In this document: positions 1-64,000 of the stretch, piece after piece
Numbering within the stretch: the stretch's first letter is position 1
How the letters are laid out: every line of letters starts with the position of its first letter
NCBI GenBank assembly: GCA_902622845.1
Contig: CACNRI010000003.1
Span: 133,859-197,858, forward strand
Reading direction: 5' to 3'
Length of the DNA stretch: 64,000 nucleotides
Source of the DNA: an uncultured SAR86 cluster bacterium
GTDB lineage: Bacteria; Pseudomonadota; Gammaproteobacteria; Magnimaribacterales; D2472
The notes under the pieces: generated by a model
Told to the model about the DNA's origin: nothing
The model's database searches: none
The model's input: the letters and a program-made list of their open reading frames with translations, nothing else
Position numbers and translations under genes: made by a program

Positions 1-137
1 ACTGAGGAGTTGGGTTTTACATCATATATGAATGATTCAATTGTTATTTTATTGTTATAAAAGCTTTTTAATGATCCATAGAGAGTAAATGCTGCTACGA
101 GAAAAATAGCGAATAGTCTTGGTAGATATTTTATCAA
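1..137 (-). CDS. 5' part of a membrane-anchored protein, probably endolytic transglycosylase MltG (runs off the window edge)
   Basis: Not in ORF track. TTG at 137 directly follows the fabF stop; open frame MIKYLPRLFAIFLVAAFTLYGSLKSFYNNKITIESFIYDVKPNSS... has an N-terminal signal anchor. mltG normally follows fabF(-pabC) in Gammaproteobacteria. Product is inferred from synteny. Confidence 0.55.
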   Translation of the reverse strand, partial: MIKYLPRLFAIFLVAAFTLYGSLKSFYNNKITIESFIYDVKPNSS

Positions 138-1361
138 TTAGACGGACTTAAAAATAAGAGTTGAGTTAGTACCACCAAAACCAAATGAATTATTTAAAGA
201 AACATCTATTTTCATATCTCTGGCTTCTTTTGGAATGAAATCTAAATCACAACCTTCATCAGGATTATTTAAATTAATTGTTGGTGGAGATATGTTGTTA
301 ACAATTGATAAAATTGAAAATATTGATTCTACCGCTCCAGCAGCACCCAGAGTGTGGCCCGTCATAGATTTAGTTGAGCTAATAGGTGGAGGTGAATCAA
401 AAATAGATTTAATCGCATTACATTCTGCAAGATCGCCCAAAGGTGTTGATGTTGCATGAGCATTTATATAATCAATATCATTTGTTGAAATGCCTGCATC
501 TGATATTGCTCTTGAAATTGATAATGAGGCACCAGTTCCATCTTCTGAGGGTGCAGTCATATGATATGCATCAGAACTCATACCAAAACCAATAACTTCT
601 GCATATATATTTGCTGATCGATTTTTAGCATGCTCATATTCTTCTAATACTAAAATTGCAGCTCCATCTGACAATACAAAACCATCGCGATCTTTGTCCC
701 ATGGTCTACTTGCTGTCTTAGGATCATCTGATTTACTTAAAGCTCTTGATGCAAGAAAACCTGAAACTCCTAATGGTGTAGTTGCCATTTCAGATCCTCC
801 AGTAACCATAACATCTGCATCTCCATAGGCTATCAATCTTGCGCTAGTTCCAATAGCATGATTACTTGATGCACACGCAGTAACAATAGATAAATTTGGG
901 CCTGTATATCCTTTGATAATACTTAAGTATCCAGGTGTCATGTTAATTATCGATCCAGGAACAAAAAATGGAGATACTCTCTTGAATGATTTTTTGTTAA
1001 GAATATCTTTATTTTTCTCTATGCTATCCAAACCCCCGATGCCTGACCCTATATTTAAACCAACTCTATCTTTATCAACATTATTATCCAAACCAGCATC
1101 TTCTATAGCCTGAATACCAGCAGATACGCCATATTGAACAAATGTATCTAAGCGTCTTATATCTTTGGAGTCTATATATTGAGTTGGATCAAAATTGTGA
1201 ATTCTTCCACCTACCTTAATAGGCATATCATCAAGATCAACAATATTCTCAGAGATGCCTGAGGATCCCTTTATGCAGTTAGACCATGATTCATTTACAG
1301 AGTTACCTAACGGAGAAATTAATCCCATTCCAGTAACTACAACTCTTCGAGGAAGTTGCAT
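138..1361 (-). CDS. fabF: 3-oxoacyl-ACP synthase II
   Basis: RRVVVTGMG start, catalytic VTACAS Cys, HATST and GH His motifs, NSFGFGGTN end; fab cluster context. Confidence 0.97.
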   Translation of the reverse strand: MQLPRRVVVTGMGLISPLGNSVNESWSNCIKGSSGISENIVDLDDMPIKVGGRIHNFDPTQYIDSKDIRRLDTFVQYGVSAGIQAIEDAGLDNNVDKDRVGLNIGSGIGGLDSIEKNKDILNKKSFKRVSPFFVPGSIINMTPGYLSIIKGYTGPNLSIVTACASSNHAIGTSARLIAYGDADVMVTGGSEMATTPLGVSGFLASRALSKSDDPKTASRPWDKDRDGFVLSDGAAILVLEEYEHAKNRSANIYAEVIGFGMSSDAYHMTAPSEDGTGASLSISRAISDAGISTNDIDYINAHATSTPLGDLAECNAIKSIFDSPPPISSTKSMTGHTLGAAGAVESIFSILSIVNNISPPTINLNNPDEGCDLDFIPKEARDMKIDVSLNNSFGFGGTNSTLIFKSV

Positions 1362-1369
1362 TTAAGATA

Positions 1370-1609
1370 TTATGAGTTTTCGACTATGTAATCTACTGCT
1401 TCTTGAACTGTTGAGATTTTTTCTGCATCTTCATCAGCAATTTCAAGATCGAATTCTTCTTCCAAAGCCATTACTAGCTCTACAGTATCAAGAGAATCAG
1501 CACCAAGATCATCAACAAATGATGAATCAGTGTTAACTTCTGACTCAGCAACACCGAGTTGTTCGCAAACAATTCCTGTAACAGTTTTTTCAATTTCACT
1601 TCTTTCCAT
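1370..1609 (-). CDS. acpP: acyl carrier protein
   Basis: [20 protein letters not shown] phosphopantetheine motif. Confidence 0.98.
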
Positions 1610-1630
1610 AATAGTACCTCAATTGAAAGT

Positions 1631-1665
1631 TTGGTTATTTTAACTTGCAAGTTAAAAAATACCAA
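1631..1665. promoter_or_regulatory. perfect 20-bp palindrome (TTTTAACTTGCAAGTTAAAA, 1638-1657) within an extended inverted repeat between fabG and acpP
   Basis: Direct sequence inspection; flanks TTGGT/ACCAA also pair. Function unknown. Confidence 0.5.
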
Positions 1666-2385
1666 CTAATACATAAATAAGCCTCCATCAACAGAAATGA
1701 TTTGTCCAGTTATGTAATTTGCTTCATCGGATGCAAGAAACACAATGCATTTAGCTACATCTTGAACAGTGCCAAATCTTTTCATAGGTATATTCTTGCT
1801 TACCTCAGCTTTTTCATCATCATTCAAAAAGGTTGTCATGTCAGTCTCTATAAAGCCAGGAGCAACAACATTTGATGTAATATTTCTAGATCCAAGCTCT
1901 TTAGCTAAAGATCTTGAGAAACCAACCATTGCTGACTTTGATGAAGAGTAATTTACTTGGCCAGAGTTACCCATTAGGCCAGCAACTGATGAAATATTGA
2001 TAACTCTTCCAAATTTATTTTTTACCATGGATTTTATAAAAGCTTTAGTAACTCTGAATAAACCATTTAAATTTGTCTCTATAACATCATCCCATTCTTC
2101 ATCTTTCATTCTCATAAATAGTTGATCTTTGGTAATACCTGCATTATTGACGAGCACTGATGGTAAAAGATCTTGAGATTTCAGATCCGCAAACAAGTTT
2201 TTTATGCTTTGTTTTGACATTAGATCTAACTGAACAGAAATTGCACTATCGTCTCCTATAAGTTCACCCAGATTAAAATCACCTCGTGATGTACCAATTA
2301 CCTTATATCCCTCTTTGGAAAAATGTTTAGCAACTTCTAAACCTATTCCTCTTGAAGCGCCTGTGACTAGAACAATCTTACTCAT
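1666..2385 (-). CDS. fabG: 3-oxoacyl-ACP reductase
   Basis: TGASRGIG, NNAGITKD, YSSSK catalytic motif; fab cluster. Confidence 0.97.
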   Translation of the reverse strand: MSKIVLVTGASRGIGLEVAKHFSKEGYKVIGTSRGDFNLGELIGDDSAISVQLDLMSKQSIKNLFADLKSQDLLPSVLVNNAGITKDQLFMRMKDEEWDDVIETNLNGLFRVTKAFIKSMVKNKFGRVINISSVAGLMGNSGQVNYSSSKSAMVGFSRSLAKELGSRNITSNVVAPGFIETDMTTFLNDDEKAEVSKNIPMKRFGTVQDVAKCIVFLASDEANYITGQIISVDGGLFMY

Positions 2386-3299
2386 ATATTTTGCACCTTA
2401 TCCATAAAATTTAAATCAGCCATATAAAGAATACTTTCTAAATCATAACCCTTTGATAAACCACATAAAATATTTTTTGGACCAATTTCTATTAAGCATG
2501 ATGCAGAATTAGAAATTTTTTCCATAGTTTTAGTCCAGAGAACTGGTTCAGTTAATTGATTTAAGAGATTTTCTTTAATAGATGATAAATCAGTCTCAAT
2601 CTCACCAGTATGGTTTTGGATAATTGCATATCTTGGATTAGAAAAAACAATTTTTTGGAGAGACTCATTAAATTCGTCTGCAGCATCAGTCATTAATCTG
2701 GTATGAGATGCAATACTAACATTTAATTCTATGCATCTTTTTGCACCAATTCCTAGAAGTAAATTGCTAGCTATTTCTATACCTTCAATATTTCCAGCAA
2801 TTACAGTTTGCTTCATAGAATTATAATTTGCAGAAGCTACGTAAGCTTTTTCATTAGATTCGTTAATTTTTGAACAAACTTCATCGATAATTTCTGAATC
2901 AAGACCAAGTATAGCCATCATTTTTCCTTCTTCAGAGCTTTGCATTAACTTACCTCTAAGATGAGTTATTTGTATTGCATCTTCAAAAGTTATTGATTCT
3001 GCAAACATTAAAGCTGAGTATTCTCCAAGTGAATGACCGGCTATAACTTTGGGATCTGGTAATAATAAATTTTTATATGCTTCTGAAAAAATAGCTGATG
3101 ATAGCACCAGAAGTGGTTGAGTAAAAGATGTTAAATTTAATCTAGACTCGTCCTCTAAAATGCTATGAACATCAGAACTTAGTATTTCAGATACAATTTG
3201 GATCTTTTCATTTATAAAAGATTGATCAACCAGGTCGGTTTTAAGCATTTCAGGATGTTGTGAGCCCTGACCAGGGAATACACAAGCTATAGAGCTCAT
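2382..3299 (-). CDS. fabD: malonyl-CoA:ACP transacylase
   Basis: FPGQGSQ and GHSLGEY motifs. Confidence 0.96.
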   Translation of the reverse strand: MSSIACVFPGQGSQHPEMLKTDLVDQSFINEKIQIVSEILSSDVHSILEDESRLNLTSFTQPLLVLSSAIFSEAYKNLLLPDPKVIAGHSLGEYSALMFAESITFEDAIQITHLRGKLMQSSEEGKMMAILGLDSEIIDEVCSKINESNEKAYVASANYNSMKQTVIAGNIEGIEIASNLLLGIGAKRCIELNVSIASHTRLMTDAADEFNESLQKIVFSNPRYAIIQNHTGEIETDLSSIKENLLNQLTEPVLWTKTMEKISNSASCLIEIGPKNILCGLSKGYDLESILYMADLNFMDKVQNI

Positions 3300-3302
3300 T
3301 TC

Positions 3303-3506
3303 TTACTCTTGTTCTTGATCTTCTTTAACTGGCTTTCTTAAGTCCTTTACAAGTCTTCCCTTGTAAAAGCCATCCTTGGTCATTTGATGCCTCAAATGCT
3401 TCTCACCAGATACTTGATCAGTGGACAATGTTAGGTTCTTAAGCTTGTCATGAGATCTTCTCATGCCAATTCTTGAACGTGTTTTTTTACTCTTTTGTAC
3501 AGCCAT
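3303..3506 (-). CDS. rpmF: 50S ribosomal protein L32
   Basis: [20 protein letters not shown]-terminus; position upstream of fab genes. Confidence 0.96.
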
Positions 3507-3555
3507 AATTATAAAAAAGCGTATCCTAACAAATATATTCTTAAATGAATAGTAA

Positions 3556-4470
3556 TTAAGTATCCAAATAAATTAACATTTTTTCAAATTGGTCGTCATG
3601 ATCTGCAACAAAAGTATTTCTTTTATTCTCAAGATCTAAAAAAGATATTTCAGATGAGTGTAGGCCTAATCTTTTTATACCTGAATGTTTTAAGCGAGTG
3701 TTAAATTCGTTACATCCATACTTTTTGTCATTAGCGATATTTTTGTTAATTTTTTCACATTGAGCCCTTATTTGATGTGTCCTTCCAGTGAGAATCTCTA
3801 TTTCTATCAAAGAACTATAATCTAGCTTTTTTAGAGGTTTTAAAATTGATATTGCCTCTTTACCATCTTTATTGATTGAAACTTTATTAAAGGATCCTTT
3901 TGTGTTTGTATCAATACTGTCTTCTATAACCATTTCTTCAGAAATAAAGTCTTTTACTATGGCGTGATAAATCTTTTTAACTTTTCTTTGTTTTAGTTGA
4001 TTATTAAAAAAACTCAGGAACTTTTGGTTTTTAGCAATTACCAAGCAGCCAGATGTGCCCTTATCAAGCCTATGACATAGATTTAGTGAATTATCTTTTA
4101 AAACTGCGCGTAATATGTCAATTAGGCCATGATCGTTCTTTGTTCCGCTATGAACAGCATAATTAGATGGTTTATTGAAAATGAGGAAATCTTCATCATC
4201 GTATATCACTCTATCTCTCAGAAAAGCATATTTGCTTATATTAATATCCAAAATTTTCTCTTGATTAATTAGATTAGGCGGTATTCTTATTAAGTCATTT
4301 TTTGAAAGTTTTGTATCAGGTTTAACTCTTTTTGAATTAACTCTAACTTCTCCTTTTCTAATAACTTTGTAGATTTTTGATTTAGGTATATTTTTAAAAT
4401 TAGAAAATAGAAAGTTATCTATCCTTCTTCCTTCATTATCATGATCTACGGTTATATTTTTGACAGACAT
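3556..4470 (-). CDS. rluC: 23S rRNA pseudouridine synthase, RluC type
   Basis: N-terminal S4 domain (GRRIDNFL...IRKGEVRVN), HRLDKGTSG catalytic Asp, GRTHQIR; divergent from rne. Confidence 0.92.
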
Positions 4471-4506
4471 AAATTATATATATACGATAAGCACAATAAT
4501 TATAGA

Positions 4507-4656
4507 TTATGTTGAATAGTTCAACATAACAGAGATAGAAAAATACTAATTTTACTTTCAGCTCTCCATCCCGAGCTGTTTAGAAAGCAATAAGAGTAAG
4601 ACTTTCTAAAAATAACCTAAATGGTATTAACTATCTCCTTAACTAAAGGAGTTAGT
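4507..4656 (+). promoter_or_regulatory. structured rne 5' leader: four inverted repeats, the last sequestering the Shine-Dalgarno
   Basis: Stems at 4507-4529, 4559-4578, 4579-4610 and 4630-4656 (ACTAtCTCCTT-aacta-AAGGAGtTAGT) directly before ATG 4657. Confidence 0.6.
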
Positions 4657-6633
4657 ATGAAAAGAATATTAATAAATAGTTCTTATAACGATGAATTACG
4701 TGTTGCGCTTGTTGACGGTGCAAAATTATTTGATTTAGATACAGAAGTTACTGACAGAGTTCTCTACAAAGGAAGTATCTTCAAAGCAACAGTTTCTAGG
4801 ATTGAGCAAAGTTTAAATGCGGCTTTTGTAGATTTTGGATCGACAAGACATGGATTCTTACCACTGAAAGAGCTATCAAGAAACTTTTATAAAAAAAATT
4901 CACAGGGTAAGTCAGAATGCACTCTTAAAGAGGGCCAAGAGATACTGGTTCAAATAAATAAAGAAGAAAGAGGTACTAAAGGTGCAACTTTATCAACTCA
5001 GATATCTATAGCAGGCCGCTTTATGGTTTTAATAGCTAATTCTGATAAATCAGGTGGTATTTCAAGAAGAATTACAGGTGATGAGAGAGAAGATCTCAAA
5101 AATCAGATCTCAAAACTAAATATACCTGAGGGTATGAGTGTGATTATCAGAACTGCTGGTATAGATAGATCTTTTGAAGAACTTCAAAACGACCTCAACT
5201 ATCTTATTTCTCTATGGGATGATATCAATGCTACGCAAGCTTCAGCTGATTCACCTCAATTGATTTACAAAGATGACAAGCTAATAGTACGAGTTTTTAG
5301 AGATATTTTTAGAGATGATATAGAAGAAATTTTAGTGGATGATAAATCTGTATTTGAGGAAGCTAAAAACTTTGCTGAATTAGTTATTCCTGATCAAAAA
5401 GACAAAGTTAAGCTTTATGATGAAGAAATTCCTCTTTTTAATAGATACCAAATAGAATCACAGATTGAATTAGCTTTCCAAAGAGAAATTTCTCTTCCAT
5501 CAGGAGGATCTATAGTTATAGATCCCACTGAAGCAATGACAACTATTGATATTAATTCGGCTCGATCAACTAAAGGCAAAGATATAGAAGAAACAGCTCT
5601 CAAGACAAACTTAGAGGCAGCAAAAGAAATAGCAAGACAATTAAGGTTAAGAGATGTAGGAGGATTAATAGTTATAGATTTCATTGATATGCAAAATGAA
5701 GATTCACAAAATAAAGTTGAGAATGCTTTTAGAAGAGCTGTATCGTCTGATAGAGCTAGAATTCAAATAGCGAGTATTTCAAGATTTGGATTACTTGAAA
5801 TTTCTAGGCAAAGACTAAAACCCTCATTAAACGAAACATATGATATAGAGCATGTTTTAGTTAGAGGGCCTAGATCAATAGGACAATCTATTTTAAGAAT
5901 TATTGGAGAAGATGTAGCGAAAGATAATACTGCAGAGATACAGGTTTATGTTCCAGCAGATGTTGCAAGTTACTTATTAAATGAGAAAAGAAGAGATATT
6001 CTTAGCATAGAGGATTCCACAGGTGTAAAAATCTTAATTATTGCTGATCCCTATAAATCAAGGCCTTATTACAAGGTAGTAAGAATTAAAGATTCAGAAG
6101 TAAAGAAAAAATCTTCATATGACTTAACACCCGATAGCCCAAAACCAGATACTGATTGGAGAGATGAAAAATCTGTATCAAAGCTTAATCCGTTGGTTGA
6201 TGCTACTGACCATAAAAAAAATCACAAATCCGGTGGTGGTATTTTAAGCTGGATCAAAAGTTTAACCGCTTCACCGGAACCAAAAAAAACGACAAAGAAA
6301 AAATCTCCTCAAAAAAGACGTCCTCGCAAGGGAAATTATAAGAAAAAGAATGCTAATAGCTCTAAATCTAGATCAAACAGAAAACCTTCCTCATCTAAGA
6401 ATACAAGAAGATCTTCTTCAACTAAGAGTACAGGAAGGCCTTCAAAGTCTGCAGATAGGAAGCCAAAAACTAACTCTAGAACAAAAGATATGAGAAAAAA
6501 ACCTCCATCAAGAAAACCTAGGGTAGAAAAAGATACTTCCAAAAAAATATCTGGCAGACAGGATATTGTTAAGGAAGCAAAAAAGAAGCCTGAGCCTCCA
6601 ACTAGAGCTTTGAACGACCCTCGAGATAATTAG
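4657..6633 (+). CDS. rne: ribonuclease E (short form; Zn-link absent)
   Basis: MKRILIN start after AAGGAG SD (ORF-track start 4621 is likely an extension), S1 domain, DINSAR and GGLIVIDFIDM catalytic motifs, amphipathic GILSWIKSL membrane helix, basic disordered tail ending in NDPR. Confidence 0.96.
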   Translation: MKRILINSSYNDELRVALVDGAKLFDLDTEVTDRVLYKGSIFKATVSRIEQSLNAAFVDFGSTRHGFLPLKELSRNFYKKNSQGKSECTLKEGQEILVQINKEERGTKGATLSTQISIAGRFMVLIANSDKSGGISRRITGDEREDLKNQISKLNIPEGMSVIIRTAGIDRSFEELQNDLNYLISLWDDINATQASADSPQLIYKDDKLIVRVFRDIFRDDIEEILVDDKSVFEEAKNFAELVIPDQKDKVKLYDEEIPLFNRYQIESQIELAFQREISLPSGGSIVIDPTEAMTTIDINSARSTKGKDIEETALKTNLEAAKEIARQLRLRDVGGLIVIDFIDMQNEDSQNKVENAFRRAVSSDRARIQIASISRFGLLEISRQRLKPSLNETYDIEHVLVRGPRSIGQSILRIIGEDVAKDNTAEIQVYVPADVASYLLNEKRRDILSIEDSTGVKILIIADPYKSRPYYKVVRIKDSEVKKKSSYDLTPDSPKPDTDWRDEKSVSKLNPLVDATDHKKNHKSGGGILSWIKSLTASPEPKKTTKKKSPQKRRPRKGNYKKKNANSSKSRSNRKPSSSKNTRRSSSTKSTGRPSKSADRKPKTNSRTKDMRKKPPSRKPRVEKDTSKKISGRQDIVKEAKKKPEPPTRALNDPRDN

Positions 6634-7417
6634 ATATAAGCTGTCCAGAGATTGATAATTTAGGTGGCACATTCGGAAGGTCATCAATTTTGAACCATTT
6701 GGCATCCTCTAGTTCTGCTTCTTCTATTTTTATTTCACCTGATTCGTATTCACAAAAATATCCAAGCATTAGCTGACTAGGAAATGGCCATGGCTGACTT
6801 CCAAAATATGTTATATTTTTAACAGAAACATTTACTTCTTCCATAACCTCTCTTCTAAGAGCCTCTTCTGCTGTTTCACCAGCTTCAATAAAACCAGCTA
6901 AAGTGCTGTACCAGTTTTCAGGGAAAAATTTGTTTCTTGCTAACAAAACCTCGTCTCCTCTAGTAACCAACGTTATTATGCAAGGCGAGATCTTTGGATA
7001 AATAAATTCTTGATTGCAAGGTCTTACAAAAGCACCCTCTTTTTCTTGAAAGCATAATTTTCCCGAACACCTAGAACAAAATTTCATTTCATCAATCCAA
7101 TGCACCAACTGCTTAGCTGTAAAAACAACTCCATCATTTTCTGGATTTAAGTTCGCTAAAGTTCTTATTTCAATTAATTCTGCATCTTCAGGTTTATTTA
7201 CTAACGTTATGTCTTTTAAGTTAACCGCATAAATGTATTCATCATCATCGTGATAAATACCAATTCTTGCCATATCAATATCACCCTCTAAAATTAAATA
7301 ATTTGCATCAAATTTATAAGATTTTTGTGATTTATCGTATAAAATCTTATTTTCTGAAATAAAAATATATTTATTATTATTTGATTCAGAGAAATTTTTA
7401 AATCGAGATCCAGACAT
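6602..7417 (-). CDS. nudC: NAD-capped RNA/NADH pyrophosphatase
   Basis: Nudix box GFIEAGETAEEALRREVMEEV, SQPWPFPSQLM motif, FCSRC. Confidence 0.93.
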   Translation of the reverse strand: MSGSRFKNFSESNNNKYIFISENKILYDKSQKSYKFDANYLILEGDIDMARIGIYHDDDEYIYAVNLKDITLVNKPEDAELIEIRTLANLNPENDGVVFTAKQLVHWIDEMKFCSRCSGKLCFQEKEGAFVRPCNQEFIYPKISPCIITLVTRGDEVLLARNKFFPENWYSTLAGFIEAGETAEEALRREVMEEVNVSVKNITYFGSQPWPFPSQLMLGYFCEYESGEIKIEEAELEDAKWFKIDDLPNVPPKLSISGQLISNYLEGRSKL

Positions 7418-7431
7418 AAGTAGTAATCATA

Positions 7432-8952
7432 ATGAATATATCCTTAATGTATAGTATGTTTTTAGGTGATTCACCTAGATGGTACAAACAAGCAATCCTA
7501 AGCTTTCTTATAATCAATCCAATACTACTCATTGTCCTTAATTCGCTTGGTTTAAATGGTGGATTCATAATGGGCTGGATAATTCTGCTACAGTTCATTT
7601 TTACCTTAGCGCTAGCACTTAAATGTTACCCTCTTCAGCCAGGTGGTCTTCTTGCAATTGAAGCTTTAATAATGGATCTTTCAAATCCATATTCAATGAT
7701 GCATGAGATAGAGGCAAATATAGAGGTAATTCTATTACTTGTTTTTATGGTGGCTGGAATTTTCTTTATGAAAAATCTAATGCTTACTATATTCACTAAA
7801 CTTCTTCTAAACGTTAAATCAAAAGTTTGGCTTTCTTTACTCTACTGTTTTACCGCAGCTTTTTTATCAGCTTTTTTAGATGCTCTCACAGTAACAGCAG
7901 TTTTAATCGGAGTTACTGTTGGATTCTATAGAATTTATCATTTAATAATCTCGAATAAATATTTTGATGATACCGCTCATGATATTCACAGTGATGGATC
8001 TATTGATTCTCTTAAAGTTGAGGAGCTAGATGACTTTAAAGGTTTCTTAAGACAGTTAATTATGCATGGTGCCGTTGGTACTGCTCTTGGAGGTGTATGT
8101 ACAATTGTTGGTGAGCCTCAAAATTTGTTAATTGCAAATATTGCTGGCTGGGATTTTATTGAATTTTTCTTATATATGGCACCAGTTACGATGCCAGTAT
8201 TCGTTGCCGGATTATTGGTTTGTTTCTGCTTAGAGCGATTTAAGTTAGCAGGTTTTGGATCAGAGTTATCAGGAAATATAAGAACCATTTTTGCTGAATA
8301 TGCAGCATATGAAGATGAAATTAGTAAAAATGACAACAAGAAAAAAGCTGAACTTGCAGTTGAGTTATTTGTTTTAGTCTTGTTAATTTTTGCTCTTGCT
8401 TTCCATATTGCTGAAGTTGGGATTATTGGTCTTGGTGTTATAATTCTTTTAACTTCCTTTAAAGGGATTACTCATGAGCATTATTTAGGAGATGCTTTTA
8501 AAGAGGCTTTACCTTTTACTGCGTTGCTTTGTGTTTTCTTTGCTATTGTTAGCGTTATACATGAGCAACACTTATTTACTCCTGTTATCAATTATGTTCT
8601 TACTTTTAGTATTGAAAGTCAGACCAGTATCTTCTTTATTGCAAACGGAGTTCTATCTGCAATTAGTGATAATGTTTTTGTAGCTACAATTTATATAAAT
8701 GAAGTTAAGGCTCTTCTTGATGCAGGTAAGATTTCTTTAGAGCATTTTAATAATCTTACAATTGCTATTAATACAGGAACGAATATACCGAGTATTGCTA
8801 CTCCAAATGGTCAGGCAGCATTTCTTTTCTTGCTTACCTCCTCTCTTGCTCCATTAATTAACTTATCCTATTTCAGAATGGTTTTAATGGCGCTGCCATA
8901 CACAATTGTTCTCACGATAGTAGCCCTCATTTCAGTTTATTTATTCATCTAA
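7432..8952 (+). CDS. nhaB: Na+/H+ antiporter NhaB
   Basis: [45 protein letters not shown]. Confidence 0.95.
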
Positions 8953-9912
8953 ATGTCATTAGATCGAAGGTTCTGTGTAGCTCCTATGATGAGATACACA
9001 GACATGCATGAAAGATTCTTTTTAAGGCTCATATCTAAAAAAGCAGTCCTATATACAGAAATGATTTCCACAGGAGCACTAATACATGGAAATTGCGATT
9101 ATCAGTTAGATTTTAATAAAGAAGAACATCCTGTAGCTGTTCAATTTGGTGGTTCTTCACCTCAAGAGTTATCTCAATGCTCAATGAAGGCTGAAAAAAA
9201 GGGATACGATGAAATTAACCTGAATATAGGATGCCCATCTGAGAGAGTGCAAAAAGGTAATTTTGGAGTATGTTTAATGCTTGAACCTGACTTGGTTGCC
9301 GAATGTGCAAGAAAAATGAGAAAGTCCGTAGATATTCCTGTCACTGTTAAATGCAGAACTGGTGTTGATGATAATGATGATTACGAGTTTTTGAAATCAT
9401 TTATAAGTACCGTAAAAGATTCTGGTATTAAAACTTTTATAATCCATGCAAGGAAAGGAATTTTAAAAGGTTTAAGCCCAAGACAAAATAGAAACATCCC
9501 ACCTTTAAACTATCAAAAGGTTTATTCAATCAAAGATGACTTCCCAGATTTAGAAATTATTATTAACGGCGGCATCAAAAATATTAGTGAAGCAAAAAAT
9601 CATCTTAATTTTGTTGATGGAGTTATGTTGGGAAGAGCAGCTTACGATGATCCTTTTATGCTCAGTGATATAGATTCTGAAATTTACTCAAATACTAAGG
9701 TAGAGATAAGCAGAAAAGATCTTCTCACAGAATATTTAGATTATGTACATGTTATGACTAAAAAAGGTTATGACCCTAAAATTATGTTGAAACATGTATT
9801 TGGACTTAAAAAAGGTGAAAAAGATGCTAAAAGATTTAGGGTAAAAGTAGCTGAGATTATGAACTCATCGAGTCTGGTTGAAAACAAAGATGAGTTACTA
9901 TCAATGGTCTAG
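8953..9912 (+). CDS. dusA: tRNA dihydrouridine synthase A
   Basis: APMM, EINLNIGCPSERVQ, IIHARK..LKGLSPRQNR, DGVMLGRAAY. Confidence 0.92.
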   Translation: MSLDRRFCVAPMMRYTDMHERFFLRLISKKAVLYTEMISTGALIHGNCDYQLDFNKEEHPVAVQFGGSSPQELSQCSMKAEKKGYDEINLNIGCPSERVQKGNFGVCLMLEPDLVAECARKMRKSVDIPVTVKCRTGVDDNDDYEFLKSFISTVKDSGIKTFIIHARKGILKGLSPRQNRNIPPLNYQKVYSIKDDFPDLEIIINGGIKNISEAKNHLNFVDGVMLGRAAYDDPFMLSDIDSEIYSNTKVEISRKDLLTEYLDYVHVMTKKGYDPKIMLKHVFGLKKGEKDAKRFRVKVAEIMNSSSLVENKDELLSMV

Positions 9913-10607
9913 TCATCTCCAAATATATCCTCCATATCATCTAGAAATTCATCATCCTCAGTCGAACCATTATTAATTTCATATTCTCTAGACTGTATAT
10001 AAGCATCTTTAACAAAAATATACTTATCTCCAATGATAAGTGTTTCAGCATCCAGAAGGCGCTCTCTAGTCTCGAGAGCATCAATACCTACCAATGTTAT
10101 CTTTACATCATTATCTTCCATTGCGAATGTACCGGAAAGGAAGCTTGAAATTGGTCTGCTCAATAAATCTCTTGGATTACTAGGGCCTAAAAAGGGAATC
10201 ATAATATAAGGGCCTGAATCAAAACCCCAAACACCAAGAGTTTGTCCAAAATCTTCTTCATGTTTTTCAAGACCCATTTTTGATGCAACATCAATTAAAC
10301 CAAATAATCCAATAGTAGAGTTGATAACAAATCTACCTGCGTCATTAAATGCATATTTAATTTCTCCCTGGAGTACTTGATTTATAGTGGTATCAATTTC
10401 TTCAAGATTATTAAAAAAGTTTGTTACTCCTGTTCTAGCAAATTGTGGTGTAACTTTTCTATATGTTAAGGCAGCTGGCTTTAAAAGTTTTTCATCTAAT
10501 TTCTCATTAAAGATAAAAATGTCCCTATTTAGATCCTCAAATGGATCATTTATTTCTTCGCCAAAGATTGGAATAGATAATAATAAAATAAGTAAAAATC
10601 TATTCAT
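9909..10607 (-). CDS. mlaA: phospholipid asymmetry protein MlaA/VacJ
   Basis: DPFEDLNR, RFVINSTIGLFGLIDVA, EDFGQTLG.WG, PFLGPS..RD; no lipobox Cys in the N-terminus. Confidence 0.92.
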   Translation of the reverse strand: MNRFLLILLLSIPIFGEEINDPFEDLNRDIFIFNEKLDEKLLKPAALTYRKVTPQFARTGVTNFFNNLEEIDTTINQVLQGEIKYAFNDAGRFVINSTIGLFGLIDVASKMGLEKHEEDFGQTLGVWGFDSGPYIMIPFLGPSNPRDLLSRPISSFLSGTFAMEDNDVKITLVGIDALETRERLLDAETLIIGDKYIFVKDAYIQSREYEINNGSTEDDEFLDDMEDIFGDD

Positions 10608-11295
10608 GTTCTTTGATTGTTCGTATTGTATTTAGAAATAAAGGGTCTAATTTTAAATCATCAAATGGATATGTTGAATCTATGAATTTTTTATCATATT
10701 CGAGTCTATCTAAAACCGTATTCTCAGTTTCTAAGTTAAAACTCTGGAAATCATCACTTTGATGAATATTGTTTAGGATAATGCCTAAGACTTTAGTATT
10801 TAAGCTTGCAAAAACATCTTCAGATCTCCTTAAATCTGCAATTGATAATTTAGATATAGTTGATACTAAAATTACAAAATCAGGAACAATTTTTTGACAT
10901 ACCGTTAAATAGGCATCGCCTGTTCCAGGAGGCATATCAATTAATAGAAAATCTAGTTCGTCCCAATTAGTTTTTTCATATATCTGGTTGATGGCAGAGC
11001 TCAACATGGGCCCTCTCCAGATAGCAGCATTTTTATCGAGTAGGAATCCTAAAGAGTTTAGTGAAATATTATCAACTTTTTTTGGTATATATGGTCTGTC
11101 AGTATTTTTTTTATCTACTTCGATATTTTTATCATTAATATCGAATAATATATCTTGATTAGGGCCGTAAATATCTGCATCTAAAATACCAACTTTGCTA
11201 TCCTTTGATAGAACTGTAGCTAAAAAAGAGCAAACAGTTGATTTACCAACTCCTCCTTTTGCTGAAGCAATTGCAATAGTTTTTTTTATAGTCAT
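10600..11295 (-). CDS. Mrp/ApbC/NBP35-family P-loop ATPase, truncated and lacking the CxxC motif
   Basis: ASAKGGVGKST deviant Walker A, DADIYGP, AIWRGPM, DMPPGTGD; divergent from metG as with mrp/apbC. Confidence 0.85.
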   Translation of the reverse strand: MTIKKTIAIASAKGGVGKSTVCSFLATVLSKDSKVGILDADIYGPNQDILFDINDKNIEVDKKNTDRPYIPKKVDNISLNSLGFLLDKNAAIWRGPMLSSAINQIYEKTNWDELDFLLIDMPPGTGDAYLTVCQKIVPDFVILVSTISKLSIADLRRSEDVFASLNTKVLGIILNNIHQSDDFQSFNLETENTVLDRLEYDKKFIDSTYPFDDLKLDPLFLNTIRTIKEHE

Positions 11296-11334
11296 TATCT
11301 AATTAACTTATAATATATTAAAAATTATCACAAA

Positions 11335-13284
11335 ATGAAATCACGCAAGATTCTGGTAACAAGCGCATTGCCATATGCCAATGGTTCAATACATATTGGA
11401 CATGTTCTTGAATCTGTAATTACTGATATTTGGGTAAGATACCAAAATATTAATGGTAATGAATGTCTCTACTTTTGTGCAGATGATACGCACGGAACGC
11501 CTGTCATGCTCAAAGCCAAAGAGCTTGGAATAGATCCTGAAGAGCTTATTAAAAGAACTAGAGAGGAGCACATAAAAAGTTATTCAAGATTTAATATTAA
11601 TTTTGATAATTTTTATACTACTCATTCTGATGAGAACAAAAAATATGCTGAAGATATTTATCAAAAGTGTAAAGAAGAAAATTTAATCTTTAAAAAAGAA
11701 ATTGAACAGTTTTATGACTCAGAAGAAGGTTTATTCTTATCTGATAGATTTATAAAAGGTACATGTCCAAAATGTGGCGCTGAAGATCAGTATGGTGATG
11801 GTTGTTCTGTCTGTGGCACGACTTATACACCTGATGATTTACTAAATCCCGTATCGTCATTATCGAATTCTGAGCTTACCAAGAAAAGAACTGAGCATGT
11901 ATTTTTTGATTTGCCTCAAATGAAAGATTTTCTTGAGAATTATCTCGAAGACTTAACTCTTCAAGATCCTATAAAAAATAAGCTAAATGAATGGATTGAG
12001 GATGGGTTAAAGCCATGGGATATATCAAGAGACAAGCCATACTTTGGATTTGAAATACCCGGAGAGAAAGATAAATATTTTTATGTTTGGCTTGATGCAC
12101 CGATTGGATATTTAGCTTCTGCAAAAAATTGGGCAGAAAACAATAATATGGATATCAAAGATTTATGGGGTGAAAGCTCTGATTATGAAATTCATCATTT
12201 TATTGGAAAAGATATTGCTTATTTTCATGCTCTATTCTGGCCAGCACTTTTAAAGTCATCAAATATTCGCTTACCTGAGTCAATTAATGTTCATGGGTTT
12301 TTAACTATTGATGGTGAGAAGATGTCAAAATCCAATGGAACCTTTATAAATGCAGACGACTTTGCTGAAAACTATGATGGTGAGTTATTAAGATATTATT
12401 TTGCTGATAAGTTTAATAATTCAATTGATGATCTAGATTTTAATGAAGATGAATTTATTCAAAAAATTAATTCAGATATCGTCGGTAAATATTTAAATAT
12501 TGCTAGCAGAGTTTCAAAATTTATTGAGAAGAATGGTAATAATCTCTCTGCAAACTTAGATGTGAACTTTATTGAGAAAAATCTATCAATGATCGATGAA
12601 GTGATTGAGCATTATGAAAACTTAAATCTTTCTAAATCTGTAAAAATTATTATGAAGATGGCAGATGAAGTTAATAAATATATTAATGAGAATGAGCCTT
12701 GGAAATCCAGTGAAGAAAAGGCTGTAGAGGTATCATCAACAGCAATTAACTGTTTTAGAGTTATCTCAATATTGCTTAATCCTGTTCTACCAACAATAAC
12801 ATCAAAGGCTTTAGAAGTATTTAATGATAGTGCTACAAATGATTTTAATAATATTAAGGATTATCTTGTAGATACAAAAATTAATCCATATAAGCCCCTA
12901 TTAAAAAGATTAGAAAAAGCTAAAATAAATGAGGAAATTGAAATGGAAGATTCAAATTTAATTAATATCAAAGATTTTGCAAAGATTGAGCTTCGCGTAG
13001 CTAAAATTGTTAAAGCTGAGGGTATAGAAGAAGCTGATAAGCTCATAAAATTACATCTTGATGTGGGTGATCTTGGTGAAAGAACTGTTTTTGCTGGCAT
13101 AAAAAGTGCATATGATCCTGAGAGTCTTAATGGAAGACATGTTGTATTAGTTGCAAATCTTGAGCCAAGGAAAATGAAATTTGGAGTATCGGAAGGAATG
13201 GTCTTAGCCTCTAGCAATGATGAGGGATCAATTTATTTAATATCACCAGATGAAGGTGCAAAGCCAGGTCAGTTAGTTAAATAA
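11335..13284 (+). CDS. metG: methionine--tRNA ligase with C-terminal tRNA-binding domain
   Basis: HIGH and KMSKS motifs, CPKC...CSVC knuckle, C-terminal OB fold (PRKMKFGVSEGM). Confidence 0.98.
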   Translation: MKSRKILVTSALPYANGSIHIGHVLESVITDIWVRYQNINGNECLYFCADDTHGTPVMLKAKELGIDPEELIKRTREEHIKSYSRFNINFDNFYTTHSDENKKYAEDIYQKCKEENLIFKKEIEQFYDSEEGLFLSDRFIKGTCPKCGAEDQYGDGCSVCGTTYTPDDLLNPVSSLSNSELTKKRTEHVFFDLPQMKDFLENYLEDLTLQDPIKNKLNEWIEDGLKPWDISRDKPYFGFEIPGEKDKYFYVWLDAPIGYLASAKNWAENNNMDIKDLWGESSDYEIHHFIGKDIAYFHALFWPALLKSSNIRLPESINVHGFLTIDGEKMSKSNGTFINADDFAENYDGELLRYYFADKFNNSIDDLDFNEDEFIQKINSDIVGKYLNIASRVSKFIEKNGNNLSANLDVNFIEKNLSMIDEVIEHYENLNLSKSVKIIMKMADEVNKYINENEPWKSSEEKAVEVSSTAINCFRVISILLNPVLPTITSKALEVFNDSATNDFNNIKDYLVDTKINPYKPLLKRLEKAKINEEIEMEDSNLINIKDFAKIELRVAKIVKAEGIEEADKLIKLHLDVGDLGERTVFAGIKSAYDPESLNGRHVVLVANLEPRKMKFGVSEGMVLASSNDEGSIYLISPDEGAKPGQLVK

Positions 13285-14309
13285 TGAAAGAAACGGATAT
13301 TTTAATAGTTGGAGCAGGTCCCGTAGGACTTTTTACAGTTTTTGAAGCTGGCCTATTAGGATTAAATTGCACATTAATCGATAACTTAGACAAACCTGGT
13401 GGGCAATGCGCCGAGCTTTATCCTGAAAAACCTATCTATGATATCCCAGGAGTCCCATTTCAAACAGCACAAGAACATGTTGATGCCCTATTAAAGCAAA
13501 TAGAACCTTTTGATTATGATTTAAATTTATCTCAAAGAGTTCAAACAATTTCAGAAGATGGTGACTTTTGGATTGTAGAAACTAATGAGGGTAACAAATT
13601 TAAAACAAAAAATATATTCATAGCAGCAGGTGCTGGGTCTTTTGAACCAAGAAGACCGGCAAATATTGAAAATCCTGATTTATTTCTCAATAAGGGAGTA
13701 ACGTATGCCGTAAGAAATATGGATCAATACAAAGACAAAAAAGTATTCATTTTTGGTGGCGGAGACTCTGCTTTAGATTGGACAGTGGAATTAAGTAAAA
13801 TTGCCTCTCACGTTAGCTTGGTTCATAGAAGAGATCAGTTTAGAGGTGCATATAAAACTGAACAAGAAATGAGAGATTTAGTTAAAAATGAAAAAGTTAG
13901 TCTTTTTACACCTCACTTAATCAATGAAATTGTTGGAGACAAAAAAGTAACCGGAGTTAAACTTAAGAACTTCGAAACTTTAGAGATTTCTGAACATAAA
14001 GCCGATGAACTGCTATTCCTCTTTGGTTTAAATAAAAAACTAGGTCCAATACTTGATTGGGAGATTGATTTAGAAGATAAAAAAATATCTGTAAATACCA
14101 CTACTTTTGAAACATCTAAAAAAGGTATATTTGCTGTAGGTGATATTAATCATTACGAAGGAAAGCTTGATCTTATTTTATGTGGATTCCATGAAACAAC
14201 ACTTGCAGTCCAAGAGGCTTTTAAGAGGATAAATCCTGGTGAGAGAGTTCCCTTTGGATATACAACCTCAAATAAAAAACTTCAAAAAAAACTTGGCGTA
14301 ATTGATTGA
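13284..14309 (+). CDS. thioredoxin-reductase-fold ferredoxin--NADP reductase
   Basis: GAGPVG, GGQCAELYPEKPIYDIPG, GGGDSALDW; catalytic CxxC of TrxB is absent (GVTYAV). Confidence 0.85.
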   Translation: MKETDILIVGAGPVGLFTVFEAGLLGLNCTLIDNLDKPGGQCAELYPEKPIYDIPGVPFQTAQEHVDALLKQIEPFDYDLNLSQRVQTISEDGDFWIVETNEGNKFKTKNIFIAAGAGSFEPRRPANIENPDLFLNKGVTYAVRNMDQYKDKKVFIFGGGDSALDWTVELSKIASHVSLVHRRDQFRGAYKTEQEMRDLVKNEKVSLFTPHLINEIVGDKKVTGVKLKNFETLEISEHKADELLFLFGLNKKLGPILDWEIDLEDKKISVNTTTFETSKKGIFAVGDINHYEGKLDLILCGFHETTLAVQEAFKRINPGERVPFGYTTSNKKLQKKLGVID

Positions 14310-14881
14310 AAGAAAAGTTTAGAAAGTTCCTTCCGGTAGTTGTAGATATGGAAACTGGTGGTTTTGATCCAGTTAACGATGCACTATTGGAAATTGCTAT
14401 AACTCTTATAGATTATGACAAAGAATTTCGAGTTGGCACAACTCATAGGCATCACATAATACCTTTTGAAGGTTTAAATGTATCTGAGGAATCTCTCGAA
14501 TTTACCGGCATTGATCTTAATCACCCTTTAAGAAATGCAGTTGATGAAAAAGAAGCTTTAAAAGACCTTTTTAGTATCATCAATAAACATAAGAATAAAT
14601 ATGAGTGCAGTAGAGCTATTCTTGTTGGACATAATGCTCATTTTGATTTGGGTTTTTTAAATGAGTCTATTAAGAGAAATAATATTAAAAGATCCCCTTT
14701 CCACCCCTTCTCAGTTTTTGATACTGTATCTATAGGTGGAATTTTTACTGGTCAAACTGTCCTTGCAAGAGTTGCTAAAGAGCTAGGCTTTGATTATGAA
14801 AACGAATTGGCCCATTCAGCGTCATATGATTCGGAAATAACAGCGAAAGTTTTCTGTAAAATCTTAAATAAAATAGATTAG
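14306..14881 (+). CDS. rnt: ribonuclease T
   Basis: DEDDh motifs (VVVDMETGG, GHNAHFD, HSASYD), RSPFHPFS, GQTVLA; TTG start. Confidence 0.93.
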   Translation: MKEKFRKFLPVVVDMETGGFDPVNDALLEIAITLIDYDKEFRVGTTHRHHIIPFEGLNVSEESLEFTGIDLNHPLRNAVDEKEALKDLFSIINKHKNKYECSRAILVGHNAHFDLGFLNESIKRNNIKRSPFHPFSVFDTVSIGGIFTGQTVLARVAKELGFDYENELAHSASYDSEITAKVFCKILNKID

Positions 14882-15192
14882 CCTACTGCATCATCGACAA
14901 GTTTTTGAAGCTCGCCTGATTCATGCATTTGCGTAACAATGTCGCAACCCCCAATTAACTCACCCGAAATAAAAACCTGAGGAAAGGTTGGCCAGTCAGT
15001 TACAGAAGGAAGCGTTGCTCTAACTTCTTGATTTTCTAAAATATCAACAAATGAGAATTGAGCCCCACAATCTATTAATGCTTGTACTGTCTTTGATGAA
15101 AAGCCGCATCTTGGCTCATATGGCGTGCCCTTCATGTAAATAAGCACAGGATTTTCTTTGATTTGTTGTTTAAGTTTTTCTTCTAGGCTCAT
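14878..15192 (-). CDS. grxD: monothiol glutaredoxin
   Basis: CGFS motif, WPTFPQ, GGCDI. Confidence 0.96.
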   Translation of the reverse strand: MSLEEKLKQQIKENPVLIYMKGTPYEPRCGFSSKTVQALIDCGAQFSFVDILENQEVRATLPSVTDWPTFPQVFISGELIGGCDIVTQMHESGELQKLVDDAVG

Positions 15193-15935
15193 TTAATTAT
15201 CTTAATATATTGTGAAAGAACATTATCCAATCCATGGATAAGTGCTTCAGTTATTATAGCGTGACCAATTGAAACTTCATCAATAATATTGAGATCAATT
15301 AATTCAGGAAGATTTTCTAAGTTGAGGTCATGACCCGCATTGAGTTTTAAATTATTTGATTTTACATACTTGAAAATCTCATGCATTTCTTCAATGTATG
15401 AAACTCTTTCATCTTTGTTAAGTTTTGCATATGGTCCAGTATAAATTTCTACTGCATTTACACCCATTTCCAAAGCATAATCTACAGATTCGAGATTGGC
15501 ATCAATAAACATACTTACATGTGAACAATCTTCATGGAGTCTTTCTATAATTAATTTTAATTCCTCATCATGATCTCCCCTTTTCCAACCATGATCTGAG
15601 GTTATTTGATTGTCTTCATCCGGAACAAGTGTTGCTTGATAAGGTTTTATATCTTTAACTAAGTTTTCGTATCCCCTAAAAGAACCATTTTCAATATTAA
15701 ATGGGTTACCCTCAATGTTAAATTCAAGATTATTTTCTTTACATAAAGTAGCTAAATCTATGACATCTGATGACAAAGCATGTCTCTCATCTGATCTTGG
15801 ATGTAGAGTAAGACCACAAATATCATGGTCCATACAAGATTTAGCAAAATTCACTAATGATGGATAATCTGATCCTCTTGCATTTCTGAGAAGTGCAACC
15901 TTATTCAAGTTAACGCTTAAATTTGTTTTATTCAT
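15189..15935 (-). CDS. pdxJ: pyridoxine 5'-phosphate synthase
   Basis: LSVNLNKVALLRNAR, TLHPRSDERH, NAGHDLN, EVSIGHAI. Confidence 0.93.
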   Translation of the reverse strand: MNKTNLSVNLNKVALLRNARGSDYPSLVNFAKSCMDHDICGLTLHPRSDERHALSSDVIDLATLCKENNLEFNIEGNPFNIENGSFRGYENLVKDIKPYQATLVPDEDNQITSDHGWKRGDHDEELKLIIERLHEDCSHVSMFIDANLESVDYALEMGVNAVEIYTGPYAKLNKDERVSYIEEMHEIFKYVKSNNLKLNAGHDLNLENLPELIDLNIIDEVSIGHAIITEALIHGLDNVLSQYIKIIK

Positions 15936-15969
15936 AAAATCTATATTAATTATAACTAATATTTATGTT

Positions 15970-17307
15970 TTAACTAATATTTTCTTTTATAGTTGAATGA
16001 GCTTCTCGTGAAATATTATGTTTTGATAAAAGATAGCTAGCAAGAAAAAAACAGATTACTGGAATAAAGTGATACATATATAAAAGAGTATTCTTGGTAA
16101 ATTGTGAATTATCAGATCCTAAAGTAATATCAAAACCAATTACACTCTCAAGAAATATATAAGGAAAGGCTACCGCAAGGGTATAACCTACTTTGGTAAT
16201 TGTTGTGTAGTATGCAAACATAGCTCCAGATTTATTAACATCTGATTCTGCCTGCTCTGCATCCGAGACGTCAGCTACCATAGAAATAATCAACGGTGCA
16301 GCGCCTGAAAAGGATATTCCATACATTGCCAGAACAAAAAATAGTACTCCTGCTTTTACTGATTCACTTGCATCACTTATATAAAGAACAACAAAAAATT
16401 GAAGTAGAAATAGTATTCCTGCATATAGAAGACATAATGATGCAGCAAAATGTTTTGTAAATTTTAGGCCAATATATCTCCATAAAAATATTCCTATCAC
16501 TGCAAATGTAAAGTTTACGAATATAGCCCTTGATGCGTAATCACCAAGCTCAAGAATAGAGTCCATAAAGATTACAAATAAACCGCCAGTTAAGCTTTGA
16601 GCGAAAGCAAGAAGAACGCTTGCCAAAACAAGTCTATTTAAAGTCTTATTCTTTAAGAATCTCTTGAAGGATTTTAGTGGGTTATCGTAATTTGAGGCAG
16701 TCCTTTTATCATCTAAAAAAAATAGACCAAGAAATATTGTTAAAGGAATGCCAACCAAAGCGAATACACCAATTGCATTGATCTTTAGAAGAAATGATCC
16801 TTCATAGATCTCTATTACTGCAGGTATAGAAATTACAATTAAAGTTGCGATGATCGCAATAATTTCTCTCAATGTTAATAATTTAGTTCTTTCATCATAT
16901 TCAGGAGCGATAAATGATGCCCACGAGAGCTGAGCTATATTGGCAAGGGTAAATCCGCTGTATAGAGTAAATAAAGCAATAAATAAGTACCAACCACTAA
17001 TAAATTCATCTTGGGGAAAAAAAAGAAAATATGCGCTTAGGCATAAAACAGGTAGCGATAAGAAAATCCAATGTTTATGCTTTCCAAATCTAGAAGGATA
17101 CCTGTCAACCAATGCACCCATAATGGGATCAGTGAATACGTCTATAATTCTGCCAGCAAAAAAGATTAATCCCACTAAAGAAAGTCCAAGATTATAGTTT
17201 GAAGCATAAAAAGGAAGAATATATACAAGGATAGGTATCCCGGTTACTGGAAATGGAAAAACCAATAATGAATATATGATCTTTTTATTGTTTTCTGAAA
17301 TAACCAT
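15970..17307 (-). CDS. MFS transporter, GPH (glycoside-pentoside-hexuronide) family
   Basis: About 12 TM segments; GRIIDVFTDPIMGALVDR motif. Confidence 0.85.
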   Translation of the reverse strand: MVISENNKKIIYSLLVFPFPVTGIPILVYILPFYASNYNLGLSLVGLIFFAGRIIDVFTDPIMGALVDRYPSRFGKHKHWIFLSLPVLCLSAYFLFFPQDEFISGWYLFIALFTLYSGFTLANIAQLSWASFIAPEYDERTKLLTLREIIAIIATLIVISIPAVIEIYEGSFLLKINAIGVFALVGIPLTIFLGLFFLDDKRTASNYDNPLKSFKRFLKNKTLNRLVLASVLLAFAQSLTGGLFVIFMDSILELGDYASRAIFVNFTFAVIGIFLWRYIGLKFTKHFAASLCLLYAGILFLLQFFVVLYISDASESVKAGVLFFVLAMYGISFSGAAPLIISMVADVSDAEQAESDVNKSGAMFAYYTTITKVGYTLAVAFPYIFLESVIGFDITLGSDNSQFTKNTLLYMYHFIPVICFFLASYLLSKHNISREAHSTIKENIS

Positions 17308-17346
17308 TTGGATTAGAATACTATACTTGTAATTAATCTATTTTAA

Positions 17347-17520
17347 ATGGCTAAATTAAATAAAAATCTTTTAAATATTCTGGTCTGTCCTGTCTCCAAA
17401 GGGAAGTTAGTTTATGATGAAGAAAATAATGAACTTATCTGCGAGGAATCTAAATTAGCTTATCCAATTATTGATGGCATTCCTGCTATGCTTAAAGAAA
17501 AAGCTCGTAAGATTTCGTAA
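17347..17520 (+). CDS. Trm112-like (YcaR/UPF0434) protein, 57 aa
   Basis: Not in ORF track; MAKLNKNLLNILVCPVSKGKLVYDEENNELICEESKLAYPIIDGIPAMLKEKARKIS matches the LLxILxCP...YPIxDGIP signature. Confidence 0.9.
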   Translation: MAKLNKNLLNILVCPVSKGKLVYDEENNELICEESKLAYPIIDGIPAMLKEKARKIS

Positions 17521-17541
17521 CATAAAATTTACAATACGTTT

Positions 17542-17659
17542 CAGAATCTACACCAAGTAGAAACACTGTTTAGTTACGATTTCATAGTCGATTAAGAAAC
17601 TTCCCCTGTTTTTGATCATTTCGACAAAATATAAGGAGCCGTATAGGCTCCTTTGTTTT
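17542..17659 (+). ncRNA. candidate structured small RNA with UUCCCCU loop and intrinsic terminator
   Basis: TACAAT at 17530-17535; hairpins TCTAC/GTAGA and GATTAAGAAAC-TTCCCCT-GTTTTTGATC; terminator at 17633-17658. 5' end is estimated. Confidence 0.4.
17633..17658 (+). terminator. intrinsic terminator
   Basis: AAGGAGCC-GTATA-GGCTCCTT followed by TGTTTT. Confidence 0.8.
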
Positions 17660-17672
17660 ATAATTCAAGTAT

Positions 17673-17750
17673 GCGCCTGTAGCTCAGTTGGATTAGAGTG
17701 CTTGGCTACGAACCAAGAGGTCGGAGGTTCGAATCCTTCCAGGCGCGCCA
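17673..17750 (+). tRNA. tRNA-Arg(ACG)
   Basis: Cloverleaf: anticodon arm CTTGG-CT-ACG-AA-CCAAG, T arm GGAGG-TTCGAAT-CCTTC, encoded CCA. Confidence 0.97.
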
Positions 17751-18833
17751 TTAATCAGCAGAATTAGCATACTGGTTTAATAGAATGCTTTTTAGCTCAT
17801 CTGGCTCGTCTTTTAGCCTTTCTGAGAAGTATTCATTGTCTTCAAGTTTAAGATCTTTATTCAAAATAGATAAAGCATCTTTATTAGTAGGATGATTATG
17901 AAACTGATTAGATATTTCATTAGTTATTTGCTCAGCAACTATCTCATAAGAGTCTGATTCGAAGTTCATTACATTTCCAATATTCAATACTACCGATCCT
18001 TTAAAGCCTGATATTCCCCTAGATATACTTTCAAGGTCTTCGTTTTCTTTTTTTTCATAAAAGCCATTTACCTCAGTCTCATAAACCTCTTTAGCTTTAT
18101 TCAAATCATTTGGGTCAAACTCATAGGAAATAGAGACTGGAATAACCCTCATTTGATTAAAGAAATCAGAAAAAGATAACTCTTTTCTTTTAGTAAGATG
18201 GATCATTTTTAAAATTGCTGGATCTGTTATATCTTTACCATCTTTTGCCCTTCCCTCACGTTGAGCAATCCAGATAGATTCATTTTCAACTTTTACTTTA
18301 TTGAATATGAATTCTGAAACTAGATTGAGCGATTGATAAATTTCTCTCTTTGATGATCCAGATCTTGGTATTATAAAACTCTTATTAAGGCGCATAAGAT
18401 CTGCAGCCCATTTTTGATCCATAAGATTACTACCTACAGCTATATTTACAGTAGAAAAGTCATTTTTGTGAAGAGCAAGGTTTAAAAACGCAGGGTCTAA
18501 AGTAATGTCTCTATGATTTGAAATAAATAGATATGAAGTATTTTCTTGGAGGTTTTCCAGCCCATTATATGTAAAACCACTTGATGTATCTTTTATGATC
18601 TTTTCCATAATCTTTTCATACATATTTTGATATTGATGGATTGATTTAATTTTTTTAAACCTTCTGCTGAGATAGAAAGATAAAAATAATCCCAAAAAAG
18701 AATTTAAAAAAGTATTGTGGTAGCCCCTAGAATGTAAAAAGGCATTTATAACTTTCTTATTAGATGCAAGTTCACGAAGTTTAGATTCAACTTCGTGATC
18801 ATAATAAGGCCTTATTTCTTCAAATTTATCCAA
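17751..18833 (-). CDS. glycerolipid acyltransferase (PlsC/GPAT superfamily)
   Basis: NHRDITLD (HxxxxD) motif, WIAQREGRAKDG block, PVSISYE; TTG start. Confidence 0.85.
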   Translation of the reverse strand: MDKFEEIRPYYDHEVESKLRELASNKKVINAFLHSRGYHNTFLNSFLGLFLSFYLSRRFKKIKSIHQYQNMYEKIMEKIIKDTSSGFTYNGLENLQENTSYLFISNHRDITLDPAFLNLALHKNDFSTVNIAVGSNLMDQKWAADLMRLNKSFIIPRSGSSKREIYQSLNLVSEFIFNKVKVENESIWIAQREGRAKDGKDITDPAILKMIHLTKRKELSFSDFFNQMRVIPVSISYEFDPNDLNKAKEVYETEVNGFYEKKENEDLESISRGISGFKGSVVLNIGNVMNFESDSYEIVAEQITNEISNQFHNHPTNKDALSILNKDLKLEDNEYFSERLKDEPDELKSILLNQYANSAD

Positions 18834-18870
18834 GTTGTATAATGATTTTTAAGAGTATTTTACAAAATAT

Positions 18871-19614
18871 ATGAAAGATTACCTAAATTATGATGGTTTG
18901 GCTGTAATGGCTCATCGAGGCGGCTCTCTTGAAGCTCCTGAAAATACCATTGAATCATTCAAATACGCTCTAGAAATTGGCTCAGATATCATTGAAACAG
19001 ATATCCAGCTAAGCTCTGATGGCATTCCATATATCTTTCATGATGATGACTTAAAAAGAATTTCTGGTATAGAAAAGAATTTTAATGAGCTTTTAGCTTC
19101 TGAAATAGATGAATTAAATATTTTTGATGATTACAAAATACCAACACTTGAAGAAACGCTAAAACAATTCCCTAATACTAAATTTCAAATTGATTTTAAA
19201 ACAGATGAAGTAGTCGATCCTGCAATTGAGATAATTAATAAGTTGCCACATATTAAAAAGAATTTATGTGTTGCCAGTTTTTCAAGTCAAAGACTGCAAA
19301 AAATTAAATCTAAACTTAGTGACGTAACTTATTCAATGGGTCCTCATGAAGTACTTAAGCTTCTTCTTAAAAGCTTTGGAATATATAGGGGTGAAATTAG
19401 TGGTGATTGCCTGCAAATACCAATTTATAGATATGGTATTAAGATTGTTACACAGAGATTTGTAGATTTTTGTAAACGTGAAAATATCAAGATTTCTGTT
19501 TGGACAATTAATAGTATTGAAGAAATGGACTATCTAATTGGCTTAGATGTAGATGGGATAATAACAGATAAGCCTAAAGCTTTGATTAATCTACTTGCTT
19601 CAAGAAATACTTAA
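18871..19614 (+). CDS. glycerophosphodiester phosphodiesterase
   Basis: AHRGG, PENT, IETDIQ...FHD, WTIN, DGIITD. Confidence 0.93.
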   Translation: MKDYLNYDGLAVMAHRGGSLEAPENTIESFKYALEIGSDIIETDIQLSSDGIPYIFHDDDLKRISGIEKNFNELLASEIDELNIFDDYKIPTLEETLKQFPNTKFQIDFKTDEVVDPAIEIINKLPHIKKNLCVASFSSQRLQKIKSKLSDVTYSMGPHEVLKLLLKSFGIYRGEISGDCLQIPIYRYGIKIVTQRFVDFCKRENIKISVWTINSIEEMDYLIGLDVDGIITDKPKALINLLASRNT

Positions 19615-19783
19615 CAAGAGCTTTTCTTGCAAAATAATACATAGGGAGAATAATAATTGAGCAAATTAGTATTTCTACTCCAATACTATAATCAATAAGA
19701 GATCTTATATATCTTGCAACAAATAGACTTACAAGGCCCATTAGTGAATAAAAGATAATTGAATTCTTGCTAAATAATTTCAT
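19586..19783 (-). CDS. small two-TM membrane protein, 65 aa
   Basis: Two hydrophobic helices and basic C-terminus; start overlaps the upstream MFS stop. Confidence 0.55.
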   Translation of the reverse strand: MKLFSKNSIIFYSLMGLVSLFVARYIRSLIDYSIGVEILICSIIILPMYYFARKALVKYFLKQVD

Positions 19784-21011
19784 TTGGATATTTCACGTAT
19801 CTTAATAAAAACCCGCCGGCAATAAACAACACAATAATTGGTACAAGAGCTATTTGAAGATTATTAAATATACCTATAAACATTCCAACCAATGCAGGAC
19901 CCATCACAGATCCGGCTCTGCCAAATGTATTGTAAAAACCAAAAAACTCGCCAGATTTATTTGTAGGAATTATTTTGGAGAAAAAGCTTCTCGATGCAGC
20001 TTGAATACCGCCCTGGACTGAACCTATCAGTACTGCCATAACATAAAATTCTGAAGAGTTGGTAAGCGCAGTTGAGTAAATAACAACGCATATATAAATA
20101 AAGATGGTTGCATAAAGAACGACTTTATCATCATATTTATTACCAATATAAGACCAAAAAAGTGTTGATGGGAATGCAACAAATTGCACTAAAATTAGTG
20201 CAACAATAATCGCCGATTGATCAATTCCAATGTTTTCAGCAAAAATTGCTGCAAGCGACATAATTGTATGAACGCCATCAATATACAAAAAGAAGGCAAA
20301 TAAAAATAACAGAACATTTTTATTTTTCTGAATATCTCTAAACGTACTTACAAATCCGCCAAGAACTTCTTTGAGATTTCCAGTTTTTTCAACTTCACGC
20401 TCTTTATAATTAACTGCTAAAGGAAGTAAGAAAATAAACCACCACACTGATACAGTTATAAATGCCCATCTTACTGCTTCAGCTTCATTGCTTAAGCCAA
20501 AGGTTTCAGGTTGAAGGACCATGAAAGCATTCAAGGCAAATAACAACCCTCCCCCCAAGTATCCTAATGCATAACCATAGCTAGATACTTTTGTTAGCTG
20601 ATCTTCTGAAGCAACATAAACCAGCATTTTGTCATAGAGCACAACTGCTGAAGCAAAAGAGAAAAATGAAATGCCATAAAGAATGAGAGCCATTAACCAT
20701 TTTCCCATCGGAATAAAGTAAAAGGAGGCAACTGATACGATTGATAATAAAGTAAAAATTATAAATAGAATCTTTGTTAGTCTTTTATAGTCGGTTACTG
20801 CACCAATAATTGGAGCTGAAACAAGAATAATTAAATTTATTATTGTTAATGCAAATGCAAGATATTGAGTTGCTTGAAGTGACTCAAGACCATTAGACCA
20901 GTAGCTTGCATAAAATAGTGGAAAAAATGCAGCTATAACTGTTGTTGCATAGGCTGAGTTACCGAAATCATAGAATATCCAAGACTTAATTTCTTTGTTA
21001 AAATCCTTCAT
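19770..21011 (-). CDS. MFS transporter, UMF1/ATG22-like
   Basis: SWIFYDFGNSAY, SSYGYALGYLGG, FFLYIDGVHT, QAASRSFF, EFFGFY. Confidence 0.88.
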   Translation of the reverse strand: MKDFNKEIKSWIFYDFGNSAYATTVIAAFFPLFYASYWSNGLESLQATQYLAFALTIINLIILVSAPIIGAVTDYKRLTKILFIIFTLLSIVSVASFYFIPMGKWLMALILYGISFFSFASAVVLYDKMLVYVASEDQLTKVSSYGYALGYLGGGLLFALNAFMVLQPETFGLSNEAEAVRWAFITVSVWWFIFLLPLAVNYKEREVEKTGNLKEVLGGFVSTFRDIQKNKNVLLFLFAFFLYIDGVHTIMSLAAIFAENIGIDQSAIIVALILVQFVAFPSTLFWSYIGNKYDDKVVLYATIFIYICVVIYSTALTNSSEFYVMAVLIGSVQGGIQAASRSFFSKIIPTNKSGEFFGFYNTFGRAGSVMGPALVGMFIGIFNNLQIALVPIIVLFIAGGFLLRYVKYPNEII

Positions 21012-21027
21012 AATTCTTTAATTAAAT

Positions 21028-21135
21028 ATGAACGATAACGAAACAACGAAGTTCGCAACATTCTTTTTGGTTGGCATAGCACTATTAGTTTTTCTTCTTG
21101 GTGTTGGCTCATATTTTTATAGTATATATATGTAA
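21028..21135 (+). CDS. 35-aa single-TM small protein
   Basis: Not in ORF track; MNDNETTKFATFFLVGIALLVFLLGVGSYFYSIYM fills the gap between the MFS start and the HIT stop. Confidence 0.55.
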   Translation: MNDNETTKFATFFLVGIALLVFLLGVGSYFYSIYM

Positions 21136-21471
21136 CTACCCCGGTGGCCACGAAAGTGGTCTTCCAGCCAGCAGATGTAAGTGAAGATGAAAGACTGACT
21201 GTCCGGCTTTCGCACCATTATTGATAACAATCCTAAAAGCATCTTTTGTTTCATGATCTTCCGCTATTTTATTGGCGGCAATAAGAAGCTTTCCTAACAA
21301 TTCACTATCATTGTCATCTGATAAAGATAGTTGAGTAATTTCTTTTTTGGGAATTATTAAAATATGAATAGGAGCTTGAGGATTAATATCATTAAAAGCT
21401 ATGCAAAAATCATCCTCATATAAAATATCTGTCGGTATTTCTTTATCGATAATTTTTTTAAAGATGGTCAT
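21136..21471 (-). CDS. histidine triad (HIT/HinT) nucleotide-binding protein
   Basis: DINPQAPIHILIIPK and HLHLH motifs. Confidence 0.95.
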   Translation of the reverse strand: MTIFKKIIDKEIPTDILYEDDFCIAFNDINPQAPIHILIIPKKEITQLSLSDDNDSELLGKLLIAANKIAEDHETKDAFRIVINNGAKAGQSVFHLHLHLLAGRPLSWPPG

Positions 21472-21473
21472 AC

Positions 21474-21665
21474 TTACATGAAGACTCTCGGCAGAACCCT
21501 AATAGCAATATAAAAAATTCCTGCGGTCATAACGAGACCTAGAAAAATTACTAAAAGATCTCTTAAGAATGCCGTTAGCCTTCCATTTCTTTTAGCTTTC
21601 ACTAAATTAATTATAAAAAATGTAATGGCTAAGAGTGATGCGGTAAGTATTAATATTTGAATCAT
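21474..21665 (-). CDS. small two-TM membrane protein, 63 aa
   Basis: Two hydrophobic helices separated by a basic loop; packed between DedA and HIT genes on the same strand. Confidence 0.6.
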   Translation of the reverse strand: MIQILILTASLLAITFFIINLVKAKRNGRLTAFLRDLLVIFLGLVMTAGIFYIAIRVLPRVFM

Positions 21666-21672
21666 AATAAAT

Positions 21673-22176
21673 CTATAAAATTGAGCTTAATCCTGTAGTG
21701 AGTATTATAAGGCCAAAACCCCATACCGAAATAGCTAAAATAGATGCTCTATAGAATTTCATAAATTCCATACCTGTCATCCCTATTAAAAATGGAACAA
21801 TAGCCCTCATGGCAGGAATAAATCTACCCAATACAACTGTAAGTTGACCAAATCTATCAATAAAATTATTTCCTCTCTCAATAATACTCTCTCTTTTTTT
21901 AAAAAACTTTGTCTCAAGCACAAGTGGACCAAATCTTTTTCCTAAAACAAAGCTTATAACATCGCCCGCATGCGCTCCAATCATAGCTAAAGGAACTATG
22001 CTATATAAATCAAGAAGATTGTTGTTATAAAGAAATACGCAAATTGAAAAAAGAATTGCACTTGAGAGAATGCTACCGACGATTACCAAAGACTCTGCAA
22101 AAGCAAAGACAAGAATCAATACATACGAGTATTGTAAATTATTCGATATAAACTCTAGGACGTTATCTAATGACAT
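21673..22176 (-). CDS. DedA family membrane protein
   Basis: FAESL, GAHAGDVISFVLG, GRFIPAMR. Confidence 0.9.
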   Translation of the reverse strand: MSLDNVLEFISNNLQYSYVLILVFAFAESLVIVGSILSSAILFSICVFLYNNNLLDLYSIVPLAMIGAHAGDVISFVLGKRFGPLVLETKFFKKRESIIERGNNFIDRFGQLTVVLGRFIPAMRAIVPFLIGMTGMEFMKFYRASILAISVWGFGLIILTTGLSSIL

Positions 22177-23266
22177 CTAAAGCATCAAGAACATCTTTGA
22201 ATGAGACAATTTTGAAGTTTTGTCTTTTAGTTCTATACCCATCTTTATTAAGACCATCTTGGGCAATCATAATGCCTTCTGGATACTCTTCACTCAGATT
22301 GTAGTTGATTGTTTCTATACCATCTGTATCAGTCACATTGTCTATACTTTTTGAAGAGCCTATTCTAAAACTTGTAATGTAATCATAAGGATAGTTTCTA
22401 TCATACAGATTAAACTTACTATCTCCCTGAGAGGATAAAATTAAATAACCTGAATTGTTTGGTGTTTTATATAATGATACGCCCTCTGGGTCACCACCGA
22501 TTTGACCTTCCCTAGAATCAACAATATAAGGCTTAGAAAAATCAAAACTATCATCGAGTCTATAAGCTTTTAAAACCCCTCTTACCTCTTCTTCCGATAT
22601 AAAAAGGGTCCTATTTAAATCATCATAAACACATCCCTCGGATTCTCCGCCATTATTAAACGTTGTTATAAGATCAAGGCCATTCTCAGTTAGGTTCCAT
22701 ACTTCAACCCGTGGACCAGTATCTTCTGTCAGAAAAGCAACTAATCCATACTTTGGATCTATTCCGGCGCATATACCATATACGATAATGTCTGATTTAC
22801 CTCTAAATGATGGTCTTGATGGAACTTGCCATGAGTCAGTTTCAAGTTTTTGTCTTGTTTCATTATCTTCAAATACCCATAAATCGATCGATCCTAAAGT
22901 TCTATTAGATGCAAAAAGGAAAGTAAAGTCAGATACATTCTCATCATCTCCAACATTGATAGTTCTTGTATCAATGTTATTAATGTTACCAAGATTTGTA
23001 TAGCTCAGCTCCTGCCCTTGAAGGTTGTAACTATAAATTCCACTTTTTTTGTCAGTACCAAAGATGATTGAGTTTGAGGGATTACTTTTATTTACCCATA
23101 TTGCAGGATCATCAGCTGCATCACCCTTAGTTACAACAGGGGGTGTTTCGTAAATAGCCTCAACCTCAACAATTTCTGAATTAATTGAAACAGATAAGAA
23201 AAAGGCAAGTATAAAACTTGCCTTTTTATAATAAAAATAATTTTTAATACTTGTAAGTGAAACCAA
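22163..23266 (-). CDS. beta-propeller phytase (3-phytase)
   Basis: GDAADDPAIW, GTDKKSG, ESEGCVYDD, DPEGVSLY, SSQGD, TDTDG, QDG..QNFK motifs. Start placed at in-frame TTG 23266 (or GTG 23275), giving a signal peptide; ORF-track start 23344 lies deep inside the receptor gene. Confidence 0.9.
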   Translation of the reverse strand: MVSLTSIKNYFYYKKASFILAFFLSVSINSEIVEVEAIYETPPVVTKGDAADDPAIWVNKSNPSNSIIFGTDKKSGIYSYNLQGQELSYTNLGNINNIDTRTINVGDDENVSDFTFLFASNRTLGSIDLWVFEDNETRQKLETDSWQVPSRPSFRGKSDIIVYGICAGIDPKYGLVAFLTEDTGPRVEVWNLTENGLDLITTFNNGGESEGCVYDDLNRTLFISEEEVRGVLKAYRLDDSFDFSKPYIVDSREGQIGGDPEGVSLYKTPNNSGYLILSSQGDSKFNLYDRNYPYDYITSFRIGSSKSIDNVTDTDGIETINYNLSEEYPEGIMIAQDGLNKDGYRTKRQNFKIVSFKDVLDALDVIR

Positions 23267-25757
23267 CTGTCGCACTTCTACCATATTCATCATATTGAGA
23301 AAGCCTTGATGGGTTACCCCAGTAATAGTATTCAGGTTCATCATTTATATTTATAAGATCAAATTTAAGGGTTAAATTATCGTTCAAATAGTACTTTGCT
23401 GTAAAGTCTAATTGTGAATGATCATCAGTAAATCTAATATTATCATAATTTAAATCTTCAACGGTTGTCTCAATATCATCATCAGCTAAATAGTCCAGAT
23501 AATCGCTTCTTCGGGCCATTGAAAGTCTCATATCTAAATTTCCTTTATCGTAACCAATTGAAATATTGCTCGTTCTATCAGCTAATTTTCTAAAAGGAAC
23601 TGTAAACACACCGTTATCGCTCGGGATGTCACTCGAAGCATCTATATCAGTAATATTTACAGATATGAAAAGACCATCAAAAGGATCAGGAAGAGAGTCA
23701 AACTCTCTGAAAAGGTTAAACTCCATTCCATCAACAGTTGAAGATTCGCTATTAACATAAGTTAGGAGTTCACTAAAGTTATAACCTGCGACAACACCTT
23801 GAGTTAATTGGGGATAAATTGCATTGTCTATATTTTTCTTAAATAGACCGAATGATACAGCGCCATTGTCGCTATACCTTTCGATAGTTAAATCAAAATT
23901 ATCAGCCTCATAAGGATCAAGATCAGGATTACCCATTTCACCTTCATAAGTTCCGTCAGCTTCAAGTTCGATATCAGCTACAGGAGCAGATTCACCAAAA
24001 CCTGGTCTTGAAAGAGCTCTAAAAAAAGCACCTCTAACAATGGTGTTGTCATTAAGAAAATATTTAACATTTATGCTTGGTGAGACAAATGTATAATCAT
24101 TGCTTCCTGAAATAATATCGTCTGGATCCCCATCGTTATAACCAATTGTGCTAAAGCTAGTATCTTCGACTCTAATACCCGCAATTACAATTGCATTATC
24201 AAATTCAAATGTACCCATTCCATAAAATGCAAAAATATCTTCCTCAGATACATAATCGTCCCCAAAATCGCTAGTCCCATATGGTCCAAACGTTCCCTGT
24301 AATGCATAGATTGTTGCTGGATCAGCCATTGGTCCAAATCTAGTTGGCCAAGGCCAATTCAATGGAGTCAAATTAGGATTATAATCAGCTTGAGTTGTGT
24401 CAGGCTCCCATCCATAACCCTCAACATTTTTCTCTTTCTCTCTTGTGCTGTATTTGAGACCCCATTTTACTGTTGTTGGAGTATTCATTACTTCAAAACC
24501 ATCTTTAGTAAAATCTACTTTTATTGAAGATTCAGTATCTTGTATAACGGAATCTTCTTCTTCAATTTCATCTACGCCTAGTTCAGAAGGATCATAAATA
24601 GCTTGTGCGCCTTCAGTTAAAACCATGTAAGGTCTCTTTGGATCACTATAGTCAAAATATCCACATGGGCCCCCACAATCATCAGCATCAAAGGTGCTAC
24701 TTCTAAACTTAGCATCGACATTATCTGTATCATCTTCTTCAGCAAATGAACTAGTAAAAGCAAACTCTGTGTCCCAACCATTAGTTATAGTATTCCCGCC
24801 AAGAATAAAAGTTCTTATTGTTCGTACTTCTTCTCTTACCCTTACTTCAGCATCTCTTCTTATTTCAGTAATTGTACTTCCTGTAGCTGTAACATCAGTT
24901 TGATCATCTCTCATTCTGTATTCATCTTTGTACCTTAACTCATCATCCACGTACTCATTCCAAAGTATATTTGCGAATAATGAAGTCTCGTCATTTAGTC
25001 GATAATCAATATCATATGTAAGACCTAATCTCTCTCGCGTTAAATCGTAATATCTACTTTCAAAATCGTCAGCTATTGCATAATTACCATTATCAAATAG
25101 ATCCCAAGCAGGGAAACCTGTCTCGTTGTTAAAAGTTTCAATTTGTTTTTCTGATGAAGTAAAACCAATAATATGTCCAACATTTTCAGAGATCATATCT
25201 CCATATGTCACAGAAAATTTAGGATTATTACTATTTGAGATATGTTCATTCCAAAGTGTGTTAGCTTTTAATTTAAAATAAACTCCATCCAAATCAAGGG
25301 CACTTTTAGTATTAAATTCAACTCTACCACCAATAGAGTCTGCATCTTGATCTGGTGTCAAAGACTTATAAACTTCAATTGAGTCTAGAAGTTCTGTTGG
25401 AAGACCATCAAGCATTACCTTCCTTCCTCCTTCAGGAGCTGGAACTAGTGCTCCATTAACAGCGATTGTATTTAAATCTCCAGATAGTCCTCTGATAGTT
25501 ACATACCTGCCTTCACCTTGATCGTTTTCAACCGAAATACCTGAAATCCTTCTTAATGCTTCTGCCGCCGTAGTATCAGGAAATTCACCTAATGCATCAG
25601 AATCAACAACAGATACAATCTGATTAGATTCCCTCTGTTTTTCAATAGCTGAGATAATGCTTGCTTTTGTACCAACAACAACTACCTCTTCAACCTCTTC
25701 TTGAGAAATCAAAAAAGGTACAAATAAGATTGTGAATAAAATAGAAAAATGTTTCAT
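23244..25757 (-). CDS. TonB-dependent receptor (phytase-associated type)
   Basis: Signal peptide, EEVVVVG TonB box, plug ENDQGEGRYVTIRG, C-terminal aromatic residue. Confidence 0.93.
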   Translation of the reverse strand: MKHFSILFTILFVPFLISQEEVEEVVVVGTKASIISAIEKQRESNQIVSVVDSDALGEFPDTTAAEALRRISGISVENDQGEGRYVTIRGLSGDLNTIAVNGALVPAPEGGRKVMLDGLPTELLDSIEVYKSLTPDQDADSIGGRVEFNTKSALDLDGVYFKLKANTLWNEHISNSNNPKFSVTYGDMISENVGHIIGFTSSEKQIETFNNETGFPAWDLFDNGNYAIADDFESRYYDLTRERLGLTYDIDYRLNDETSLFANILWNEYVDDELRYKDEYRMRDDQTDVTATGSTITEIRRDAEVRVREEVRTIRTFILGGNTITNGWDTEFAFTSSFAEEDDTDNVDAKFRSSTFDADDCGGPCGYFDYSDPKRPYMVLTEGAQAIYDPSELGVDEIEEEDSVIQDTESSIKVDFTKDGFEVMNTPTTVKWGLKYSTREKEKNVEGYGWEPDTTQADYNPNLTPLNWPWPTRFGPMADPATIYALQGTFGPYGTSDFGDDYVSEEDIFAFYGMGTFEFDNAIVIAGIRVEDTSFSTIGYNDGDPDDIISGSNDYTFVSPSINVKYFLNDNTIVRGAFFRALSRPGFGESAPVADIELEADGTYEGEMGNPDLDPYEADNFDLTIERYSDNGAVSFGLFKKNIDNAIYPQLTQGVVAGYNFSELLTYVNSESSTVDGMEFNLFREFDSLPDPFDGLFISVNITDIDASSDIPSDNGVFTVPFRKLADRTSNISIGYDKGNLDMRLSMARRSDYLDYLADDDIETTVEDLNYDNIRFTDDHSQLDFTAKYYLNDNLTLKFDLININDEPEYYYWGNPSRLSQYDEYGRSATVGFTYKY

Positions 25758-25784
25758 CAGATGTCCTCAAATTTAAAAACTCAT

Positions 25785-25818
25785 ATACTAATTTTTTAAT
25801 GTTACAAATATGTGACGA
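25785..25818 (-). promoter_or_regulatory. Pho box plus -10 element upstream of the receptor-phytase operon
   Basis: Minus strand tcGTCAC-atat-ttGTAAC (25818-25801; 11-bp period), exactly 10 nt, then TAGTAT (25790-25785). Confidence 0.7.
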
Positions 25819-25887
25819 GAATCCGACTTTATGTAGAAGATTTTTTTTGTAATAATTATACTTTATTAAACATTTGTCTAATTTTTT

Positions 25888-26472
25888 ATGATTGCAAAGC
25901 AAAAAAGAAGTAAAGATAGAGTTGACAAAATCATATCAACTGCAAAATCAATATTGGAACATGGCGAAGTTGCCGATATAACAATTGCTAGAATTTCCCA
26001 AATGTCTAATCTTAAAAGAACTTCTACATATAAATTTTTTCCTACTCCAGATCATATAAAGTCATATTTGCAAAACGAATTAATAAAAGAAAGTTCATTA
26101 TTTATAGATTCAAATACCCAGAAGCCTGAATCAAATGAGCTTCAAAATATCTTAAATGAGTTGGTTACTTCATTAATTAATTATTTTAATGAATCCACAC
26201 CAGCAAAAAAACTCATACTTGATAGTTCAGTTTTTGGAGGTGAAATTGACTCTCTTTCTGTCTTATCAGAATCAATAAATAAATTTGTTTCTTTAAATAT
26301 TGAACTACCCTCAATGTTTAATGAAAAAGGTGTTTTCTTAGTGCTTACACAAATTATTATTTCAGTTTTATCACTTAACTATAAAATGGATCGTGAATTG
26401 AATGATATTGGGAAGAACGAAGCAGTCAGGGCATCGCTATCTTACTTAATTGCATGCACTGCGAAGCAATAA
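25888..26472 (+). CDS. TetR family transcriptional regulator
   Basis: N-terminal HTH (IISTAKSIL...ITIARIS...RTSTYKFFP). Confidence 0.8.
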   Translation: MIAKQKRSKDRVDKIISTAKSILEHGEVADITIARISQMSNLKRTSTYKFFPTPDHIKSYLQNELIKESSLFIDSNTQKPESNELQNILNELVTSLINYFNESTPAKKLILDSSVFGGEIDSLSVLSESINKFVSLNIELPSMFNEKGVFLVLTQIIISVLSLNYKMDRELNDIGKNEAVRASLSYLIACTAKQ

Positions 26473-26473
26473 T

Positions 26474-27739
26474 CTATACGAACAAAATAAATCTAAGAAA
26501 TACGTAAAAAGCAATTGTAAAAATTGCACCTGTGGGAATTGTTACCACCCAAGAGATAACTATCTTTAAAACCTGATTGAAATCAACTTTTGATACTGAT
26601 TTAGCAATTCCGACTCCAATAACAGCTCCTACAAGAGTGTGGGTTGTAGATATCGGGAATCCAATGAAACTGGCTAATATTACAGTTACTGAGGTTGCCA
26701 TTTCTGCAGAAAAGCCCATTGAGGGTGTCAACGTGGTAATTTTTTCACCTACAGTTTGCATTACTCTATAGCCGAGTGTGGCTAATCCAATAACAATTCC
26801 TATAGCTCCTAAAAATAAAATCCATGGAGGTGTCATAGAGGTTGTCAAAATTTGATTTTCTGAATTAACTGTCGAAACAATAGCTGCTACCGGTCCAATA
26901 GCATTTGCAACATCATTTGATCCATGAGCAAAAGCAACGCTGCAAGCAGTAATCACCATCAAAAATGCGAAAGCAGCTTCAACCCCACCAAAATCATTAT
27001 TTTTATCTAAAAGTAATTCTTTTTTTAGGTTAAGAATGATACTTGAAATTATTAAAATAGAAGATGAAAGAATTGCAGAGAAGATGAATACTTCCTGATC
27101 GGTCCATTGAAAACCCACATACTTTAGTCCCTTTTTAGCTGTTACTAAACAAATTACAAAAGTTACAAGTGCTGCATAAAATGGAATTATTCTTACAGCT
27201 GCGGTAACCTGATCAGCTTTTTCAAGAATGAGTTTTTTTGCTGAGAAATATATTAATATTGCAAGGGTTGCTGACACTAATGGAGAAGTTACCCAGCTAG
27301 CGGCAATATTACCGACAACCCCCCATGAGACTGAATTTAAGCCTTTAGTAATTAAAGCAAACCCGACAATTGCACCCACTATAGAGTGAGTTGTTGAAAC
27401 TGGCCAGCCTCTATAAGAAGCAATTAACAACCATGAACCTGCCGCAAGAAGACTTGAAAGCATTCCAATAATAAATATCTCTGGGTTATCATTGTAAAGT
27501 TGAGGATCTACAATGCCTTTGCGTATTGTAGATGTTACTTCGCCACCGGCAAGAAATGCTCCTAAAAATTCAAAAATTGAAGCAAGAATTACTGCACTAG
27601 TTATTGTTAATGCTCTGCTACCAACAGAGGTACCCATTGCGTTTGCAACATCATTGGCACCAATACCCCATGCCATGAAAAGTCCAGCAATGCAGGCCAG
27701 AGCTATGTATAAAAAGGATGCATCTGTTAAGAAATCCAT
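26474..27739 (-). CDS. inorganic phosphate transporter, PiT family
   Basis: Duplicated GANDVANA / HGSNDVANA signatures, PVSTTH and PISTTH. Confidence 0.95.
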   Translation of the reverse strand: MDFLTDASFLYIALACIAGLFMAWGIGANDVANAMGTSVGSRALTITSAVILASIFEFLGAFLAGGEVTSTIRKGIVDPQLYNDNPEIFIIGMLSSLLAAGSWLLIASYRGWPVSTTHSIVGAIVGFALITKGLNSVSWGVVGNIAASWVTSPLVSATLAILIYFSAKKLILEKADQVTAAVRIIPFYAALVTFVICLVTAKKGLKYVGFQWTDQEVFIFSAILSSSILIISSIILNLKKELLLDKNNDFGGVEAAFAFLMVITACSVAFAHGSNDVANAIGPVAAIVSTVNSENQILTTSMTPPWILFLGAIGIVIGLATLGYRVMQTVGEKITTLTPSMGFSAEMATSVTVILASFIGFPISTTHTLVGAVIGVGIAKSVSKVDFNQVLKIVISWVVTIPTGAIFTIAFYVFLRFILFV

Positions 27740-27831
27740 ATTGAAGAACTATACACCAGATAAATAATTATTTTTGTTAAAATTTAGAAACTTTTGTGAA
27801 TTTGCTTTACTTAAAAGTATAATCCAGACAC

Positions 27832-28677
27832 ATGTCTTTAATTACTTTCGATCTTAATGCTTATAAAAAACTTAATCCTAAAGCTTATGCTTTAGAGAAA
27901 AGAAGGCTTCAAATTGAACTTCTTAAACTGCAAGAAGATGTAATTAAAAATGAAAGAAGAATTTGTATTGTTTTTGAAGGAAGAGACACAGCAGGGAAAA
28001 GCTCAGCAATTAAATTCTTCTCTGAATACCTCATGCCGAAAAATTTTAAGTATGTAGCTTTAGGTATTCCTACAAAGTGGGAATCAAGAAATTGGTTTAA
28101 AAGATGGAGCAAGGTTTTACCAAAAAAAGGTGAGATAGCTTTTCTTGATAGATCTTGGTATACAAGAGCGTTGACAGAGCCAGTAATGGGTTATTGTTCA
28201 GAAAATCAATACCTAGAATTTATGAAAGAAGTAAATCATTGGGAAAAAAAACAAATTGTAAAAGGAATGGAAATTATAAAATTCTATTTTTCTCTCTCTC
28301 AAGACCAACAAAAAAGAAGAATGAATGCAAGAAAGAAATCTGAATTGAAGTATTGGAAGCTTTCTAAAAATGATGAAAGAATTGCAACTAAATGGGATAT
28401 TTTCTCACTTTACAAAGAGGAAATGTTTGAAAAGACTTCAACAAATATATCTCCTTGGGTATCCATAAATGCAAATAATAAAATGATAGCGAGATTAACA
28501 GCTCTAAGATTTTTATTAAATAAAACAGTTTATAAAGAAAAAAAACTCCTTAAACCTGCAAGGTGGTCTAAAAAAATACAAAATTATCAAGCTTCTCTTG
28601 AAGGTGTATTATTTGAGAATCTTACATATGAGCAATATATGCTTATCACTAAATATACTGACGATACGACTCAATGA
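27832..28677 (+). CDS. ppk2: polyphosphate kinase 2
   Basis: FEGRDTAGKS Walker A, FLDRSWY Walker B, lid region RMNARKKSELKYWKLS. Confidence 0.93.
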   Translation: MSLITFDLNAYKKLNPKAYALEKRRLQIELLKLQEDVIKNERRICIVFEGRDTAGKSSAIKFFSEYLMPKNFKYVALGIPTKWESRNWFKRWSKVLPKKGEIAFLDRSWYTRALTEPVMGYCSENQYLEFMKEVNHWEKKQIVKGMEIIKFYFSLSQDQQKRRMNARKKSELKYWKLSKNDERIATKWDIFSLYKEEMFEKTSTNISPWVSINANNKMIARLTALRFLLNKTVYKEKKLLKPARWSKKIQNYQASLEGVLFENLTYEQYMLITKYTDDTTQ

Positions 28678-29534
28678 AAATAGCTGCAATTGATATTGGA
28701 ACAAATGCAATTAAGTCTAAAATCTTTGATACAACTCCTACATCAATAGATTTCAAAGAAGGTGTGCGAACACCAATAAGACTAGGTACAGAAGTTTTTT
28801 TGGAGGGTAAAATTCCAAAAAAAAAGCTTATTGATCTATCAATCCTAATTGACAAATACATAAAATTTTTCAAGCAAAACGAAGTCAAACTCTATGAAAT
28901 AGTTGCCACTTCTGCATTCAGAGATACTAATAATTCAGAGGAGTCGAGAAGATTCATTGAGCAAAAAATAGGCCAACCTGTAAGAATTATTTCAGGATTT
29001 GAGGAAGCAAACTTGATAAAATTCCATCCAGATGCAAGCTTATTATCTGATAAGTTTTTCGTTGATATTGGTGGAGGAAGTACTGAATTCTTTCAATACA
29101 GTAAAAATAATTTACATCTAACTCAGTCATTCCAACTTGGAGCAGTCAGAAATATGCTTAAAAAAGATAAATTATCAGAATGGGACAGAATGAGTGATTG
29201 GCTAAAAGACAATCAACTAAATTCTAAATTAATTGGGATTGGAGGAAATATAAGATCTTTTTTTAGATTATGCGATGCAAAGTCTATGGATGCTGATATG
29301 TTTTTAAATGAAGTTAAGTTGCTAAACTCTATTAAAAAAGATAAAAAAATTGATTTGTTTAATTTATCTGAGGATCGCGCAGATGTAATTGATGAAGCTT
29401 TGAAAATATATTCAAAAATCATAAAAAAAGTTCGTCCAAAAAAGATTAAAGCAACTAAATGGGGAGTGGCTGATTCAATTTCGGTTAAGCTGTTTCATGA
29501 GCTTTATGCCGGGAATATAAAAATTAGAAATTAA
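28674..29534 (+). CDS. ppx: Ppx/GppA family exopolyphosphatase (catalytic domains only)
   Basis: AAIDIGTN, ATSAFRD, ISGFEEA, DIGGGSTE; no C-terminal HD domain. Confidence 0.88.
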   Translation: MKIAAIDIGTNAIKSKIFDTTPTSIDFKEGVRTPIRLGTEVFLEGKIPKKKLIDLSILIDKYIKFFKQNEVKLYEIVATSAFRDTNNSEESRRFIEQKIGQPVRIISGFEEANLIKFHPDASLLSDKFFVDIGGGSTEFFQYSKNNLHLTQSFQLGAVRNMLKKDKLSEWDRMSDWLKDNQLNSKLIGIGGNIRSFFRLCDAKSMDADMFLNEVKLLNSIKKDKKIDLFNLSEDRADVIDEALKIYSKIIKKVRPKKIKATKWGVADSISVKLFHELYAGNIKIRN

Positions 29535-29982
29535 TTATTATTTGATAAGACGAGGGATTAGAGCGAACTACCTTAATATCTGATGGGTTCTTGTTAAAAA
29601 ATAATGAGAACTCATTAATGGTTGGTGTCAATAAATCCAATCTTTCAATATCAAAAGTGAGTCTTTCTGATCCATTAATATTCTGAAGTTTAAGCATATC
29701 TAAATCTAGAAACTTAAGCTTTTCATTTGATGAAACAAAATCATAAATGCTAACTCCGGATAACTTAATATTTTGAGATAGAACATTATCTGATATGATT
29801 TTTGCTTTTTGAAGGACATATAAATAGTCTGCTTCAACACTATTATGAATTCTCTTTATATTTCTAAAGTCTGAGAAAATAGAATTTAGTAATAGAGAAA
29901 AAGATAAAATAAACAACAACACTAAAGAGGAAATAACTAACTTCTTTTCCCTAGCACTTAAATCATTATAAAAATTTATCAT
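29524..29982 (-). CDS. gspM: T2SS protein GspM-like
   Basis: LSAREKKLV followed by a TM helix; last gene of the gsp operon. Confidence 0.7.
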   Translation of the reverse strand: MINFYNDLSAREKKLVISSLVLLFILSFSLLLNSIFSDFRNIKRIHNSVEADYLYVLQKAKIISDNVLSQNIKLSGVSIYDFVSSNEKLKFLDLDMLKLQNINGSERLTFDIERLDLLTPTINEFSLFFNKNPSDIKVVRSNPSSYQIIINF

Positions 29983-31085
29983 TGGTATCTAAAAGTTAAT
30001 TCCCCAGAAATATTTGATTCATCTTTTATTATGTTTTCATCAATCAAAACAACTCCAAAATTGTTGAATAAAGTTTTTGCAAGATTAAACTGAGAAGCAG
30101 GCATATCATCAATTTCAATAACAAGTTGTTGAGTCTCAATTACAATCTGAGTAGATTTAACATAATCTAAATTAAACCTTTCAATATACTTAAAATAAGA
30201 GTTATCAAATTCATATCTTTCAATTAATTGAGTTTGTTGATTTGCGAGGAGTTGATCAATTTGTGCACGAGCGTTAATCACTCTATTAAAATTTGGGTTA
30301 AGCGTTTTAAATATTATTAGTGTCTCCTTTTTATAGTTGTCTATTTGGTTTTGAAGGATATTTTTTTGAATAAATGGAAAACTTATAATTATTAGAAGAA
30401 ATACAGATAGTAAGACAACATCTTTTTTATTTATCATTAATTTGTTTAAAACATTTGCAATAGTCGGCCTAAATTTAAAGAAATTAATGGAAGGGTCATT
30501 TGATGCAAGAAATTGTTGTTGCAAGTTCTCTAAATCTCCTGATTTTTCGTCAAGATGATCAATAGCTATAGACTCTAAAAAAGAATCACTTTGTTCTTTT
30601 GATAGGGAGAATCCTCTACCATCTGAAAGCTTAATTAATAATTTATTTTTGGTTTTTATTGAAAGATCTTTATCCTTTTCACTGAGTAAAAAATATTCCG
30701 GAATTAAAAAGATTTTATTATTCAGTCTACTTAGCTCATTCTGAATATTTTCATAATATTCCTTATCAATCAGAAAAACTAAATCATTATTATTTTCTGA
30801 AAAAGAGAAAAATTTCTGGTTAGAGATATCATTTACAAGAATATCTTCTTTGTCTGCAAAAAACCTTGCTTCATATTTCTCTTTTGTTTCACTTTCTTCT
30901 TTTTTGAAGTTGAACGTTGATATCTTTGAGCTATCTAAAAGAAAATAAATTATTGAAGCAGTATCTATATTACTTCTTAAATTATTTAAAGTTATTTCTT
31001 CTTCCTTAATCTTTTTATTACCTTCAAAATAAACTAAATTAAGCTTCTTTGAAGAAAAAATTGTTGAAATAATATATTGCTTCAT
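29979..31085 (-). CDS. gspL: T2SS protein GspL
   Basis: Cytoplasmic domain (LIPEYFLL), single TM, periplasmic domain (VINARAQ); operon position. Confidence 0.75.
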   Translation of the reverse strand: MKQYIISTIFSSKKLNLVYFEGNKKIKEEEITLNNLRSNIDTASIIYFLLDSSKISTFNFKKEESETKEKYEARFFADKEDILVNDISNQKFFSFSENNNDLVFLIDKEYYENIQNELSRLNNKIFLIPEYFLLSEKDKDLSIKTKNKLLIKLSDGRGFSLSKEQSDSFLESIAIDHLDEKSGDLENLQQQFLASNDPSINFFKFRPTIANVLNKLMINKKDVVLLSVFLLIIISFPFIQKNILQNQIDNYKKETLIIFKTLNPNFNRVINARAQIDQLLANQQTQLIERYEFDNSYFKYIERFNLDYVKSTQIVIETQQLVIEIDDMPASQFNLAKTLFNNFGVVLIDENIIKDESNISGELTFRYQ

Positions 31086-32048
31086 CTAATTATTATATGT
31101 TCTTGTTGTAATAGTAGCTCTTCCCTTCTCTATTGCAATTAAAGATTTACTTTTGAATGAATAATTTTCATAAATCGTATCAGATATTAAATAAAAACTT
31201 TCTGTATTAGTTGAAAAATTATTCATGCGTTTATCAGGTAAGTAGTTTGTAAATGCATCTTTAAATTCTTCAATAGTTTTGAATCCATCAATAGGGTTAT
31301 TCATGATCAAATATTCTGCATCATCTATTGAAATTCCCAAATAAGATGCAACAACAAGAGCGTCCTCTAACTCAAGTGTATTTACATTTATATTTGTTTT
31401 TTCAGAATATGGAATAACACATATGTATTTCTTCAATTCATTTAAATCAAACTCTCTTGAAGCTGGTAAGTTATTTAATTCTGAGAAATCATGAAGAGTT
31501 CTTTTGGATGTATATTGTCTTGGTTCGTTGATTGGGCCTGTATAGAAATAATCTTCATATCCATTTGATCTTGGCTGATCATCATAATCAACCCAATCAA
31601 TAATCTGGTCTATTAATGAATCAATTTGTCTATCTTCATAATTAAGTAATAACAACATATCACTTAAAACATTTATAGATCTATCATTAGGAAGCTTGTT
31701 ATTTTCAGTAGAAATTAATAACGAGTTTAAGTTAAAGCAATTTGACGTATCTACTAATCTGGAGCGAATAAGGAATCCATTACTCTCAAAAAATATTTCA
31801 TCCTTCAATAATTGATCATTTTTTGAAAGATATCCTTTGTTATATCTTAAATTTTGATCGATTAGATCTATGCCAAGACTTTCCATATTTCTTTGAAGTT
31901 GTATAGATGTTGATTGAAATTCAATATATGTTGATCTTTTGATAGATTTAAAAAATATCTCGCCAAGGGATACACTTATTCCAGAAAGAATAAGAACAAT
32001 GAGTAGCACTGAGATTAACACCACCCCTCTTTTATTATCTGTATACAT
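31086..32048 (-). CDS. gspK: T2SS minor pseudopilin GspK
   Basis: RGVVLISVL prepilin site, CFNLN, DWVDYDD, ININT-like motif. Confidence 0.9.
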   Translation of the reverse strand: MYTDNKRGVVLISVLLIVLILSGISVSLGEIFFKSIKRSTYIEFQSTSIQLQRNMESLGIDLIDQNLRYNKGYLSKNDQLLKDEIFFESNGFLIRSRLVDTSNCFNLNSLLISTENNKLPNDRSINVLSDMLLLLNYEDRQIDSLIDQIIDWVDYDDQPRSNGYEDYFYTGPINEPRQYTSKRTLHDFSELNNLPASREFDLNELKKYICVIPYSEKTNINVNTLELEDALVVASYLGISIDDAEYLIMNNPIDGFKTIEEFKDAFTNYLPDKRMNNFSTNTESFYLISDTIYENYSFKSKSLIAIEKGRATITTRTYNN

Positions 32049-32622
32049 AATCTATGTTTGGATCAATAATTATTTCAAAATCTCTGTCATTATCATTTAT
32101 CTCAATTTTCACAAGTTTCGGAATTATAAATGCAGCAGTTTGCCCAGCAGGCCACTCAGTGAACCATCGGTTGTCAATAAGAAACGATATTTCTACATCA
32201 TCAATATTATTGAAAATGACTGAATCTATATAATCATCATAATCATAAGGATCTGCTGTAAAGTAAACTCTTCTAATAAATTTTGTATCATCGAATAAAT
32301 ATTCAATTCTTGAGATAGACGATCTCGAACTATCAATCCTATTGATAAAACTGAGGAAAGTAATTTTCTTATCGGTATTGCTCCCTATAAAATTAGGTAG
32401 CTGATTCCCAAAGTTATCTCGCATTGGTAAATTCACTACTGACATAAGATCTCTTCTTATAGTGCTCACGCCTAAGTTAAATACTTTTATATCATCTACT
32501 TTTGATTTACTTTGATTCCTTAAATCAATTGATGATTGAAGAAAATTTGTAGAAACAATCGCAATTATTGAAAGAATAACTAAAGATATTAATACTTCTA
32601 TTAGTGTAAAACCTTTTTTCAT
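32035..32622 (-). CDS. gspJ: T2SS minor pseudopilin GspJ
   Basis: GFTLIEVL N-methylation motif. Confidence 0.9.
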   Translation of the reverse strand: MKKGFTLIEVLISLVILSIIAIVSTNFLQSSIDLRNQSKSKVDDIKVFNLGVSTIRRDLMSVVNLPMRDNFGNQLPNFIGSNTDKKITFLSFINRIDSSRSSISRIEYLFDDTKFIRRVYFTADPYDYDDYIDSVIFNNIDDVEISFLIDNRWFTEWPAGQTAAFIIPKLVKIEINDNDRDFEIIIDPNIDYVYR

Positions 32623-32985
32623 TTAATTTTTTTTTAAAAACCCCTTAGTTTCATAAATAACTTGGGAGTTATCTTTTTTAGTTATTTGTATTTGATATTC
32701 AATATAAGATTTCATTGGGGCCTCATTAAACGTTTCTTTCCACTCCCACTCATCTCCATAAAACACCAAGGTGCCGCTTCTATTTTTTTGATTAAATGGT
32801 TTTTCTAAAGTATTGATTAAAGAAATCCTGTTATTTGCTATCTCTCTAGCGATTACTCTATTTTCTAAAGAGAAGATTGATAAAGTTGTTGAGCTCAATG
32901 TCTGATAAACCGACATAACAGCGACGCTTAGTATTAAAAGCGATACCGAAACCTCTATTAAGCTAAAGCCTCTCTTAAAATTCAT
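32623..32985 (-). CDS. gspI: T2SS minor pseudopilin GspI
   Basis: GFSLIEV motif, 120 aa. Confidence 0.9.
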   Translation of the reverse strand: MNFKRGFSLIEVSVSLLILSVAVMSVYQTLSSTTLSIFSLENRVIAREIANNRISLINTLEKPFNQKNRSGTLVFYGDEWEWKETFNEAPMKSYIEYQIQITKKDNSQVIYETKGFLKKN

Positions 32986-33475
32986 CAGTTTTTAAGAATT
33001 CTCCTCCATGAGTAAGAACAAAGTTATATTTCTGATTATCATTGTAAAAAGTGAATTTTGCTCCAGTTGTTTCGCCAGATGGATAAAATAAAATATAAGG
33101 CAAATCTAAATTATCATTAGATAGCTTAAATTTAAGACCATCGCTTGTTTCTATTTCTTTTTCAAAATCAATAAATTCATTCCAAGTGTAGCTATAAATG
33201 GGTTTAGTATTTATTTGAATTTCTTCATTAGCTATTTCATAAACAGCTTGTTCATTTGTATTTGCATACCATCCTAAGACTTTTCCACGAATAATGCTTT
33301 CTTGGGAGATTTCAGAAAAGTTTTCTTCTAATGTCCTAGGCGAGTTACTAATATTAACAATATTGGTATTCAAAAGAAGTATTGATGACATCAAGCCAAC
33401 AATTACAATTACAATAAGTAATTCTATTAATGTAAATCCTGGTTTTTTATTTAAGCCAATTACCAAGGTCTGCAT
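32975..33475 (-). CDS. gspH: T2SS minor pseudopilin GspH
   Basis: GFTLIELL motif, ILFYPSGE; start likely ATG 33475 overlapping the gspG end. Confidence 0.88.
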   Translation of the reverse strand: MQTLVIGLNKKPGFTLIELLIVIVIVGLMSSILLLNTNIVNISNSPRTLEENFSEISQESIIRGKVLGWYANTNEQAVYEIANEEIQINTKPIYSYTWNEFIDFEKEIETSDGLKFKLSNDNLDLPYILFYPSGETTGAKFTFYNDNQKYNFVLTHGGEFLKTDEF

Positions 33476-33866
33476 TTTCACCTGTTCCTCCTTCCACTCC
33501 ATCAGCACCTAAAGTGTAGACATCATAGGATGAGTTTTTTAAGCCAGGATACAGATAAAGGTATTCTCTACCCCATGGATCTTGAGGGAAAGACTTTATA
33601 TATCCACCTTCAGGATAAAGTGACGGTCGTTTAAGATCTGACGGAGGAACAACTAATGACTGTATTCCTTGATCAGTAGTTGGGTAAGTTAGCTCATTAA
33701 ATTTATAAAGTTCTAGCGCTTTCTCAATTTGTGAAATATCTGCTCTTACTTTTTCTAAATTTGCTCTTTGGAGAAAAGGAGATACATTAACTGCAACTAC
33801 TGTAGCTAGTATGCCAAGTATCACAATTACTGCCATAAGCTCAATTAAAGTAAATCCTTTTTTCAT
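33447..33866 (-). CDS. gspG: T2SS major pseudopilin GspG
   Basis: GFTLIELM, YPTTDQG, DPWGREY, GADGVEGG. Confidence 0.96.
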   Translation of the reverse strand: MKKGFTLIELMAVIVILGILATVVAVNVSPFLQRANLEKVRADISQIEKALELYKFNELTYPTTDQGIQSLVVPPSDLKRPSLYPEGGYIKSFPQDPWGREYLYLYPGLKNSSYDVYTLGADGVEGGTGENADLGNWLK

Positions 33867-33868
33867 AG

Positions 33869-35062
33869 TTAATTTAATATTAGTGTGTTCATTTGCATTA
33901 TAGGAATAAGTATAGCCATAACGATTAAAAGAATAAATCCACCCATCACAATAATGATTAATGGTTCTATGAGAGATAGGACAGTTGAGCGAGTTGTTTC
34001 AATCTCAGATTTCATAAAGTTAGAAGCTTTTTTGAACATCGGAGTGAGATTGCCAGACCTGTAACCGCTGGAAATGAGTTGGTTAAAGATATCTGGAAAT
34101 ATCTGTTCGCGGGTTAAAGCACGTGAAAAATCAGAACCCTCTTTTACTGACTTTATTATTTTGTTCAGGCGATATTTAAGATAAGCATTATTCAAAACAT
34201 CAGATGTTTCTTTTAGCGCATCATCTAGAACTATTCCTGATGACATCAATAAGTACATAGTACTACTGAATCTTTCAGTCTCAGATTTTAATAAAAATGC
34301 TCCAAATATTGGAATTTTAAGAAATATTCTATGAATATTTATTGTCTTATCAGTACTTCGCAACTTCTTATAATAAAAAAAAGAAACACCTAATATCAGT
34401 AGAATAGACGGGATTATATAAATCATATTAGAAGATATATTCATTAATATTGATGTAAGTAAGGGAAGATCAACACCTGATTTAACGAATTGATTTACAA
34501 CCTGAGGCATTACAAAAGTAAGTAGTGAAATTACTACTACTATTGAAAAAGAAAAAAGAATAAACGGATATGTTAAAGCAGTACGAACTTTCTGATTAAT
34601 AGATAAACTTTCTTCAAGATAATCTGACAATGATTTAAACATCTCAACAAGTCTTCCTGAAGTATCACCAGCTTTAATTAAAGACACATATGTATTATCA
34701 AAAACTTGAGGATAAGCCTCCATAGCATTACCTAGTCTTTTGCCCTGAATTATTTCATCTCTTAAATTAAATAATATATTTTTTAAATCTTTATTTTTAA
34801 CTTGCTCAGCAGTCATTTTTAAAGCCTCATCAATTTGCGCAGCTGCCTCAAGAAGTGTTCCAATTTGCCTAGTAGCAAGAACCAAATCCTTATTTTTGAT
34901 TTTATATCTTTTGGTAGTTTGAGATTTTATTTCTTTAAGTTTGTGTGGTATTAGATTTAGACTTTTTATTTCCTTTCTTGCCAATCTTTCACTTTCGGCA
35001 TTTATAAATCCTGATTGAACCGAGCCTTCAGAATCAAAAGCCTTATAACTATACGAAGGCAT
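33869..35062 (-). CDS. gspF: T2SS inner membrane platform protein GspF
   Basis: Three TMs, ALTYP, SLIEP, AILIPI. Confidence 0.95.
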   Translation of the reverse strand: MPSYSYKAFDSEGSVQSGFINAESERLARKEIKSLNLIPHKLKEIKSQTTKRYKIKNKDLVLATRQIGTLLEAAAQIDEALKMTAEQVKNKDLKNILFNLRDEIIQGKRLGNAMEAYPQVFDNTYVSLIKAGDTSGRLVEMFKSLSDYLEESLSINQKVRTALTYPFILFSFSIVVVISLLTFVMPQVVNQFVKSGVDLPLLTSILMNISSNMIYIIPSILLILGVSFFYYKKLRSTDKTINIHRIFLKIPIFGAFLLKSETERFSSTMYLLMSSGIVLDDALKETSDVLNNAYLKYRLNKIIKSVKEGSDFSRALTREQIFPDIFNQLISSGYRSGNLTPMFKKASNFMKSEIETTRSTVLSLIEPLIIIVMGGFILLIVMAILIPIMQMNTLILN

Positions 35063-36554
35063 CTTCTTTTATATTGTTAGATCTAATGAGCTCATCACAA
35101 GACGTTATACCTTTTATAAGAAGATCTGAGCATGAAGAATTTATAGACGGAGCATTTTTAAATACATAATCCTTAATCTCATTCTCTGACTTTTCGTTAT
35201 GAATCATATCTTTAATGGTTTTATCAACATTTACGGACTCGGCAACAGCAATTCTTCCTCTGTATCCAGTACCGTTACACTTATCACAGCCCTTGTGATC
35301 ATAAACTTCAAGATTATGCTTAAGACCAAACAAATCAGCAATGTCTTTGTTAATAGTGGTTTTAACTTTGCAGCTATCACATAACCTTCTTACAAGTCTT
35401 TGAGAAATTACTGTTTTCAAACTTGAAGATATTAAAAATGATTCTATTCCCATATCTCTCAACCTAGTTATAGCTCCAACAGCGCTATTTGTGTGTACTG
35501 TTGATAAAACTAGATGGCCCGTTAAGCTAGCCTGAATAGCAATTTGGGCAGTTTCTGTGTCTCTTATTTCTCCCACCATCACGACATCAGGATCTTGCCT
35601 GAGCATTGCGCGTAATCCCGTAGCGAAAGAGTAACCAGTCTTTTGATTAACCTGTGTTTGGCCAATGCCCTTCAGGGTATATTCAATTGGATCCTCAACA
35701 GTAAGAATATTTTGAGACGAGTCACTAAGATCTCTAAGACCAGCATAAAGTGTTGTAGTTTTTCCTGAACCTGTTGGTCCAGTGACTAGAATAATACCTT
35801 CTGATTCACTTAAAGACTTCTTGTAGGTTGAAAGTATTGTTCGCGGTAAACCAAGATCATTAATATTGATTTGTGCTGATTGTTTATCTAAGAGTCTTAA
35901 TACAATTCTTTCTCCATATGTAGATGGTAAAGTTGAAACACGAACATCAACATTTTTATCTCCTAGTGATAATGAAACTCTTCCATCCTGTGGCAACCTC
36001 CTTTCAGAAATATCAAGTTTTGAAATTATCTTTAATCTGGCAATAATTAATGGTGTGAGTCGAGGATCTTGAGATAAAACTTCTTGCAGTATTCCATCTA
36101 TCCTATATCTAACTGATAAAGAATCTTCATAGGGCTCAAAATGAATATCAGATGCTCTTAACTTAATTGCCTGACTTAAAATACCATTTATAAGCTTTAT
36201 GATTGGGGCATCATTGCTCCCGCTTAACAGATCTTCTGTAGCTGTAATTGTTCCTGCGAAAGTTTTAAGATCAAAATTATCTTTAAGTTCTTCTGAAAGT
36301 TCTGAGTTTTGAGAAATTACAGAAAAATTTGACGTTATAAGGCTATTTAACTCCTCAGCATTACAAATTTCTACTTCGAATGATTTACCTATATATCTTA
36401 ATAGCTCCTGATGTATATCAAAGCTTAGCTCTGAAGTTGAATAAATCTTAATTTCACCATTTTTATCTATACCAAAGATATTATTCTGTTTTACGAAGTC
36501 GTATGGAAGAATGCTTGATATTTCAGCCATAACATCATTGGGTATATCGGACAT
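35049..36554 (-). CDS. gspE: T2SS ATPase GspE
   Basis: GPTGSGKTTT, EDPIEY, RQDPDVVMVGEIRD, tetracysteine motif. Confidence 0.96.
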   Translation of the reverse strand: MSDIPNDVMAEISSILPYDFVKQNNIFGIDKNGEIKIYSTSELSFDIHQELLRYIGKSFEVEICNAEELNSLITSNFSVISQNSELSEELKDNFDLKTFAGTITATEDLLSGSNDAPIIKLINGILSQAIKLRASDIHFEPYEDSLSVRYRIDGILQEVLSQDPRLTPLIIARLKIISKLDISERRLPQDGRVSLSLGDKNVDVRVSTLPSTYGERIVLRLLDKQSAQININDLGLPRTILSTYKKSLSESEGIILVTGPTGSGKTTTLYAGLRDLSDSSQNILTVEDPIEYTLKGIGQTQVNQKTGYSFATGLRAMLRQDPDVVMVGEIRDTETAQIAIQASLTGHLVLSTVHTNSAVGAITRLRDMGIESFLISSSLKTVISQRLVRRLCDSCKVKTTINKDIADLFGLKHNLEVYDHKGCDKCNGTGYRGRIAVAESVNVDKTIKDMIHNEKSENEIKDYVFKNAPSINSSCSDLLIKGITSCDELIRSNNIKEDAFV

Positions 36555-38402
36555 CTATTTATCTTTTGTGAGGTCGATTAACTTAGATTGCTGCTTAAGT
36601 AACTGTTCTGCTTTTATGAAGTTATACTTTTCAGTCGAAATCTGAGAAACCGATTCTGAGTCAACTAAAATCTTAGGTCTTAAAAAGACCATTAAATTCT
36701 TTTTAACTTTTGATTCACTGGATGATTGAAATAATTTACCTAAAACTGGAATTGAACCTAGGACAGGAACTCTCTGAATATCTTCCTGTATATCTTCATC
36801 AACCAAACCACCCAAAACAATAATTTGATTGTTATCTACCAATACAGTTGTTTCAATTGTTCTTTTATTTGTAATTAAATCAGTAGTCCCGGTTAAAGGG
36901 CCAGCGACACCAGATACTTCCTGTTTTATCTCCAAGATAACTGAATTTCCCTCATTAATTTGAGGCTTTACCGACAGCTTTATACCTACCTCTTCTCTTG
37001 AGGTTGTCCTGAAGGGATTTGTATTATTTGAACCTAAACTTTCACCTGTTGTTATAGGAATTTCCTGACCAATAACAGTAGAAGCTTCCTCATTGTCCAT
37101 TGCCAATAATGATGTAGTAGTCAAGATATTGGAATTCTTATCTGCATCTATGGCATTAATGATCGCTATCATGCTGTCATCATCCTCTGATATTCTTCCA
37201 ATACCTGCAATTATTCCTTGAGAGTTTAAAAGTGAATTAGCTGCAATATTTGAAAAATTTGCATTATCACCTGATTCAATCGCAGATCCTGTTAAACCTA
37301 ACAGATCAGGTCCTGTTCCGTTCTGAAATCTAGTAATCCCAATAGGTATTTCTCCATCCTCTGCACCGGCAAAGATAGTTTCTACACCCAAACTTCTTGC
37401 GGCTGTTTCTGAAAGCTCAACGACTATAGCTTCTACTAATACTTGAGCCCTTCTAATATCAAGTTTAGATATAAGATTTTTTATAGTTGCTATATTTGAT
37501 TCATCACTGGACACTACGACAGAATTAGTTGGTGAATGGTGTGTAACAATTGGTTTTTCAGATTCTGAAGAAATAAATCTTGAAGCTATAGAACTAACTA
37601 TTCCAGCAACCTCCTCAGCATTGGCATATTTAAGGTATATAACAGCAACTGAACCTTCACTAATTGCATCAGCATCTAATTGCTTGAGTGTTTCTTTAAT
37701 TATGTTTGTTGTAATTGAGTTGGCAGATACTATTACAGAATTTGATGCACTAAAGGAAATTGCAACAAAATTATTAATTGTTGGATTGTTTTGAGCTTTA
37801 AGTTTTTCTAAAATTCTTACCGCCTCAACAGATGAAAGATTTTTTAAATCTATAATGGAGACAGCTGCGGTATTATCTTGATCAAGGGCTAATATTAAAT
37901 CAGCTATTCTTTCAACATTACTTGCTCTATCAACAATTAAAATAGAATTTATAGACGCAATGCTTGAAACGTTTGCTTGTCTTCCAGCAATAGGTTTGAG
38001 CATTGGCAATAACTCAATTGAAGATCGGTTATTAAGTCCAATAATTCTTGTTACAAACTCCCCATCAGAATCAGCTGAATTACTATCTCTAGTTGCTTCA
38101 TTTTCTGGAACGATTCTTACAAAATTATCATCATTTATAGCGCTAAATCCATTTACTTGAATAGTTCTTAAATACACATCCCAAACTTCATCTGATGAGA
38201 GTGATGAATTAGAAAAAATAGTCACTTTACCTTTGACTCTTGGATCAAGAATGATTGTTTTTCTTGAAAAATTTGCAATATCTTGGGTGACTTTTTTAAT
38301 ATCTACATCTTCATAATTAAGAATAAATGATTCTTGGGAAAAAGCACTTAGGCTAATAAGAGTTAAATTAAATATAAAGATTTTTTTTATAATACTAATC
38401 AT
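36555..38402 (-). CDS. gspD: T2SS secretin GspD
   Basis: LDPRVKGKVT N0 domain, DIRRAQVLVEAIVVE, VPVLGSIPVLGKLF secretin motif; short C-terminus. Confidence 0.96.
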   Translation of the reverse strand: MISIIKKIFIFNLTLISLSAFSQESFILNYEDVDIKKVTQDIANFSRKTIILDPRVKGKVTIFSNSSLSSDEVWDVYLRTIQVNGFSAINDDNFVRIVPENEATRDSNSADSDGEFVTRIIGLNNRSSIELLPMLKPIAGRQANVSSIASINSILIVDRASNVERIADLILALDQDNTAAVSIIDLKNLSSVEAVRILEKLKAQNNPTINNFVAISFSASNSVIVSANSITTNIIKETLKQLDADAISEGSVAVIYLKYANAEEVAGIVSSIASRFISSESEKPIVTHHSPTNSVVVSSDESNIATIKNLISKLDIRRAQVLVEAIVVELSETAARSLGVETIFAGAEDGEIPIGITRFQNGTGPDLLGLTGSAIESGDNANFSNIAANSLLNSQGIIAGIGRISEDDDSMIAIINAIDADKNSNILTTTSLLAMDNEEASTVIGQEIPITTGESLGSNNTNPFRTTSREEVGIKLSVKPQINEGNSVILEIKQEVSGVAGPLTGTTDLITNKRTIETTVLVDNNQIIVLGGLVDEDIQEDIQRVPVLGSIPVLGKLFQSSSESKVKKNLMVFLRPKILVDSESVSQISTEKYNFIKAEQLLKQQSKLIDLTKDK

Positions 38403-38775
38403 TTTTAAACCTATTAATTATTGTAAATTCTTTACCCTGAAATTCAAAAATAATTATGTCATTGTTAACTTTAACAAGCTTATATTTATTTTCGAGCAAT
38501 TCATTTAGCTGAACAACATATTCCTTTCCTCCTTTTTTAACAATTACTGAGGTATTAATATCTCCTAATCTAACTGCAGCAAGCTCATAATTAAAGCTTG
38601 TAGGAGGAGTATTTGAAATCTGATTTGTTGAAACTTGTTTTATCTCCATTGGTCTTACAATAGAAAAGGCCTCAGTCTTGGTGGAGTTAATTAGCATGTA
38701 CATATTTATAAAAAGATACAGAGCAATAGATACAGCCAGTAAATATATTAAATATTTAAGATTAATTTTATTCAT
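38395..38775 (-). CDS. gspC: minimal GspC-like protein (TM plus HR domain)
   Basis: N-terminal TM, short beta-rich domain, first gene of the gsp operon; no PDZ domain. Confidence 0.65.
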   Translation of the reverse strand: MNKINLKYLIYLLAVSIALYLFINMYMLINSTKTEAFSIVRPMEIKQVSTNQISNTPPTSFNYELAAVRLGDINTSVIVKKGGKEYVVQLNELLENKYKLVKVNNDIIIFEFQGKEFTIINRFKND

Positions 38776-38783
38776 AATAAAAA

Positions 38784-38810
38784 AAATGAGCTACTAAGTG
38801 TAGCTCATTT
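38784..38810 (-). terminator. intrinsic terminator/attenuator between the TonB-dependent receptor and gspC
   Basis: Minus strand AAATGAGCTAC-ACTTA-GTAGCTCATTT followed by a U run ending a few nt before the gspC ATG. Confidence 0.75.
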
Positions 38811-38829
38811 CATAGAAATATACCTCTTA

Positions 38830-41445
38830 CTAAAAGGAGATTTTAAATCCTAGCGAGGCTGATGTTCCAAGATCATATTGATCATATATTGCAATATTTC
38901 TCATTGATGCATAGTACTCCTCATCTAGTAAATTTCTTAGCTCAAGAGATAGTTTTAACTCAAATTCAGGGTATGAATAAATTTTTGAGAATGCAAAATC
39001 AACTAATAGTGGAGGTTCTTCAATAATATCCGGTAAAACATCAATACCTCTAGCTCTTACCCTATCACTAACATAGTTAACAATTAGGGTTGCTTGAGTT
39101 TGGTTTTGTAAATTATCTAAACCGATTTGAAAGTTTGCAATTGTATCTGATTGACCCTGCAATCTGGTATCTCTGCCATTCGCAAGAAGACTTTGAGCAT
39201 CTACAACAGTACCAATACTGTTTATATAGGTATCTCCAGGATTTACAATTACTTCAGATTCAGTTTCCGTATAATTAAACTTAACAAGTAAGTCGTTAGG
39301 TGAATCCATAATTGCTTCGAATACTTGCTCATATTCGATTTCAAATCCATTGATTTCAGCCAGAGGAACGTTTTGGTAAGAGGTAATAATTAAATCACCT
39401 GACTCATTTACAGTTTCTTCGATAGGATTAAGAATTTCCTTTGAGAAAATACCAGCTGTAAAAAACTGATTAAAGCCAAAATAGTATTCAAGTCTTAAAT
39501 CAATATTGTCAATCTCACTATTTTCTAAATATAGTGAGCCAGCTATTACTCTGTCAGTATCAACATCTATAAACAGCGTTGGAGATAGTTCCCTGAAGGT
39601 TGGCCTAGCAATTGTCTGAGAAGCGCCCAATCTAATTTGAAGGTTTTCATCAAATTCAGGGAGATATGTTAATGTCATTGAAGGTAGCTGATAATCTTCT
39701 TCTATTGATTTATCAATTAAGGAATCAACACCTGAAAATAAATCATATGTATTAACTTGCTGCAGACCTTCTTCTTGTCTAACTCCAGCAGTAAATTCAA
39801 AATTATCTCCAATTGATGATTCAACACTAATGTATGCTGAATCAATTTCCAATAATCCTAAGTACCCAGCTGGCGATGAACTTGCAGTATTCTCGATTAC
39901 CAGCAACCTGTTAGGATCAAAGTTTTGGTCAGCAAAGATATAATCTATTCTATTATCTAAGCCATCTTGAGGTAATGGACCACCAGCAGCCAGAAATCTA
40001 AAGCTTCTAACTTCGGCTGATCTATCATTTTCAACGCTTTCAACTCCAGTTCTTAAAAATGTTGACTCACCAAGGGGTATCTCTAGATCTAAAACAACAT
40101 TTGTATTTTGATCTTGGACCATACTAAATTGGGTTTGGTTCCTACCTGTATTAACATCATATAAGTAGACTCCGTCTTCATCTCCATCTTCATAGAAAGC
40201 AACTCTTTCATATGGAGAATCTCTTTCAGCCCTTCCATCACCCAAACTTACATCTAAAGTCCAGTTATTTTCAAAAGTCTTATTATAATTAAACTGATGA
40301 TTTATTAGCTCTCTTTCATAAAATTCTAGATAATCTTCACGGACATCAGCTGAATCACTTGAATCATATCCTTGGAGGATACGTGCTTCTTTTGTTCCTT
40401 TATGAATGTATAGCCCAGTATATTTTATTTCAGATGAATCAGTTTCAACACCAACAACACCCATTGCATATGCTGTAACATCATTTGATGTACTTTTAAA
40501 AGTTTTGTCATTTTGAACAACAACATCTACAGTACCATCACCTTGGTTTTGTAAATCACCAGTTTGCCTGATTCCTTCTTGTGTATCCCATGAACTTTTT
40601 AAACCTGCAGTAAACATGAAGCCCATTGTTGCACTTGGGTCATCAATAATTTTATCAATTCCTAAACCATCAAGACTATCTCCATAAGTCAAACTATAAG
40701 ATTGATCTAGAGGAACATCTCCTGATTGTAAAACCCATAGTTTTGAATTTTCAAAATCTCGACCAAAATTAGCTAATTGCGTTGAATTAAAGTTGGACCT
40801 ATCAAGTTTAAGATTGTTATTAATAGCTCTCTTAATAGTATCTGGTATAGCTCTAGTCCCATCATCATAACCAAAACTATCATCGCTACCACCGTCATAC
40901 ATTAGTCCATCATCTTTTAACGACGTAGCAGAGTTATAACCTGCTGAAGCTGAAAATTCAAGGATCCTATCTAATGGAACAGCTTTTGTATTTATCTCAA
41001 TTATACCTCCTCCAAACTCACCAGGCATGTCAGCTGAATAGGTTTTTTGCACTACAGATGACTCAATGATACTTGTAGGAAAAAGATCAAGAGGTACGAC
41101 TCTCCTGAGTGGTTCTGGACTAGGTAGATTAAGACCATTAAGTGAAGCAGATGAATATCTGTCACCTAAACCTCTTACATATACATATTTACCTCGCACT
41201 AGACTAAGACCCGTAAGTCTTGTAAGGGCGATAGCAATATTGTCATCACCAGTTCTTTCGATTTCTGATGAATCTAATATTGCTGAAATCTCGGATGTAT
41301 CTCTTTTCTCATCTGGTATAAAAGATCCACTTACTACCACTTCTTCAATTTCTTGAGCATTGATAAACAATGGAGAAACTATTATGAATGGTAAAGCAAA
41401 CTTTAAAAAAACCCAGATTTTGTTTGTTGTTTTTGTTGATTTCAT
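38830..41445 (-). CDS. TonB-dependent receptor
   Basis: EEVVVSG TonB box, VYVRGLGDRYS...LPSPEPLRRVVPLDLFP plug, C-terminal Phe; start ATG 41445 after GGAG. Confidence 0.93.
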   Translation of the reverse strand: MKSTKTTNKIWVFLKFALPFIIVSPLFINAQEIEEVVVSGSFIPDEKRDTSEISAILDSSEIERTGDDNIAIALTRLTGLSLVRGKYVYVRGLGDRYSSASLNGLNLPSPEPLRRVVPLDLFPTSIIESSVVQKTYSADMPGEFGGGIIEINTKAVPLDRILEFSASAGYNSATSLKDDGLMYDGGSDDSFGYDDGTRAIPDTIKRAINNNLKLDRSNFNSTQLANFGRDFENSKLWVLQSGDVPLDQSYSLTYGDSLDGLGIDKIIDDPSATMGFMFTAGLKSSWDTQEGIRQTGDLQNQGDGTVDVVVQNDKTFKSTSNDVTAYAMGVVGVETDSSEIKYTGLYIHKGTKEARILQGYDSSDSADVREDYLEFYERELINHQFNYNKTFENNWTLDVSLGDGRAERDSPYERVAFYEDGDEDGVYLYDVNTGRNQTQFSMVQDQNTNVVLDLEIPLGESTFLRTGVESVENDRSAEVRSFRFLAAGGPLPQDGLDNRIDYIFADQNFDPNRLLVIENTASSSPAGYLGLLEIDSAYISVESSIGDNFEFTAGVRQEEGLQQVNTYDLFSGVDSLIDKSIEEDYQLPSMTLTYLPEFDENLQIRLGASQTIARPTFRELSPTLFIDVDTDRVIAGSLYLENSEIDNIDLRLEYYFGFNQFFTAGIFSKEILNPIEETVNESGDLIITSYQNVPLAEINGFEIEYEQVFEAIMDSPNDLLVKFNYTETESEVIVNPGDTYINSIGTVVDAQSLLANGRDTRLQGQSDTIANFQIGLDNLQNQTQATLIVNYVSDRVRARGIDVLPDIIEEPPLLVDFAFSKIYSYPEFELKLSLELRNLLDEEYYASMRNIAIYDQYDLGTSASLGFKISF

Positions 41446-41475
41446 TTTTACTCCCAAATAGGTTTTATAAAGTTA

Positions 41476-44406
41476 TTAGTTAAGTTTTATTGATCCAGGT
41501 ACTGTCCATCCTTTGTACCAATTATCAGTCGCTCCACTAACTGCACCTATGTATGTAGTTTCTTCAAAAAATCCATCGGCATTGTATATTGCAGGAACAG
41601 CTGTAACCGCAGCACCACTTTCTGCAGAACCGTTCACAACTCCACTAAGTGTATTTACATAAGTACCACCACCAGATGTAGCTGCATATAAGTTGGTATC
41701 AGGAGATTCCTTAACAATTGCCTCAATTGCTGATACTGCAACACCGTCGTTAGTTTTAATAAATCCTGGGCAATCAAATGCTACAGAGTTCATAGAGAAA
41801 TTAGGTGTTATGGCGCCATCAAGAGGTGTTTCTGTTTTAGTAGTCTCTATACAATTTGTTGATTTGCCTGTAACTTCGTTAAGAACAGCAGCAACTCCAT
41901 TATAATATTGACCTGATACACCCTCTTTTAACTTAAATATATCGTCATGACCTCTACTTACAAAAGTAAAGTTAGCAACAATTGGATTTGATCTAGGCTC
42001 ACTTAAATAACCAACAGCACTATCACTGTTAACATTATCTGATTCGACAATATGATCACCTTTATCATTAGCCTGTTGAACTATAACGTATTGAAGTCTT
42101 CCTTGATAACCCCAGTCAATATCTAAGTTATCATCATCTGCTCCTGTACAGATCAGATGTTTTACATCAACTGTTCCACCAAAGAACTCGACGCAATCAT
42201 CTGCGTTGTTATGAACTTGAATGTATTCAACCGAAGTACCACTCCCAACACCACCAAAAGTGATTCCATTGAGCTCATTACCTGGGAATACCTCATAACC
42301 TGCATACTGAACTCTTAGATATTTGAGTGCTCCACTACTATCAGTTGGTATTTCACCTCCCATTACATCTCCGGCTGATCCTTCAACCTCTCTCTCACAT
42401 GGAGTGGTTCTAACTCCTGTAGAAGCGTATGAACACTTATTAATTGGTGATTGACCAAGAATGACTAAGCCTCCCCAAAGTCCTCGTGTTAAGTTTACGT
42501 CTGCTTGACCAAGAATATCTTGTCTTCCAGTCATCACGATTGGAGCAGATCTTGTTCCTACAGCATTAATATCCGATCCTCTCATAATTACTAAATAATC
42601 ATTACCTGATTCACCAAAAACTGTTACACCAGGATTAATAGTTAATGTAGCTGAGTCGCCGTCTGAAGCAGTACCATCTGCTCCAACATCAACACCAATT
42701 TGAACTTTACCATCAAGCTTATAATAGTTTCCTGCTACTAGAGTTAAATCATCTGTTATAACTCCACTTAAGTCACAAACCTTTCTACCTAAAAGAATTT
42801 CAGATTCAAGAGTTCCAGCGGGACACTCAGGATCGGTAAATAGACCAACAGTCCAACCTGCAGCCCAGTTATTTTCTGCATCTGATCCAGGTGAAAAAGC
42901 ACCAACATAATCAGTTGCTGAAAACCAATTATTAACAACGTAATTCCCATCATCGTATCCAGGACATAGTTCTGTTAAAGCTCCGGCTGCATGAGTTCCA
43001 ACCGCACACATATCGTCAATTTCTGATATCGAAAATGCGCTTGGAACAGCAGATTCAGTATCACCCAAGAAGTATGTATCCACCATTGTATTCGACCCAA
43101 AGTTTAAATTAGTCGATCTTGATGCAAGTGATGCTGCAAATTCTGCATCTGTTGCTGCATCAAACTTTACAGGAAAGTCTGTTTCATTGCCCGAATCAAA
43201 AAATATTGAATGATGAGCAATTTTGTCTGTTAATGCACCATCTTGAATAGTTTCTAAAAATGTACCTTCAACGAGATTCTGTGATGCTTGGTTTACAACA
43301 ATACCATTGATATAAATTCCAGATACACCCTCTTTATACTTAAGTGGTTCGTCAGCTCCTCCTCCAATAAAGGTAAAGTTGGCAACCATGGGTTGTGATC
43401 TGGGCTCTGTTAAGTAACCTACTGCTGCATCAGAATTTGTATTGTCTGATTCTACAATATGATCTCCTGCGCCAACATTTTGTTTAACAACAACAAATTG
43501 CATTTTTCCTTGATAACCCCAATCGATATCAAGATTATCATCACCTGCATTAGTGCAAACTAAATGTTTTACGTTTACAGTTCCACCAAAAAACTCTACG
43601 CAATCATCTTGGTTGTTATGAACTTGAACATAGTCCACCTTTGTTCCATAACCAACACCGCCAAAGGTAATACCATTTAATTCATTGCCTGGGAATATTT
43701 CTTTACCTGCGTATTCAACTCTAACGAAGTTTAAAACTCCAGAGTTATCATCTGGAGAAGCTCCACCCATAATAGCAGTAGTAGAACCTTCAACCACTCT
43801 CTCGCAAGCAGCAGTTCCTCTAACATCATTACTACACTTATTAATTGGCGCTTTACCTAAAATAACTATTCCACCCCAAAGACCACTCGCACTGTCTGGG
43901 TTAGTTAAAGATCCATCAATCGCAGAAGCTGCAGTAAATCTAATAGGTTTGGATCTGGTTCCGTTGGCAACAATTTTTGACCCTCTTTGAACAACAATAT
44001 AATCATCAGGTGTTTTTTGAGCAAGCGTTACGCCAGCTGGAATTGTTAATGTTGCAGCGACTCCTCCAGATTTTGTTCCATCTCCACCCATATCGACACC
44101 AACATCAACTAAGCCGGATAGACGATACATTACATCAGTTGTAAGTGTTAAATCTGAAGTTATTGGACCAACAATTGCGCATAATGTATTACCACCAAGA
44201 GTTGAATCATTAGAAATGAATGGAGAAGAAGGACAAGTTCCCGTCAGTAAATTACTATTACCGCCCCCACCACCGCCATCATCACTTGGGGGTGATAATG
44301 GACCCAGCTCACCAGGAGATGCAATATTAGTATCACCACCTCCACACGAAGCTATAATGAAAATTGAAAAAATTAAAAATAAGTTTTTAGTTGATTTTAG
44401 GCACAT
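41476..44406 (-). CDS. 976-aa outer-membrane lipoprotein made of two tandem ~460-aa predicted beta-helix modules (ElpS-like)
   Basis: Lipobox IASC (Cys21), AGAGG SD, Gly/Pro linker, two homologous modules each with YAG..FPGNELNGITFGGVG...DDCVEFFGGTV...DDNLDIDWGYQG. Confidence 0.85.
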   Translation of the reverse strand: MCLKSTKNLFLIFSIFIIASCGGGDTNIASPGELGPLSPPSDDGGGGGGNSNLLTGTCPSSPFISNDSTLGGNTLCAIVGPITSDLTLTTDVMYRLSGLVDVGVDMGGDGTKSGGVAATLTIPAGVTLAQKTPDDYIVVQRGSKIVANGTRSKPIRFTAASAIDGSLTNPDSASGLWGGIVILGKAPINKCSNDVRGTAACERVVEGSTTAIMGGASPDDNSGVLNFVRVEYAGKEIFPGNELNGITFGGVGYGTKVDYVQVHNNQDDCVEFFGGTVNVKHLVCTNAGDDNLDIDWGYQGKMQFVVVKQNVGAGDHIVESDNTNSDAAVGYLTEPRSQPMVANFTFIGGGADEPLKYKEGVSGIYINGIVVNQASQNLVEGTFLETIQDGALTDKIAHHSIFFDSGNETDFPVKFDAATDAEFAASLASRSTNLNFGSNTMVDTYFLGDTESAVPSAFSISEIDDMCAVGTHAAGALTELCPGYDDGNYVVNNWFSATDYVGAFSPGSDAENNWAAGWTVGLFTDPECPAGTLESEILLGRKVCDLSGVITDDLTLVAGNYYKLDGKVQIGVDVGADGTASDGDSATLTINPGVTVFGESGNDYLVIMRGSDINAVGTRSAPIVMTGRQDILGQADVNLTRGLWGGLVILGQSPINKCSYASTGVRTTPCEREVEGSAGDVMGGEIPTDSSGALKYLRVQYAGYEVFPGNELNGITFGGVGSGTSVEYIQVHNNADDCVEFFGGTVDVKHLICTGADDDNLDIDWGYQGRLQYVIVQQANDKGDHIVESDNVNSDSAVGYLSEPRSNPIVANFTFVSRGHDDIFKLKEGVSGQYYNGVAAVLNEVTGKSTNCIETTKTETPLDGAITPNFSMNSVAFDCPGFIKTNDGVAVSAIEAIVKESPDTNLYAATSGGGTYVNTLSGVVNGSAESGAAVTAVPAIYNADGFFEETTYIGAVSGATDNWYKGWTVPGSIKLN

Positions 44407-44555
44407 AAGAATTCCTCTTAAAAAAATTAATTAATATATTTAATGATTTCTTAGTGAACTTTAGATTAGTTTTATGAAAAATTTAATTTACGTTTTGGAA
44501 ACAAAATCAATACGATTTTATGACAAAAATATATTTTTTGTGACGAGAATGTTAA

Positions 44556-46319
44556 CTATTTGCTATGTAAAGGAAGAGTAAACCAAAAAATACTGCCATT
44601 TTTTTTGTTGCGATTTCTAGCACCATACTTGCCTCCCAAACTAATAGCTAAATTCTTTACAATAGCAAGACCAAGACCACTTCCAGATTTTTGACTTGCT
44701 CTGGCTTCAGGAGTTCTATAAAAACGATTAAATATAAAGTCTCTATCAGCATCGCTTATACCGGTACCTGAATCCTTAACTGAAATTTTAATAGAATCTT
44801 CAATAACTTTAGTGGTTATCTTTACTTCACCCCCGTTATTAGCCTTTGAATACTTAATTGCATTATCAAGAAGATTTGTAAGAATTCTCTCTATTGCTGC
44901 TTTATCCCCTAAAACATGAGGGCAATTACATTTATCAAATCTAATCTCAATGCCTTTATTTTTAGCAGATGTATAATGAGATCTATTGACGGTGTTAATT
45001 ATTTCACAAACATCTAATTCTTTAAGATCTAAATGCAATTCACCGTAGTCTATCCTTGATAAATCTATCAAATCACTTACCAAACCAGAAATCCTCTCTG
45101 CATTATGCATAATTGCTTTTGAAAAAACTTTGGCATCTTTTTTATTGTCTATTGCTCCCTCTAGTAATGTTTCAGCATTAGCAAATATGACACTTACAGG
45201 AGTTCTTAGCTCATGCGAAAGATTAGATATAAAATCTCTACGCATTGATGCATTCTCTCTTAATTGGGTAACATCATGAACAACGAGGATATACTCGTTA
45301 GTAGTTTTTGCTCTATTCATAGAACCAAGTATCCATTTAACATCACCATTTTTAAGTTCTATTTGAAACTCATAATCGAATCTTCCTTCCTTATCAACAT
45401 TTTCAAACATATTCTTAAGTGCTTTTATATTTAAATCTCTTATATTTTTCTTTACTGAGGAGCTAATTTCTAAGATTCTTAGAATGCTATCGTTTTCATA
45501 AGTGATTTTTCCGTCATTATCAGTAACAAAGACTCCTTCACCTAAATTATCTAACACTGATCCAAATTGATCTCTTTGTTTAGCGATCATGCTAATTTGG
45601 GTTCTTAAATTCTTAGATATCTCAGAGATATCTCTTGCAACCGACCCAATTTCATCAGATCTTTGTGTCGGTAGAGCCTTCAAGTTCTTTTTTTTCTGAT
45701 CTTTTAATAGTCCTCTAGTTGCATTCTCAAGCTCTCTTAAGTTATTCCATGTAAAATTGGCAGCAATGGCGCTTGAAAAGAAAGCTGCAATAAGTCCAAC
45801 AATTGCAATCAGAGTTACAGAAAGTGATAGACCATCGAATGCTCCTTGAACATAGGTATAAGGAACTGCAATTCGAATAAAACCAACACCCTCTTGACCT
45901 TTCAAAGCCAAATATAGCAATTCCTTATTAACTGTATCACTGTATCTAATCGACCACCCAACATTATTGAGCTTTGCATCAATAATTTCAGGCCTATTGG
46001 AATGATTTTCTACAACACTGATTTGACTAGTTGAAAGATTTGAATCTCCTAAAACTTCACCACTGTCTTTGATAATTGTAACTCGAGAGTCAATAGATTC
46101 TCCAATTCTGTCTGCAACGATATCAGCTTTTTCTATTGAATCTAATTTTGAGACTGGGCCGATCGAAATACTTGCTAATTCTGCTTGTTTTCTTAATTCA
46201 AGAACAATCTGATTTTCAAGAGTTTTTGATAAATCTCTTTCGGCTACTATATAAGAAAGGAAAATTCCTACAAAAAATATTCCAAAAACGATTAAAAAGA
46301 TTTGGGATCGAATACCCAT
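44556..46319 (-). CDS. PhoR-like sensor histidine kinase (periplasmic sensor, HAMP, PAS, HisKA, HATPase)
   Basis: SHELRTP H box, NLLDNAIKY, DSGTGI, GSGLGL; two TMs flanking ENHSNRPEI...RYSDT sensor domain. Confidence 0.85.
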   Translation of the reverse strand: MGIRSQIFLIVFGIFFVGIFLSYIVAERDLSKTLENQIVLELRKQAELASISIGPVSKLDSIEKADIVADRIGESIDSRVTIIKDSGEVLGDSNLSTSQISVVENHSNRPEIIDAKLNNVGWSIRYSDTVNKELLYLALKGQEGVGFIRIAVPYTYVQGAFDGLSLSVTLIAIVGLIAAFFSSAIAANFTWNNLRELENATRGLLKDQKKKNLKALPTQRSDEIGSVARDISEISKNLRTQISMIAKQRDQFGSVLDNLGEGVFVTDNDGKITYENDSILRILEISSSVKKNIRDLNIKALKNMFENVDKEGRFDYEFQIELKNGDVKWILGSMNRAKTTNEYILVVHDVTQLRENASMRRDFISNLSHELRTPVSVIFANAETLLEGAIDNKKDAKVFSKAIMHNAERISGLVSDLIDLSRIDYGELHLDLKELDVCEIINTVNRSHYTSAKNKGIEIRFDKCNCPHVLGDKAAIERILTNLLDNAIKYSKANNGGEVKITTKVIEDSIKISVKDSGTGISDADRDFIFNRFYRTPEARASQKSGSGLGLAIVKNLAISLGGKYGARNRNKKNGSIFWFTLPLHSK

Positions 46320-46322
46320 TAT

Positions 46323-47021
46323 TTAATCGGGGTTTCTTGAAAACCTGTAGCCAACACCCCGTATGGTTTGAACATGTTTACCCATAACGCCCATTTTTTC
46401 ACGAAGTCTTTTAACATGAGTGTCAACAGTTCTGGTGGTGATGTGAGCTGAATAACCCCATACATCTGAAAGGAGCTGATCCCTTGTCTGTACTCTTCCT
46501 CTTCTATCTAGAAGATGTTTAAGTAATTTAAATTCTAATGCGGTTAGAATTATTTCATCATCATTAATAAAAACCTCATGAGAATCCTCATTTATCGAAA
46601 GAATTCCAAATGTTTCGATTTTAGATGATGTGTTTTGAGTCATATCTTTTGAATTTCTTTTTAAGATAGCTTTTATACGAAGCATTAGCTCCCTCACACT
46701 GAAAGGCTTGGTTACATAATCATCAGCACCTAATTCAAATCCAACAACCTTATCTACTTCATCATCTTTTGCAGTGACTATAATTATTGGAATATCGCTA
46801 TAAGCATTTGAAGATTTGAGTTTCTTACAAAAATCTAGTCCAGATCCATCTGGGAGCATAAGATCAAGGATGATCAAAGAAATATTATTAGAAGAAATAT
46901 ATGATTCGGCCTCAGTTAAATTTAGTGCACTTAGGGGTTTTAAACCTTCATTAGCAATATTATATGAAACAGTTTTATTTATATCAGGTTCATCTTCTAC
47001 TACAAGTATGTGGTGGGACAT
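46323..47021 (-). CDS. OmpR/PhoB family response regulator (probable phosphate regulon regulator)
   Basis: VVEDE, LDLMLP, ADDYVTKPF, winged helix TRTVDTHVKRLREK...RGVGY. Confidence 0.9.
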   Translation of the reverse strand: MSHHILVVEDEPDINKTVSYNIANEGLKPLSALNLTEAESYISSNNISLIILDLMLPDGSGLDFCKKLKSSNAYSDIPIIIVTAKDDEVDKVVGFELGADDYVTKPFSVRELMLRIKAILKRNSKDMTQNTSSKIETFGILSINEDSHEVFINDDEIILTALEFKLLKHLLDRRGRVQTRDQLLSDVWGYSAHITTRTVDTHVKRLREKMGVMGKHVQTIRGVGYRFSRNPD

Positions 47022-47052
47022 AGGCTATATTTTCACATTATAAAAAAATAAT

Positions 47053-48729
47053 TTAAAGCTCTTTTTCATAGTTCACAAACATTTCACGTAACTTAGTTTT
47101 AGAAAATTTACCTGAACCAACTCGCGGCAATGGATTATCTTCAAAAACCACAAATGCAGGGATCTTAAACTTTGCCAATCTATCAGCTAAGAAAGAATTT
47201 AATTCATCTTCATCTAATCTTTTAGAGTCTTTTAGGTGAATCGCGGCACAGAGTTTTTCGCCTAGTCGCTCTTCAGGAATCCCAAAAACACAAACCTCCG
47301 ATACAGATTCATGCTCATATATTGCTGCCTCTACCTCAATACAAGAAATATTTTCTCCACCTCTGATAACAAGATCCTTGACCCTGTCAACTATGTGCAA
47401 GAATGGACCATTAAAATATCCTAAATCACCAGACTTAAACCATCCTTCATCATTTAAAACTTCGTTTGTTGCTTCCTCATTTTTCCAATAGCCTGCCATA
47501 TTTGCTGGGCTCTTAATAACAATTTCTCCAACTTCTCCTTCAGGTAATGAATTCCAATTAGAATCAATAATATCTATATCGGTTAATGGGGGAACAACTC
47601 TGCCACAGCTTGAGGGATTTTGAAGATATTCATCACCGCCACCTATAGTTCCGATTGCATTAGTTTCAGTTAATCCATACCCAATAGAGGGCCTAGCTTT
47701 AAAAGCTTCATCAAGTTGTTTCACATGTTCTGGAGGTCTTGCAGCACCTCCTCCTGACAAGTCTTCCAGATTACTTAGATCATATTTATCTCTATCGGGA
47801 TGATTTAGAAGCTCCCAAGTTTGTGTCGGTACACCTGTGATATTTGTTATTTTTTCTTTTTCAAGAAGCTCAAGTGCTTCTTTTGCATCCCATTTTTTCA
47901 TCATAACAATCTTTCTACCAACTGGAATCGACATAAAGAAACCAACATGACTTCCAGTCACATGGAATAAGGGAACACAATGAAGGATTGATAGTTGCTT
48001 GCCACTATTAACATCTAATCCATCACCATATAACTCAACTCTTATCTGAGAAATGCATAGCCATGAAAAGAAACCTGAAATCATGCTTTTATGAGTCAGT
48101 AAGACACCTTTAGGGTTGCCGGTAGATCCTGATGTATAAAATATAGTTGCATTGTCTTCACCAGCAATATCAACTTCTGGCCAAGAATCACTTTGATCCT
48201 TAATAAAATCATAGAAGTCTTGATGGTTATTAGTTTCTGATCTTACTGAAACTTTTATTAGGTCAAGATCATCCAAACCGGCCAGTCTTTTATCATCAGC
48301 AATTAGGAGCTTTGCCTCACTATTTTGTAGACCATATGTTACTTCTTTAGGAACCCACCAAGAGTTTAAAGGCACCGCTACAGCTCCAATTCCAATAATC
48401 CCCATCATAGCAATTATGTATTCGGGAGAATTGACCATGCAAATTGCTACTCTGTCTCCTTTTTGTATACCAGCAGCAATCAATGCGTTTGCGAGTTTTG
48501 CTGATTTATCGAATATTTCTTTGTATTCGTATCGCTCATCTTCATAGACAAGCCAGTCTTTATCAGGATGTAGTAATCCAAAATCAAAAAACTTTCTTAA
48601 ATTTTCTGGTATTGCTGGATTGCAAAACTCTCTGTAAGTTATGCCCTTATCATTAGTAACTTCTTTAAACTCAAAAATTTGACCAGGCTCTGTGTATTTC
48701 TTTACTGCTTCTGAGTATGCATCTGTCAT
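47053..48729 (-). CDS. long-chain acyl-CoA synthetase (class I adenylate-forming enzyme)
   Basis: YTSGSTGNPKG, GYGLTET, SGDLG, RGGENI. Confidence 0.92.
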   Translation of the reverse strand: MTDAYSEAVKKYTEPGQIFEFKEVTNDKGITYREFCNPAIPENLRKFFDFGLLHPDKDWLVYEDERYEYKEIFDKSAKLANALIAAGIQKGDRVAICMVNSPEYIIAMMGIIGIGAVAVPLNSWWVPKEVTYGLQNSEAKLLIADDKRLAGLDDLDLIKVSVRSETNNHQDFYDFIKDQSDSWPEVDIAGEDNATIFYTSGSTGNPKGVLLTHKSMISGFFSWLCISQIRVELYGDGLDVNSGKQLSILHCVPLFHVTGSHVGFFMSIPVGRKIVMMKKWDAKEALELLEKEKITNITGVPTQTWELLNHPDRDKYDLSNLEDLSGGGAARPPEHVKQLDEAFKARPSIGYGLTETNAIGTIGGGDEYLQNPSSCGRVVPPLTDIDIIDSNWNSLPEGEVGEIVIKSPANMAGYWKNEEATNEVLNDEGWFKSGDLGYFNGPFLHIVDRVKDLVIRGGENISCIEVEAAIYEHESVSEVCVFGIPEERLGEKLCAAIHLKDSKRLDEDELNSFLADRLAKFKIPAFVVFEDNPLPRVGSGKFSKTKLREMFVNYEKEL

Positions 48730-48806
48730 AAAATATCCCCTTTAGATGATCTTAAATTCTACTATGCTTTTGTGGAAAATAATATTATGTTTTAATAGTA
48801 AAAGTT

Positions 48807-50435
48807 ATGAGTTCTGGTAAATTACATTTTGCAAAAATTTGGGAGTCAAATGCAAAGCTTGTTGGTGACTCTCCAGCACTAATTAATGATTCACAAATTG
48901 TCTCTTGGTCAGAGTATGAATCACAAGCATCAAAGATTGCTAATTTCCTTCAAGAAAAAGGGCTTAAACAGGATTCGAAAGTTGGAATATATTTACATAA
49001 CTGTAATGAGTATCTTATTGCTCAGTTTGGTGTTTTTAAAATGGGTGGTTGCCCCATCAATGTTAACTATAGATATAAAGAGGATGAACTTGTTTATCTT
49101 TTAGATAACTCAGATACTGAAGCAGTTTTTTTTCATGGTTGTTACTCATCTCAAATTGATTTAATTAAAGATAAGCTTCCTCAAGTTAAAGCTTACATTC
49201 AAATTGATGATGGAACGGATCCTTTAAATGATAATGCTGTCTTCTTTAATGAAATAATTAAAGATTTTGATCCGCTCCCACCTCAAGATAGATCGGAAGA
49301 AGAAATTTATATGTTGTATACAGGTGGTACAACCGGAATGCCTAAAGGTGTTATGTATAAGCAAGGTGGTTTTGTAACAAGTATGTTAAAGACTCTCAAA
49401 GCGATGGGTTTTGAAATGCCTGATGATATAGATCAACTACCTGAATATGTTGCAAAAATTAAAGAAGCAAACATGCTCCCAAAATCTCTGGTTGCCTGTC
49501 CATTGATGCATGGAACTGGGATGTGGTTAGGAGCTTTTCTGCCGATGTTGACTGGTGGATGTGTGGTATCTGTTCCAAATCTTAGTTTTGATGCTGATAA
49601 GTTGTGGGAAGAAGTCGAAAGATCCAAGATTTCTAGTATTGTAATTGTTGGTGATGCTTTTGCTAAGCCAATGTTAGAGTCTCTCAATAAAGCTAAAGAA
49701 GCTGGAAAACCATATGATATTTCTTCTGTCATGTTAATAATTTCATCGGGAGTTATGTGGAGCAGTGAGGTTAAGAAGGCACTTCTTGAGCATCACGATA
49801 TGATGTTAATGGATACCATGGGTTCTACAGAGGGTGGCATGGGTGCATCAATAACTTCAAGAGCAATGCCAACTGAAACAGCTAAATTTAGATTAAATCC
49901 AGGGACAGTTATAGTCTCTGATGATGGCGAGGAAGTTGAACCGGGTTCTGGAGTAATGGGTAAAATTGGAACGAGTGGATTAGTTCCTGAGGGATATTAT
50001 AAAGACCCTGTTAAGTCAGCTGAAACTTTTAAGGAATTCAACGGTGTTCGATATAGCTTCCCTGGTGATTATGCAACAATCAATGAAGATGGAACTATTA
50101 ATCTCTTAGGCAGAGGAAGTAATTGCATTAACACTGCCGGTGAAAAAGTCTATCCTGAAGAGGTTGAGGAAGCTATTAAATTAAGCGAGAGTGTATATGA
50201 CTGTCTAGTTGTTGGATTAGATGATGAAAAATTTGGTCAGAGAGTAGTTGCAGTAGTTTCACTGAATAAAGATTCTGATATTTCGGAGCAGGATCTAACT
50301 GATTTTACAAAAACTAAGATTTCTGGATATAAAGCTCCCAAAAACATCCTATTCGTTGATGAAGTAAAAAGAGCTCCAAATGGAAAAGCAAACTATAAAT
50401 GGGCAAAAGCTGAAGCTATAGATAAGCTATCTTAA
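48807..50435 (+). CDS. acyl-CoA synthetase (FadD19-like subfamily)
   Basis: YTGGTTGMPKG, GSTEG, PGDYA, GEKVYPEEVE, NGKANY. Confidence 0.9.
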   Translation: MSSGKLHFAKIWESNAKLVGDSPALINDSQIVSWSEYESQASKIANFLQEKGLKQDSKVGIYLHNCNEYLIAQFGVFKMGGCPINVNYRYKEDELVYLLDNSDTEAVFFHGCYSSQIDLIKDKLPQVKAYIQIDDGTDPLNDNAVFFNEIIKDFDPLPPQDRSEEEIYMLYTGGTTGMPKGVMYKQGGFVTSMLKTLKAMGFEMPDDIDQLPEYVAKIKEANMLPKSLVACPLMHGTGMWLGAFLPMLTGGCVVSVPNLSFDADKLWEEVERSKISSIVIVGDAFAKPMLESLNKAKEAGKPYDISSVMLIISSGVMWSSEVKKALLEHHDMMLMDTMGSTEGGMGASITSRAMPTETAKFRLNPGTVIVSDDGEEVEPGSGVMGKIGTSGLVPEGYYKDPVKSAETFKEFNGVRYSFPGDYATINEDGTINLLGRGSNCINTAGEKVYPEEVEEAIKLSESVYDCLVVGLDDEKFGQRVVAVVSLNKDSDISEQDLTDFTKTKISGYKAPKNILFVDEVKRAPNGKANYKWAKAEAIDKLS

Positions 50436-50995
50436 TGAAATCCTTTAAAAATAAATTTCTATATTTTATAGAGAAGGTACCTGGTGACTTTTTTTCTAAT
50501 ACATTGATATATTTGTGCGAACACGACAGTAATGGTGCTTTTGGCTTTATAGTAAATCAGCCTACTGATTTTACTGTTTCAAAATTTTTATCATCAATAG
50601 GTAATAAATCTAATAATCATATAACTAGCTTTGAAAGACTTATGCGAGGAGGTCCAGTAGATCTAGATAAGGTTTTCATGCTGCATAACGATAGATCAAT
50701 CTCAAATGTGAATACAAGTCCCTTAACTGATAGGCTTTTTCTTACATGTGCTCCAGAGGTAATTAATAGTGTAAATACCAATGCTGGGCCAAGTAAATTT
50801 AAATTATTTCTTGGATATTGTGGCTGGTCTGCAAATCAACTTGAATCTGAAATTAAGAATAATTCTTGGCATGTCATAGATGCAAATACTGATTTAATAT
50901 TTGATGAGCCTCCCCATAATCTGATTTCAGCTGTTTCTGAAGATTTAGGATATGACTTATCAAATATCTCAGGTGAAAGTAAAAAGGTTCATTGA
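50435..50995 (+). CDS. YqgE/AlgH family protein
   Basis: HDSNGAFGFIVNQP, GGPV, GYCGWSANQLESEI..NSW. Confidence 0.9.
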   Translation: MKSFKNKFLYFIEKVPGDFFSNTLIYLCEHDSNGAFGFIVNQPTDFTVSKFLSSIGNKSNNHITSFERLMRGGPVDLDKVFMLHNDRSISNVNTSPLTDRLFLTCAPEVINSVNTNAGPSKFKLFLGYCGWSANQLESEIKNNSWHVIDANTDLIFDEPPHNLISAVSEDLGYDLSNISGESKKVH

Positions 50996-52686
50996 TGAAA
51001 ATTATTAACAATTTGTTTCTTACGCTTGTTTTAATATCCATACCTTCCCAATCGATTGCTTCTTATGCTCAATCAGATATCTCTCCAGATGGAGTGGTTG
51101 TAACTCAGCACTATTTAGCAACTGAAATAGGCGAAAATATATTAACTCAAGGCGGTAATGCCTATGATGCAGCTGTAGCAGTTGGCTTCGCATTAGCAGT
51201 TGTTCTTCCAAGAGCTGGAAATATAGGTGGTGGTGGATTTATGGTCATTTATGATGAAGATTCAAACGATACCTATGCTATTGATTATCGTGAAAAGGCT
51301 CCTGCTGCCTCTTTTAGAGATATGTATTTAGATGAAAATGGAGAATTTGATATTCTCAAGTCTACATTTGGATATAACGCAATTGGTGTTCCAGGAACAG
51401 TTCATGGTTTTTGGAATGTTCATAAAAGGTTTGGTTCCCTGCCATGGGCAGATCTAATTCAACCAGCAATCATTTTAGCTGAGAGAGGTTTTGTTATGTC
51501 AGATTATATGGCTCAAACTCTCAATAACTATGCTGAAAAAATGTCATATTATGATGAAACTAGAAATATCTTTTTAAGAAATTATCCTAATTTAAAAGAT
51601 TCTAGATTAATTCAAAATGATCTAGCTAAAACATTAAAAAGAATACAGAAGGGTGGTCTAAATGGGTTCTATTCAGGGGAAACAGCTTCCTTAATAGCCG
51701 CTGATATGAGAGAAAATGGCGGATTAATTACAGAACAGGATCTTATAAATTACAGATCTGTTTGGAGAGATCCAATTAAAGGAACTTACAGAGGAAAAAC
51801 AATAGTTACTATGCCCCCTCCTTCCTCTGGAGGTATTCATCTGATTCAAATGCTTAATATTTTAGAAAATTTTGATCTAGGCTCTTATGAACATAATAGC
51901 TACCAATATGTGTCTTTGCTTTCTGAAACAATGAAATATGCTTATGCTGACAGATCTGAATATCTTGGAGATCCAGATTTTTTTGAAGTACCTATCTCTA
52001 AAATAACAGCTAAGGAGTATGCAAAAAAGATTTCTGCATCAATTAGAGAGTTAGGCGTCTTGCCCTCATCAAAAATTAATCCAGGAATGTATATAAATCC
52101 TGAGTCTAATGAAACGACTCATTTCTCAATCGCTGACAAGTTCGGAAATGTTATATCTAATACCTACACCATAAATTCAGCTTTTGGGTCAGGTGTTACG
52201 ATTAAGGGTACTGGAATACTAATGAATAATGAGATGGATGATTTTTCAGGACAGCCTGGTGTTCCAAATCAATTTGGATTATTGGGTGGTGTTGCAAATG
52301 AAATAGAGCCTGCCAAAAGACCTTTAAGCTCTATGACACCAACAATAGTTTTTGATAGTGATGACCCATTCTTAGCGATTGGCTCTCCTGGCGGCTCAAG
52401 GATTATTACTGCTGTTTTGCAAATTATTTTAAATGTTATTGATTTTGAGCAATCTTTAGAAGAGGCAACAGATAGTAAGAGAGTTCACCACCAATGGTAT
52501 CCTGATGATATAGATATAGAAGAAACCTATAACCAAATCAATGAATTAATGGATCTAGGTTATAAGATTGATATTATTGATACAGCTACATGCACACAAT
52601 CAATTATGATTGATGATGGTGAGTTTATTGGAGTTTCTGATTTAAGAAGACCAGATTCTCTTGCTTTAGGAGTTAAAAATGATTGA
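50992..52686 (+). CDS. ggt: gamma-glutamyltransferase
   Basis: Signal peptide, GNIGGGGF, DYREKAP, ETTHFS (Thr nucleophile), NNEMDDF, PLSSMTP, GSPGG. Confidence 0.96.
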   Translation: MMKIINNLFLTLVLISIPSQSIASYAQSDISPDGVVVTQHYLATEIGENILTQGGNAYDAAVAVGFALAVVLPRAGNIGGGGFMVIYDEDSNDTYAIDYREKAPAASFRDMYLDENGEFDILKSTFGYNAIGVPGTVHGFWNVHKRFGSLPWADLIQPAIILAERGFVMSDYMAQTLNNYAEKMSYYDETRNIFLRNYPNLKDSRLIQNDLAKTLKRIQKGGLNGFYSGETASLIAADMRENGGLITEQDLINYRSVWRDPIKGTYRGKTIVTMPPPSSGGIHLIQMLNILENFDLGSYEHNSYQYVSLLSETMKYAYADRSEYLGDPDFFEVPISKITAKEYAKKISASIRELGVLPSSKINPGMYINPESNETTHFSIADKFGNVISNTYTINSAFGSGVTIKGTGILMNNEMDDFSGQPGVPNQFGLLGGVANEIEPAKRPLSSMTPTIVFDSDDPFLAIGSPGGSRIITAVLQIILNVIDFEQSLEEATDSKRVHHQWYPDDIDIEETYNQINELMDLGYKIDIIDTATCTQSIMIDDGEFIGVSDLRRPDSLALGVKND

Positions 52687-52768
52687 TAAACTAATTGTAA
52701 TTTCTGTATATGCTGTTCCAACAATACTTTTTTTAGTCTTTTGTTATTTCTTTACAAAAAGAAAGTAA
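52679..52768 (+). CDS. 29-aa single-TM small protein
   Basis: Not in ORF track; MIDKLIVISVYAVPTILFLVFCYFFTKRK overlaps the ggt stop and ends 1 nt before the pilD TTG. Confidence 0.55.
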   Translation: MIDKLIVISVYAVPTILFLVFCYFFTKRK

Positions 52769-52769
52769 A

Positions 52770-53504
52770 TTGTTTCTTATAGATTACTTAATATTTTTCT
52801 TTATTGGGGCTATTTTTGGAAGCTTTATTTATAGCTTTATCAATAGGCAGTCACCTGAAAAAAAAGCAGCAAATATATCAATTGTTAGTCCGCCCTCTTT
52901 TTGTCCTCAATGTAAAAAAACTCTTAAGCCTATTATGCTAATACCAATATTCAGCTATATATTTTTGAAGGGAAAATGTTGGTACTGTAAATCTGCAATT
53001 CAGTCATCCTATTTATTTTATGAAATATTAATTGGTATTTTTTCAGTAGCTTTCTTTACTACATATGAAGTCTCTTGGATTAGCGTTTTAAACTATATTG
53101 TTTGCTTATTAATCATCATGCAAATACTTCTAGACTATAGATTTCTTTTGCTTTCAACGAATGTAAGTATTTTGATAATACTTTTGGGTTTAGGTTTAGC
53201 ATATCTCGATATAAAGATCTCATTAATAGAATCGTTTATAGGTATTTGTTTAGGCTACATCTCTTTGTGGCTAATTAATTTTATTTTTAAGACTATTAAA
53301 TCTAAAGATGGTATTGGTAGTGGTGACTTTATTTTTCTAGCAGCTCTTTGCTCTTTAATGGGCTACAAGTTGATTGGACCAATAGTTCTTGGTGCATCGT
53401 TAATTTCTTTATTAATTTATTTAGTTTCAAATAAAGAAAAACAACTTTTGCCATTTGGTACCGGGATGGGAATAGCCACATTATTTCTGATTTTCTTTTT
53501 ATAA
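52770..53504 (+). CDS. pilD: prepilin peptidase (A24), GspO/PilD
   Basis: GSFI, CPQC...CWYC, LDYRFLL and GSGDF aspartates, PFG; TTG start. Confidence 0.9.
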   Translation: MFLIDYLIFFFIGAIFGSFIYSFINRQSPEKKAANISIVSPPSFCPQCKKTLKPIMLIPIFSYIFLKGKCWYCKSAIQSSYLFYEILIGIFSVAFFTTYEVSWISVLNYIVCLLIIMQILLDYRFLLLSTNVSILIILLGLGLAYLDIKISLIESFIGICLGYISLWLINFIFKTIKSKDGIGSGDFIFLAALCSLMGYKLIGPIVLGASLISLLIYLVSNKEKQLLPFGTGMGIATLFLIFFL

Positions 53505-53540
53505 ATTGAACTAATTCAAAAAACACCTGTCTATATAAGT

Positions 53541-53610
53541 GTTGACCGATTCCTCTTAATTTTTTTCCCCAGGGGTCAACTAAAAGCGGGCCTTGGTCCG
53601 CTTTTGTTTT
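53541..53610 (+). ncRNA. candidate small RNA or structured 3' UTR with U-rich UUCCCC loop
   Basis: GTTGACC/GGTCAAC stem (53541-53580) enclosing CCT/AGG and a CTTAATTTTTTTCCCC loop, directly followed by a terminator. Confidence 0.35.
53582..53610. terminator. bidirectional intrinsic terminator
   Basis: AAAAGCGG-GCCTTGGT-CCGCTTTT-GTTTT between convergent pilD and tRNA-Gly. Confidence 0.8.
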
Positions 53611-53613
53611 TAA

Positions 53614-53689
53614 TGGAGCGGGTGACGGGATTCGAACCCGTACCAATAGCTTGGAAGGCTATTGTGCTAGCCGTTAACACCACACCCGC
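53614..53689 (-). tRNA. tRNA-Gly(TCC)
   Basis: GCGGGTG acceptor, anticodon arm ATAGC-CT-TCC-AA-GCTAT, ACGGG-TTCGAAT-CCCGT, encoded CCA. Confidence 0.96.
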
Positions 53690-53711
53690 AAATATTTTTG
53701 TATTATAAAAG

Positions 53712-53737
53712 AAAAAAGGGGCGTAAGCCCCTTTTTT
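53712..53737. terminator. bidirectional intrinsic terminator
   Basis: AAAAAAGGGGC-GTAA-GCCCCTTTTTT downstream of the minus-strand paralog cluster. Confidence 0.88.
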
Positions 53738-53752
53738 AGATTTTTATAGGTA

Positions 53753-54559
53753 CTACTTATCGGTGTCATAAACAATATTATGAGTGTTGTAAACCATGTG
53801 AGCTTGGTATGTATTTGCACCTGAGCATGACTCAATATGCTTAGATCTCTCTTCATATACACCTGAGTCTCTTAGTAAAGTTGTATAGTCCCTATATGAA
53901 CTAATCATATTTGCCCTACTTTCTGCATTATACCAATGTGTCATCATGATGAAATCCCAATCAGGCTCCTCCTGAATACCCCTATAAGGTGTGAAGAAAC
54001 TGACGCCCCATCCTTTGAGCCCGAAATCTCTTGCTAGTTTTTCTTGTTTAGCATAAAGGGCTTTTAATTCTGAAATATCAGCATCATCAGTTAACTTACA
54101 TGTTCTCCAGTCAGTAAATAATCTTTCATCTCTTTCCTCCATAGGTATTCGAACACGAAGAACTGAATGAAATCTCATTGATGAGGTTGACTTACACTCA
54201 CCAGCAACTTGAGCCGAAACACCATTCTTTTCTGCCCATTCTGGATAATCATTCATGTAGGCACCCCATTCTATATATTGATCTTGACCAGTTGGCCAAT
54301 TACCCCACATTACGTAATCATATTCCTGATCATTGTCCCAAATAGGAGTGAGATTAATTCTATTGTATTGAAGATCATTTTCTTTTAAGAAGTCCTCATA
54401 TGGAGCTTGTTCTGCAAGTAAATCATTATAGGTCTTTCCTTCATTAAAATTACAAAAGAAAAACTCTGATCTATGCACATATTGTTCTGAGGTTTCAGCA
54501 AAAGCTGAGACCGAACTCATTAATAGAGTAATAGTTAATAAAGATTTATACATGATCAC
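53753..54559 (-). CDS. secreted hypothetical protein, two-repeat alpha/beta (NIPSNAP-like) architecture, paralog A
   Basis: Signal peptide (SAFA/E), internal duplication, four Cys. Confidence 0.75.
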   Translation of the reverse strand: MIMYKSLLTITLLMSSVSAFAETSEQYVHRSEFFFCNFNEGKTYNDLLAEQAPYEDFLKENDLQYNRINLTPIWDNDQEYDYVMWGNWPTGQDQYIEWGAYMNDYPEWAEKNGVSAQVAGECKSTSSMRFHSVLRVRIPMEERDERLFTDWRTCKLTDDADISELKALYAKQEKLARDFGLKGWGVSFFTPYRGIQEEPDWDFIMMTHWYNAESRANMISSYRDYTTLLRDSGVYEERSKHIESCSGANTYQAHMVYNTHNIVYDTDK

Positions 54560-55314
54560 TCCGGAGCTCTCATTACAAGACCAGTATAAGTTCTTGCATT
54601 AGTGCATGAAAAACTAGCTTGTAAGTCTTTTGTTTCTTGTCGATCTGCAAAGTTTTCAGTAAACAAAGCTTGGTTTACCCCTGCCTCAGAAATAGAAGCT
54701 GTATACATTAACCTTACAAAATCTACTCCATCAGGAAGAACTCTTCCTGCATTAGGCACAATCATTTTTCTTCCAATAGTATCACCATCTTCTTTTACCA
54801 TATTTGCAAAATCCATATATAGATCATAAACAGATCTATTGTTATATCCTTCTGCATTGGAGCAATCAGAATATGTTGCATACATCATATCCCCAACACC
54901 AAATTCATCTGGATTAGAGATATTCCATTGCCATGCATCGACTTGTGCAGAATTCTCAGATGGAAGCGATCTTAACAACTTGTCTCCACCACCAGTTACC
55001 CAGGTTTCAAGACCCTTGAACTGCTCAACTGATGAAGGCCAATTGCTGACCCAGATAACATCCAAAGCCCCCATATCACTATTAAAGTAAGGTGAAAGAA
55101 GTGCAACCGTCATATTGTCATACACTTCGCCCTGATCTTCAGCCCAATCAGCAAATTTGTTATACCACATGACCATATCATCTAGATCTTTTCCATCTTT
55201 ATATGATCCCATATAGTATTCAGCTTTATTAATAACTGGCTCATACTTGTACTCAACATCTTGAGCAAAGGTCCCAATAGAAAATAAAAAAGGTATTAAT
55301 AATAAGTATTTCAT
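54556..55314 (-). CDS. secreted hypothetical protein, paralog B
   Basis: GGAGG SD, signal peptide (TFA/Q), motifs shared with paralog A. Confidence 0.75.
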   Translation of the reverse strand: MKYLLLIPFLFSIGTFAQDVEYKYEPVINKAEYYMGSYKDGKDLDDMVMWYNKFADWAEDQGEVYDNMTVALLSPYFNSDMGALDVIWVSNWPSSVEQFKGLETWVTGGGDKLLRSLPSENSAQVDAWQWNISNPDEFGVGDMMYATYSDCSNAEGYNNRSVYDLYMDFANMVKEDGDTIGRKMIVPNAGRVLPDGVDFVRLMYTASISEAGVNQALFTENFADRQETKDLQASFSCTNARTYTGLVMRAPE

Positions 55315-55443
55315 TTATATCCTCCGTAAAAATTTATTATTGATGAGAAAAACCTCTCCCCTCAGATGTTTCAAATCTCTTATATAGATTGTTTCAAGAA
55401 GAAAAGTAAAAATCAATATATAGGTTAAAAAAACACTTAAAAA

Positions 55444-56175
55444 CTAAAAGACTTTATAACCTATGTATGAATTTGAAGAGAAGCACTCAGATTGTTCAGA
55501 AAAAAGATCTTTTATTTCAATTGAATCTTCACTGTCTATCCAGCTAGCATAAAAATTATCTCTATCTGAAGAGGAATTAAAAAAGTTATGCCAGTAGAAG
55601 TTCCTCGAACTAGAATCTGAGTTTAGAAAATCAGCTTTATAAGAAATACTATACTCATTCAATAGGTTATAAAAATAATCTGAAGCAACCTTAAACGTTC
55701 CAAAGTTTGAATCTGGACCAAATTCACAGTCTAGGATTTCTAAGTAGAAAATATCATCTTGCTGATCTAGCTTTGAAATTAATGTAGTTGCAACAAGATT
55801 ATTATTTTTTTGCAGACACTGAAATATATTGTTTTCAGAATTAATGAATAAGCTAAGATTCTCTTGATCAATAGATTCTTTATTTTTTACATTGATTATA
55901 AAATTTTTAATTTCATCATCTTGGCTGTCTGAAAAATAAAAATCTAATTGATATTCAAAACTATGATTCTTGAGCAGTTGAGAAAGTTTAGGAATATATT
56001 GCTCAAGGTCATTTAAATTATTATTTTGACTTAGAGTACATTCATACTGAGAGATAAAGTAGTTTTGGTTTGGTTGCATTAATTCAGAGAGATTTTGTTG
56101 ATTATCTGAGACTTCTTTACTACATGAAGCAAGAAAAAATAGAGAAATTAAAAAATTTTTATACGGCATCATCAA
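55444..56175 (-). CDS. hypothetical lipoprotein, divergent paralog C
   Basis: Lipobox LASC; Cys spacing and C-terminal motif shared with A and B. Confidence 0.7.
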   Translation of the reverse strand: MMMPYKNFLISLFFLASCSKEVSDNQQNLSELMQPNQNYFISQYECTLSQNNNLNDLEQYIPKLSQLLKNHSFEYQLDFYFSDSQDDEIKNFIINVKNKESIDQENLSLFINSENNIFQCLQKNNNLVATTLISKLDQQDDIFYLEILDCEFGPDSNFGTFKVASDYFYNLLNEYSISYKADFLNSDSSSRNFYWHNFFNSSSDRDNFYASWIDSEDSIEIKDLFSEQSECFSSNSYIGYKVF

Positions 56176-56188
56176 CTATAATCAATAC

Positions 56189-57145
56189 ATGAATAATTTT
56201 ATCAAATTATATCTTTTATCTAGCTTAAGTTTATCTTTTATAAATGCAGATACTACTAAATTTGGTCTAGGTTCTTGCCTTGATCAAGATTACCCTCAGC
56301 CAATTTGGAAAGCAATTGAAAAAGAAGACTTGGATTATTTTGTTTTCTTGGGAGATAACGTCTATGGAGATTTACCTAGTGGGTCTCTAAGAAAAATGGT
56401 AAGTGCCTATAAAAAACAAAAGAATAATTTTCCTGAATGGATGAAAAACGTAGAAATTTTACCTATATGGGATGATCATGATTACGGCTTAAATGATGCT
56501 GGCTCAGAATATCCTCTAAAGAGACAATCACAAGAGATATATCTAAATTTTTGGGGAATACCTTTAGATGATGATAGGCATAATAGAGATGGTATTTATT
56601 TTTCAGAAGAAAAAATAATACAAGGTAAAGTTTTTAAACTAATATTTCTAGATACAAGATTTTTTAGATCTAAGTTGAAAGGCCCAAAAGGAAAATATAT
56701 TGAAAACCTAGATCCTGACGCAACAATACTTGGAAATTCTCAATGGAATTGGTTGGAGAGTGAGCTAAAAGATCAATTTGATTTCTTAATGATATTTAGC
56801 TCCATTCAAATAATTGCAGAAGATCACCCCTATGAAAAATGGAATAATTTTCCACATGAAAAAGAAAAACTATTTAATATGCTAAACAAATATAATGACA
56901 AAACTTTATTTGTTTCGGGAGATAGACATAGGGGCGGTATCTATAAAGAAAGTGGAATCTATGAAATAACTGCATCTTCACTCAATAAGCCTGGTTCAAA
57001 TTTTGATGAGACTGATACTAATCTTATTGGTAAAACATATAATCAAGAAAATTATGGATCGCTTGAAGTTTCTGAAAATAAAATAAACGTTTTGTTAAAA
57101 GATCTTAATGGCAAAACCCTAAATATGGTTAGCCTCAAATATTAG
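56189..57145 (+). CDS. PhoD-like alkaline phosphatase/phosphodiesterase
   Basis: GSC, LGDNVYGD, WDDHDYG, LDTRFFR, LGNSQWNWL, SGDRH; Sec-type N-terminus. Confidence 0.9.
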   Translation: MNNFIKLYLLSSLSLSFINADTTKFGLGSCLDQDYPQPIWKAIEKEDLDYFVFLGDNVYGDLPSGSLRKMVSAYKKQKNNFPEWMKNVEILPIWDDHDYGLNDAGSEYPLKRQSQEIYLNFWGIPLDDDRHNRDGIYFSEEKIIQGKVFKLIFLDTRFFRSKLKGPKGKYIENLDPDATILGNSQWNWLESELKDQFDFLMIFSSIQIIAEDHPYEKWNNFPHEKEKLFNMLNKYNDKTLFVSGDRHRGGIYKESGIYEITASSLNKPGSNFDETDTNLIGKTYNQENYGSLEVSENKINVLLKDLNGKTLNMVSLKY

Positions 57146-57163
57146 AGACTAACCATAAAAGCT

Positions 57164-57577
57164 CTACTTAAGAACAATAACTTTACCTTTGAATGTTTTA
57201 TCACAATAACCTCTATAGAGATTAGCTAGATGTGATTTTCTATTTTCAGATAAATAATTAACCTTTAGGTCGCAGGTTAATGAAGGATCTATAAGTCCAT
57301 TATTTGAAAACTGCAAATAGTCGGAATACATTCCAAAGAGAACAACATTGTGGTGGTCTTTAGAGATATCATCCCTAATATAAATTGAAGCTTTTTTATC
57401 ATTTATAAAACATCCCACCGACCCTTTTGGACAAACTGAGGTTACAAGATCATTATCGTAAATAACCTCAATTGGTTTTGCATCCAGATCAAGCATGTTT
57501 TTAGCCTCCTCTAGAACAGTATCTGCACTAATAAATAGAGCAAACGATGAAGTGATTAAAAAATAAAATTTTTTCAT
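57164..57577 (-). CDS. secreted hypothetical protein, 137 aa, four Cys
   Basis: GGAGA SD, signal peptide, strong upstream promoter. Confidence 0.75.
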   Translation of the reverse strand: MKKFYFLITSSFALFISADTVLEEAKNMLDLDAKPIEVIYDNDLVTSVCPKGSVGCFINDKKASIYIRDDISKDHHNVVLFGMYSDYLQFSNNGLIDPSLTCDLKVNYLSENRKSHLANLYRGYCDKTFKGKVIVLK

Positions 57578-57586
57578 GTTTCTCTC

Positions 57587-57637
57587 CTGTCATATTAATG
57601 TAACATAAATGTAACATATAAGACACATTTTAGACAC
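57587..57637 (+). repeat. five tandem 11-bp-phased Pho-box-like half-sites
   Basis: CTGTCAT-atta-ATGTAAC-ataa-ATGTAAC-atat-AAGACAC-attt-TAGACAC starting at 57587, 57598, 57609, 57620, 57631. Confidence 0.75.
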
Positions 57638-57654
57638 AGAAAAAAATCTGTCAA
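57627..57654 (-). promoter_or_regulatory. near-consensus sigma70 promoter for the 137-aa gene
   Basis: TTGACA (57654-57649), 16 nt, TAAAAT (57632-57627). Confidence 0.7.
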
Positions 57655-57664
57655 GTTTTATCTC

Positions 57665-58552
57665 TTAAATATCTTCAAGTAAGAATGGAGCTGCGGCTTG
57701 AATCATTTTTGAGTTCTCATGGGCTGCATTTTTGACAACTTGCAACCGCCATCTAAATGGCATATCTAAAGAATCTGCAATGAGAACATTTCTTTCAAAA
57801 TAACGAATACCCCTTTGAAATCTATTATTGCCCTGCTCTTTTGCTCCTTTGTCATTTCTTAATGAGCCATCATTAGGGTCTGTATCCTCATCACCAAGCA
57901 TTATTGCTCCTTTGACAGATAAGAACCATTTAAGTCTATCTTCAGATATAGGCATATCTTGTACACCATAAGGATAATTAATATCTTTTAAAAAGGTATA
58001 CCATCCAGCATTGGCCATAACTGCTTTTTCAGCCCTAGTATCCTGACCAAATAAAAGATATCTATGCACAAACTGTGATCCTCCTGAATGACCATAAATT
58101 CTATATGAGTTCTCCTGAATATCGAATTTAGACCTAAAATAATCAAATATTAAACTGATTGAATCACTGAGAGAGTTGCTGGGATTATTTTGAGGTTCTA
58201 AACAATATCCTGAATATTCATATTCACAACCTTTTCCTTGAGCAAGTTTTTTATCGACGACAAGAGAGTTATAAGATGGAAAAGCTGCTTTATCAAACTT
58301 TGGCGCAATCAGAATAATATTTTTATTATTCGTATATTCATACCATTTTGTAAAATATGACTCGGCTGTCCTTGATGCGCCATGAATAACAAAAAGGACT
58401 TTAGTATCCTCATTAACCTTCTCTGGCAGCGAATAAAAGATTTCTAAATCTGGTTTTGACCAAAGTGAGAACGTTAACTTATTGAAGTTGTCTGCCAAAG
58501 AAGAAAAAGAGATAAATAAGCAAACTATAGAAAAATACAATTTTATGCGCAT
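57665..58552 (-). CDS. secreted alpha/beta serine hydrolase, PahZ1 (polyaspartate hydrolase-1)-like
   Basis: LFVIHG, YGHSGGSQFVHRY nucleophile elbow, ANAGWYT, PYG, LGDED, H near C-terminus; start at ATG 58552 (MRIKLYF). Confidence 0.75.
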   Translation of the reverse strand: MRIKLYFSIVCLFISFSSLADNFNKLTFSLWSKPDLEIFYSLPEKVNEDTKVLFVIHGASRTAESYFTKWYEYTNNKNIILIAPKFDKAAFPSYNSLVVDKKLAQGKGCEYEYSGYCLEPQNNPSNSLSDSISLIFDYFRSKFDIQENSYRIYGHSGGSQFVHRYLLFGQDTRAEKAVMANAGWYTFLKDINYPYGVQDMPISEDRLKWFLSVKGAIMLGDEDTDPNDGSLRNDKGAKEQGNNRFQRGIRYFERNVLIADSLDMPFRWRLQVVKNAAHENSKMIQAAAPFLLEDI

Positions 58553-58590
58553 ATATGCATAATAAAGCAAATAATAATTATTTACACACA

Positions 58591-59694
58591 ATGATCTTTG
58601 GTAATTTATCTATCAAAGCGATTCATGAATCGCCCTACAAGTTTGTAATTTCATCCAGTGGCGGAGGAACTAATGCAATTTCTGCGTTAATGGGTGTACC
58701 AGGTGCAAGCCAATCTATTTTAGAGTCTTATGTGCCCTACTCGAGGGAATCTCTAGATATTTATTTAAATAAAAAACCTGATCATTATTGTTCGCAAGCA
58801 ACATCACTTCATATGGCATCATTGGCATATAAGAAAGCGTTAAAGATATCCGATATTGATAAAAAATACCTATTTGGTATCGCTGTAACAGCCTCTTTGA
58901 AAAGTAATTACAATAAGCTTGGTGAGCATAGATTCCACATCGCCTTACAAAACGAGAAACAAACTGTAGTCATCAACTGTGTTCTTGAAAAAAATAAGCG
59001 CTCTCGTGAAGAGGAAGAAAATTTATTATCAACATTTATATTAAATTTAATATCAAAGTCTTGTGCTTTAGAGTTTGAATATCCTCAAATATCTGACGAG
59101 ATAGAAATTAGTGAAGTTCATGGAGAAAAAGATTGGATTGACCTGATTGATGATAAGGTCGGCTTTATCTCCAATACAGCAAACAAACCAGAATTAATAT
59201 TTCCCGGATCATTCAATCCTCTTCATAAAGGTCATCTTAAAATGAAAGAGGTCGCAGAAAGGAAAACTGGAATGGATCTATATTATGAAATCTGTATTGA
59301 TAATGTTGATAAGCCGCCATTAACTTTCTTTGAAATCTCAAACACAATCAATCAGTTTGAAAATGATTCCTGGGTTTTAACAAAGGCTGGCAGGTTTATT
59401 GATAAAGCCAAATTGTTCGAAAATGCTACTTTTGTGATTGGTTATGACACCCTAAGAAGATTATTTAATGAAAAGTATTATGAAAACTCAAAAATCATGA
59501 AGGAAAATCTAATGATCTTTGATGACTTCAATATAAACTTCCTGGTATTTGGGAGAAAGGATTTTGATAAATTTAGATCTCTTGAAGATGTTGATATACC
59601 AGCGGAATTAAAACCAAGATTTACTGGTTTCGATGAAGATACATTCAGAGATGACATATCGTCATCAGAAATAAGGAAAAAAGAATTAGATTAA
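58591..59694 (+). CDS. CinA-like domain fused to an HxGH nucleotidyltransferase domain
   Basis: GGG...GVPGASQSILESYVPYS N-domain; FPGSFNPLHKGH and FVIGYDT...ISSSEIR C-domain; start at ATG 58591. Confidence 0.8.
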   Translation: MIFGNLSIKAIHESPYKFVISSSGGGTNAISALMGVPGASQSILESYVPYSRESLDIYLNKKPDHYCSQATSLHMASLAYKKALKISDIDKKYLFGIAVTASLKSNYNKLGEHRFHIALQNEKQTVVINCVLEKNKRSREEEENLLSTFILNLISKSCALEFEYPQISDEIEISEVHGEKDWIDLIDDKVGFISNTANKPELIFPGSFNPLHKGHLKMKEVAERKTGMDLYYEICIDNVDKPPLTFFEISNTINQFENDSWVLTKAGRFIDKAKLFENATFVIGYDTLRRLFNEKYYENSKIMKENLMIFDDFNINFLVFGRKDFDKFRSLEDVDIPAELKPRFTGFDEDTFRDDISSSEIRKKELD

Positions 59695-59885
59695 CTGTGA
59701 GGCGGTAATTTAGCTTCAACAAACCATTCGTGAACTCTTTTCACAGGATTAAACTTCTTAAGTCTAAGTTTAGTATTTTCTAAAATAAATTTTCTAGTTT
59801 TAATTACAGTGTAGTGATAAGTGTGAGAATCACGCGTTTCACCTTCAGGAATTAAATATACTTTTGTTTGTTTTTTATCTGCCAT
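59691..59885 (-). CDS. rpmG: 50S ribosomal protein L33 (divergent, Cys-free)
   Basis: YHYTVIKT...KLRLKKFNPVKRVHEWFVEAK matches the L33 pattern; start ATG 59885. Confidence 0.85.
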   Translation of the reverse strand: MADKKQTKVYLIPEGETRDSHTYHYTVIKTRKFILENTKLRLKKFNPVKRVHEWFVEAKLPPHS

Positions 59886-59927
59886 AACGTGCTGAATTAT
59901 ACACAAGAACTAGGAATTTTAAACAGA

Positions 59928-60833
59928 TTAAATGCTATTAATATAATTAAGACTGCCAAAAAGACAGGTATAACCCCTATTCGCTACTTTGATACCGACC
60001 TTGTTAAGAATTTCCTTATGAATTTCACTTTTTCCATCTAGAAAATGCTTATTAAATAAATCTTTATTTGCTATCGTCAAAAAAGACCTAGAAAGAGACC
60101 CTGCAAGAATAATTCCCCCTCCGCTTGAGAATGCTAGCGATAAGTCTGAGAGAGTTCTTGCAAAAGCTATGGTAAACATATCAATTACCTCTATGGCATC
60201 ATCGTCACCATTGAGAGAAAGAGAAAAGATCTCTTCTGACTTTACTTTATTTCCAGTCTTTGTTTCAAACATTCTAGAAATTCCAGTACCTGAAATAACA
60301 TCCTCTAAAACATTCAATTCATCACTGTTTATCTCTAGAAGAGATTTCAAAGCAGATAAGCCCAAATTAGTGTTTCCTATCTCTGTTGCAATCACATTAT
60401 TACCAGAAATCACTGATGCACCCAGACCAGTTCCAGGCCCAATGACTAGAAAGGTATCATTAAAGGGCTCGCCGTCTTTAAAATTATCAAAATCATTTTC
60501 AGAGAATGTTCTAATACTATATCCAATTGACTCCCAGTCATTTAATAAATAACAGGATTCTAGATTAAATTTTTTTCTAATTTCATCAGCATCAATTTCA
60601 AAATTCCTATTGGTCATCTTGATTGAATTATTTACCTTAGGCCCTGCAACAGAAAAAACAATATTTTTAACATCTGACTCAGCTAATAGCACAGACATCA
60701 AATTATCAAAATCATTTAGACTATCTAGTTCAGCTTTGTTTTCAGAAACAAAATCAGAATCTCCAATATTTGAATATGCGTATCTAATATTTGTTCCACC
60801 AATATCGACAAGAAGAAGATTCTTATCTAGCAC
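59928..60833 (-). CDS. glk: glucokinase
   Basis: DIGGTNIR, VAGP, LLNDWES, GPGTGLG, TEIGN, EDVISGTG; GTG start. Confidence 0.88.
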   Translation of the reverse strand: MLDKNLLLVDIGGTNIRYAYSNIGDSDFVSENKAELDSLNDFDNLMSVLLAESDVKNIVFSVAGPKVNNSIKMTNRNFEIDADEIRKKFNLESCYLLNDWESIGYSIRTFSENDFDNFKDGEPFNDTFLVIGPGTGLGASVISGNNVIATEIGNTNLGLSALKSLLEINSDELNVLEDVISGTGISRMFETKTGNKVKSEEIFSLSLNGDDDAIEVIDMFTIAFARTLSDLSLAFSSGGGIILAGSLSRSFLTIANKDLFNKHFLDGKSEIHKEILNKVGIKVANRGYTCLFGSLNYINSI

Positions 60834-63265
60834 TGAATAACTCTCTTGGAACTTCTATCTTTATTTATGACAATCTTATTGATATCTATGTCCCATTTTC
60901 CAGAAGTCATTAACATCGCAGGAATATATACTTTAGATAAATCTAAACCACTTTTCTCTAGACATTTATAACTAATATCAACCTCGATCCAAGAATTATT
61001 ATTTTGATCACTTAAGAAATCCATTAAATTAATTGCTCCACTGCAATTTACACCGCAGGTTGCAACAAAAAATAGTAGGTCATCAGATCTTGAGTTTACT
61101 CTAAACTTAATACTCACATATGGGTTGCTTAGCTCACTCATAACAAGATTCTCATTCAATGATATGCCCCAGGCATTCATGAGCTCGGAATCATTAAAAA
61201 CAATGTTTCTAGAATCATACTGCTGATTAAGATCAAATCTTTTTAAAGAGATATTTTTTTCAGGGCTAGTGTATAAATTAGCATTAACAATCGATGGAGA
61301 TTTATTATTTTCAATTACAAACTCATTAGCGTTTAAAGGCGAACCTTCAAAAATTATCTTACTTTCAATTTTTTCTATTACTTCTTCTTCTTCAAGAAAA
61401 GGAATATTAATAGTATCGGAATAAGATAATCCATACCCAAAGGCAAATAAATGATCGGATAGAGGATCATTAGAATTTAGAACAGTCTGCGTTGATTTTT
61501 TAGGCCAAGTAAATGAAAGTTTTCCTGTGAAATCTTTATTTATCTTTCCATCTTTTTTCAAGATAACATCAGCTATTCCTTCAACGGCCTGACCAGGGAG
61601 CCATGCAGCAATAAAAGCAGAAGAAAGATTAATTTGTTTGTTAACTGCTAGTGGCCTTCCGCTTAAAAATATTGAAGTAATGGGAATAGATTCGCTGTTA
61701 AGCTTTCTCATTGCATTTAAATAATTTAAGTCGGACGATTTAAATGATAAATCCTTCACATCACCAAAGAACTCTGCATAGGGATTTTCTCCATAAACTG
61801 AAATTACATAGTCAGGTTTTTGTTTGTAAGTTCCATTTTGTGAAAACTCTATTGAGCCTCCATTCTCAATGACTTGTTCAGCTAAAGCTTCGTATATGGA
61901 TAGTGTATTTGGAAAATCTGACCTATTTAATTCAGTGCCCTGCCATGTTATTGTCCAGCCACCCATTTGATTCATTATTTCAACAGCAGCATTACCAATT
62001 ACTAAAAAATGTTTTGTTGAATCAAGAGGAAGTAAATTATCATTATTCTTAAGGAGAACTAGTGACTTTGATACCGCTTCTCTTGCAAGCTCTCTATGCT
62101 CAATTTTACCAACATAATTTTCATACTCATGTGGCTTTCGCCCATCAAGCATTCCTAGCCTATCCTTTACAGTGAGAATTTTTTTGACAGCATCATCCAA
62201 CCTATCCTCTGAAATATCTCCAGATTTAACTGCCCTTACGGTGTTTGTATAAAGCTCTTTCCATTCATCGGGAGCCATATAAATATCCACGCCGGCATTA
62301 AAACTTTCAGGACAATTCGCATTTGTACATCCTGGGACCTCTCCATGGCCATTCCAATCTCCAACAACCAACCCATTGAAGCCCATTTGATCCCTTAAAA
62401 CGTCAGTTAAGAGATATTCGTGGCCATGCATTTTTACACCATTCCAGGAGTTAAAGCTTGCCATAACAGATTGAACACAAGCTTCAAAAGCTGAATAGTA
62501 TGGCGTTCCATGTATATTCTTTAAACCACCTTCAGAAATCCTAGTATCACCCTTATCAATACCCTTAAAGGTGCCGCCATCACCAATGAAGTGCTTCGCA
62601 GTTGCCATAATATGATTTGAATCAAGAAATTCATCACCGGTTCCTTGAACACCCTCGATAAAAGCTTTCCCTATTCTAGACACAAGATCTTGATTCTCTG
62701 AAAAACCTTCATAAGTCCTACCCCAAGTATCATTCTGAGGAACTGTGATTGTGGGAGCAAAAGTCCAAACAATACCTGTTGAGAGAACTTCTTTTGCAAC
62801 AACCTCTGCGATTCTTTTAATTAAATCAGTGTCTTGAGTCGCACCAATACCAATGTTGTGAGGGAATACAGTTGCTCCAATAACATTGCTGTGACCATGC
62901 ACTGCATCTGTTCCCCATATAATTGGAACAATTTGATCTCCAATAATTGGTGAAGCATCATAATATGCTTTGCTTAGATTTTGCCAATCTTTTACTGTGC
63001 TAGTTTTTTTATTATTTGGCCAACTTCCGCCTCCATTGAGAATTGAACCTAACTGATATTTTTTTGCTTCATCAGGTGTGACATATTGAATATCAGGCAT
63101 AATTATTTGACCTATCTTTTGTCTCAGTGTCATTTGATTGATTATTTCATCAAGGTTATTTGAATCCTCAATATTGCAAGTCGATGGACTTGACCAATCT
63201 ATTGATGCACTAGTATTTATAGAAATACTTAACAGTAAGGCTGCTACGAAATATCTTCTTACCAC
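60827..63265 (-). CDS. secreted GH3 beta-glucosidase/exo-beta-glucanase with C-terminal accessory domain
   Basis: Signal peptide, DAVHGH, ATAKHFIGDGG, GLVVGDW (nucleophile Asp), GENPYAE, AAWLPG; GTG start. Confidence 0.93.
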   Translation of the reverse strand: MVRRYFVAALLLSISINTSASIDWSSPSTCNIEDSNNLDEIINQMTLRQKIGQIIMPDIQYVTPDEAKKYQLGSILNGGGSWPNNKKTSTVKDWQNLSKAYYDASPIIGDQIVPIIWGTDAVHGHSNVIGATVFPHNIGIGATQDTDLIKRIAEVVAKEVLSTGIVWTFAPTITVPQNDTWGRTYEGFSENQDLVSRIGKAFIEGVQGTGDEFLDSNHIMATAKHFIGDGGTFKGIDKGDTRISEGGLKNIHGTPYYSAFEACVQSVMASFNSWNGVKMHGHEYLLTDVLRDQMGFNGLVVGDWNGHGEVPGCTNANCPESFNAGVDIYMAPDEWKELYTNTVRAVKSGDISEDRLDDAVKKILTVKDRLGMLDGRKPHEYENYVGKIEHRELAREAVSKSLVLLKNNDNLLPLDSTKHFLVIGNAAVEIMNQMGGWTITWQGTELNRSDFPNTLSIYEALAEQVIENGGSIEFSQNGTYKQKPDYVISVYGENPYAEFFGDVKDLSFKSSDLNYLNAMRKLNSESIPITSIFLSGRPLAVNKQINLSSAFIAAWLPGQAVEGIADVILKKDGKINKDFTGKLSFTWPKKSTQTVLNSNDPLSDHLFAFGYGLSYSDTINIPFLEEEEVIEKIESKIIFEGSPLNANEFVIENNKSPSIVNANLYTSPEKNISLKRFDLNQQYDSRNIVFNDSELMNAWGISLNENLVMSELSNPYVSIKFRVNSRSDDLLFFVATCGVNCSGAINLMDFLSDQNNNSWIEVDISYKCLEKSGLDLSKVYIPAMLMTSGKWDIDINKIVINKDRSSKRVIQC

Positions 63266-64000
63266 AGGCTGATATATATTATAGATAATATTATTACTAC
63301 AACAGCAGTATTCATATTAAAAGCTTTGGATGTAGCAAAACTCATATCGTTTAAGTTGATAGCCTTAGGGCTGTCTGTGTAGCCCTGAATCAAAGATGTA
63401 AGATAACAAACAAAAAATGATGAAAAGAACACCACAGCCATTCTGTGAATAAATGGATATTCAGGGAAAAAATAAAATATAAATATTGATAAAACTAAGG
63501 AAGTTAATGCAGCATTGAGTACTGATAATGTAGTAGCTTTTGGCCAAAATAGAGCTACTAAAAATATCACTAAAATCCCTGGAGTAAAAAATCCAGTAAA
63601 GTTTTGAATATATTGAAATGCTGATTCAAGACTTCCCAAGAGAGGTGTCGCAGAAAATACTGCTATTACTAAAGCTACAACCGAGGTAGATCTTCCAATA
63701 TTGACTAATCTTGCATTCGATGGATTATTTGTTGCATAAGCTCTATATACATCCATAGTAAATATTGTACTTATACTGTTGGTCATAGATGCTAAAGAGG
63801 AAACGATAGCTGCAATGAGTGCAGCAAAGGTTAATCCCAACAATCCATTTGGCAGTAAAGACATCATCATAGGATATGCTTTGTCACTTGTTTCAAGTAG
63901 TGGGAATAGAACAGCTGCGCAGATACCTGGGAGAACGATAACAAGAGGCATAATAATCTTTAAATAGGCTGCAAACATTACTCCCTTTTGTGCTTCAGGA
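63259..64000 (-). CDS. sodium:solute (sugar) symporter, SSS family, 3' part only
   Basis: Frame stays open to the window edge (PEAQKGVMFAAYLK); AAIVSSLASMTNSISTIFTMD signature. Confidence 0.9.
   Translation of the reverse strand, partial: PEAQKGVMFAAYLKIIMPLVIVLPGICAAVLFPLLETSDKAYPMMMSLLPNGLLGLTFAALIAAIVSSLASMTNSISTIFTMDVYRAYATNNPSNARLVNIGRSTSVVALVIAVFSATPLLGSLESAFQYIQNFTGFFTPGILVIFLVALFWPKATTLSVLNAALTSLVLSIFIFYFFPEYPFIHRMAVVFFSSFFVCYLTSLIQGYTDSPKAINLNDMSFATSKAFNMNTAVVVIILSIIYISLW

Follow-up and report, generated by a model that had tools for sequence, protein, structure and literature searches.

The locus described here lies in a 64,000-nucleotide stretch of DNA from an uncultured SAR86 cluster bacterium (contig CACNRI010000003.1), which we refer to as the window. 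On its minus strand, phoB- and phoR-like regulatory genes precede a large lipoprotein gene, which is followed by a TonB-dependent receptor gene and by a set of type II secretion system (T2SS) genes, as follows:

46323..47021, minus strand: phoB-type response regulator (TIGR02154 PhoB, 1e-69, full length, below the curated cutoff at 234 versus 296 bits; Response_reg and Trans_reg_C)
44556..46319, minus strand: PhoR-like sensor histidine kinase, with an N-terminal sCache-like domain and a PAS domain (HisKA, HATPase_c, PAS_9, sCache_like)
44506..44555, minus strand: candidate Pho-box-like sites, the direct repeats GTTAACATTCTCGTCACA and TTGTCATAAAATCGTATT read from the sequence, which overlap a -35/-10-like pair within the 149 nt that separate the phoR gene from the lipoprotein gene
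41476..44406, minus strand: lipoprotein gene
38830..41457, minus strand: TonB-dependent receptor, orthologue of CC0171 (Plug domain; TIGR01782, 3e-59, below cutoff), starting 18 nt past the lipoprotein stop
38783..38811, minus strand: terminator-like hairpin (12-bp stem and T run) past the end of the receptor gene and upstream of gspC
29524..38775, minus strand: type II secretion genes gspC, D, E, F, G, H, I, J, K, L, and (M) (Pfam/NCBIfam T2SSC, GspD, T2SSE, T2SSF, T2SSG, N_methyl, T2SSI, T2SSJ, T2SSK, GspL_C)
29524-29982, minus strand: gspM, assigned by position only (last open reading frame, matchless in Pfam/NCBIfam)

The window is a phosphorus island, in which phoBR is accompanied by genes for a phytase with its TonB-dependent receptor, PPK2, PPX, PHO4, a PhoD-like phosphatase, and a GDPD. 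The best NCBIfam matches of the kinase were PnpS, PhoR_proteo, and the Bacteroidetes PhoR, all below their cutoffs.

The lipoprotein gene is preceded by a good-quality Shine-Dalgarno sequence (AAGAGGAA) and encodes 976 amino acids beginning with MCLKSTKNLFLIFSIFIIASC. The protein can be divided into four parts:

44344..44406, minus strand: lipoprotein signal peptide, residues 1 to 21 (lipobox IASC, lipidated Cys21)
44236..44343, minus strand: tether, residues 22 to 57 (D-x-x-[IV]-[AS]-S-P-G motif, then a Gly/Pro/Ser-rich disordered linker)
42832..44235, minus strand: beta-helix module 1, residues 58 to 525 (approximately residues 55 to 525, nt 44244-42832, in the alignment with module 2; hmmsearch domain 7 to 525; AF2 pLDDT mostly 80 to 95; 34% identity to ElpS)
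41479..42831, minus strand: beta-helix module 2, residues 526 to 976 (hmmsearch domain 526 to 969; AF2 model; 35% identity to ElpS over 440 amino acids)

The IASC lipobox named in a preliminary description of this DNA was indeed found, ending at Cys21, and a lipobox-like motif was present in 80 of the 139 ElpS-family representatives that have a Met start. In the AF2 models pLDDT was below 50 over residues 1 to 51; the tether motif is kept in single-module relatives and in ElpS. The mature two-module protein is very acidic (computed pI, 4.2; net charge, about -68); therefore, an anionic ligand would require bridging cations.

The same description had recognized two modules with near-identical cores, each opening with a Cys pair and closing on a W..GWTV motif, and all of these elements were recovered. 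The modules are 50% identical across 459 columns (BLASTP E value, 2e-134), far beyond chance; the two quoted core peptides occur exactly as written at residues 236 to 300 and 705 to 769; the opening Cys pairs are C58/C76 and C528/C544; and the modules end in NNWAAGWTV (residues 512 to 520) and DNWYKGWTV (residues 961 to 969). We considered whether the duplication is a special trait of this genome and rejected the idea: the number of modules per ElpS-family protein ranges from 1 to 5, and the two-module architecture is the commonest form among the 150 top representatives (106 of them), which makes the finding less unusual than first rated. Within SAR86, the duplication is old, because the identities across clades (70% between first modules and 75% between second modules) exceed the 51% identity of one module to the other.

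The 976-amino-acid protein is an ordinary member of the very large ElpS/PF28492 family. The Caulobacter vibrioides elpS gene (strain DSM 9893) was recovered by means of the primer published with the ElpS paper, and its product has the LAGC lipobox at residues 17 to 20, as published. Homology to ElpS, as proposed at the outset, was evident by BLAST over the full length of each module, with 35% identity over 440 amino acids for module 2 (E value, 3e-68) and 34% identity for module 1 (E value, 5e-51). PF28492 (Beta_helix_4) is precomputed on proteins 98% identical to the window protein and on proteins 95% identical to ElpS; all near and distant homologues that we found carry it, and the family comprises approximately 5,600 clusters at 50% identity. 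Scans of the window protein against Pfam and NCBIfam returned no families, since PF28492 is newer than the Pfam release used, and a scan of 13 diverse family members at an E value of 10 gave a sole match, to one Beta_helix entry (E value, 0.087).

The likeness to ElpS (CC0170/CCNA_00168) of Caulobacter crescentus (Le Blastier et al. 2010; PMC2996285) comprises PF28492 membership, 34 to 35% identity per module, a lipobox in the same layout, the SPG motif, and a Pro/Gly-rich tether, and it extends to the locus, where an orthologous TonB-dependent receptor gene (CC0171) comes next, followed by gspC onward, and where both systems are linked to Pho. There are also differences: ElpS has one module in 512 amino acids, whereas the SAR86 protein has two in 976; the SAR86 protein has DDC and extra Cys pairs where ElpS has DDG; and phoBR lies directly upstream in the SAR86 locus, unlike in the ElpS locus. 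The hosts differ as well, a low-GC marine gammaproteobacterium and a freshwater alphaproteobacterium. Our literature search found no functional study of the family beyond the 2010 paper (PMC2996285).

The AF2 models (pLDDT, 84 and 83; for module 2 modeled singly, pLDDT 83 and pTM 0.88) were all-beta with a coil period of 22 to 26 residues, the strands ITFG, VEFF, LDID, and VESD being spaced 24, 22, and 26 residues apart. Coils of three short strands, stacked with this period of approximately 22 to 26 residues, characterize a right-handed parallel beta-helix, and every Foldseek match to the models was a right-handed beta-helix, in agreement with the fold suggested earlier. These matches, to right-handed beta-helix enzymes and tailspikes, were weak: E values were at best 1.7e-4 to 3.5e-5 with the two-module model and 0.013 with a single module, no TM score exceeded 0.33, and identity was only 7 to 13%. 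A Foldseek rerun with a single module, carried out after the poor two-module TM scores, again gave no significant match, and PDB sequence and profile searches with the lipoprotein found no relative. Because the structural matches are weak or nonsignificant, we regard the ElpS modules as a distinct beta-helix family, for which solved structures give no guide to the mechanism. The fold class itself is common to beta-helix carbohydrate enzymes (PL1, PL3, and PL6 lyases; GH28, GH49, and GH110; and phage tailspikes), and the PL6 enzyme AlyGC likewise has two beta-helix domains.

Each module contains one cluster of acidic residues:

43444..43683, minus strand: module 1 cluster, E242 N244 D267 D268 E271 D289 D290 D293 D295 D315 E319 D321, on four successive coils
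42037..42276, minus strand: module 2 cluster, E711 N713 D736 D737 E740 D758 D759 D762 D764 D784 E788 D790, in columns equal to those of module 1

The hexad D267/D268/E271/D289/D293/E319 is intact in both window modules and, across the family, in 316 of 330 modules, the core acidic residues being 93 to 99% conserved in this set. The motifs E-x-N-G, D-D-x-x-E-x-F-G-G, D-D-x-x-D, and E-x-D occur in each of the two modules and also in ElpS, and all modules of multimodule family members keep the site (module counts, 1 to 5). The DD motifs that had been seen in both copies correspond to D267 D268 and D289 D290 in module 1 and to D736 D737 and D758 D759 in module 2, and they are near-invariant across the family. 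Their description as GDDC-type has to be given up, however, since the Cys is lineage specific and the family consensus is DDG (Gly in 271 and Cys in 12 of 330 modules); in this lineage, C269 and C738 probably pair with C284 and C753. Judging from the strand periodicity of the models alone, the acidic strip appears to face outward. The observation of a tandem ElpS-like lipoprotein holds, as does its ElpS reading: a lack of ElpS homology, a lack of a beta-helix in the models, and unconserved or buried DD motifs, which the preliminary description had named as grounds for abandoning its view, were each checked for, and none was found, exposure of the motifs being judged from the strand pattern.

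The acidic residues lie on successive coils of one sheet, comparable to pectate lyase Ca2+ sites and GH28-type Asp triads. Asp triads are known in the beta-helix hydrolases GH28, GH49, GH87, and GH110, and the two Asp-Asp pairs together with Glu/Asp on consecutive coils resemble them. The protein could accordingly be viewed as an enzyme, either a beta-helix glycoside hydrolase of the inverting class or a metal-dependent phosphodiesterase, that cuts a teichoic-acid-like polymer, or a polysaccharide bearing phosphate or phosphonate groups, to receptor-sized pieces. The polar residues are near-invariant; the top Foldseek matches include GH110 (8yk3; probability, 0.89), GH49 (3wwg), and GH28 (3jur); and the best NCBIfam match of the receptor is TIGR01782, whose studied members import sugars. 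We nevertheless consider this reading unlikely. The Foldseek E values are nonsignificant, ten conserved acidic residues far exceed what a hydrolase needs, arrays of as many as five intact tandem modules are more characteristic of binding modules, and carbohydrate-processing genes are absent from the island. Nor is there a conserved Lys, Arg, or His: no such column reached 80% over the 330 modules, the best being R141 (74%) and K280 (58%; 74% for Lys plus Arg). Beta-helix lyases use a conserved Lys or Arg base for beta-elimination, and this Brønsted base, which stands by the Ca2+ site in PL1, PL3, PL6, and PL9 lyases, has no counterpart in the 330 modules, which argues against a lyase; a metal-phosphodiesterase would be left without its typical His ligand. 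With respect to the GH28 signature (NTD, G-D-D, G-H-G, and R-I-K), DD pairs alone are in common, with no GHG or RIK counterpart, and Pfam Glyco_hydro_28 did not match family members even at an E value of 10.

The association with the receptor is consistent with a role in ligand binding and transfer. The receptor is an orthologue of Caulobacter CC0171 (32% identity over the full length; E value, 6e-115); a PDB search with it found no relative. A TonB-dependent receptor gene lies directly downstream of the ElpS-family gene in 10 of the 10 loci examined (SAR86, Caulobacter, Henriciella, Novosphingobium, Halieaceae, and further lineages), and these receptors form one orthologous group, separate from the phytase-linked receptors. 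In its working, the pair would resemble SusD/SusC of the Bacteroidota and TbpB/TbpA and LbpB/LbpA of Neisseria, in which a lipid-anchored surface protein encoded beside its receptor captures the ligand and passes it on. The analogy is functional only: SusD is all-alpha and TPR-like, TbpB has a beta-barrel/handle fold, and neither shares sequence or fold kinship with the SAR86 lipoprotein. In Caulobacter, cc0171 was reported to be constitutive, unlike elpS (PMC2996285), which loosens the picture of one operon.

The gene order elpS-receptor-gspC..M is common to the SAR86 window and Caulobacter. PulA of Klebsiella is likewise a T2SS-adjacent surface lipoprotein that is partly released; its fold is unrelated, and its residue +2 is Asp, in contrast to Gly in the SAR86 lipoprotein. 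PulA and ElpS also differ in that surface exposure of ElpS is T2SS independent, the Caulobacter T2SS being needed only for its release (PMC2996285). For comparison with the release of ElpS, the ElpS paper cited LbpB, which is set free from the Neisseria surface by proteolysis (PMC2996285), and the Caulobacter T2SS belongs to the PhoB regulon (PMC11208175). The earlier suggestion that the lipoprotein is the likely cargo of the neighboring T2SS is therefore supported only in part: exposure of ElpS does not depend on the T2SS, and a T2SS adjoins the ElpS-family gene in the SAR86 window, Caulobacter, and Henriciella but not in the related loci L007, L008, L009, and L012.

Regulation by phosphate is suggested by the surroundings of the gene. 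The gap between the phoR and lipoprotein genes contains a promoter-like TTAACA-16-TATATT pair. An E. coli-type Pho-box scan (3 mismatches) found one site only, elsewhere in the window, and a scan for the SAR86-type TGTAACA-N4-TGTAACA (at most 3 mismatches) found clear arrays at 25800 and 57588 and none upstream of the lipoprotein gene; the Pho boxes of the lipoprotein promoter are therefore tentative. In related SAR86 loci, the equivalent position is occupied by clearer CGTAAC repeats with 11-bp phasing.

The same phosphorus gene set surrounds orthologues in three other SAR86 genomes, and a phosphorus-gene neighborhood recurs around ElpS-family genes in unrelated lineages. Within the island, the PhoD-like phosphatase has a signal peptide, and an export signal is not obvious in the GDPD. 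PPX and PPK2, which neighbor family genes in several lineages, both lack a signal peptide; their presence is therefore uninformative about the ligand, and periplasmic polyphosphate processing, which we had considered on account of these neighbors, was dropped. It might be argued that the neighborhood is coincidental and that the protein is an adhesin or coat protein of the cell surface, or a carbohydrate-active protein of a general kind, without a specific part in phosphorus acquisition. Beta-helix folds are frequent in adhesins, antigen 43 and PfbA are among the weak Foldseek matches, one source labels relatives "trimeric autotransporter adhesin," and some loci (L007) have no obvious phosphorus genes close by. 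However, we find this highly improbable, given that the link to phosphate starvation is experimental in Caulobacter (PMC2996285; PMC11208175), that the phosphorus neighborhood is recurrent in unrelated lineages, and that an adhesin needs neither an invariant acidic site nor a dedicated receptor.

ElpS is induced by phosphate starvation, bound to the outer membrane, and sensitive to proteinase K (PMC2996285). [quoted passage not shown]" [quoted passage not shown] The very acidic protein (pI 4.2) and the signal-peptide-bearing PhoD-like phosphatase of the island would fit. We think that there is little chance of this: elpS deletion left supernatant phosphatase activity unchanged and did not lower it (PMC2996285), a dedicated receptor, strictly paired with the lipoprotein at all 10 loci, fits ligand handover better than enzyme activation, and the neighboring genes include no known metal-uptake regulator or metal transporter.

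On balance, we lean toward the view that the SAR86 protein is a two-module ElpS-family surface lipoprotein of the phosphate starvation response that works in constant partnership with the receptor whose gene starts 18 nt downstream and acts as follows. At low phosphate, the upstream PhoR-like kinase and PhoB would switch on the lipoprotein-receptor unit. The precursor, by its signal sequence, would be exported and lipidated at Cys21 and, judging by the ElpS experiments, would be displayed on the outside of the outer membrane on a flexible tether of approximately 35 residues. In each module, some 10 conserved Asp, Glu, and Asn side chains on one sheet most likely hold Ca2+ or Mg2+. Through these metals, the modules would bind, and possibly cleave, an anionic phosphorus-bearing polymer, with two modules providing avidity. 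The captured or trimmed ligand would pass to the receptor and, driven by TonB energy, into the periplasm, where the PhoD-like phosphatase, and possibly the phytase, may free phosphate for the PHO4-type carrier; the GDPD may act elsewhere. By analogy with Caulobacter, the adjacent T2SS probably governs release or shedding and would not be strictly required for exposure.

A more specific and distinctly more tentative proposal is that the ElpS module is a Ca2+- or Mg2+-loaded groove that captures, and perhaps trims, a phosphorus-rich polyanion and that, with the receptor, it constitutes a widespread, unrecognized TonB-dependent phosphorus import pathway, of which SAR86 carries a bivalent version. 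Polyanions that come into consideration for such a groove are inorganic polyphosphate, metal-phytate, and phosphorylated or phosphonylated glycans of marine dissolved organic matter. The residues D267/D268/E271/D289/D293/E319 and their module 2 equivalents provide a sharply defined candidate site.

SAR86 bacteria are among the most abundant in the ocean, and their genomes are streamlined. The window does not reveal a new kind of system; it offers a clean, compact SAR86 example of one whose protein family is very large, is accompanied by one specific receptor lineage at every locus examined, and recurs in the phosphorus-scavenging islands of abundant marine bacteria. ElpS was first described in 2010, and once its ligand is identified, a new outer-membrane route of phosphorus uptake would be defined.

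In this analysis, we have established that the product of the ORF at 41476-44406 (-) is homologous to Caulobacter ElpS, a phosphate-starvation lipoprotein, and that the two loci are syntenic. The ORF, which has a good ribosome-binding site 5' of it, encodes 976 aa, and its N terminus (MCLKSTKNLFLIFSIFIIASC) is a typical lipoprotein signal with the lipobox IASC and a lipidated Cys21. Cutting the protein at residue 525 gave halves that aligned with 50% identity over 459 columns (E 2e-134), in agreement with the preliminary description of a lipoprotein with tandem modules; the core peptides quoted there were located at residues 236-300 and 705-769, and the opening Cys pairs (C58/C76 and C528/C544) and closing W-x-x-G-W-T-V motif were found as claimed in both modules. 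The mature lipoprotein has a pI of 4.2 and ~68 net negative charges; its closest named relative is a "SAR86 cluster bacterium" protein (74% identity).

The window has a GC content of ~33%, and the lipoprotein gene is flanked by the following features:
46323-47021 (-), phoB-type regulator gene
44556-46319 (-), PhoR-like kinase gene, between the phoB-type gene and the lipoprotein gene
38830-41457 (-), TonB-dependent receptor gene, 18 nt downstream of the lipoprotein gene
38811-38783 (-), strong hairpin terminator, between the receptor gene and gspC
29524-38775 (-), gspC-D-E-F-G-H-I-J-K-L(-M)

Further out are genes for PPX and PPK2, a PHO4-type phosphate carrier and a prepilin peptidase, along with those for a GDPD phosphodiesterase, a PhoD-like phosphatase and a beta-propeller phytase that has a receptor of its own. 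Taken as a whole, the window is an island for phosphorus scavenging. The kinase (587 aa) has an extracytoplasmic sCache-like domain and aligns end to end with a Bacteroidetes-type PhoR model, at a score below every PhoR cut-off; its counterparts at the same position in three other SAR86 genomes have only 450 aa and no Cache match. Three consecutive ORFs of 243-268 aa at 53753-56175 (-), with the prepilin peptidase gene on one side and the PhoD-like phosphatase gene on the other, have signal-peptide-like N termini and no Pfam match and could be further secreted island components.

In Caulobacter, elpS (cc0170), the receptor gene cc0171 and gspC-N follow the same gene order, and ElpS is a lipoprotein of ~50 kDa with the lipobox LAGC at positions 17-20 (PMC2996285). 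The elpS locus was retrieved from Caulobacter vibrioides DSM 9893 via the cloning primer in Text S1 of that paper, and the ORF (512 aa) carries the published lipobox. As the ElpS-like reading had proposed, ElpS aligned with both modules: 440 residues of module 2 matched at 35% identity (E 3e-68), and module 1 at 34% (E 5e-51). The alignment of CC0171 to the window receptor was full-length (32% identity, E 6e-115). These alignments, together with precomputed Pfam PF28492 (Beta_helix_4) assignments on proteins 98% identical to the lipoprotein and 95% identical to ElpS, establish the homology; Pfam and NCBIfam scans of the lipoprotein itself were empty because the libraries scanned lacked the PF28492 model. 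Both proteins have a lipobox, an adjacent receptor gene and neighboring gsp genes, whereas ElpS has 512 aa and the SAR86 protein 976.

The family is very large, with 5,597 clusters at E <1e-3 and 1,692 at <1e-30. Among the top 150 representatives, a list skewed to multi-module proteins because scores add up, one module was found in 15, two in 106, three in 20 and four or five in 7; the two-module form is common, and the lipoprotein is an ordinary representative of a family that is known and widespread. Modules are usually nearer to their partner in the same protein than to those of other lineages (75% identity in P0108 of Henriciella, 70% in the multi-module protein P0124 and 51% here), which means repeated duplication or concerted evolution. 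SAR86 modules are positionally orthologous (m1-m1, 70%; m2-m2, 75%), so that the SAR86 duplication is old and both copies have been maintained.

The proposed beta-helix was recovered in models as well as in the Pfam name. AlphaFold2 (27-sequence alignment) gave a mean pLDDT of 84 for the whole lipoprotein, with residues 1-51 disordered, and a pLDDT of 83 and pTM of 0.88 for module 2 alone; in both models, short strands repeat every 22-26 residues. Every PDB entry matched by Foldseek was a right-handed parallel beta-helix protein (PL6, PL1 and PL3 lyases; GH110, GH49 and GH28 hydrolases; AlgG and AlgE4 epimerases; phage tailspikes); the matches were all weak (best E, 3.5e-5 for the two-module model and 0.013 for one module; TM <=0.33; 7-13% identity), and sequence and profile searches of the PDB returned no relative of the lipoprotein. 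The modeled fold class is a beta-helix, in a family without a close solved relative.

We aligned 330 modules to a module HMM; they were taken from reference proteins and from the closest 150 of the 50%-identity representatives. Near-invariant positions were W177-G-G, D220-x-S-G, E242-x-N244-G, D267-D268-x-x-E271-x-F-G-G, D289-D290-x-x-D293, Q303, E319-x-D321, N343 and N367; all are kept in both window modules, and ElpS keeps them except at 244-245 (Q-S instead of N-G). The acidic residues are conserved between the copies, as had been described, and 316 of the 330 modules have the full set D267/D268/E271/D289/D293/E319; the label "GDDC-type" proved a misnomer, since the Cys is replaced by Gly in 271 of the 330. 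This Cys is therefore a lineage feature and probably forms a disulfide with C284. In the models, strands ITFG, VEFF, LDID and VESD lie in one sheet, on four successive coils, so that, by periodicity, strand position 2 (T/E/D/E) and the preceding residues (N, DD, DD and D) should align as an outward-facing acidic strip. A beta-elimination lyase is disfavored, because conservation of Lys, Arg or His stays below 80% in every column across the 330 modules.

In the mechanism that we consider most likely, the lipoprotein would be a Pho-controlled, lipid-anchored, bivalent beta-helix protein exposed at the SAR86 cell surface, with divalent cations held on its conserved acidic strips. Through these cations it would capture, and perhaps cleave, an anionic polymer that bears phosphorus. 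This ligand would pass to the dedicated receptor, be imported with TonB energy and then be dephosphorylated by island enzymes. The analysis shows the family membership, the fold class, the conservation of the site, the pairing with a receptor and the phosphorus setting; surface exposure in this organism, metal binding, the identity of the ligand, its transfer to the receptor and the part played by the T2SS are inferences. One rival explanation is that the lipoprotein is a true hydrolase or phosphodiesterase; hydrolases are among the weak Foldseek matches. Another is that it is a metal-loading activator of secreted phosphatases: ElpS overexpression led to more supernatant alkaline phosphatase, but purified or immunoprecipitated ElpS had no pNPP activity, and elpS deletion left the supernatant activity unchanged (PMC2996285). 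The Caulobacter T2SS belongs to the PhoB regulon, and a 2024 study cites only the alkaline-phosphatase role for ElpS (PMC11208175).

ElpS is induced by phosphate starvation, lipidated and outer-membrane bound (PMC2996285), and a homologue, XAC0692, lies in the Xanthomonas xcs T2SS cluster (review, PMC7777525). The suggestion that the lipoprotein is cargo of the neighboring T2SS stands in part: ElpS appears in the medium, cleaved at residue 38, only with the T2SS and a protease activity, but external proteinase K degrades ElpS even without the T2SS (PMC2996285). By analogy, a T2SS role in SAR86 would probably concern release. Within residues 22-42 (44281-44343), directly behind the lipidated Cys, lies a short (D)-x-x-[IV]-[AS]-S-P-G motif common to SAR86, Caulobacter, Luteimonas and others (tether alignment A4), and a linker rich in Pro, Gly and Thr comes next. 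Because the cleavage that accompanies ElpS release falls in the linker, the motif could be a surface-sorting or processing signal. In two three-module relatives (L007, 9585-9986; L013, 1224-1595), lipobox, motif and linker are annotated as a gene of their own (123-133 aa) immediately 5' of the main ORF, whereas in P0113, another family protein, this region is fused to the main ORF. The separation is either a true, conserved one or an artifact of gene calling or frameshifts that recurs.

A TonB-dependent receptor directly follows the ElpS-family gene in all 10 loci compared (the window, Caulobacter, Henriciella, three further SAR86 genomes, Novosphingobium, a Halieaceae contig and two other lineages). 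These receptors form one orthologous group (224-1493 bits mutually), clearly apart from phytase-linked receptors (~50-80 bits). The T2SS adjoins the pair only in the window, Caulobacter and Henriciella, and lies ~7 kb off in one SAR86 genome. An adhesin without a phosphorus role is a further rival, against which the recurrence of phoBR, PPK2, PPX, PHO4 and phytase close to the pair in several lineages counts. After the pair, the other SAR86 genomes carry a MIP channel and a low-molecular-weight phosphatase/arsenate-reductase-like gene (L009, 13972-17032; L010, 13917-14977; L011, 13985-15045), both absent from the corresponding position in the window. The two genes may be a pair for arsenate detoxification that accompanies phosphate uptake.

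Pho control of the lipoprotein gene is likely. The 149-nt gap 5' of it has candidate 11-bp-phased repeats (GTTAACA-TTCT-CGTCACA and TTGTCAT-AAAA-TCGTATT), which overlap a -35/-10-like pair and did not pass mismatch-limited Pho-box scans; orthologous SAR86 promoters have clearer CGTAAC repeats at the same position. Elsewhere, three to four Pho-box-like repeats with 11-bp phasing form a clean array at 57588-57627 (TGTCATATTAATGTAACATAAATGTAACATATAAGACACA), 5' of ORF 57164-57577 (-); the scan gave 11 matches against 2.5 expected, a count reached in 0 of 100 shuffles. The 137-aa product of this ORF is secreted, contains Cys and has no Pfam match, and is probably a small Pho-regulated secreted protein; in three other SAR86 genomes its orthologues (50-55% identity) are divergent neighbors of the ElpS-like gene, with a similar array upstream. 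Another Pho-box-like site, at 25800-25817 (CGTCACATATTTGTAACA), lies upstream of the receptor and beta-propeller phytase pair (23244-25757 and 22163-23344), a second receptor-linked phosphorus module of the island.

In conclusion, the locus is not a new kind of system; as a well-defined case, the lipoprotein is a useful starting point for asking what ElpS proteins bind or how they act.

Follow-up and report, generated by a model that had tools for sequence, protein, structure and literature searches.

A probable Pho two-component system with a periplasmic Cache-type kinase in a SAR86 cluster bacterium with no detected PstSCAB or PhoU

How PhoR perceives phosphate is debated even in Escherichia coli and Salmonella, with transporter conformation relayed by PhoU set against an intracellular signal, and to our knowledge the only alternative mechanism described is the sensing of wall teichoic acid intermediates in Bacillus subtilis. 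In mycobacteria, RegX3 of the M. tuberculosis SenX3-RegX3 pair is the phosphate-responsive regulator; its partner SenX3 is not known to carry a Cache sensor domain and relies on Pst and the PhoU-like PhoY proteins. E. coli PhoR, which is under the control of PhoU and PstB, lacks any sizable periplasmic domain (PMC6232261, PMC11389368). In B. subtilis, which has PstSCAB, it is the cytoplasmic PAS domain of PhoR that detects the teichoic acid intermediates (PMC6232261). Additionally, a long Cache-type PhoR family, comprising 9365 clusters at 50% identity, includes kinases of about 590 aa annotated as K07636 in Myxococcales, Magnetococcales and Desulfobacter; no experimental work on the sensor domain of these kinases was found in the literature searched.

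The window analysed here is a 64,000-nucleotide stretch from a SAR86 cluster bacterium with a 1.19-Mb genome that is 91% complete. Both open reading frames of the original prediction were confirmed on the minus strand, the regulator at 46323-47021 and the kinase at 44556-46319, and all four peptides quoted with them were located, two in the kinase (at residues 104 and 121) and two in the regulator (at 173 and 195). The pair is single-copy and represents the sole OmpR-type two-component system of this 91% complete genome, which encodes just one other histidine kinase besides that of the pair; regulator and kinase are the single classical two-component pair of a tiny SAR86 genome. The pair comprises the following features.

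46323..47021, minus strand: PhoB-like OmpR-family response regulator, 232 aa (Pfam Response_reg and Trans_reg_C)
44556..46319, minus strand: Cache-type PhoR-like sensor histidine kinase, 587 aa (Pfam, family models, hydropathy)
46245..46301, minus strand: first transmembrane segment (TM1), kinase residues 7-25 (hydropathy scan)
45819..46241, minus strand: periplasmic single-Cache (PDC) sensor domain, residues 27-167 (Pfam sCache_like, AlphaFold2, Foldseek)
45762..45818, minus strand: second transmembrane segment (TM2), residues 168-186 (hydropathy scan)
45600..45761, minus strand: HAMP-like linker, residues 187-240, with DEIG at 222 (motif and homologues)
45264..45560, minus strand: cytoplasmic PAS domain, residues 254-352 (Pfam PAS_9/PAS, E ~1e-4, just below gathering scores)
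44565..45245, minus strand: catalytic core of HisKA (359-426, with H369) and HATPase_c (471-585) (strong Pfam matches, motif positions)

The kinase retains the H-box histidine H369 together with the N, G1 and G2 boxes, and the regulator consists of a receiver domain (residues 5-116) with phospho-acceptor D53 and a winged-helix domain (155-227). The original prediction had described two transmembrane segments around a periplasmic domain, together with HAMP and PAS. The transmembrane segments are borne out by hydropathy, the periplasmic domain by sCache_like and the PAS domain at E ~1e-4. Pfam HAMP gave no match in the kinase even at E<=1, so the linker is called only HAMP-like, on its DEIG signature and on the weak to strong Pfam HAMP matches of its homologues. 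The periplasmic loop of 141 aa scores 29.4-29.6 bits against sCache_like (cut-off 27) and is modelled by AlphaFold2 as a confident PDC/Cache fold (pLDDT 87), for which Foldseek returns DctB, the WalK extracellular domain, KinD, the B. subtilis PhoR sensor domain and CitA as the nearest structures. As modelled, the domain is predicted to fold like the carboxylate sensors DctB, CitA and DcuS.

The SAR86 pair shares features with each of the described systems. Like B. subtilis PhoR, the kinase is built of a transmembrane segment, an extracytoplasmic PAS/Cache-like domain, a second transmembrane segment, HAMP (HAMP-like in SAR86), PAS, DHp and CA, and the B. subtilis proteins are likewise an OmpR-family pair serving the phosphate-starvation response. 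B. subtilis was also the only bacterial control genome without a PhoU match (see also PMC6232261). The sequence similarity of the two sensor domains is marginal, however: a SAR86 sensor-domain profile searched against PDB sequences matched only the B. subtilis PhoR sensor domain 3CWF, at E=0.87, and the wall teichoic acid signal cannot exist in a Gram-negative cell. With E. coli PhoR the kinase shares the cytoplasmic PAS-DHp-CA layout, and the Pho box of E. coli PhoB resembles the SAR86 direct repeats phased at 11 bp, but the SAR86 genome is without PhoU and PstB and its kinase carries the 141-aa periplasmic domain. The Cache-type PhoR kinases align over their full length and display an identical sensor signature, R...GDS...NHxxRPE...RxSxT...YxA...R. 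They differ in genetic setting, since in two other gammaproteobacteria such a kinase, together with a PhoB-like regulator, stands at the head of an operon that also contains pstSCAB-phoU, whereas the SAR86 genome has neither Pst nor PhoU.

The tree of its cytoplasmic core places the kinase with these long proteins. Among four E. coli kinases PhoR is the closest, and the best family models are those of PnpS/PhoR. Specifically, the kinase scores 208.6 against TIGR02966 (cut-off 334.2) and 147 against PRK11006 (cut-off 390), both proteobacterial PhoR models, and 191.8 bits against the Bacteroidota PhoR model NF053855 (cut-off 500), where residues 5-582 align to positions 5-581 of 583. Neither protein of the pair reaches the curated cut-off of any PhoB/PhoR model. 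No periplasmic domain occurs in the 27 PhoR proteins adjoining PhoB in 29 other gammaproteobacterial genomes (0/27), and of 396 gammaproteobacterial genomes from beyond the SAR86 order only 4 match the sensor-domain profile. In a tree of the cytoplasmic core (345 aa, sensor domain excluded), the SAR86 kinases and nine long Cache-type representatives form one clade (100/99); these nine include Myxococcales and Magnetococcales, and their selection by sensor-domain similarity biases the sampling. A full-length relative is present in Desulfobacter latus. The AU test rejects a grouping of the SAR86 kinase with the gammaproteobacterial PhoR clade (delta lnL 47.5, p=0.0047). The kinase is a member of the widespread long Cache-type PhoR family, which is rare in Gammaproteobacteria, and its proposed non-enteric type agrees with the 0/27 count, the 4/396 profile matches and the AU result. 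The suggested likeness to deltaproteobacterial and Firmicutes PhoP/PhoR is supported by the grouping with Myxococcales, by the Desulfobacter latus relative and, marginally, by the B. subtilis sensor-domain match.

The regulator is less sharply placed. Its top NCBIfam model is the PhoB model TIGR02154, at 234.3 bits (curated cut-off 296.2), with CreB third-best. Orthologues adjoining pst in other SAR86 genomes score 236-256 on TIGR02154 and small-genome gammaproteobacteria 245-295; the shortfall is common to the whole lineage. PhoB is the closest of five E. coli paralogues (42% identity, 184 bits), and among PDB sequences RegX3 stands far ahead over the full length (172 bits, runner-up 139). 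The best regulator tree leaves SAR86 outside a well-supported gammaproteobacterial PhoB clade (99/99), and a sister position to that clade is not rejected by the AU test (p=0.64). The phylogeny called for by the original prediction separates the kinase from gammaproteobacterial PhoR, and for the regulator it allows a place beside gammaproteobacterial PhoB or further off. The regulator may be a divergent PhoB.

Of 103 genomes of the SAR86 order, 85 carry orthologues of the pair at conserved positions, and the long kinase type is present in all four families sampled. The pair is syntenic and monophyletic across the four families, and both the regulator and the kinase tree follow family structure. 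At 15 loci representing all four families it adjoins ppx-ppk2-pitA, a receptor-phytase operon or a type II secretion system (T2SS), and the order regulator-kinase-ppx-ppk2-pitA recurs in three of the four. In three SAR86 genomes (G028, G034 and G029) the pair adjoins porin-pstSCAB; these pst-linked pairs show the same sub-threshold family scores as the pair in the window, and their kinases and regulators nest within the same clades as its kinase (100/94) and regulator (99/98).

This distribution bears on the earlier proposal of horizontal acquisition. A recent transfer into this genome or genus would accord with the grouping of the kinase core with non-gammaproteobacterial kinases and with the neighbouring lipoprotein-receptor cassette, which shows transfer within the order. 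It is contradicted by the G+C content of the locus (0.34-0.35, equal to that of the window), by the conserved order-wide positions of the orthologues in those 85 of 103 genomes and by family-like trees for both proteins, and is extremely improbable. For this genome, with its single-copy pair, the proposal does not hold; because the long kinase type is found in all four families, any transfer was ancient rather than recent. On synteny and trees, the kinase type is taken to date back to the ancestor of the SAR86 order, with vertical inheritance from then on.

The genes and sites of the window that connect the pair with phosphorus metabolism are as follows.

26474-27739, minus strand: PitA-type transporter (Pfam)
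27832-28677, plus strand: PPK2 (Pfam)
28674-29534, plus strand: Ppx/GppA (Pfam)
23244-25757 and 22163-23344: operon of a TonB receptor (first interval) and a phytase (second interval), assigned by gene families
25801..25817, minus strand: Pho-box-like direct repeat CGTCAC-atatt-TGTAAC, 44 bp upstream of the receptor-phytase operon
44496..44550, minus strand: candidate regulator-binding region, CGTCAC then TTGTCAT-aaaa-TCGTATT-gatt-TTGTTTC, read from the sequence
38830..44406, minus strand: likely target operon of a 976-aa duplicated surface lipoprotein (41476-44406) and a TonB-dependent receptor (38830-41457) (ORFs, Pfam, family models)

Pho-box-like TGTMAC direct repeats with 11-bp spacing precede several of these genes and their counterparts in relatives. 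A scan of the window for the E. coli Pho box (TGTCAT-N5-TGTCAT, up to 3 mismatches) yielded 75 matches against 96 expected and thus no enrichment, and this uninformative consensus was replaced by the lineage-specific YGTMAY-N5-YGTMAY. Strict matches to the latter lie upstream of the receptor-phytase operon, its G031 orthologue, the G028 pstS and the G029 porin, four observed where 0.002 were expected. The 1.19-Mb genome contains just 4 strict matches, among them the repeat at 25801..25817; three of the four are intergenic and inside the window. The region at 44496..44550, whose units are phased at 11 bp, is a weaker match than the other sites; it stands upstream of the lipoprotein-receptor operon, which in this lineage is inserted between the kinase gene and gspC and is absent from that position in most relatives. 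A three-unit version of the motif has the array at 57577-57636 as its sole intergenic match, so that no genome-wide regulon can be defined from it. The sub-cut-off model scores, the regulator's place outside the PhoB clade and the unenriched E. coli Pho box were each counted against a Pho-regulator reading.

Set beside ppx-ppk2-pitA, receptor-phytase or pstSCAB and accompanied by TGTMAC repeats, the pair is read as the Pho regulator of its lineage. The order-wide linkage to ppx, ppk2, pitA, pstSCAB and phytase, together with the predicted Pho-box-like target sites, accords with a PhoB role, and the pair is very probably the phosphate-starvation switch of this SAR86 bacterium. A role outside phosphate, as a WalK-like envelope sensor, a CreBC-like metabolic sensor or a T2SS regulator, is very unlikely. 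Such a role would fit the sub-cut-off PhoB/PhoR scores, the full-length alignment of the kinase to the WalK model (240 bits), the CreB model in third place for the regulator and the WalK extracellular domains among the best Foldseek matches. It would also fit the position of the pair directly before gspC-M in the window's own family (f1) and in family f4. However, the kinase attains one third of the WalK cut-off (725) and scores 140 against 356 for CreC, and in the trees the clade of SAR86 kinases does not include E. coli CreC, BaeS or EnvZ. Moreover, no T2SS lies beside the pair in families f2 and f3, where the neighbours are ppx-ppk2-pitA or pstSCAB; the promoter motif is shared with pstS, and kinases of this type stand at the head of pstSCAB-phoU operons elsewhere in the Gammaproteobacteria. 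CreBC, WalRK and a T2SS-specific regulator were accordingly set aside on scores, trees, the f2 and f3 neighbours and the pstS-shared motif. A WalK/VicK identity was likewise set aside, the host being Gram-negative and the likeness of fold being limited to the sensor domain.

The genome was also searched for the partners through which E. coli PhoR is controlled. PstS, PstC, PstA, PstB and PhoU were not found in this genome, an outcome in keeping with the Pst-independent sensing first suggested for the pair, its sole OmpR-type system. Across the SAR86 order, pstB occurs in 12 of 112 genomes and phoU in none of the 41 searched, and the pst cassettes of the window's own family contain no phoU. With PstSCAB and PhoU absent, the E. 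coli route from transporter conformation through PhoU to the PAS domain cannot operate. Pst- and PhoU-independent sensing is thereby forced, and the pair must work independently of both.

The long kinase is the majority form, accounting for 65 of the 91 kinases classed, and shorter variants coexist with it. A 402-aa kinase with sensor and linker deleted occurs in five genomes of the same genus, still without Pst; a 450-aa kinase with a transmembrane hairpin occurs in 16 genomes of family f3, of which 12 lack Pst; and a soluble 360-aa variant is also found in the order. The cytoplasmic PAS domain is kept in all 16 SAR86 kinases examined, across all four architectures. Five long-kinase genomes carry pstSCAB, and the association of the long kinase with Pst absence is weak (Fisher p=0.07, from genomes that are not phylogenetically independent). 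A rule by which the long sensor form replaces Pst was rejected on these five genomes and on the many short-kinase genomes without Pst. The 402-aa and 450-aa variants without Pst, the five long-kinase genomes with pstSCAB and the weak association were counted against a periplasmic-ligand step, as was the coexistence of the same kinase type with pstSCAB-phoU elsewhere. Also counted against that step was the observation that B. subtilis PhoR can dispense with its extracytoplasmic PAS-like domain in Pho induction (PMC6232261).

Within the sensor domain, ten residues are invariant in 19 sequences from several phyla: R79, D92, H106, R109, E111, R125, S127, T129, Y136 and R149. The alignment covers SAR86, Desulfobacter, Myxococcales, Magnetococcales and the pst-linked gammaproteobacterial kinases. 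Ten polar residues unchanged across phyla suggest an anionic ligand, and their invariance argues for a specific, conserved ligand under selection. The input is tentatively assigned to an anionic, phosphorus-related ligand of the Cache domain, with orthophosphate as the simplest candidate; this could well be right, although it falls somewhat short of probable. That the invariant Arg/His/Arg/Arg/Ser/Thr/Tyr/Arg cluster directly binds extracytoplasmic orthophosphate or a small phosphorylated compound, in which case kinases of the long PhoR family would each sense external phosphate as a single protein, is a bolder claim and a rather doubtful one.

A Pho regulator could alternatively read its signal inside the cell, by the cytoplasmic PAS domain or via PitA, with the Cache domain serving an accessory or modulatory role for some other input. 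This is a serious minority possibility. The 402-aa deletion, transmembrane-hairpin and soluble variants that persist in SAR86 without Pst are consistent with it, as are the universal retention of PAS in the kinases examined and the linkage of pitA to the pair across the order. In addition, sensing by B. subtilis PhoR takes place in its intracellular PAS domain, the extracytoplasmic domain being dispensable (PMC6232261), and an intracellular phosphorus signal has been proposed for Salmonella PhoR (PMC11389368). Against this stand the invariance of the ten polar sensor residues from SAR86 to Desulfobacter, Myxococcales and Magnetococcales and the predominance of the long form.

Taken as a whole, the locus is likely to be best explained as a Pho two-component system with an ancestral long Cache-type kinase and TGTMAC-repeat targets. 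In this Pho system, a low-phosphorus signal would cause the kinase to autophosphorylate on H369, from which the phosphate would pass to D53 of the regulator. The phosphorylated regulator would then bind TGTMAC direct repeats in 11-bp phase, a Pho-box variant, and switch on phosphorus-scavenging operons. Candidates are the receptor-phytase and lipoprotein-receptor operons, joined by pstS and the linked porin in those relatives where these genes occur. The preferred input is a ligand held in the periplasmic Cache cluster of Arg, His, Ser, Thr and Tyr residues, whose binding would set the kinase into phosphatase mode.

Few bacterial groups of surface seawater are as abundant as SAR86, and across large parts of the ocean growth is limited by phosphorus. 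The order keeps a PhoBR-type switch without Pst in about 90% of its genomes and without PhoU in any tested. If the Cache domain does bind phosphate, it would be the sole phosphate input in SAR86, PstSCAB and PhoU having been lost, and a long-standing question would be settled for a very large kinase family. The natural variants found in this one order, of 587, 450 and 402 aa and the soluble form of 360 aa, would then offer a ready series for dissecting how PhoR reads phosphate. Should the Cache domain not bind phosphate, the annotation would still be useful, as the pair is the predicted master regulator of the phosphorus-scavenging island of the window, which brings together phytase, TonB receptors, a surface lipoprotein, the T2SS, polyphosphate enzymes and PitA.

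The window is a phosphorus island, in which a two-component pair lies among the following features:

22163-25757: phytase and TonB receptor
25888-26472, plus strand: ORF of 194 aa, between the receptor-phytase promoter and pitA
26474-29534: PitA-type transporter, PPK2, and Ppx
29524-38775: T2SS
38830-44406: TonB receptor and large lipoprotein (976 aa)
44556-46319, minus strand: sensor histidine kinase, 587 aa
46323-47021, minus strand: regulator, 232 aa, with a receiver domain, an OmpR-type winged helix, and phospho-acceptor D53
at 56189: PhoD-like phosphatase

Both ORFs of the pair lie exactly where the original prediction placed them, and its domain description holds with the sole reservation that the HAMP domain is only HAMP-like: Pfam returns no HAMP match in the kinase, while its linker carries a DEIG signature and kinase homologues do score for HAMP. 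A 141-aa loop between two hydrophobic segments of the kinase (residues 7-25 and 168-186) matches Pfam sCache_like above cut-off, and the cytoplasmic part comprises a PAS domain (254-352), then HisKA with H369, and a complete HATPase_c. Modeled with AlphaFold2 from a 12-sequence alignment, the loop folds with a pLDDT of 87, and the Foldseek neighbours of this predicted fold are the Cache/PDC sensor domains of DctB, WalK (extracellular), KinD, B. subtilis PhoR, and CitA/DcuS.

The assembly spans 1.19 Mb in 9 contigs at 91% completeness, and the locus has the same G+C as the window. The closest kinases, 98-99% identical, come from single-cell genomes of 'uncultured SAR86 cluster bacterium'. Genome-wide, there is one OmpR-type regulator and there are two histidine kinases. 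The second kinase, a 1001-aa hybrid encoded with two receiver-domain proteins outside the window (contig C2:164582-167567), forms the only other signalling cluster of the genome and is conserved across the order. Within the island, the 194-aa ORF matches nothing in Pfam or NCBIfam and is conserved in relatives (39-41% identity), again next to pitA. The lipoprotein-receptor cassette is 74-85% identical to its counterparts in G026 and G032, genomes of another SAR86 family (L038 13192-18885; L041 13426-19064), where the adjoining regulator is just 52-54% and the kinase about 31% identical; because of this excess identity, and because gspC directly follows the kinase gene in most relatives, the cassette seems to be an insert that has moved horizontally between members of the order.

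The kinase is clearly of a non-enteric type, as had been predicted from sequence. PhoR adjoins PhoB in 27 of 29 other gammaproteobacterial genomes and carries a periplasmic domain in none of the 27. The sensor-domain profile matches only 4/396 gammaproteobacterial genomes outside the order; in a global library it retrieves 9365 clusters at 50% identity, chiefly kinases of ~590 aa, and the named relatives belong to Myxococcales/'Deltaproteobacteria', Magnetococcales, and Desulfobacter latus. Additionally, in a tree built on the C-terminal 345 residues, with the sensor domain left out, the SAR86 kinases are sister to the long, Cache-type kinases (100/99), and a single clade of SAR86 kinases and gammaproteobacterial PhoR is rejected by the AU test (p=0.0047). 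Since the core groups with long-type kinases even without its sensor, the kinase is of foreign type throughout rather than a gammaproteobacterial PhoR with an acquired sensor. For the regulator the picture is less clear: the best tree sets it apart from the gammaproteobacterial PhoB clade, but the AU test does not reject a sister position (p=0.64). The proposed horizontal acquisition does not hold as a recent event: orthologues of the pair occur in 85 of the order's 103 genomes, every one of the four families has the long kinase form, and the trees mirror the families, so any transfer is older than the SAR86 radiation.

The pair is very probably the SAR86 Pho regulator. It passes none of the curated PhoB and PhoR models: the regulator scores 234 on the PhoB model (cut-off 296) and the kinase 209 on phoR_proteo (cut-off 334), its top model being PnpS, the pneumococcal phosphate kinase (275; cut-off 400). 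The regulator's best PDB match by far is RegX3, and of the five E. coli regulators and four E. coli kinases compared, PhoB and PhoR match best. In each of the 15 orthologous loci retrieved, which cover all four families, the pair adjoins phosphate genes (ppx-ppk2-pitA, receptor-phytase, or the T2SS), and in three genomes (G028, G034, G029) it adjoins porin-pstSCAB. These pst-linked pairs have equally sub-threshold model scores and nest in the same regulator (99/98) and kinase (100/94) clades as the window's pair; the low scores therefore reflect the lineage itself, which is AT-rich and evolves fast. Gammaproteobacteria with small genomes elsewhere likewise reach 245-295 on the PhoB model. Two unrelated gammaproteobacterial genomes have a pstSCAB-phoU operon that opens with a PhoB-like regulator and a kinase bearing this sensor domain. 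One of them, G292, of another family, has two Pho-type systems, a canonical PhoBR elsewhere and the Cache-type pair, whose operon reads regulator, kinase, 314-aa protein, pstS, pstC, pstA, pstB, phoU (L083 138-7737 in G292; L086 109-2105).

Strict YGTMAY-N5-YGTMAY direct repeats, a variant of the E. coli Pho box, occur four times in the whole genome, three of them intergenic and within the window. One precedes the receptor-phytase operon by 44 bp, and the motif recurs in three relatives, ahead of the orthologous operon (G031), of pstS (G028), and of the pst-linked porin (G029) (across these four sites, 4 observed versus 0.002 expected); the orthologous operon of G037 has a near-match upstream. 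At 57577-57636, between ORFs 57164-57577 and 57665-58591, TGTCAT/TGTAAC units phased at 11-bp spacing hold two of the genome's four strict two-unit matches and form the one intact three-unit array that the genome has in intergenic DNA; a fourth hit of the three-unit scan, on contig 1, spans a gene junction.

The genome contains no PhoU, PhoU_div, PstS, PstC, PstA, or PstB. The Pst/PhoU mechanism of E. coli is therefore impossible here, and it follows firmly that signalling is independent of both Pst and PhoU, in agreement with the suggestion of Pst-independent sensing. Across the order, pstB scores above cut-off in 11/112 genomes, with a fragment at a contig end in a twelfth (G102), and phoU is found in none of the 41 genomes searched. 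In f1, the family of the window, any pstSCAB is a cassette of just those four genes, adjoining tRNA genes and lacking phoU. These cassettes are patchy, sit at differing chromosomal positions (L103 4081-8696; L104 7273-11919; L105 8090-12695; L106 7559-12205), and are 64-73% identical to the cassette of a further SAR86 family (f2); they look like a mobile island.

Tentatively, the Cache domain may itself sense a periplasmic phosphorus-related anion. Ten polar sensor residues (R79, D92, H106, R109, E111, R125, S127, T129, Y136, and R149) are invariant in 19 sequences from SAR86, Desulfobacter, Myxococcales, Magnetococcales, and pst-linked kinases, and the fold is that of sensors binding anions through Arg and His, to which these residues may be analogous. 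Alternatively, and only slightly less probably, the phosphorus signal could be read in the cytoplasm or via PitA. Against the periplasmic input, four kinase architectures occupy the same locus in the order: the long form (577-591 aa), TM-hairpin forms of 448-451 aa and 402 aa, and a soluble form of 358-367 aa. The 402-aa form, found in five genomes of the window's genus, is a recent deletion (67-68% identical to the window's kinase in the shared part, nested within the genus), and its genomes likewise lack Pst, while pstSCAB is present in five long-kinase genomes; the association of the sensor domain with Pst absence is weak (p=0.07, the genomes not being independent). Moreover, the extracytoplasmic domain of B. 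subtilis PhoR is dispensable (PMC6232261). Orthologous kinase loci of differing architecture include L028 9543-10751, L038 9080-10432, and L037 9437-10513, and the soluble ~360-aa form adjoins porin-pstSCAB-PhoU_div-pitA.

The pair falls outside the proteobacterial PhoR equivalog and is predicted to work like PhoBR and PhoPR. It belongs to a large, annotated, experimentally unstudied Cache-type PhoR family; the literature searched held no paper on this sensor domain, and on SAR86 phosphate signalling only transcript surveys. The system is of moderate interest for three things: it serves a hugely abundant ocean lineage, the canonical sensing partners are wholly absent, and the order offers natural variants of the sensor domain.

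Follow-up and report, generated by a model that had tools for sequence, protein, structure and literature searches.

Bacteria of the SAR86 cluster are abundant in the surface ocean and count among the most abundant uncultured bacteria of the sea, and since they lack a genetic system, their regulatory logic must be read from sequence and from environmental RNA. The stretch of SAR86 DNA analyzed here (64,000 nucleotides, hereafter the window) raises a question of this kind between positions 57587 and 57654, where five short units spaced like the binding sites of a response regulator are laid over the promoter of a gene coding for a secreted orphan protein of 137 amino acids (aa). What reads these units, and does it turn the gene on or off? 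An initial annotation of the sequence suggested a cooperative repression switch silencing an exported protein under phosphorus starvation. This inference was largely borne out, apart from the orientation given to the array and from the identities of the regulator and of the signal. Taken together, the evidence makes repression of the 137-aa promoter by a PhoB-like regulator under phosphorus limitation moderately probable.

Anatomy of the array and of the underlying promoter

The array occupies most of a short intergenic region between two genes of the minus strand, and its elements are given below in the direction of transcription.

57578-57664: intergenic region of 87 nt between two minus-strand genes coding for a 308-aa (57665-58591) and a 137-aa (57164-57577) protein
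57649-57654, minus strand: -35 hexamer TTGACA, conserved in the promoters of homologues
57632-57638, minus strand: unit 1, TGTGTCT, with two mismatches to TGTNACA; corresponds to plus-strand TAGACAC moved by one base
57627-57632, minus strand: -10 hexamer TAAAAT, after a spacer of 16 nt, exactly between units 1 and 2
57621-57627, minus strand: unit 2, TGTGTCT, with the predicted transcription start (about 57620) at its downstream edge
57610-57616, minus strand: unit 3, TGTTACA, an exact TGTNACA
57599-57605, minus strand: unit 4, TGTTACA, an exact TGTNACA
57588-57594, minus strand: unit 5, TATGACA, which reads on the opposite strand as the E. coli-like half-site (C)TGTCAT(A)
57582-57587, minus strand: Shine-Dalgarno sequence (SD) GGAGAG, whose GGAG (57587-57584) abuts unit 5 and whose aGGAg is conserved in the alignment of homologues
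57577-57575, minus strand: start codon ATG of the 137-aa gene
57164-57577, minus strand: gene of the 137-aa secreted orphan protein (signal peptide, four conserved cysteines, HH motif)

On the plus strand, the heptamers CTGTCAT (57587), ATGTAAC (57598), ATGTAAC (57609), AAGACAC (57620) and TAGACAC (57631) follow one another at steps of exactly 11 bp; in the direction of the 137-aa gene, the units read TGTGTCT, TGTGTCT, TGTTACA, TGTTACA and TATGACA (57588-57638). Units 1 and 2 are direct repeats, and units 3 and 4 compose an 18-bp pair TGTNACA-N4-TGTNACA without mismatch, for which the chance expectation in the window is 0.2 matches. Tandem Repeats Finder reports period-11 arrays at 57591-57638, and the self-identity at lag 11 (32/44 at 57585) is the maximum of the whole 64 kb (mean 12.1, standard deviation 3.1, next best 24), a score attained in none of 100 first-order Markov simulations (simulated maximum 29). 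The five exactly phased units described at the outset are thus not random.

The underlying promoter, TTGACA-16-TAAAAT, agrees with the promoter consensus at 11 of 12 positions, and its start at about 57620 is predicted from the position of the -10 hexamer. Matches of this quality occur twice in the window and about four times per 64 kb in simulations at its composition (33% GC), so that the match was rejected as stand-alone evidence, and the weight of the promoter comes instead from conservation and RNA evidence. From the -10 hexamer onward, the array covers the predicted start site and the entire leader down to the SD, just as originally described. It was also correctly observed that no suitably placed -10 element exists on the other strand: there is no TAnnnT 10 nt after any unit on the plus strand, nor is there a plus-strand gene to drive at this place. 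Judged by its sequence, a near-consensus promoter overlaid from -10 to SD by repeated sites is a repression layout.

Conservation of the array and neighborhoods of the 137-aa gene

The 137-aa protein is 99% identical in the SAR86 single-cell genome AG-894-D08, and its family comprises 27 representative clusters among 1.8 billion proteins; the exact protein of the window had no record in the contig look-up. Sequence searches returned no match in Pfam, NCBIfam or the PDB, and the AlphaFold2 model, with a mean pLDDT of 42.8, is too poor for a fold search. Homologues were recovered at 53 loci, with protein identities of 40-52% outside the clade of the window. In all 47 upstream regions that could be read, a -35 and a -10 element are followed by three to five (A)TGTNACA(T) units reaching to the SD. 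The -35 element, TTGAC(A/T/G), is located 71-81 nt before the ATG in nearly all of these promoters, and a TAnnnT follows 16-18 nt after it in most promoter types. An unbiased MAFFT alignment of 14 diverse promoters, whose flanking DNA cannot be aligned, retains as its sole conserved islands TTGAC, the SD, the ATG and, between the first two, a pair of TGT.ACA-N4-TGT.ACA blocks.

Summarized as a logo, 78 distinct pairs give wATGTNACATwwATGTNACATw with A/T-rich spacers, and the family-wide unit (A)TGTNACA(T) is a 9-bp palindrome with a free central base, alike on both strands. Strand orientation is therefore undefined, and the "reverse orientation" initially ascribed to the array has no meaning. 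The phasing anticipated in relatives is kept in part: the layout recurs in every readable region, but most clades include one shorter step (11, 11, 9, 11 bp), which places two strong pairs 31 bp apart around a degenerate middle unit, whereas every step is of 11 bp in the clade of the window. At locus L008 (40% protein identity), the units are entirely downstream of TTGATT-16-TATAAT. The arrangement is also specific. Throughout 356 kb of DNA (the window and the homologue loci), at least two exact TGTNACA within 35 nt occur solely upstream of the 137-aa gene, and a scan with a 20-bp position weight matrix adds only position 25799 of the window (20 bits) and one weak site of 14.6 bits. None of the CRP, TyrR, LexA, Zur, Fur and NtcA-type motifs, compared by eye with the unit spacing, fits TGT-N-ACA every 11 bp.

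A functionless origin, by chance or by neutral tandem duplication of AT-rich DNA, could be seen in units 3 and 4, which make a perfect 22-bp tandem duplication. Against this stand the lag-11 score never reached in simulations, the persistence of the array down to 40% protein identity between flanks that do not align, and a polymorphism confined to degenerate positions: the six operator sites at which near-identical strains vary are all at the central N or in spacers, leaving TGT and ACA untouched. We therefore regard such an origin as extremely improbable. The polymorphism is itself dense, five near-identical strains (the window and loci L001, L002, L009 and L010) having five operator haplotypes over 57591-57613; the six variable sites lie within 23 nt, which ties for the densest spot in 4.4 kb, and could reflect relaxed constraint or exchange between repeats.

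The repeats could alternatively act in RNA, as UGUNACA elements of the approximately 43-nt 5′ leader that bind a protein or fold, and thereby control the stability or translation of this very abundant mRNA. Units 2 to 5 are predicted to be transcribed, all units of L008 are downstream of the -10 element, and the array always ends at the SD. Nevertheless, the predicted folding of the leader (-6.5 kcal/mol, z = -1.38) is not significantly better than that of shuffled sequences, conservation is strand-symmetric, as DNA recognition would predict and RNA recognition would not, and the 11-bp step matches the helical repeat of DNA. Moreover, unit 1 (units 1 and 2 in most clades) is upstream of the predicted start site, and the motif is also found at the -35 positions of other promoters, all of which leaves an RNA-level role improbable and favors recognition of the array as DNA.

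In several loci (L007, L036-L037, L040-L045 and L049), the operator is open in frame upstream of the 137-aa homologue and translates as MLHKCNNCNK..., an annotation pitfall: gene callers would start at a false ATG upstream and lengthen the protein to 154 aa.

The position of the 137-aa gene differs between loci and is always among phosphorus-metabolism genes. In the window type, the gene is next to that of a PhoD-like phosphatase; in about 10 loci, it immediately precedes the genes of an orthologous response regulator (63% identity to the product of 46323-47021) and its kinase; in others, it sits between an AcrR-like gene and PiT (L038, L046) or beside PPK2 and Ppx. The AcrR-like gene immediately upstream of it in L034, L038 and L046 codes for a protein 41% identical to that of 25888-26472 in the window. 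Co-transcription of the 137-aa gene with the regulator and kinase genes in L036-type clades was rejected, as a strong intrinsic terminator follows the gene. In these clades, the 137-aa gene and a spacer of about 240 nt occupy the place of a gap of only 31 nt in the window (47022-47052), between the stop codon of an acyl-CoA-synthetase-like gene and the start codon of the regulator gene, an arrangement indicating that the 137-aa gene was moved or lost from this position in the lineage of the window.

Further observations concern the downstream side of the gene. After the 137-aa gene, L036 and L052 carry a strong intrinsic terminator (AAAAGGCGCTCTATGCGCCTTTTTTT), whereas none was found in the window. 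Transcripts of the 137-aa gene seem to continue into the PhoD-like gene, entering this convergent gene at its 3′ end (56716-57160); in run X2, the depth declines there from 490 through 215 and 98 to 20. The divergent genes of the PhoD-like protein and of a 243-aa lipoprotein are only about 19 nt apart (56170-56188), and their promoters must consequently lie inside each other's coding sequence; the motif was found at neither gene (0/19 and 0/29 loci, respectively).

Sister sites, candidate regulators and two-state expression

The window contains two further occurrences of the motif, as well as a two-component system and a phosphorus gene cluster.

25800-25817, strand undefined: single pair TGTTACA-AATA-TGTGACG, in the intergenic region between the TonB-receptor/phytase genes and the AcrR-like gene
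44539-44554, strand undefined: pair TGTGACG-AGAA-TGTTA, just past the stop codon of the histidine kinase gene and upstream of an operon coding for a 976-aa and an 875-aa protein
46323-47021, minus strand: candidate regulator, a response regulator of the OmpR/PhoB family (profile and structure matches)
44556-46319, minus strand: cognate histidine kinase, PnpS/PhoR-like, with sCache-like, PAS, HisKA and HATPase domains
22163-23344: beta-propeller phytase
23244-25757: TonB-dependent receptor
25888-26472: AcrR/TetR-like regulator

The best NCBIfam match of the candidate regulator is PhoB (TIGR02154, 234 bits, below the cutoff of 296), and its best solved structure is the phosphate-responsive RegX3 (1.4e-49). 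The ArcA model scores far below PhoB (141 bits for a cutoff of 334), and an assignment to ArcA was rejected on this score. The periplasmic sCache-like domain of the PhoR-like kinase sets it apart from E. coli PhoR, and the kinase might accordingly sense a periplasmic ligand directly. The phosphorus cluster (22163-29534), which is conserved across SAR86 clades, includes the phytase, the TonB-dependent receptor, the divergent AcrR/TetR-like gene, PiT (PHO4), PPK2 and Ppx. Inspection of the upstream regions of PiT, PPK2 and the regulator and PhoD-like genes revealed no motif, and neither pstS nor phoU was found in 403 kb of DNA.

In every clade, the intergenic region between the receptor and AcrR-like genes contains one pair with an 11-bp step, of which only the TGTNA core is conserved; the pair of L046 (TGTGAAA-ATTA-TGTGAAC) is a plain direct repeat and not a palindrome. 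Toward the receptor gene, the pair at 25800 is followed after 9 nt by TAGTAT without a -35 hexamer, and a TAnnnT is present 9-10 nt after the pair in three clades. As far as sequence can tell, this is the layout of class II activation, that is, of a promoter needing an activator. The operon next to the site at 44539 (38830-44406) codes for a 976-aa protein without Pfam match and an 875-aa protein with a TonB Plug domain, and this site shares with that at 25800 the 12-mer ATTCTCGTCACA on the minus strand.

Expression was estimated from the depth of assembled contigs in 12 marine metatranscriptomes, normalized to the adjacent 308-aa gene, and falls into two states.

State A (runs X2-X7): 137-aa gene at 53-1240x, receptor gene at 0.4-1.1x
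State B (runs X1, X8, X9, X10, X13 and X14): 137-aa gene at 1.3-7.8x, receptor gene at 1.6-6.7x

The 137-aa gene and the receptor gene are anti-correlated (Spearman rho -0.72, p = 0.008, n = 12), contig depth being a crude measure of expression and the runs not being independent, as four of the six state B runs come from one study. The operon of the 976-aa and 875-aa proteins switches together with the receptor/phytase operon (its depth rises from 0-6 in the runs of state A to 18-92 in those of state B), and the pattern as a whole spans two to three orders of magnitude. The 137-aa gene is among the most highly expressed genes of the 64-kb region. In six runs, its high-depth contigs break off at 57595-57605, and the gene upstream of it has a depth of 3-13; these two facts together place its promoter inside the intergenic region. 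The contig ends probably reflect tip-clipping at the polymorphic operator, and are not evidence for the start site. Two early claims are hence sustained by RNA, namely strong expression of the exported protein from a promoter of its own and a logic opposite to that of the box at 25801. As for the signal, the depths of the regulator and kinase genes did not differ between states A and B, nor did that of the PhoD-like gene, tested as an independent phosphorus marker, so that state B is not independently tied to phosphorus limitation.

The array could conceivably activate the 137-aa gene, its high expression being the regulator-bound state. Certain regulators of the OmpR/PhoB family do use sites downstream of the transcription start for full activation, such as PhoP of Bacillus subtilis at phoA and pstS, and many ocean samples show very high expression of the 137-aa gene. 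Yet its -35 and -10 elements are already near consensus, unlike those of activator-dependent promoters, the sites cover the -10 element, start point and leader, and expression is anti-correlated with that of promoters whose site replaces the -35 element. Activation from the array is accordingly very improbable.

A more serious alternative keeps the operator and changes the repressor: the AcrR/TetR-like protein (25888-26472) or another, dimeric helix-turn-helix protein would bind two 18-bp quasi-palindromes TGTNACA-N4-TGTNACA, the receptor promoters being controlled separately. The central pairs are indeed quasi-palindromic, and the arrangement of most clades (pairs 31 bp apart, degenerate middle unit, 9-bp step) suits two dimers. 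The AcrR-like gene is always within the same phosphorus gene cluster, adjoins the 137-aa gene in the three loci mentioned above, and has a motif pair upstream of it in the window. By contrast, the motif at the receptor site is a direct repeat in some clades, as are units 1 and 2 of the window, and a more suitable operator is at hand. In all clades, a palindrome other than the TGTNACA units, (G/A)ACAWWTGTC, precedes the start codon of the AcrR-like gene by 10-20 nt (25869-25878 in the window, 3160-3172 in L046, and just before locus position 4001 in L054, L057 and L058); it is a likelier AcrR-like operator than the units, and may be a self-operator. Furthermore, a single repressor cannot move targets sharing its motif in opposite directions, as the 137-aa gene and the two receptor operons do. 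We thus find a repressor of this kind rather unlikely, and retain the PhoB-like regulator as the preferred candidate.

The opposite responses of promoters sharing a motif exclude a pure repressor acting alone and leave room for a position-dependent activator/repressor. With the same motif at the -35 position of oppositely moving promoters, they point to one regulator whose effect is set by the position of its site, which fits the OmpR/PhoB type.

Proposed mechanism and comparison with known systems

In the mechanism that we propose, the array would be a multi-site operator over a constitutively strong sigma-70 promoter. A winged-helix regulator of the OmpR/PhoB family, most likely the PhoB-like protein of 46323-47021 in its phosphorylated form, would bind head-to-tail along one face of the DNA with one monomer per 11-bp unit, and from the -10 region to the SD it would keep RNA polymerase out or prevent its escape, turning the 137-aa gene off. 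On single pairs that stand in place of a missing -35 element, the same regulator would activate the promoters of the TonB-receptor/phytase (25800) and 976-aa/875-aa (44539) operons, and the signal would most likely be phosphorus limitation. We infer that a protein binds the array, as well as its identity, the direction of its effect and the identity of the signal; binding by the regulator of 46323-47021 is deduced from gene context. As a counterpoint, head-to-tail binding does not require a 9-bp palindromic unit, which is unlike E. coli CTGTCAT.

A conserved and specific cis-element is gained from this analysis, along with a candidate three-member regulon (receptor/phytase, 976-aa/875-aa and 137-aa) in which position would decide between activation and repression. 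If the signal is phosphorus, an orphan secreted protein gains a physiological context, and the ratio of 137-aa to receptor/phytase transcripts could mark the phosphorus status of SAR86 in metatranscriptomes. A bolder and more doubtful proposal makes the 137-aa protein the chief product of a "phosphorus-replete state" of SAR86, a periplasmic factor that would assist or oppose the Cache-domain PhoR-like kinase, or would act together with periplasmic phosphatases. Its promoter would be one side of a toggle between two states, controlled by a PhoB-type regulator reading the unusual palindromic unit ATGTNACAT in either orientation. Were this true, the transcript ratio would be a direct in situ read-out of SAR86 phosphorus status.

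Four known systems bear comparison with the array. The E. coli Pho box has the consensus CTGTCATA(A/T)A(T/A)CTGTCA(C/T), and the pstS promoter has two boxes, hence four units. Like the SAR86 array, it combines 7-bp units and AT-rich 4-bp spacers into an 11-bp period, and the TGT..A core is common to both. A PhoB/RegX3-like regulator is encoded in the window, the neighborhood is phosphate-related, and the SAR86 sites at 25800 and 44539 are placed as activating boxes. The resemblance to an E. coli half-site, on which the first reading had relied, stands for one of the five units (unit 5, 7/7), but the family consensus shares only TGT..A with it. A Pho box replaces the -35 element and ends about 10 bp before the -10 element, a trait present at 25800 and absent from the array, which instead covers the -10 element, start site and leader of a promoter with a consensus -35. 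Its unit consensus is the palindrome ATGTNACAT, its five units reach the SD, and the predicted effect is repression.

CpxP with CpxAR and ZraP with ZraSR are small periplasmic proteins encoded beside their own two-component system and activated by it. The likeness is one of context only: in some SAR86 clades, the gene of the small exported protein adjoins those of a kinase/regulator pair and has a promoter with an array of sites similar to those bound by that regulator family. Unlike in these systems, the SAR86 layout and RNA data point to repression, and no similarity of sequence or fold is established.

A precedent for Pho-dependent repression is orfA-pit of Sinorhizobium meliloti, which is repressed on phosphate starvation and whose PHO box lies shortly before the start of translation (Bardin et al., as cited in PMC3131613). 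As described there, a Pho-type box near the translation start is likewise associated with repression, and some SAR86 clades place the 137-aa gene beside that of a PiT transporter. The same account gives one box for orfA-pit, as against five units in SAR86, where the target is an orphan secreted protein and not a transporter.

A close mechanistic parallel is provided by ArcA of E. coli, which represses by promoter occlusion from two to five direct repeats with 11 bp from center to center (PMC3798270). ArcA belongs to the OmpR/PhoB family, has footprints of 30-60 bp, and binds sites that, like the SAR86 array, overlap sigma-70 elements (PMC3798270; icdA, PMC4173790). On the one hand, the regulator of the window is no orthologue of ArcA, clades vary freely in the central base of the unit, and the context is phosphate rather than redox. 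On the other hand, the array suits the definition of an ArcA-type occluding operator drawn from PMC3798270 (three to five direct repeats, spaced by 11 or 22 bp from center to center, over the core promoter), and units 3 and 4 read TGTTA-N6-TGTTA, in the manner of ArcA operators. Promoter occlusion by a multi-repeat response-regulator operator is a mechanism already familiar to specialists.
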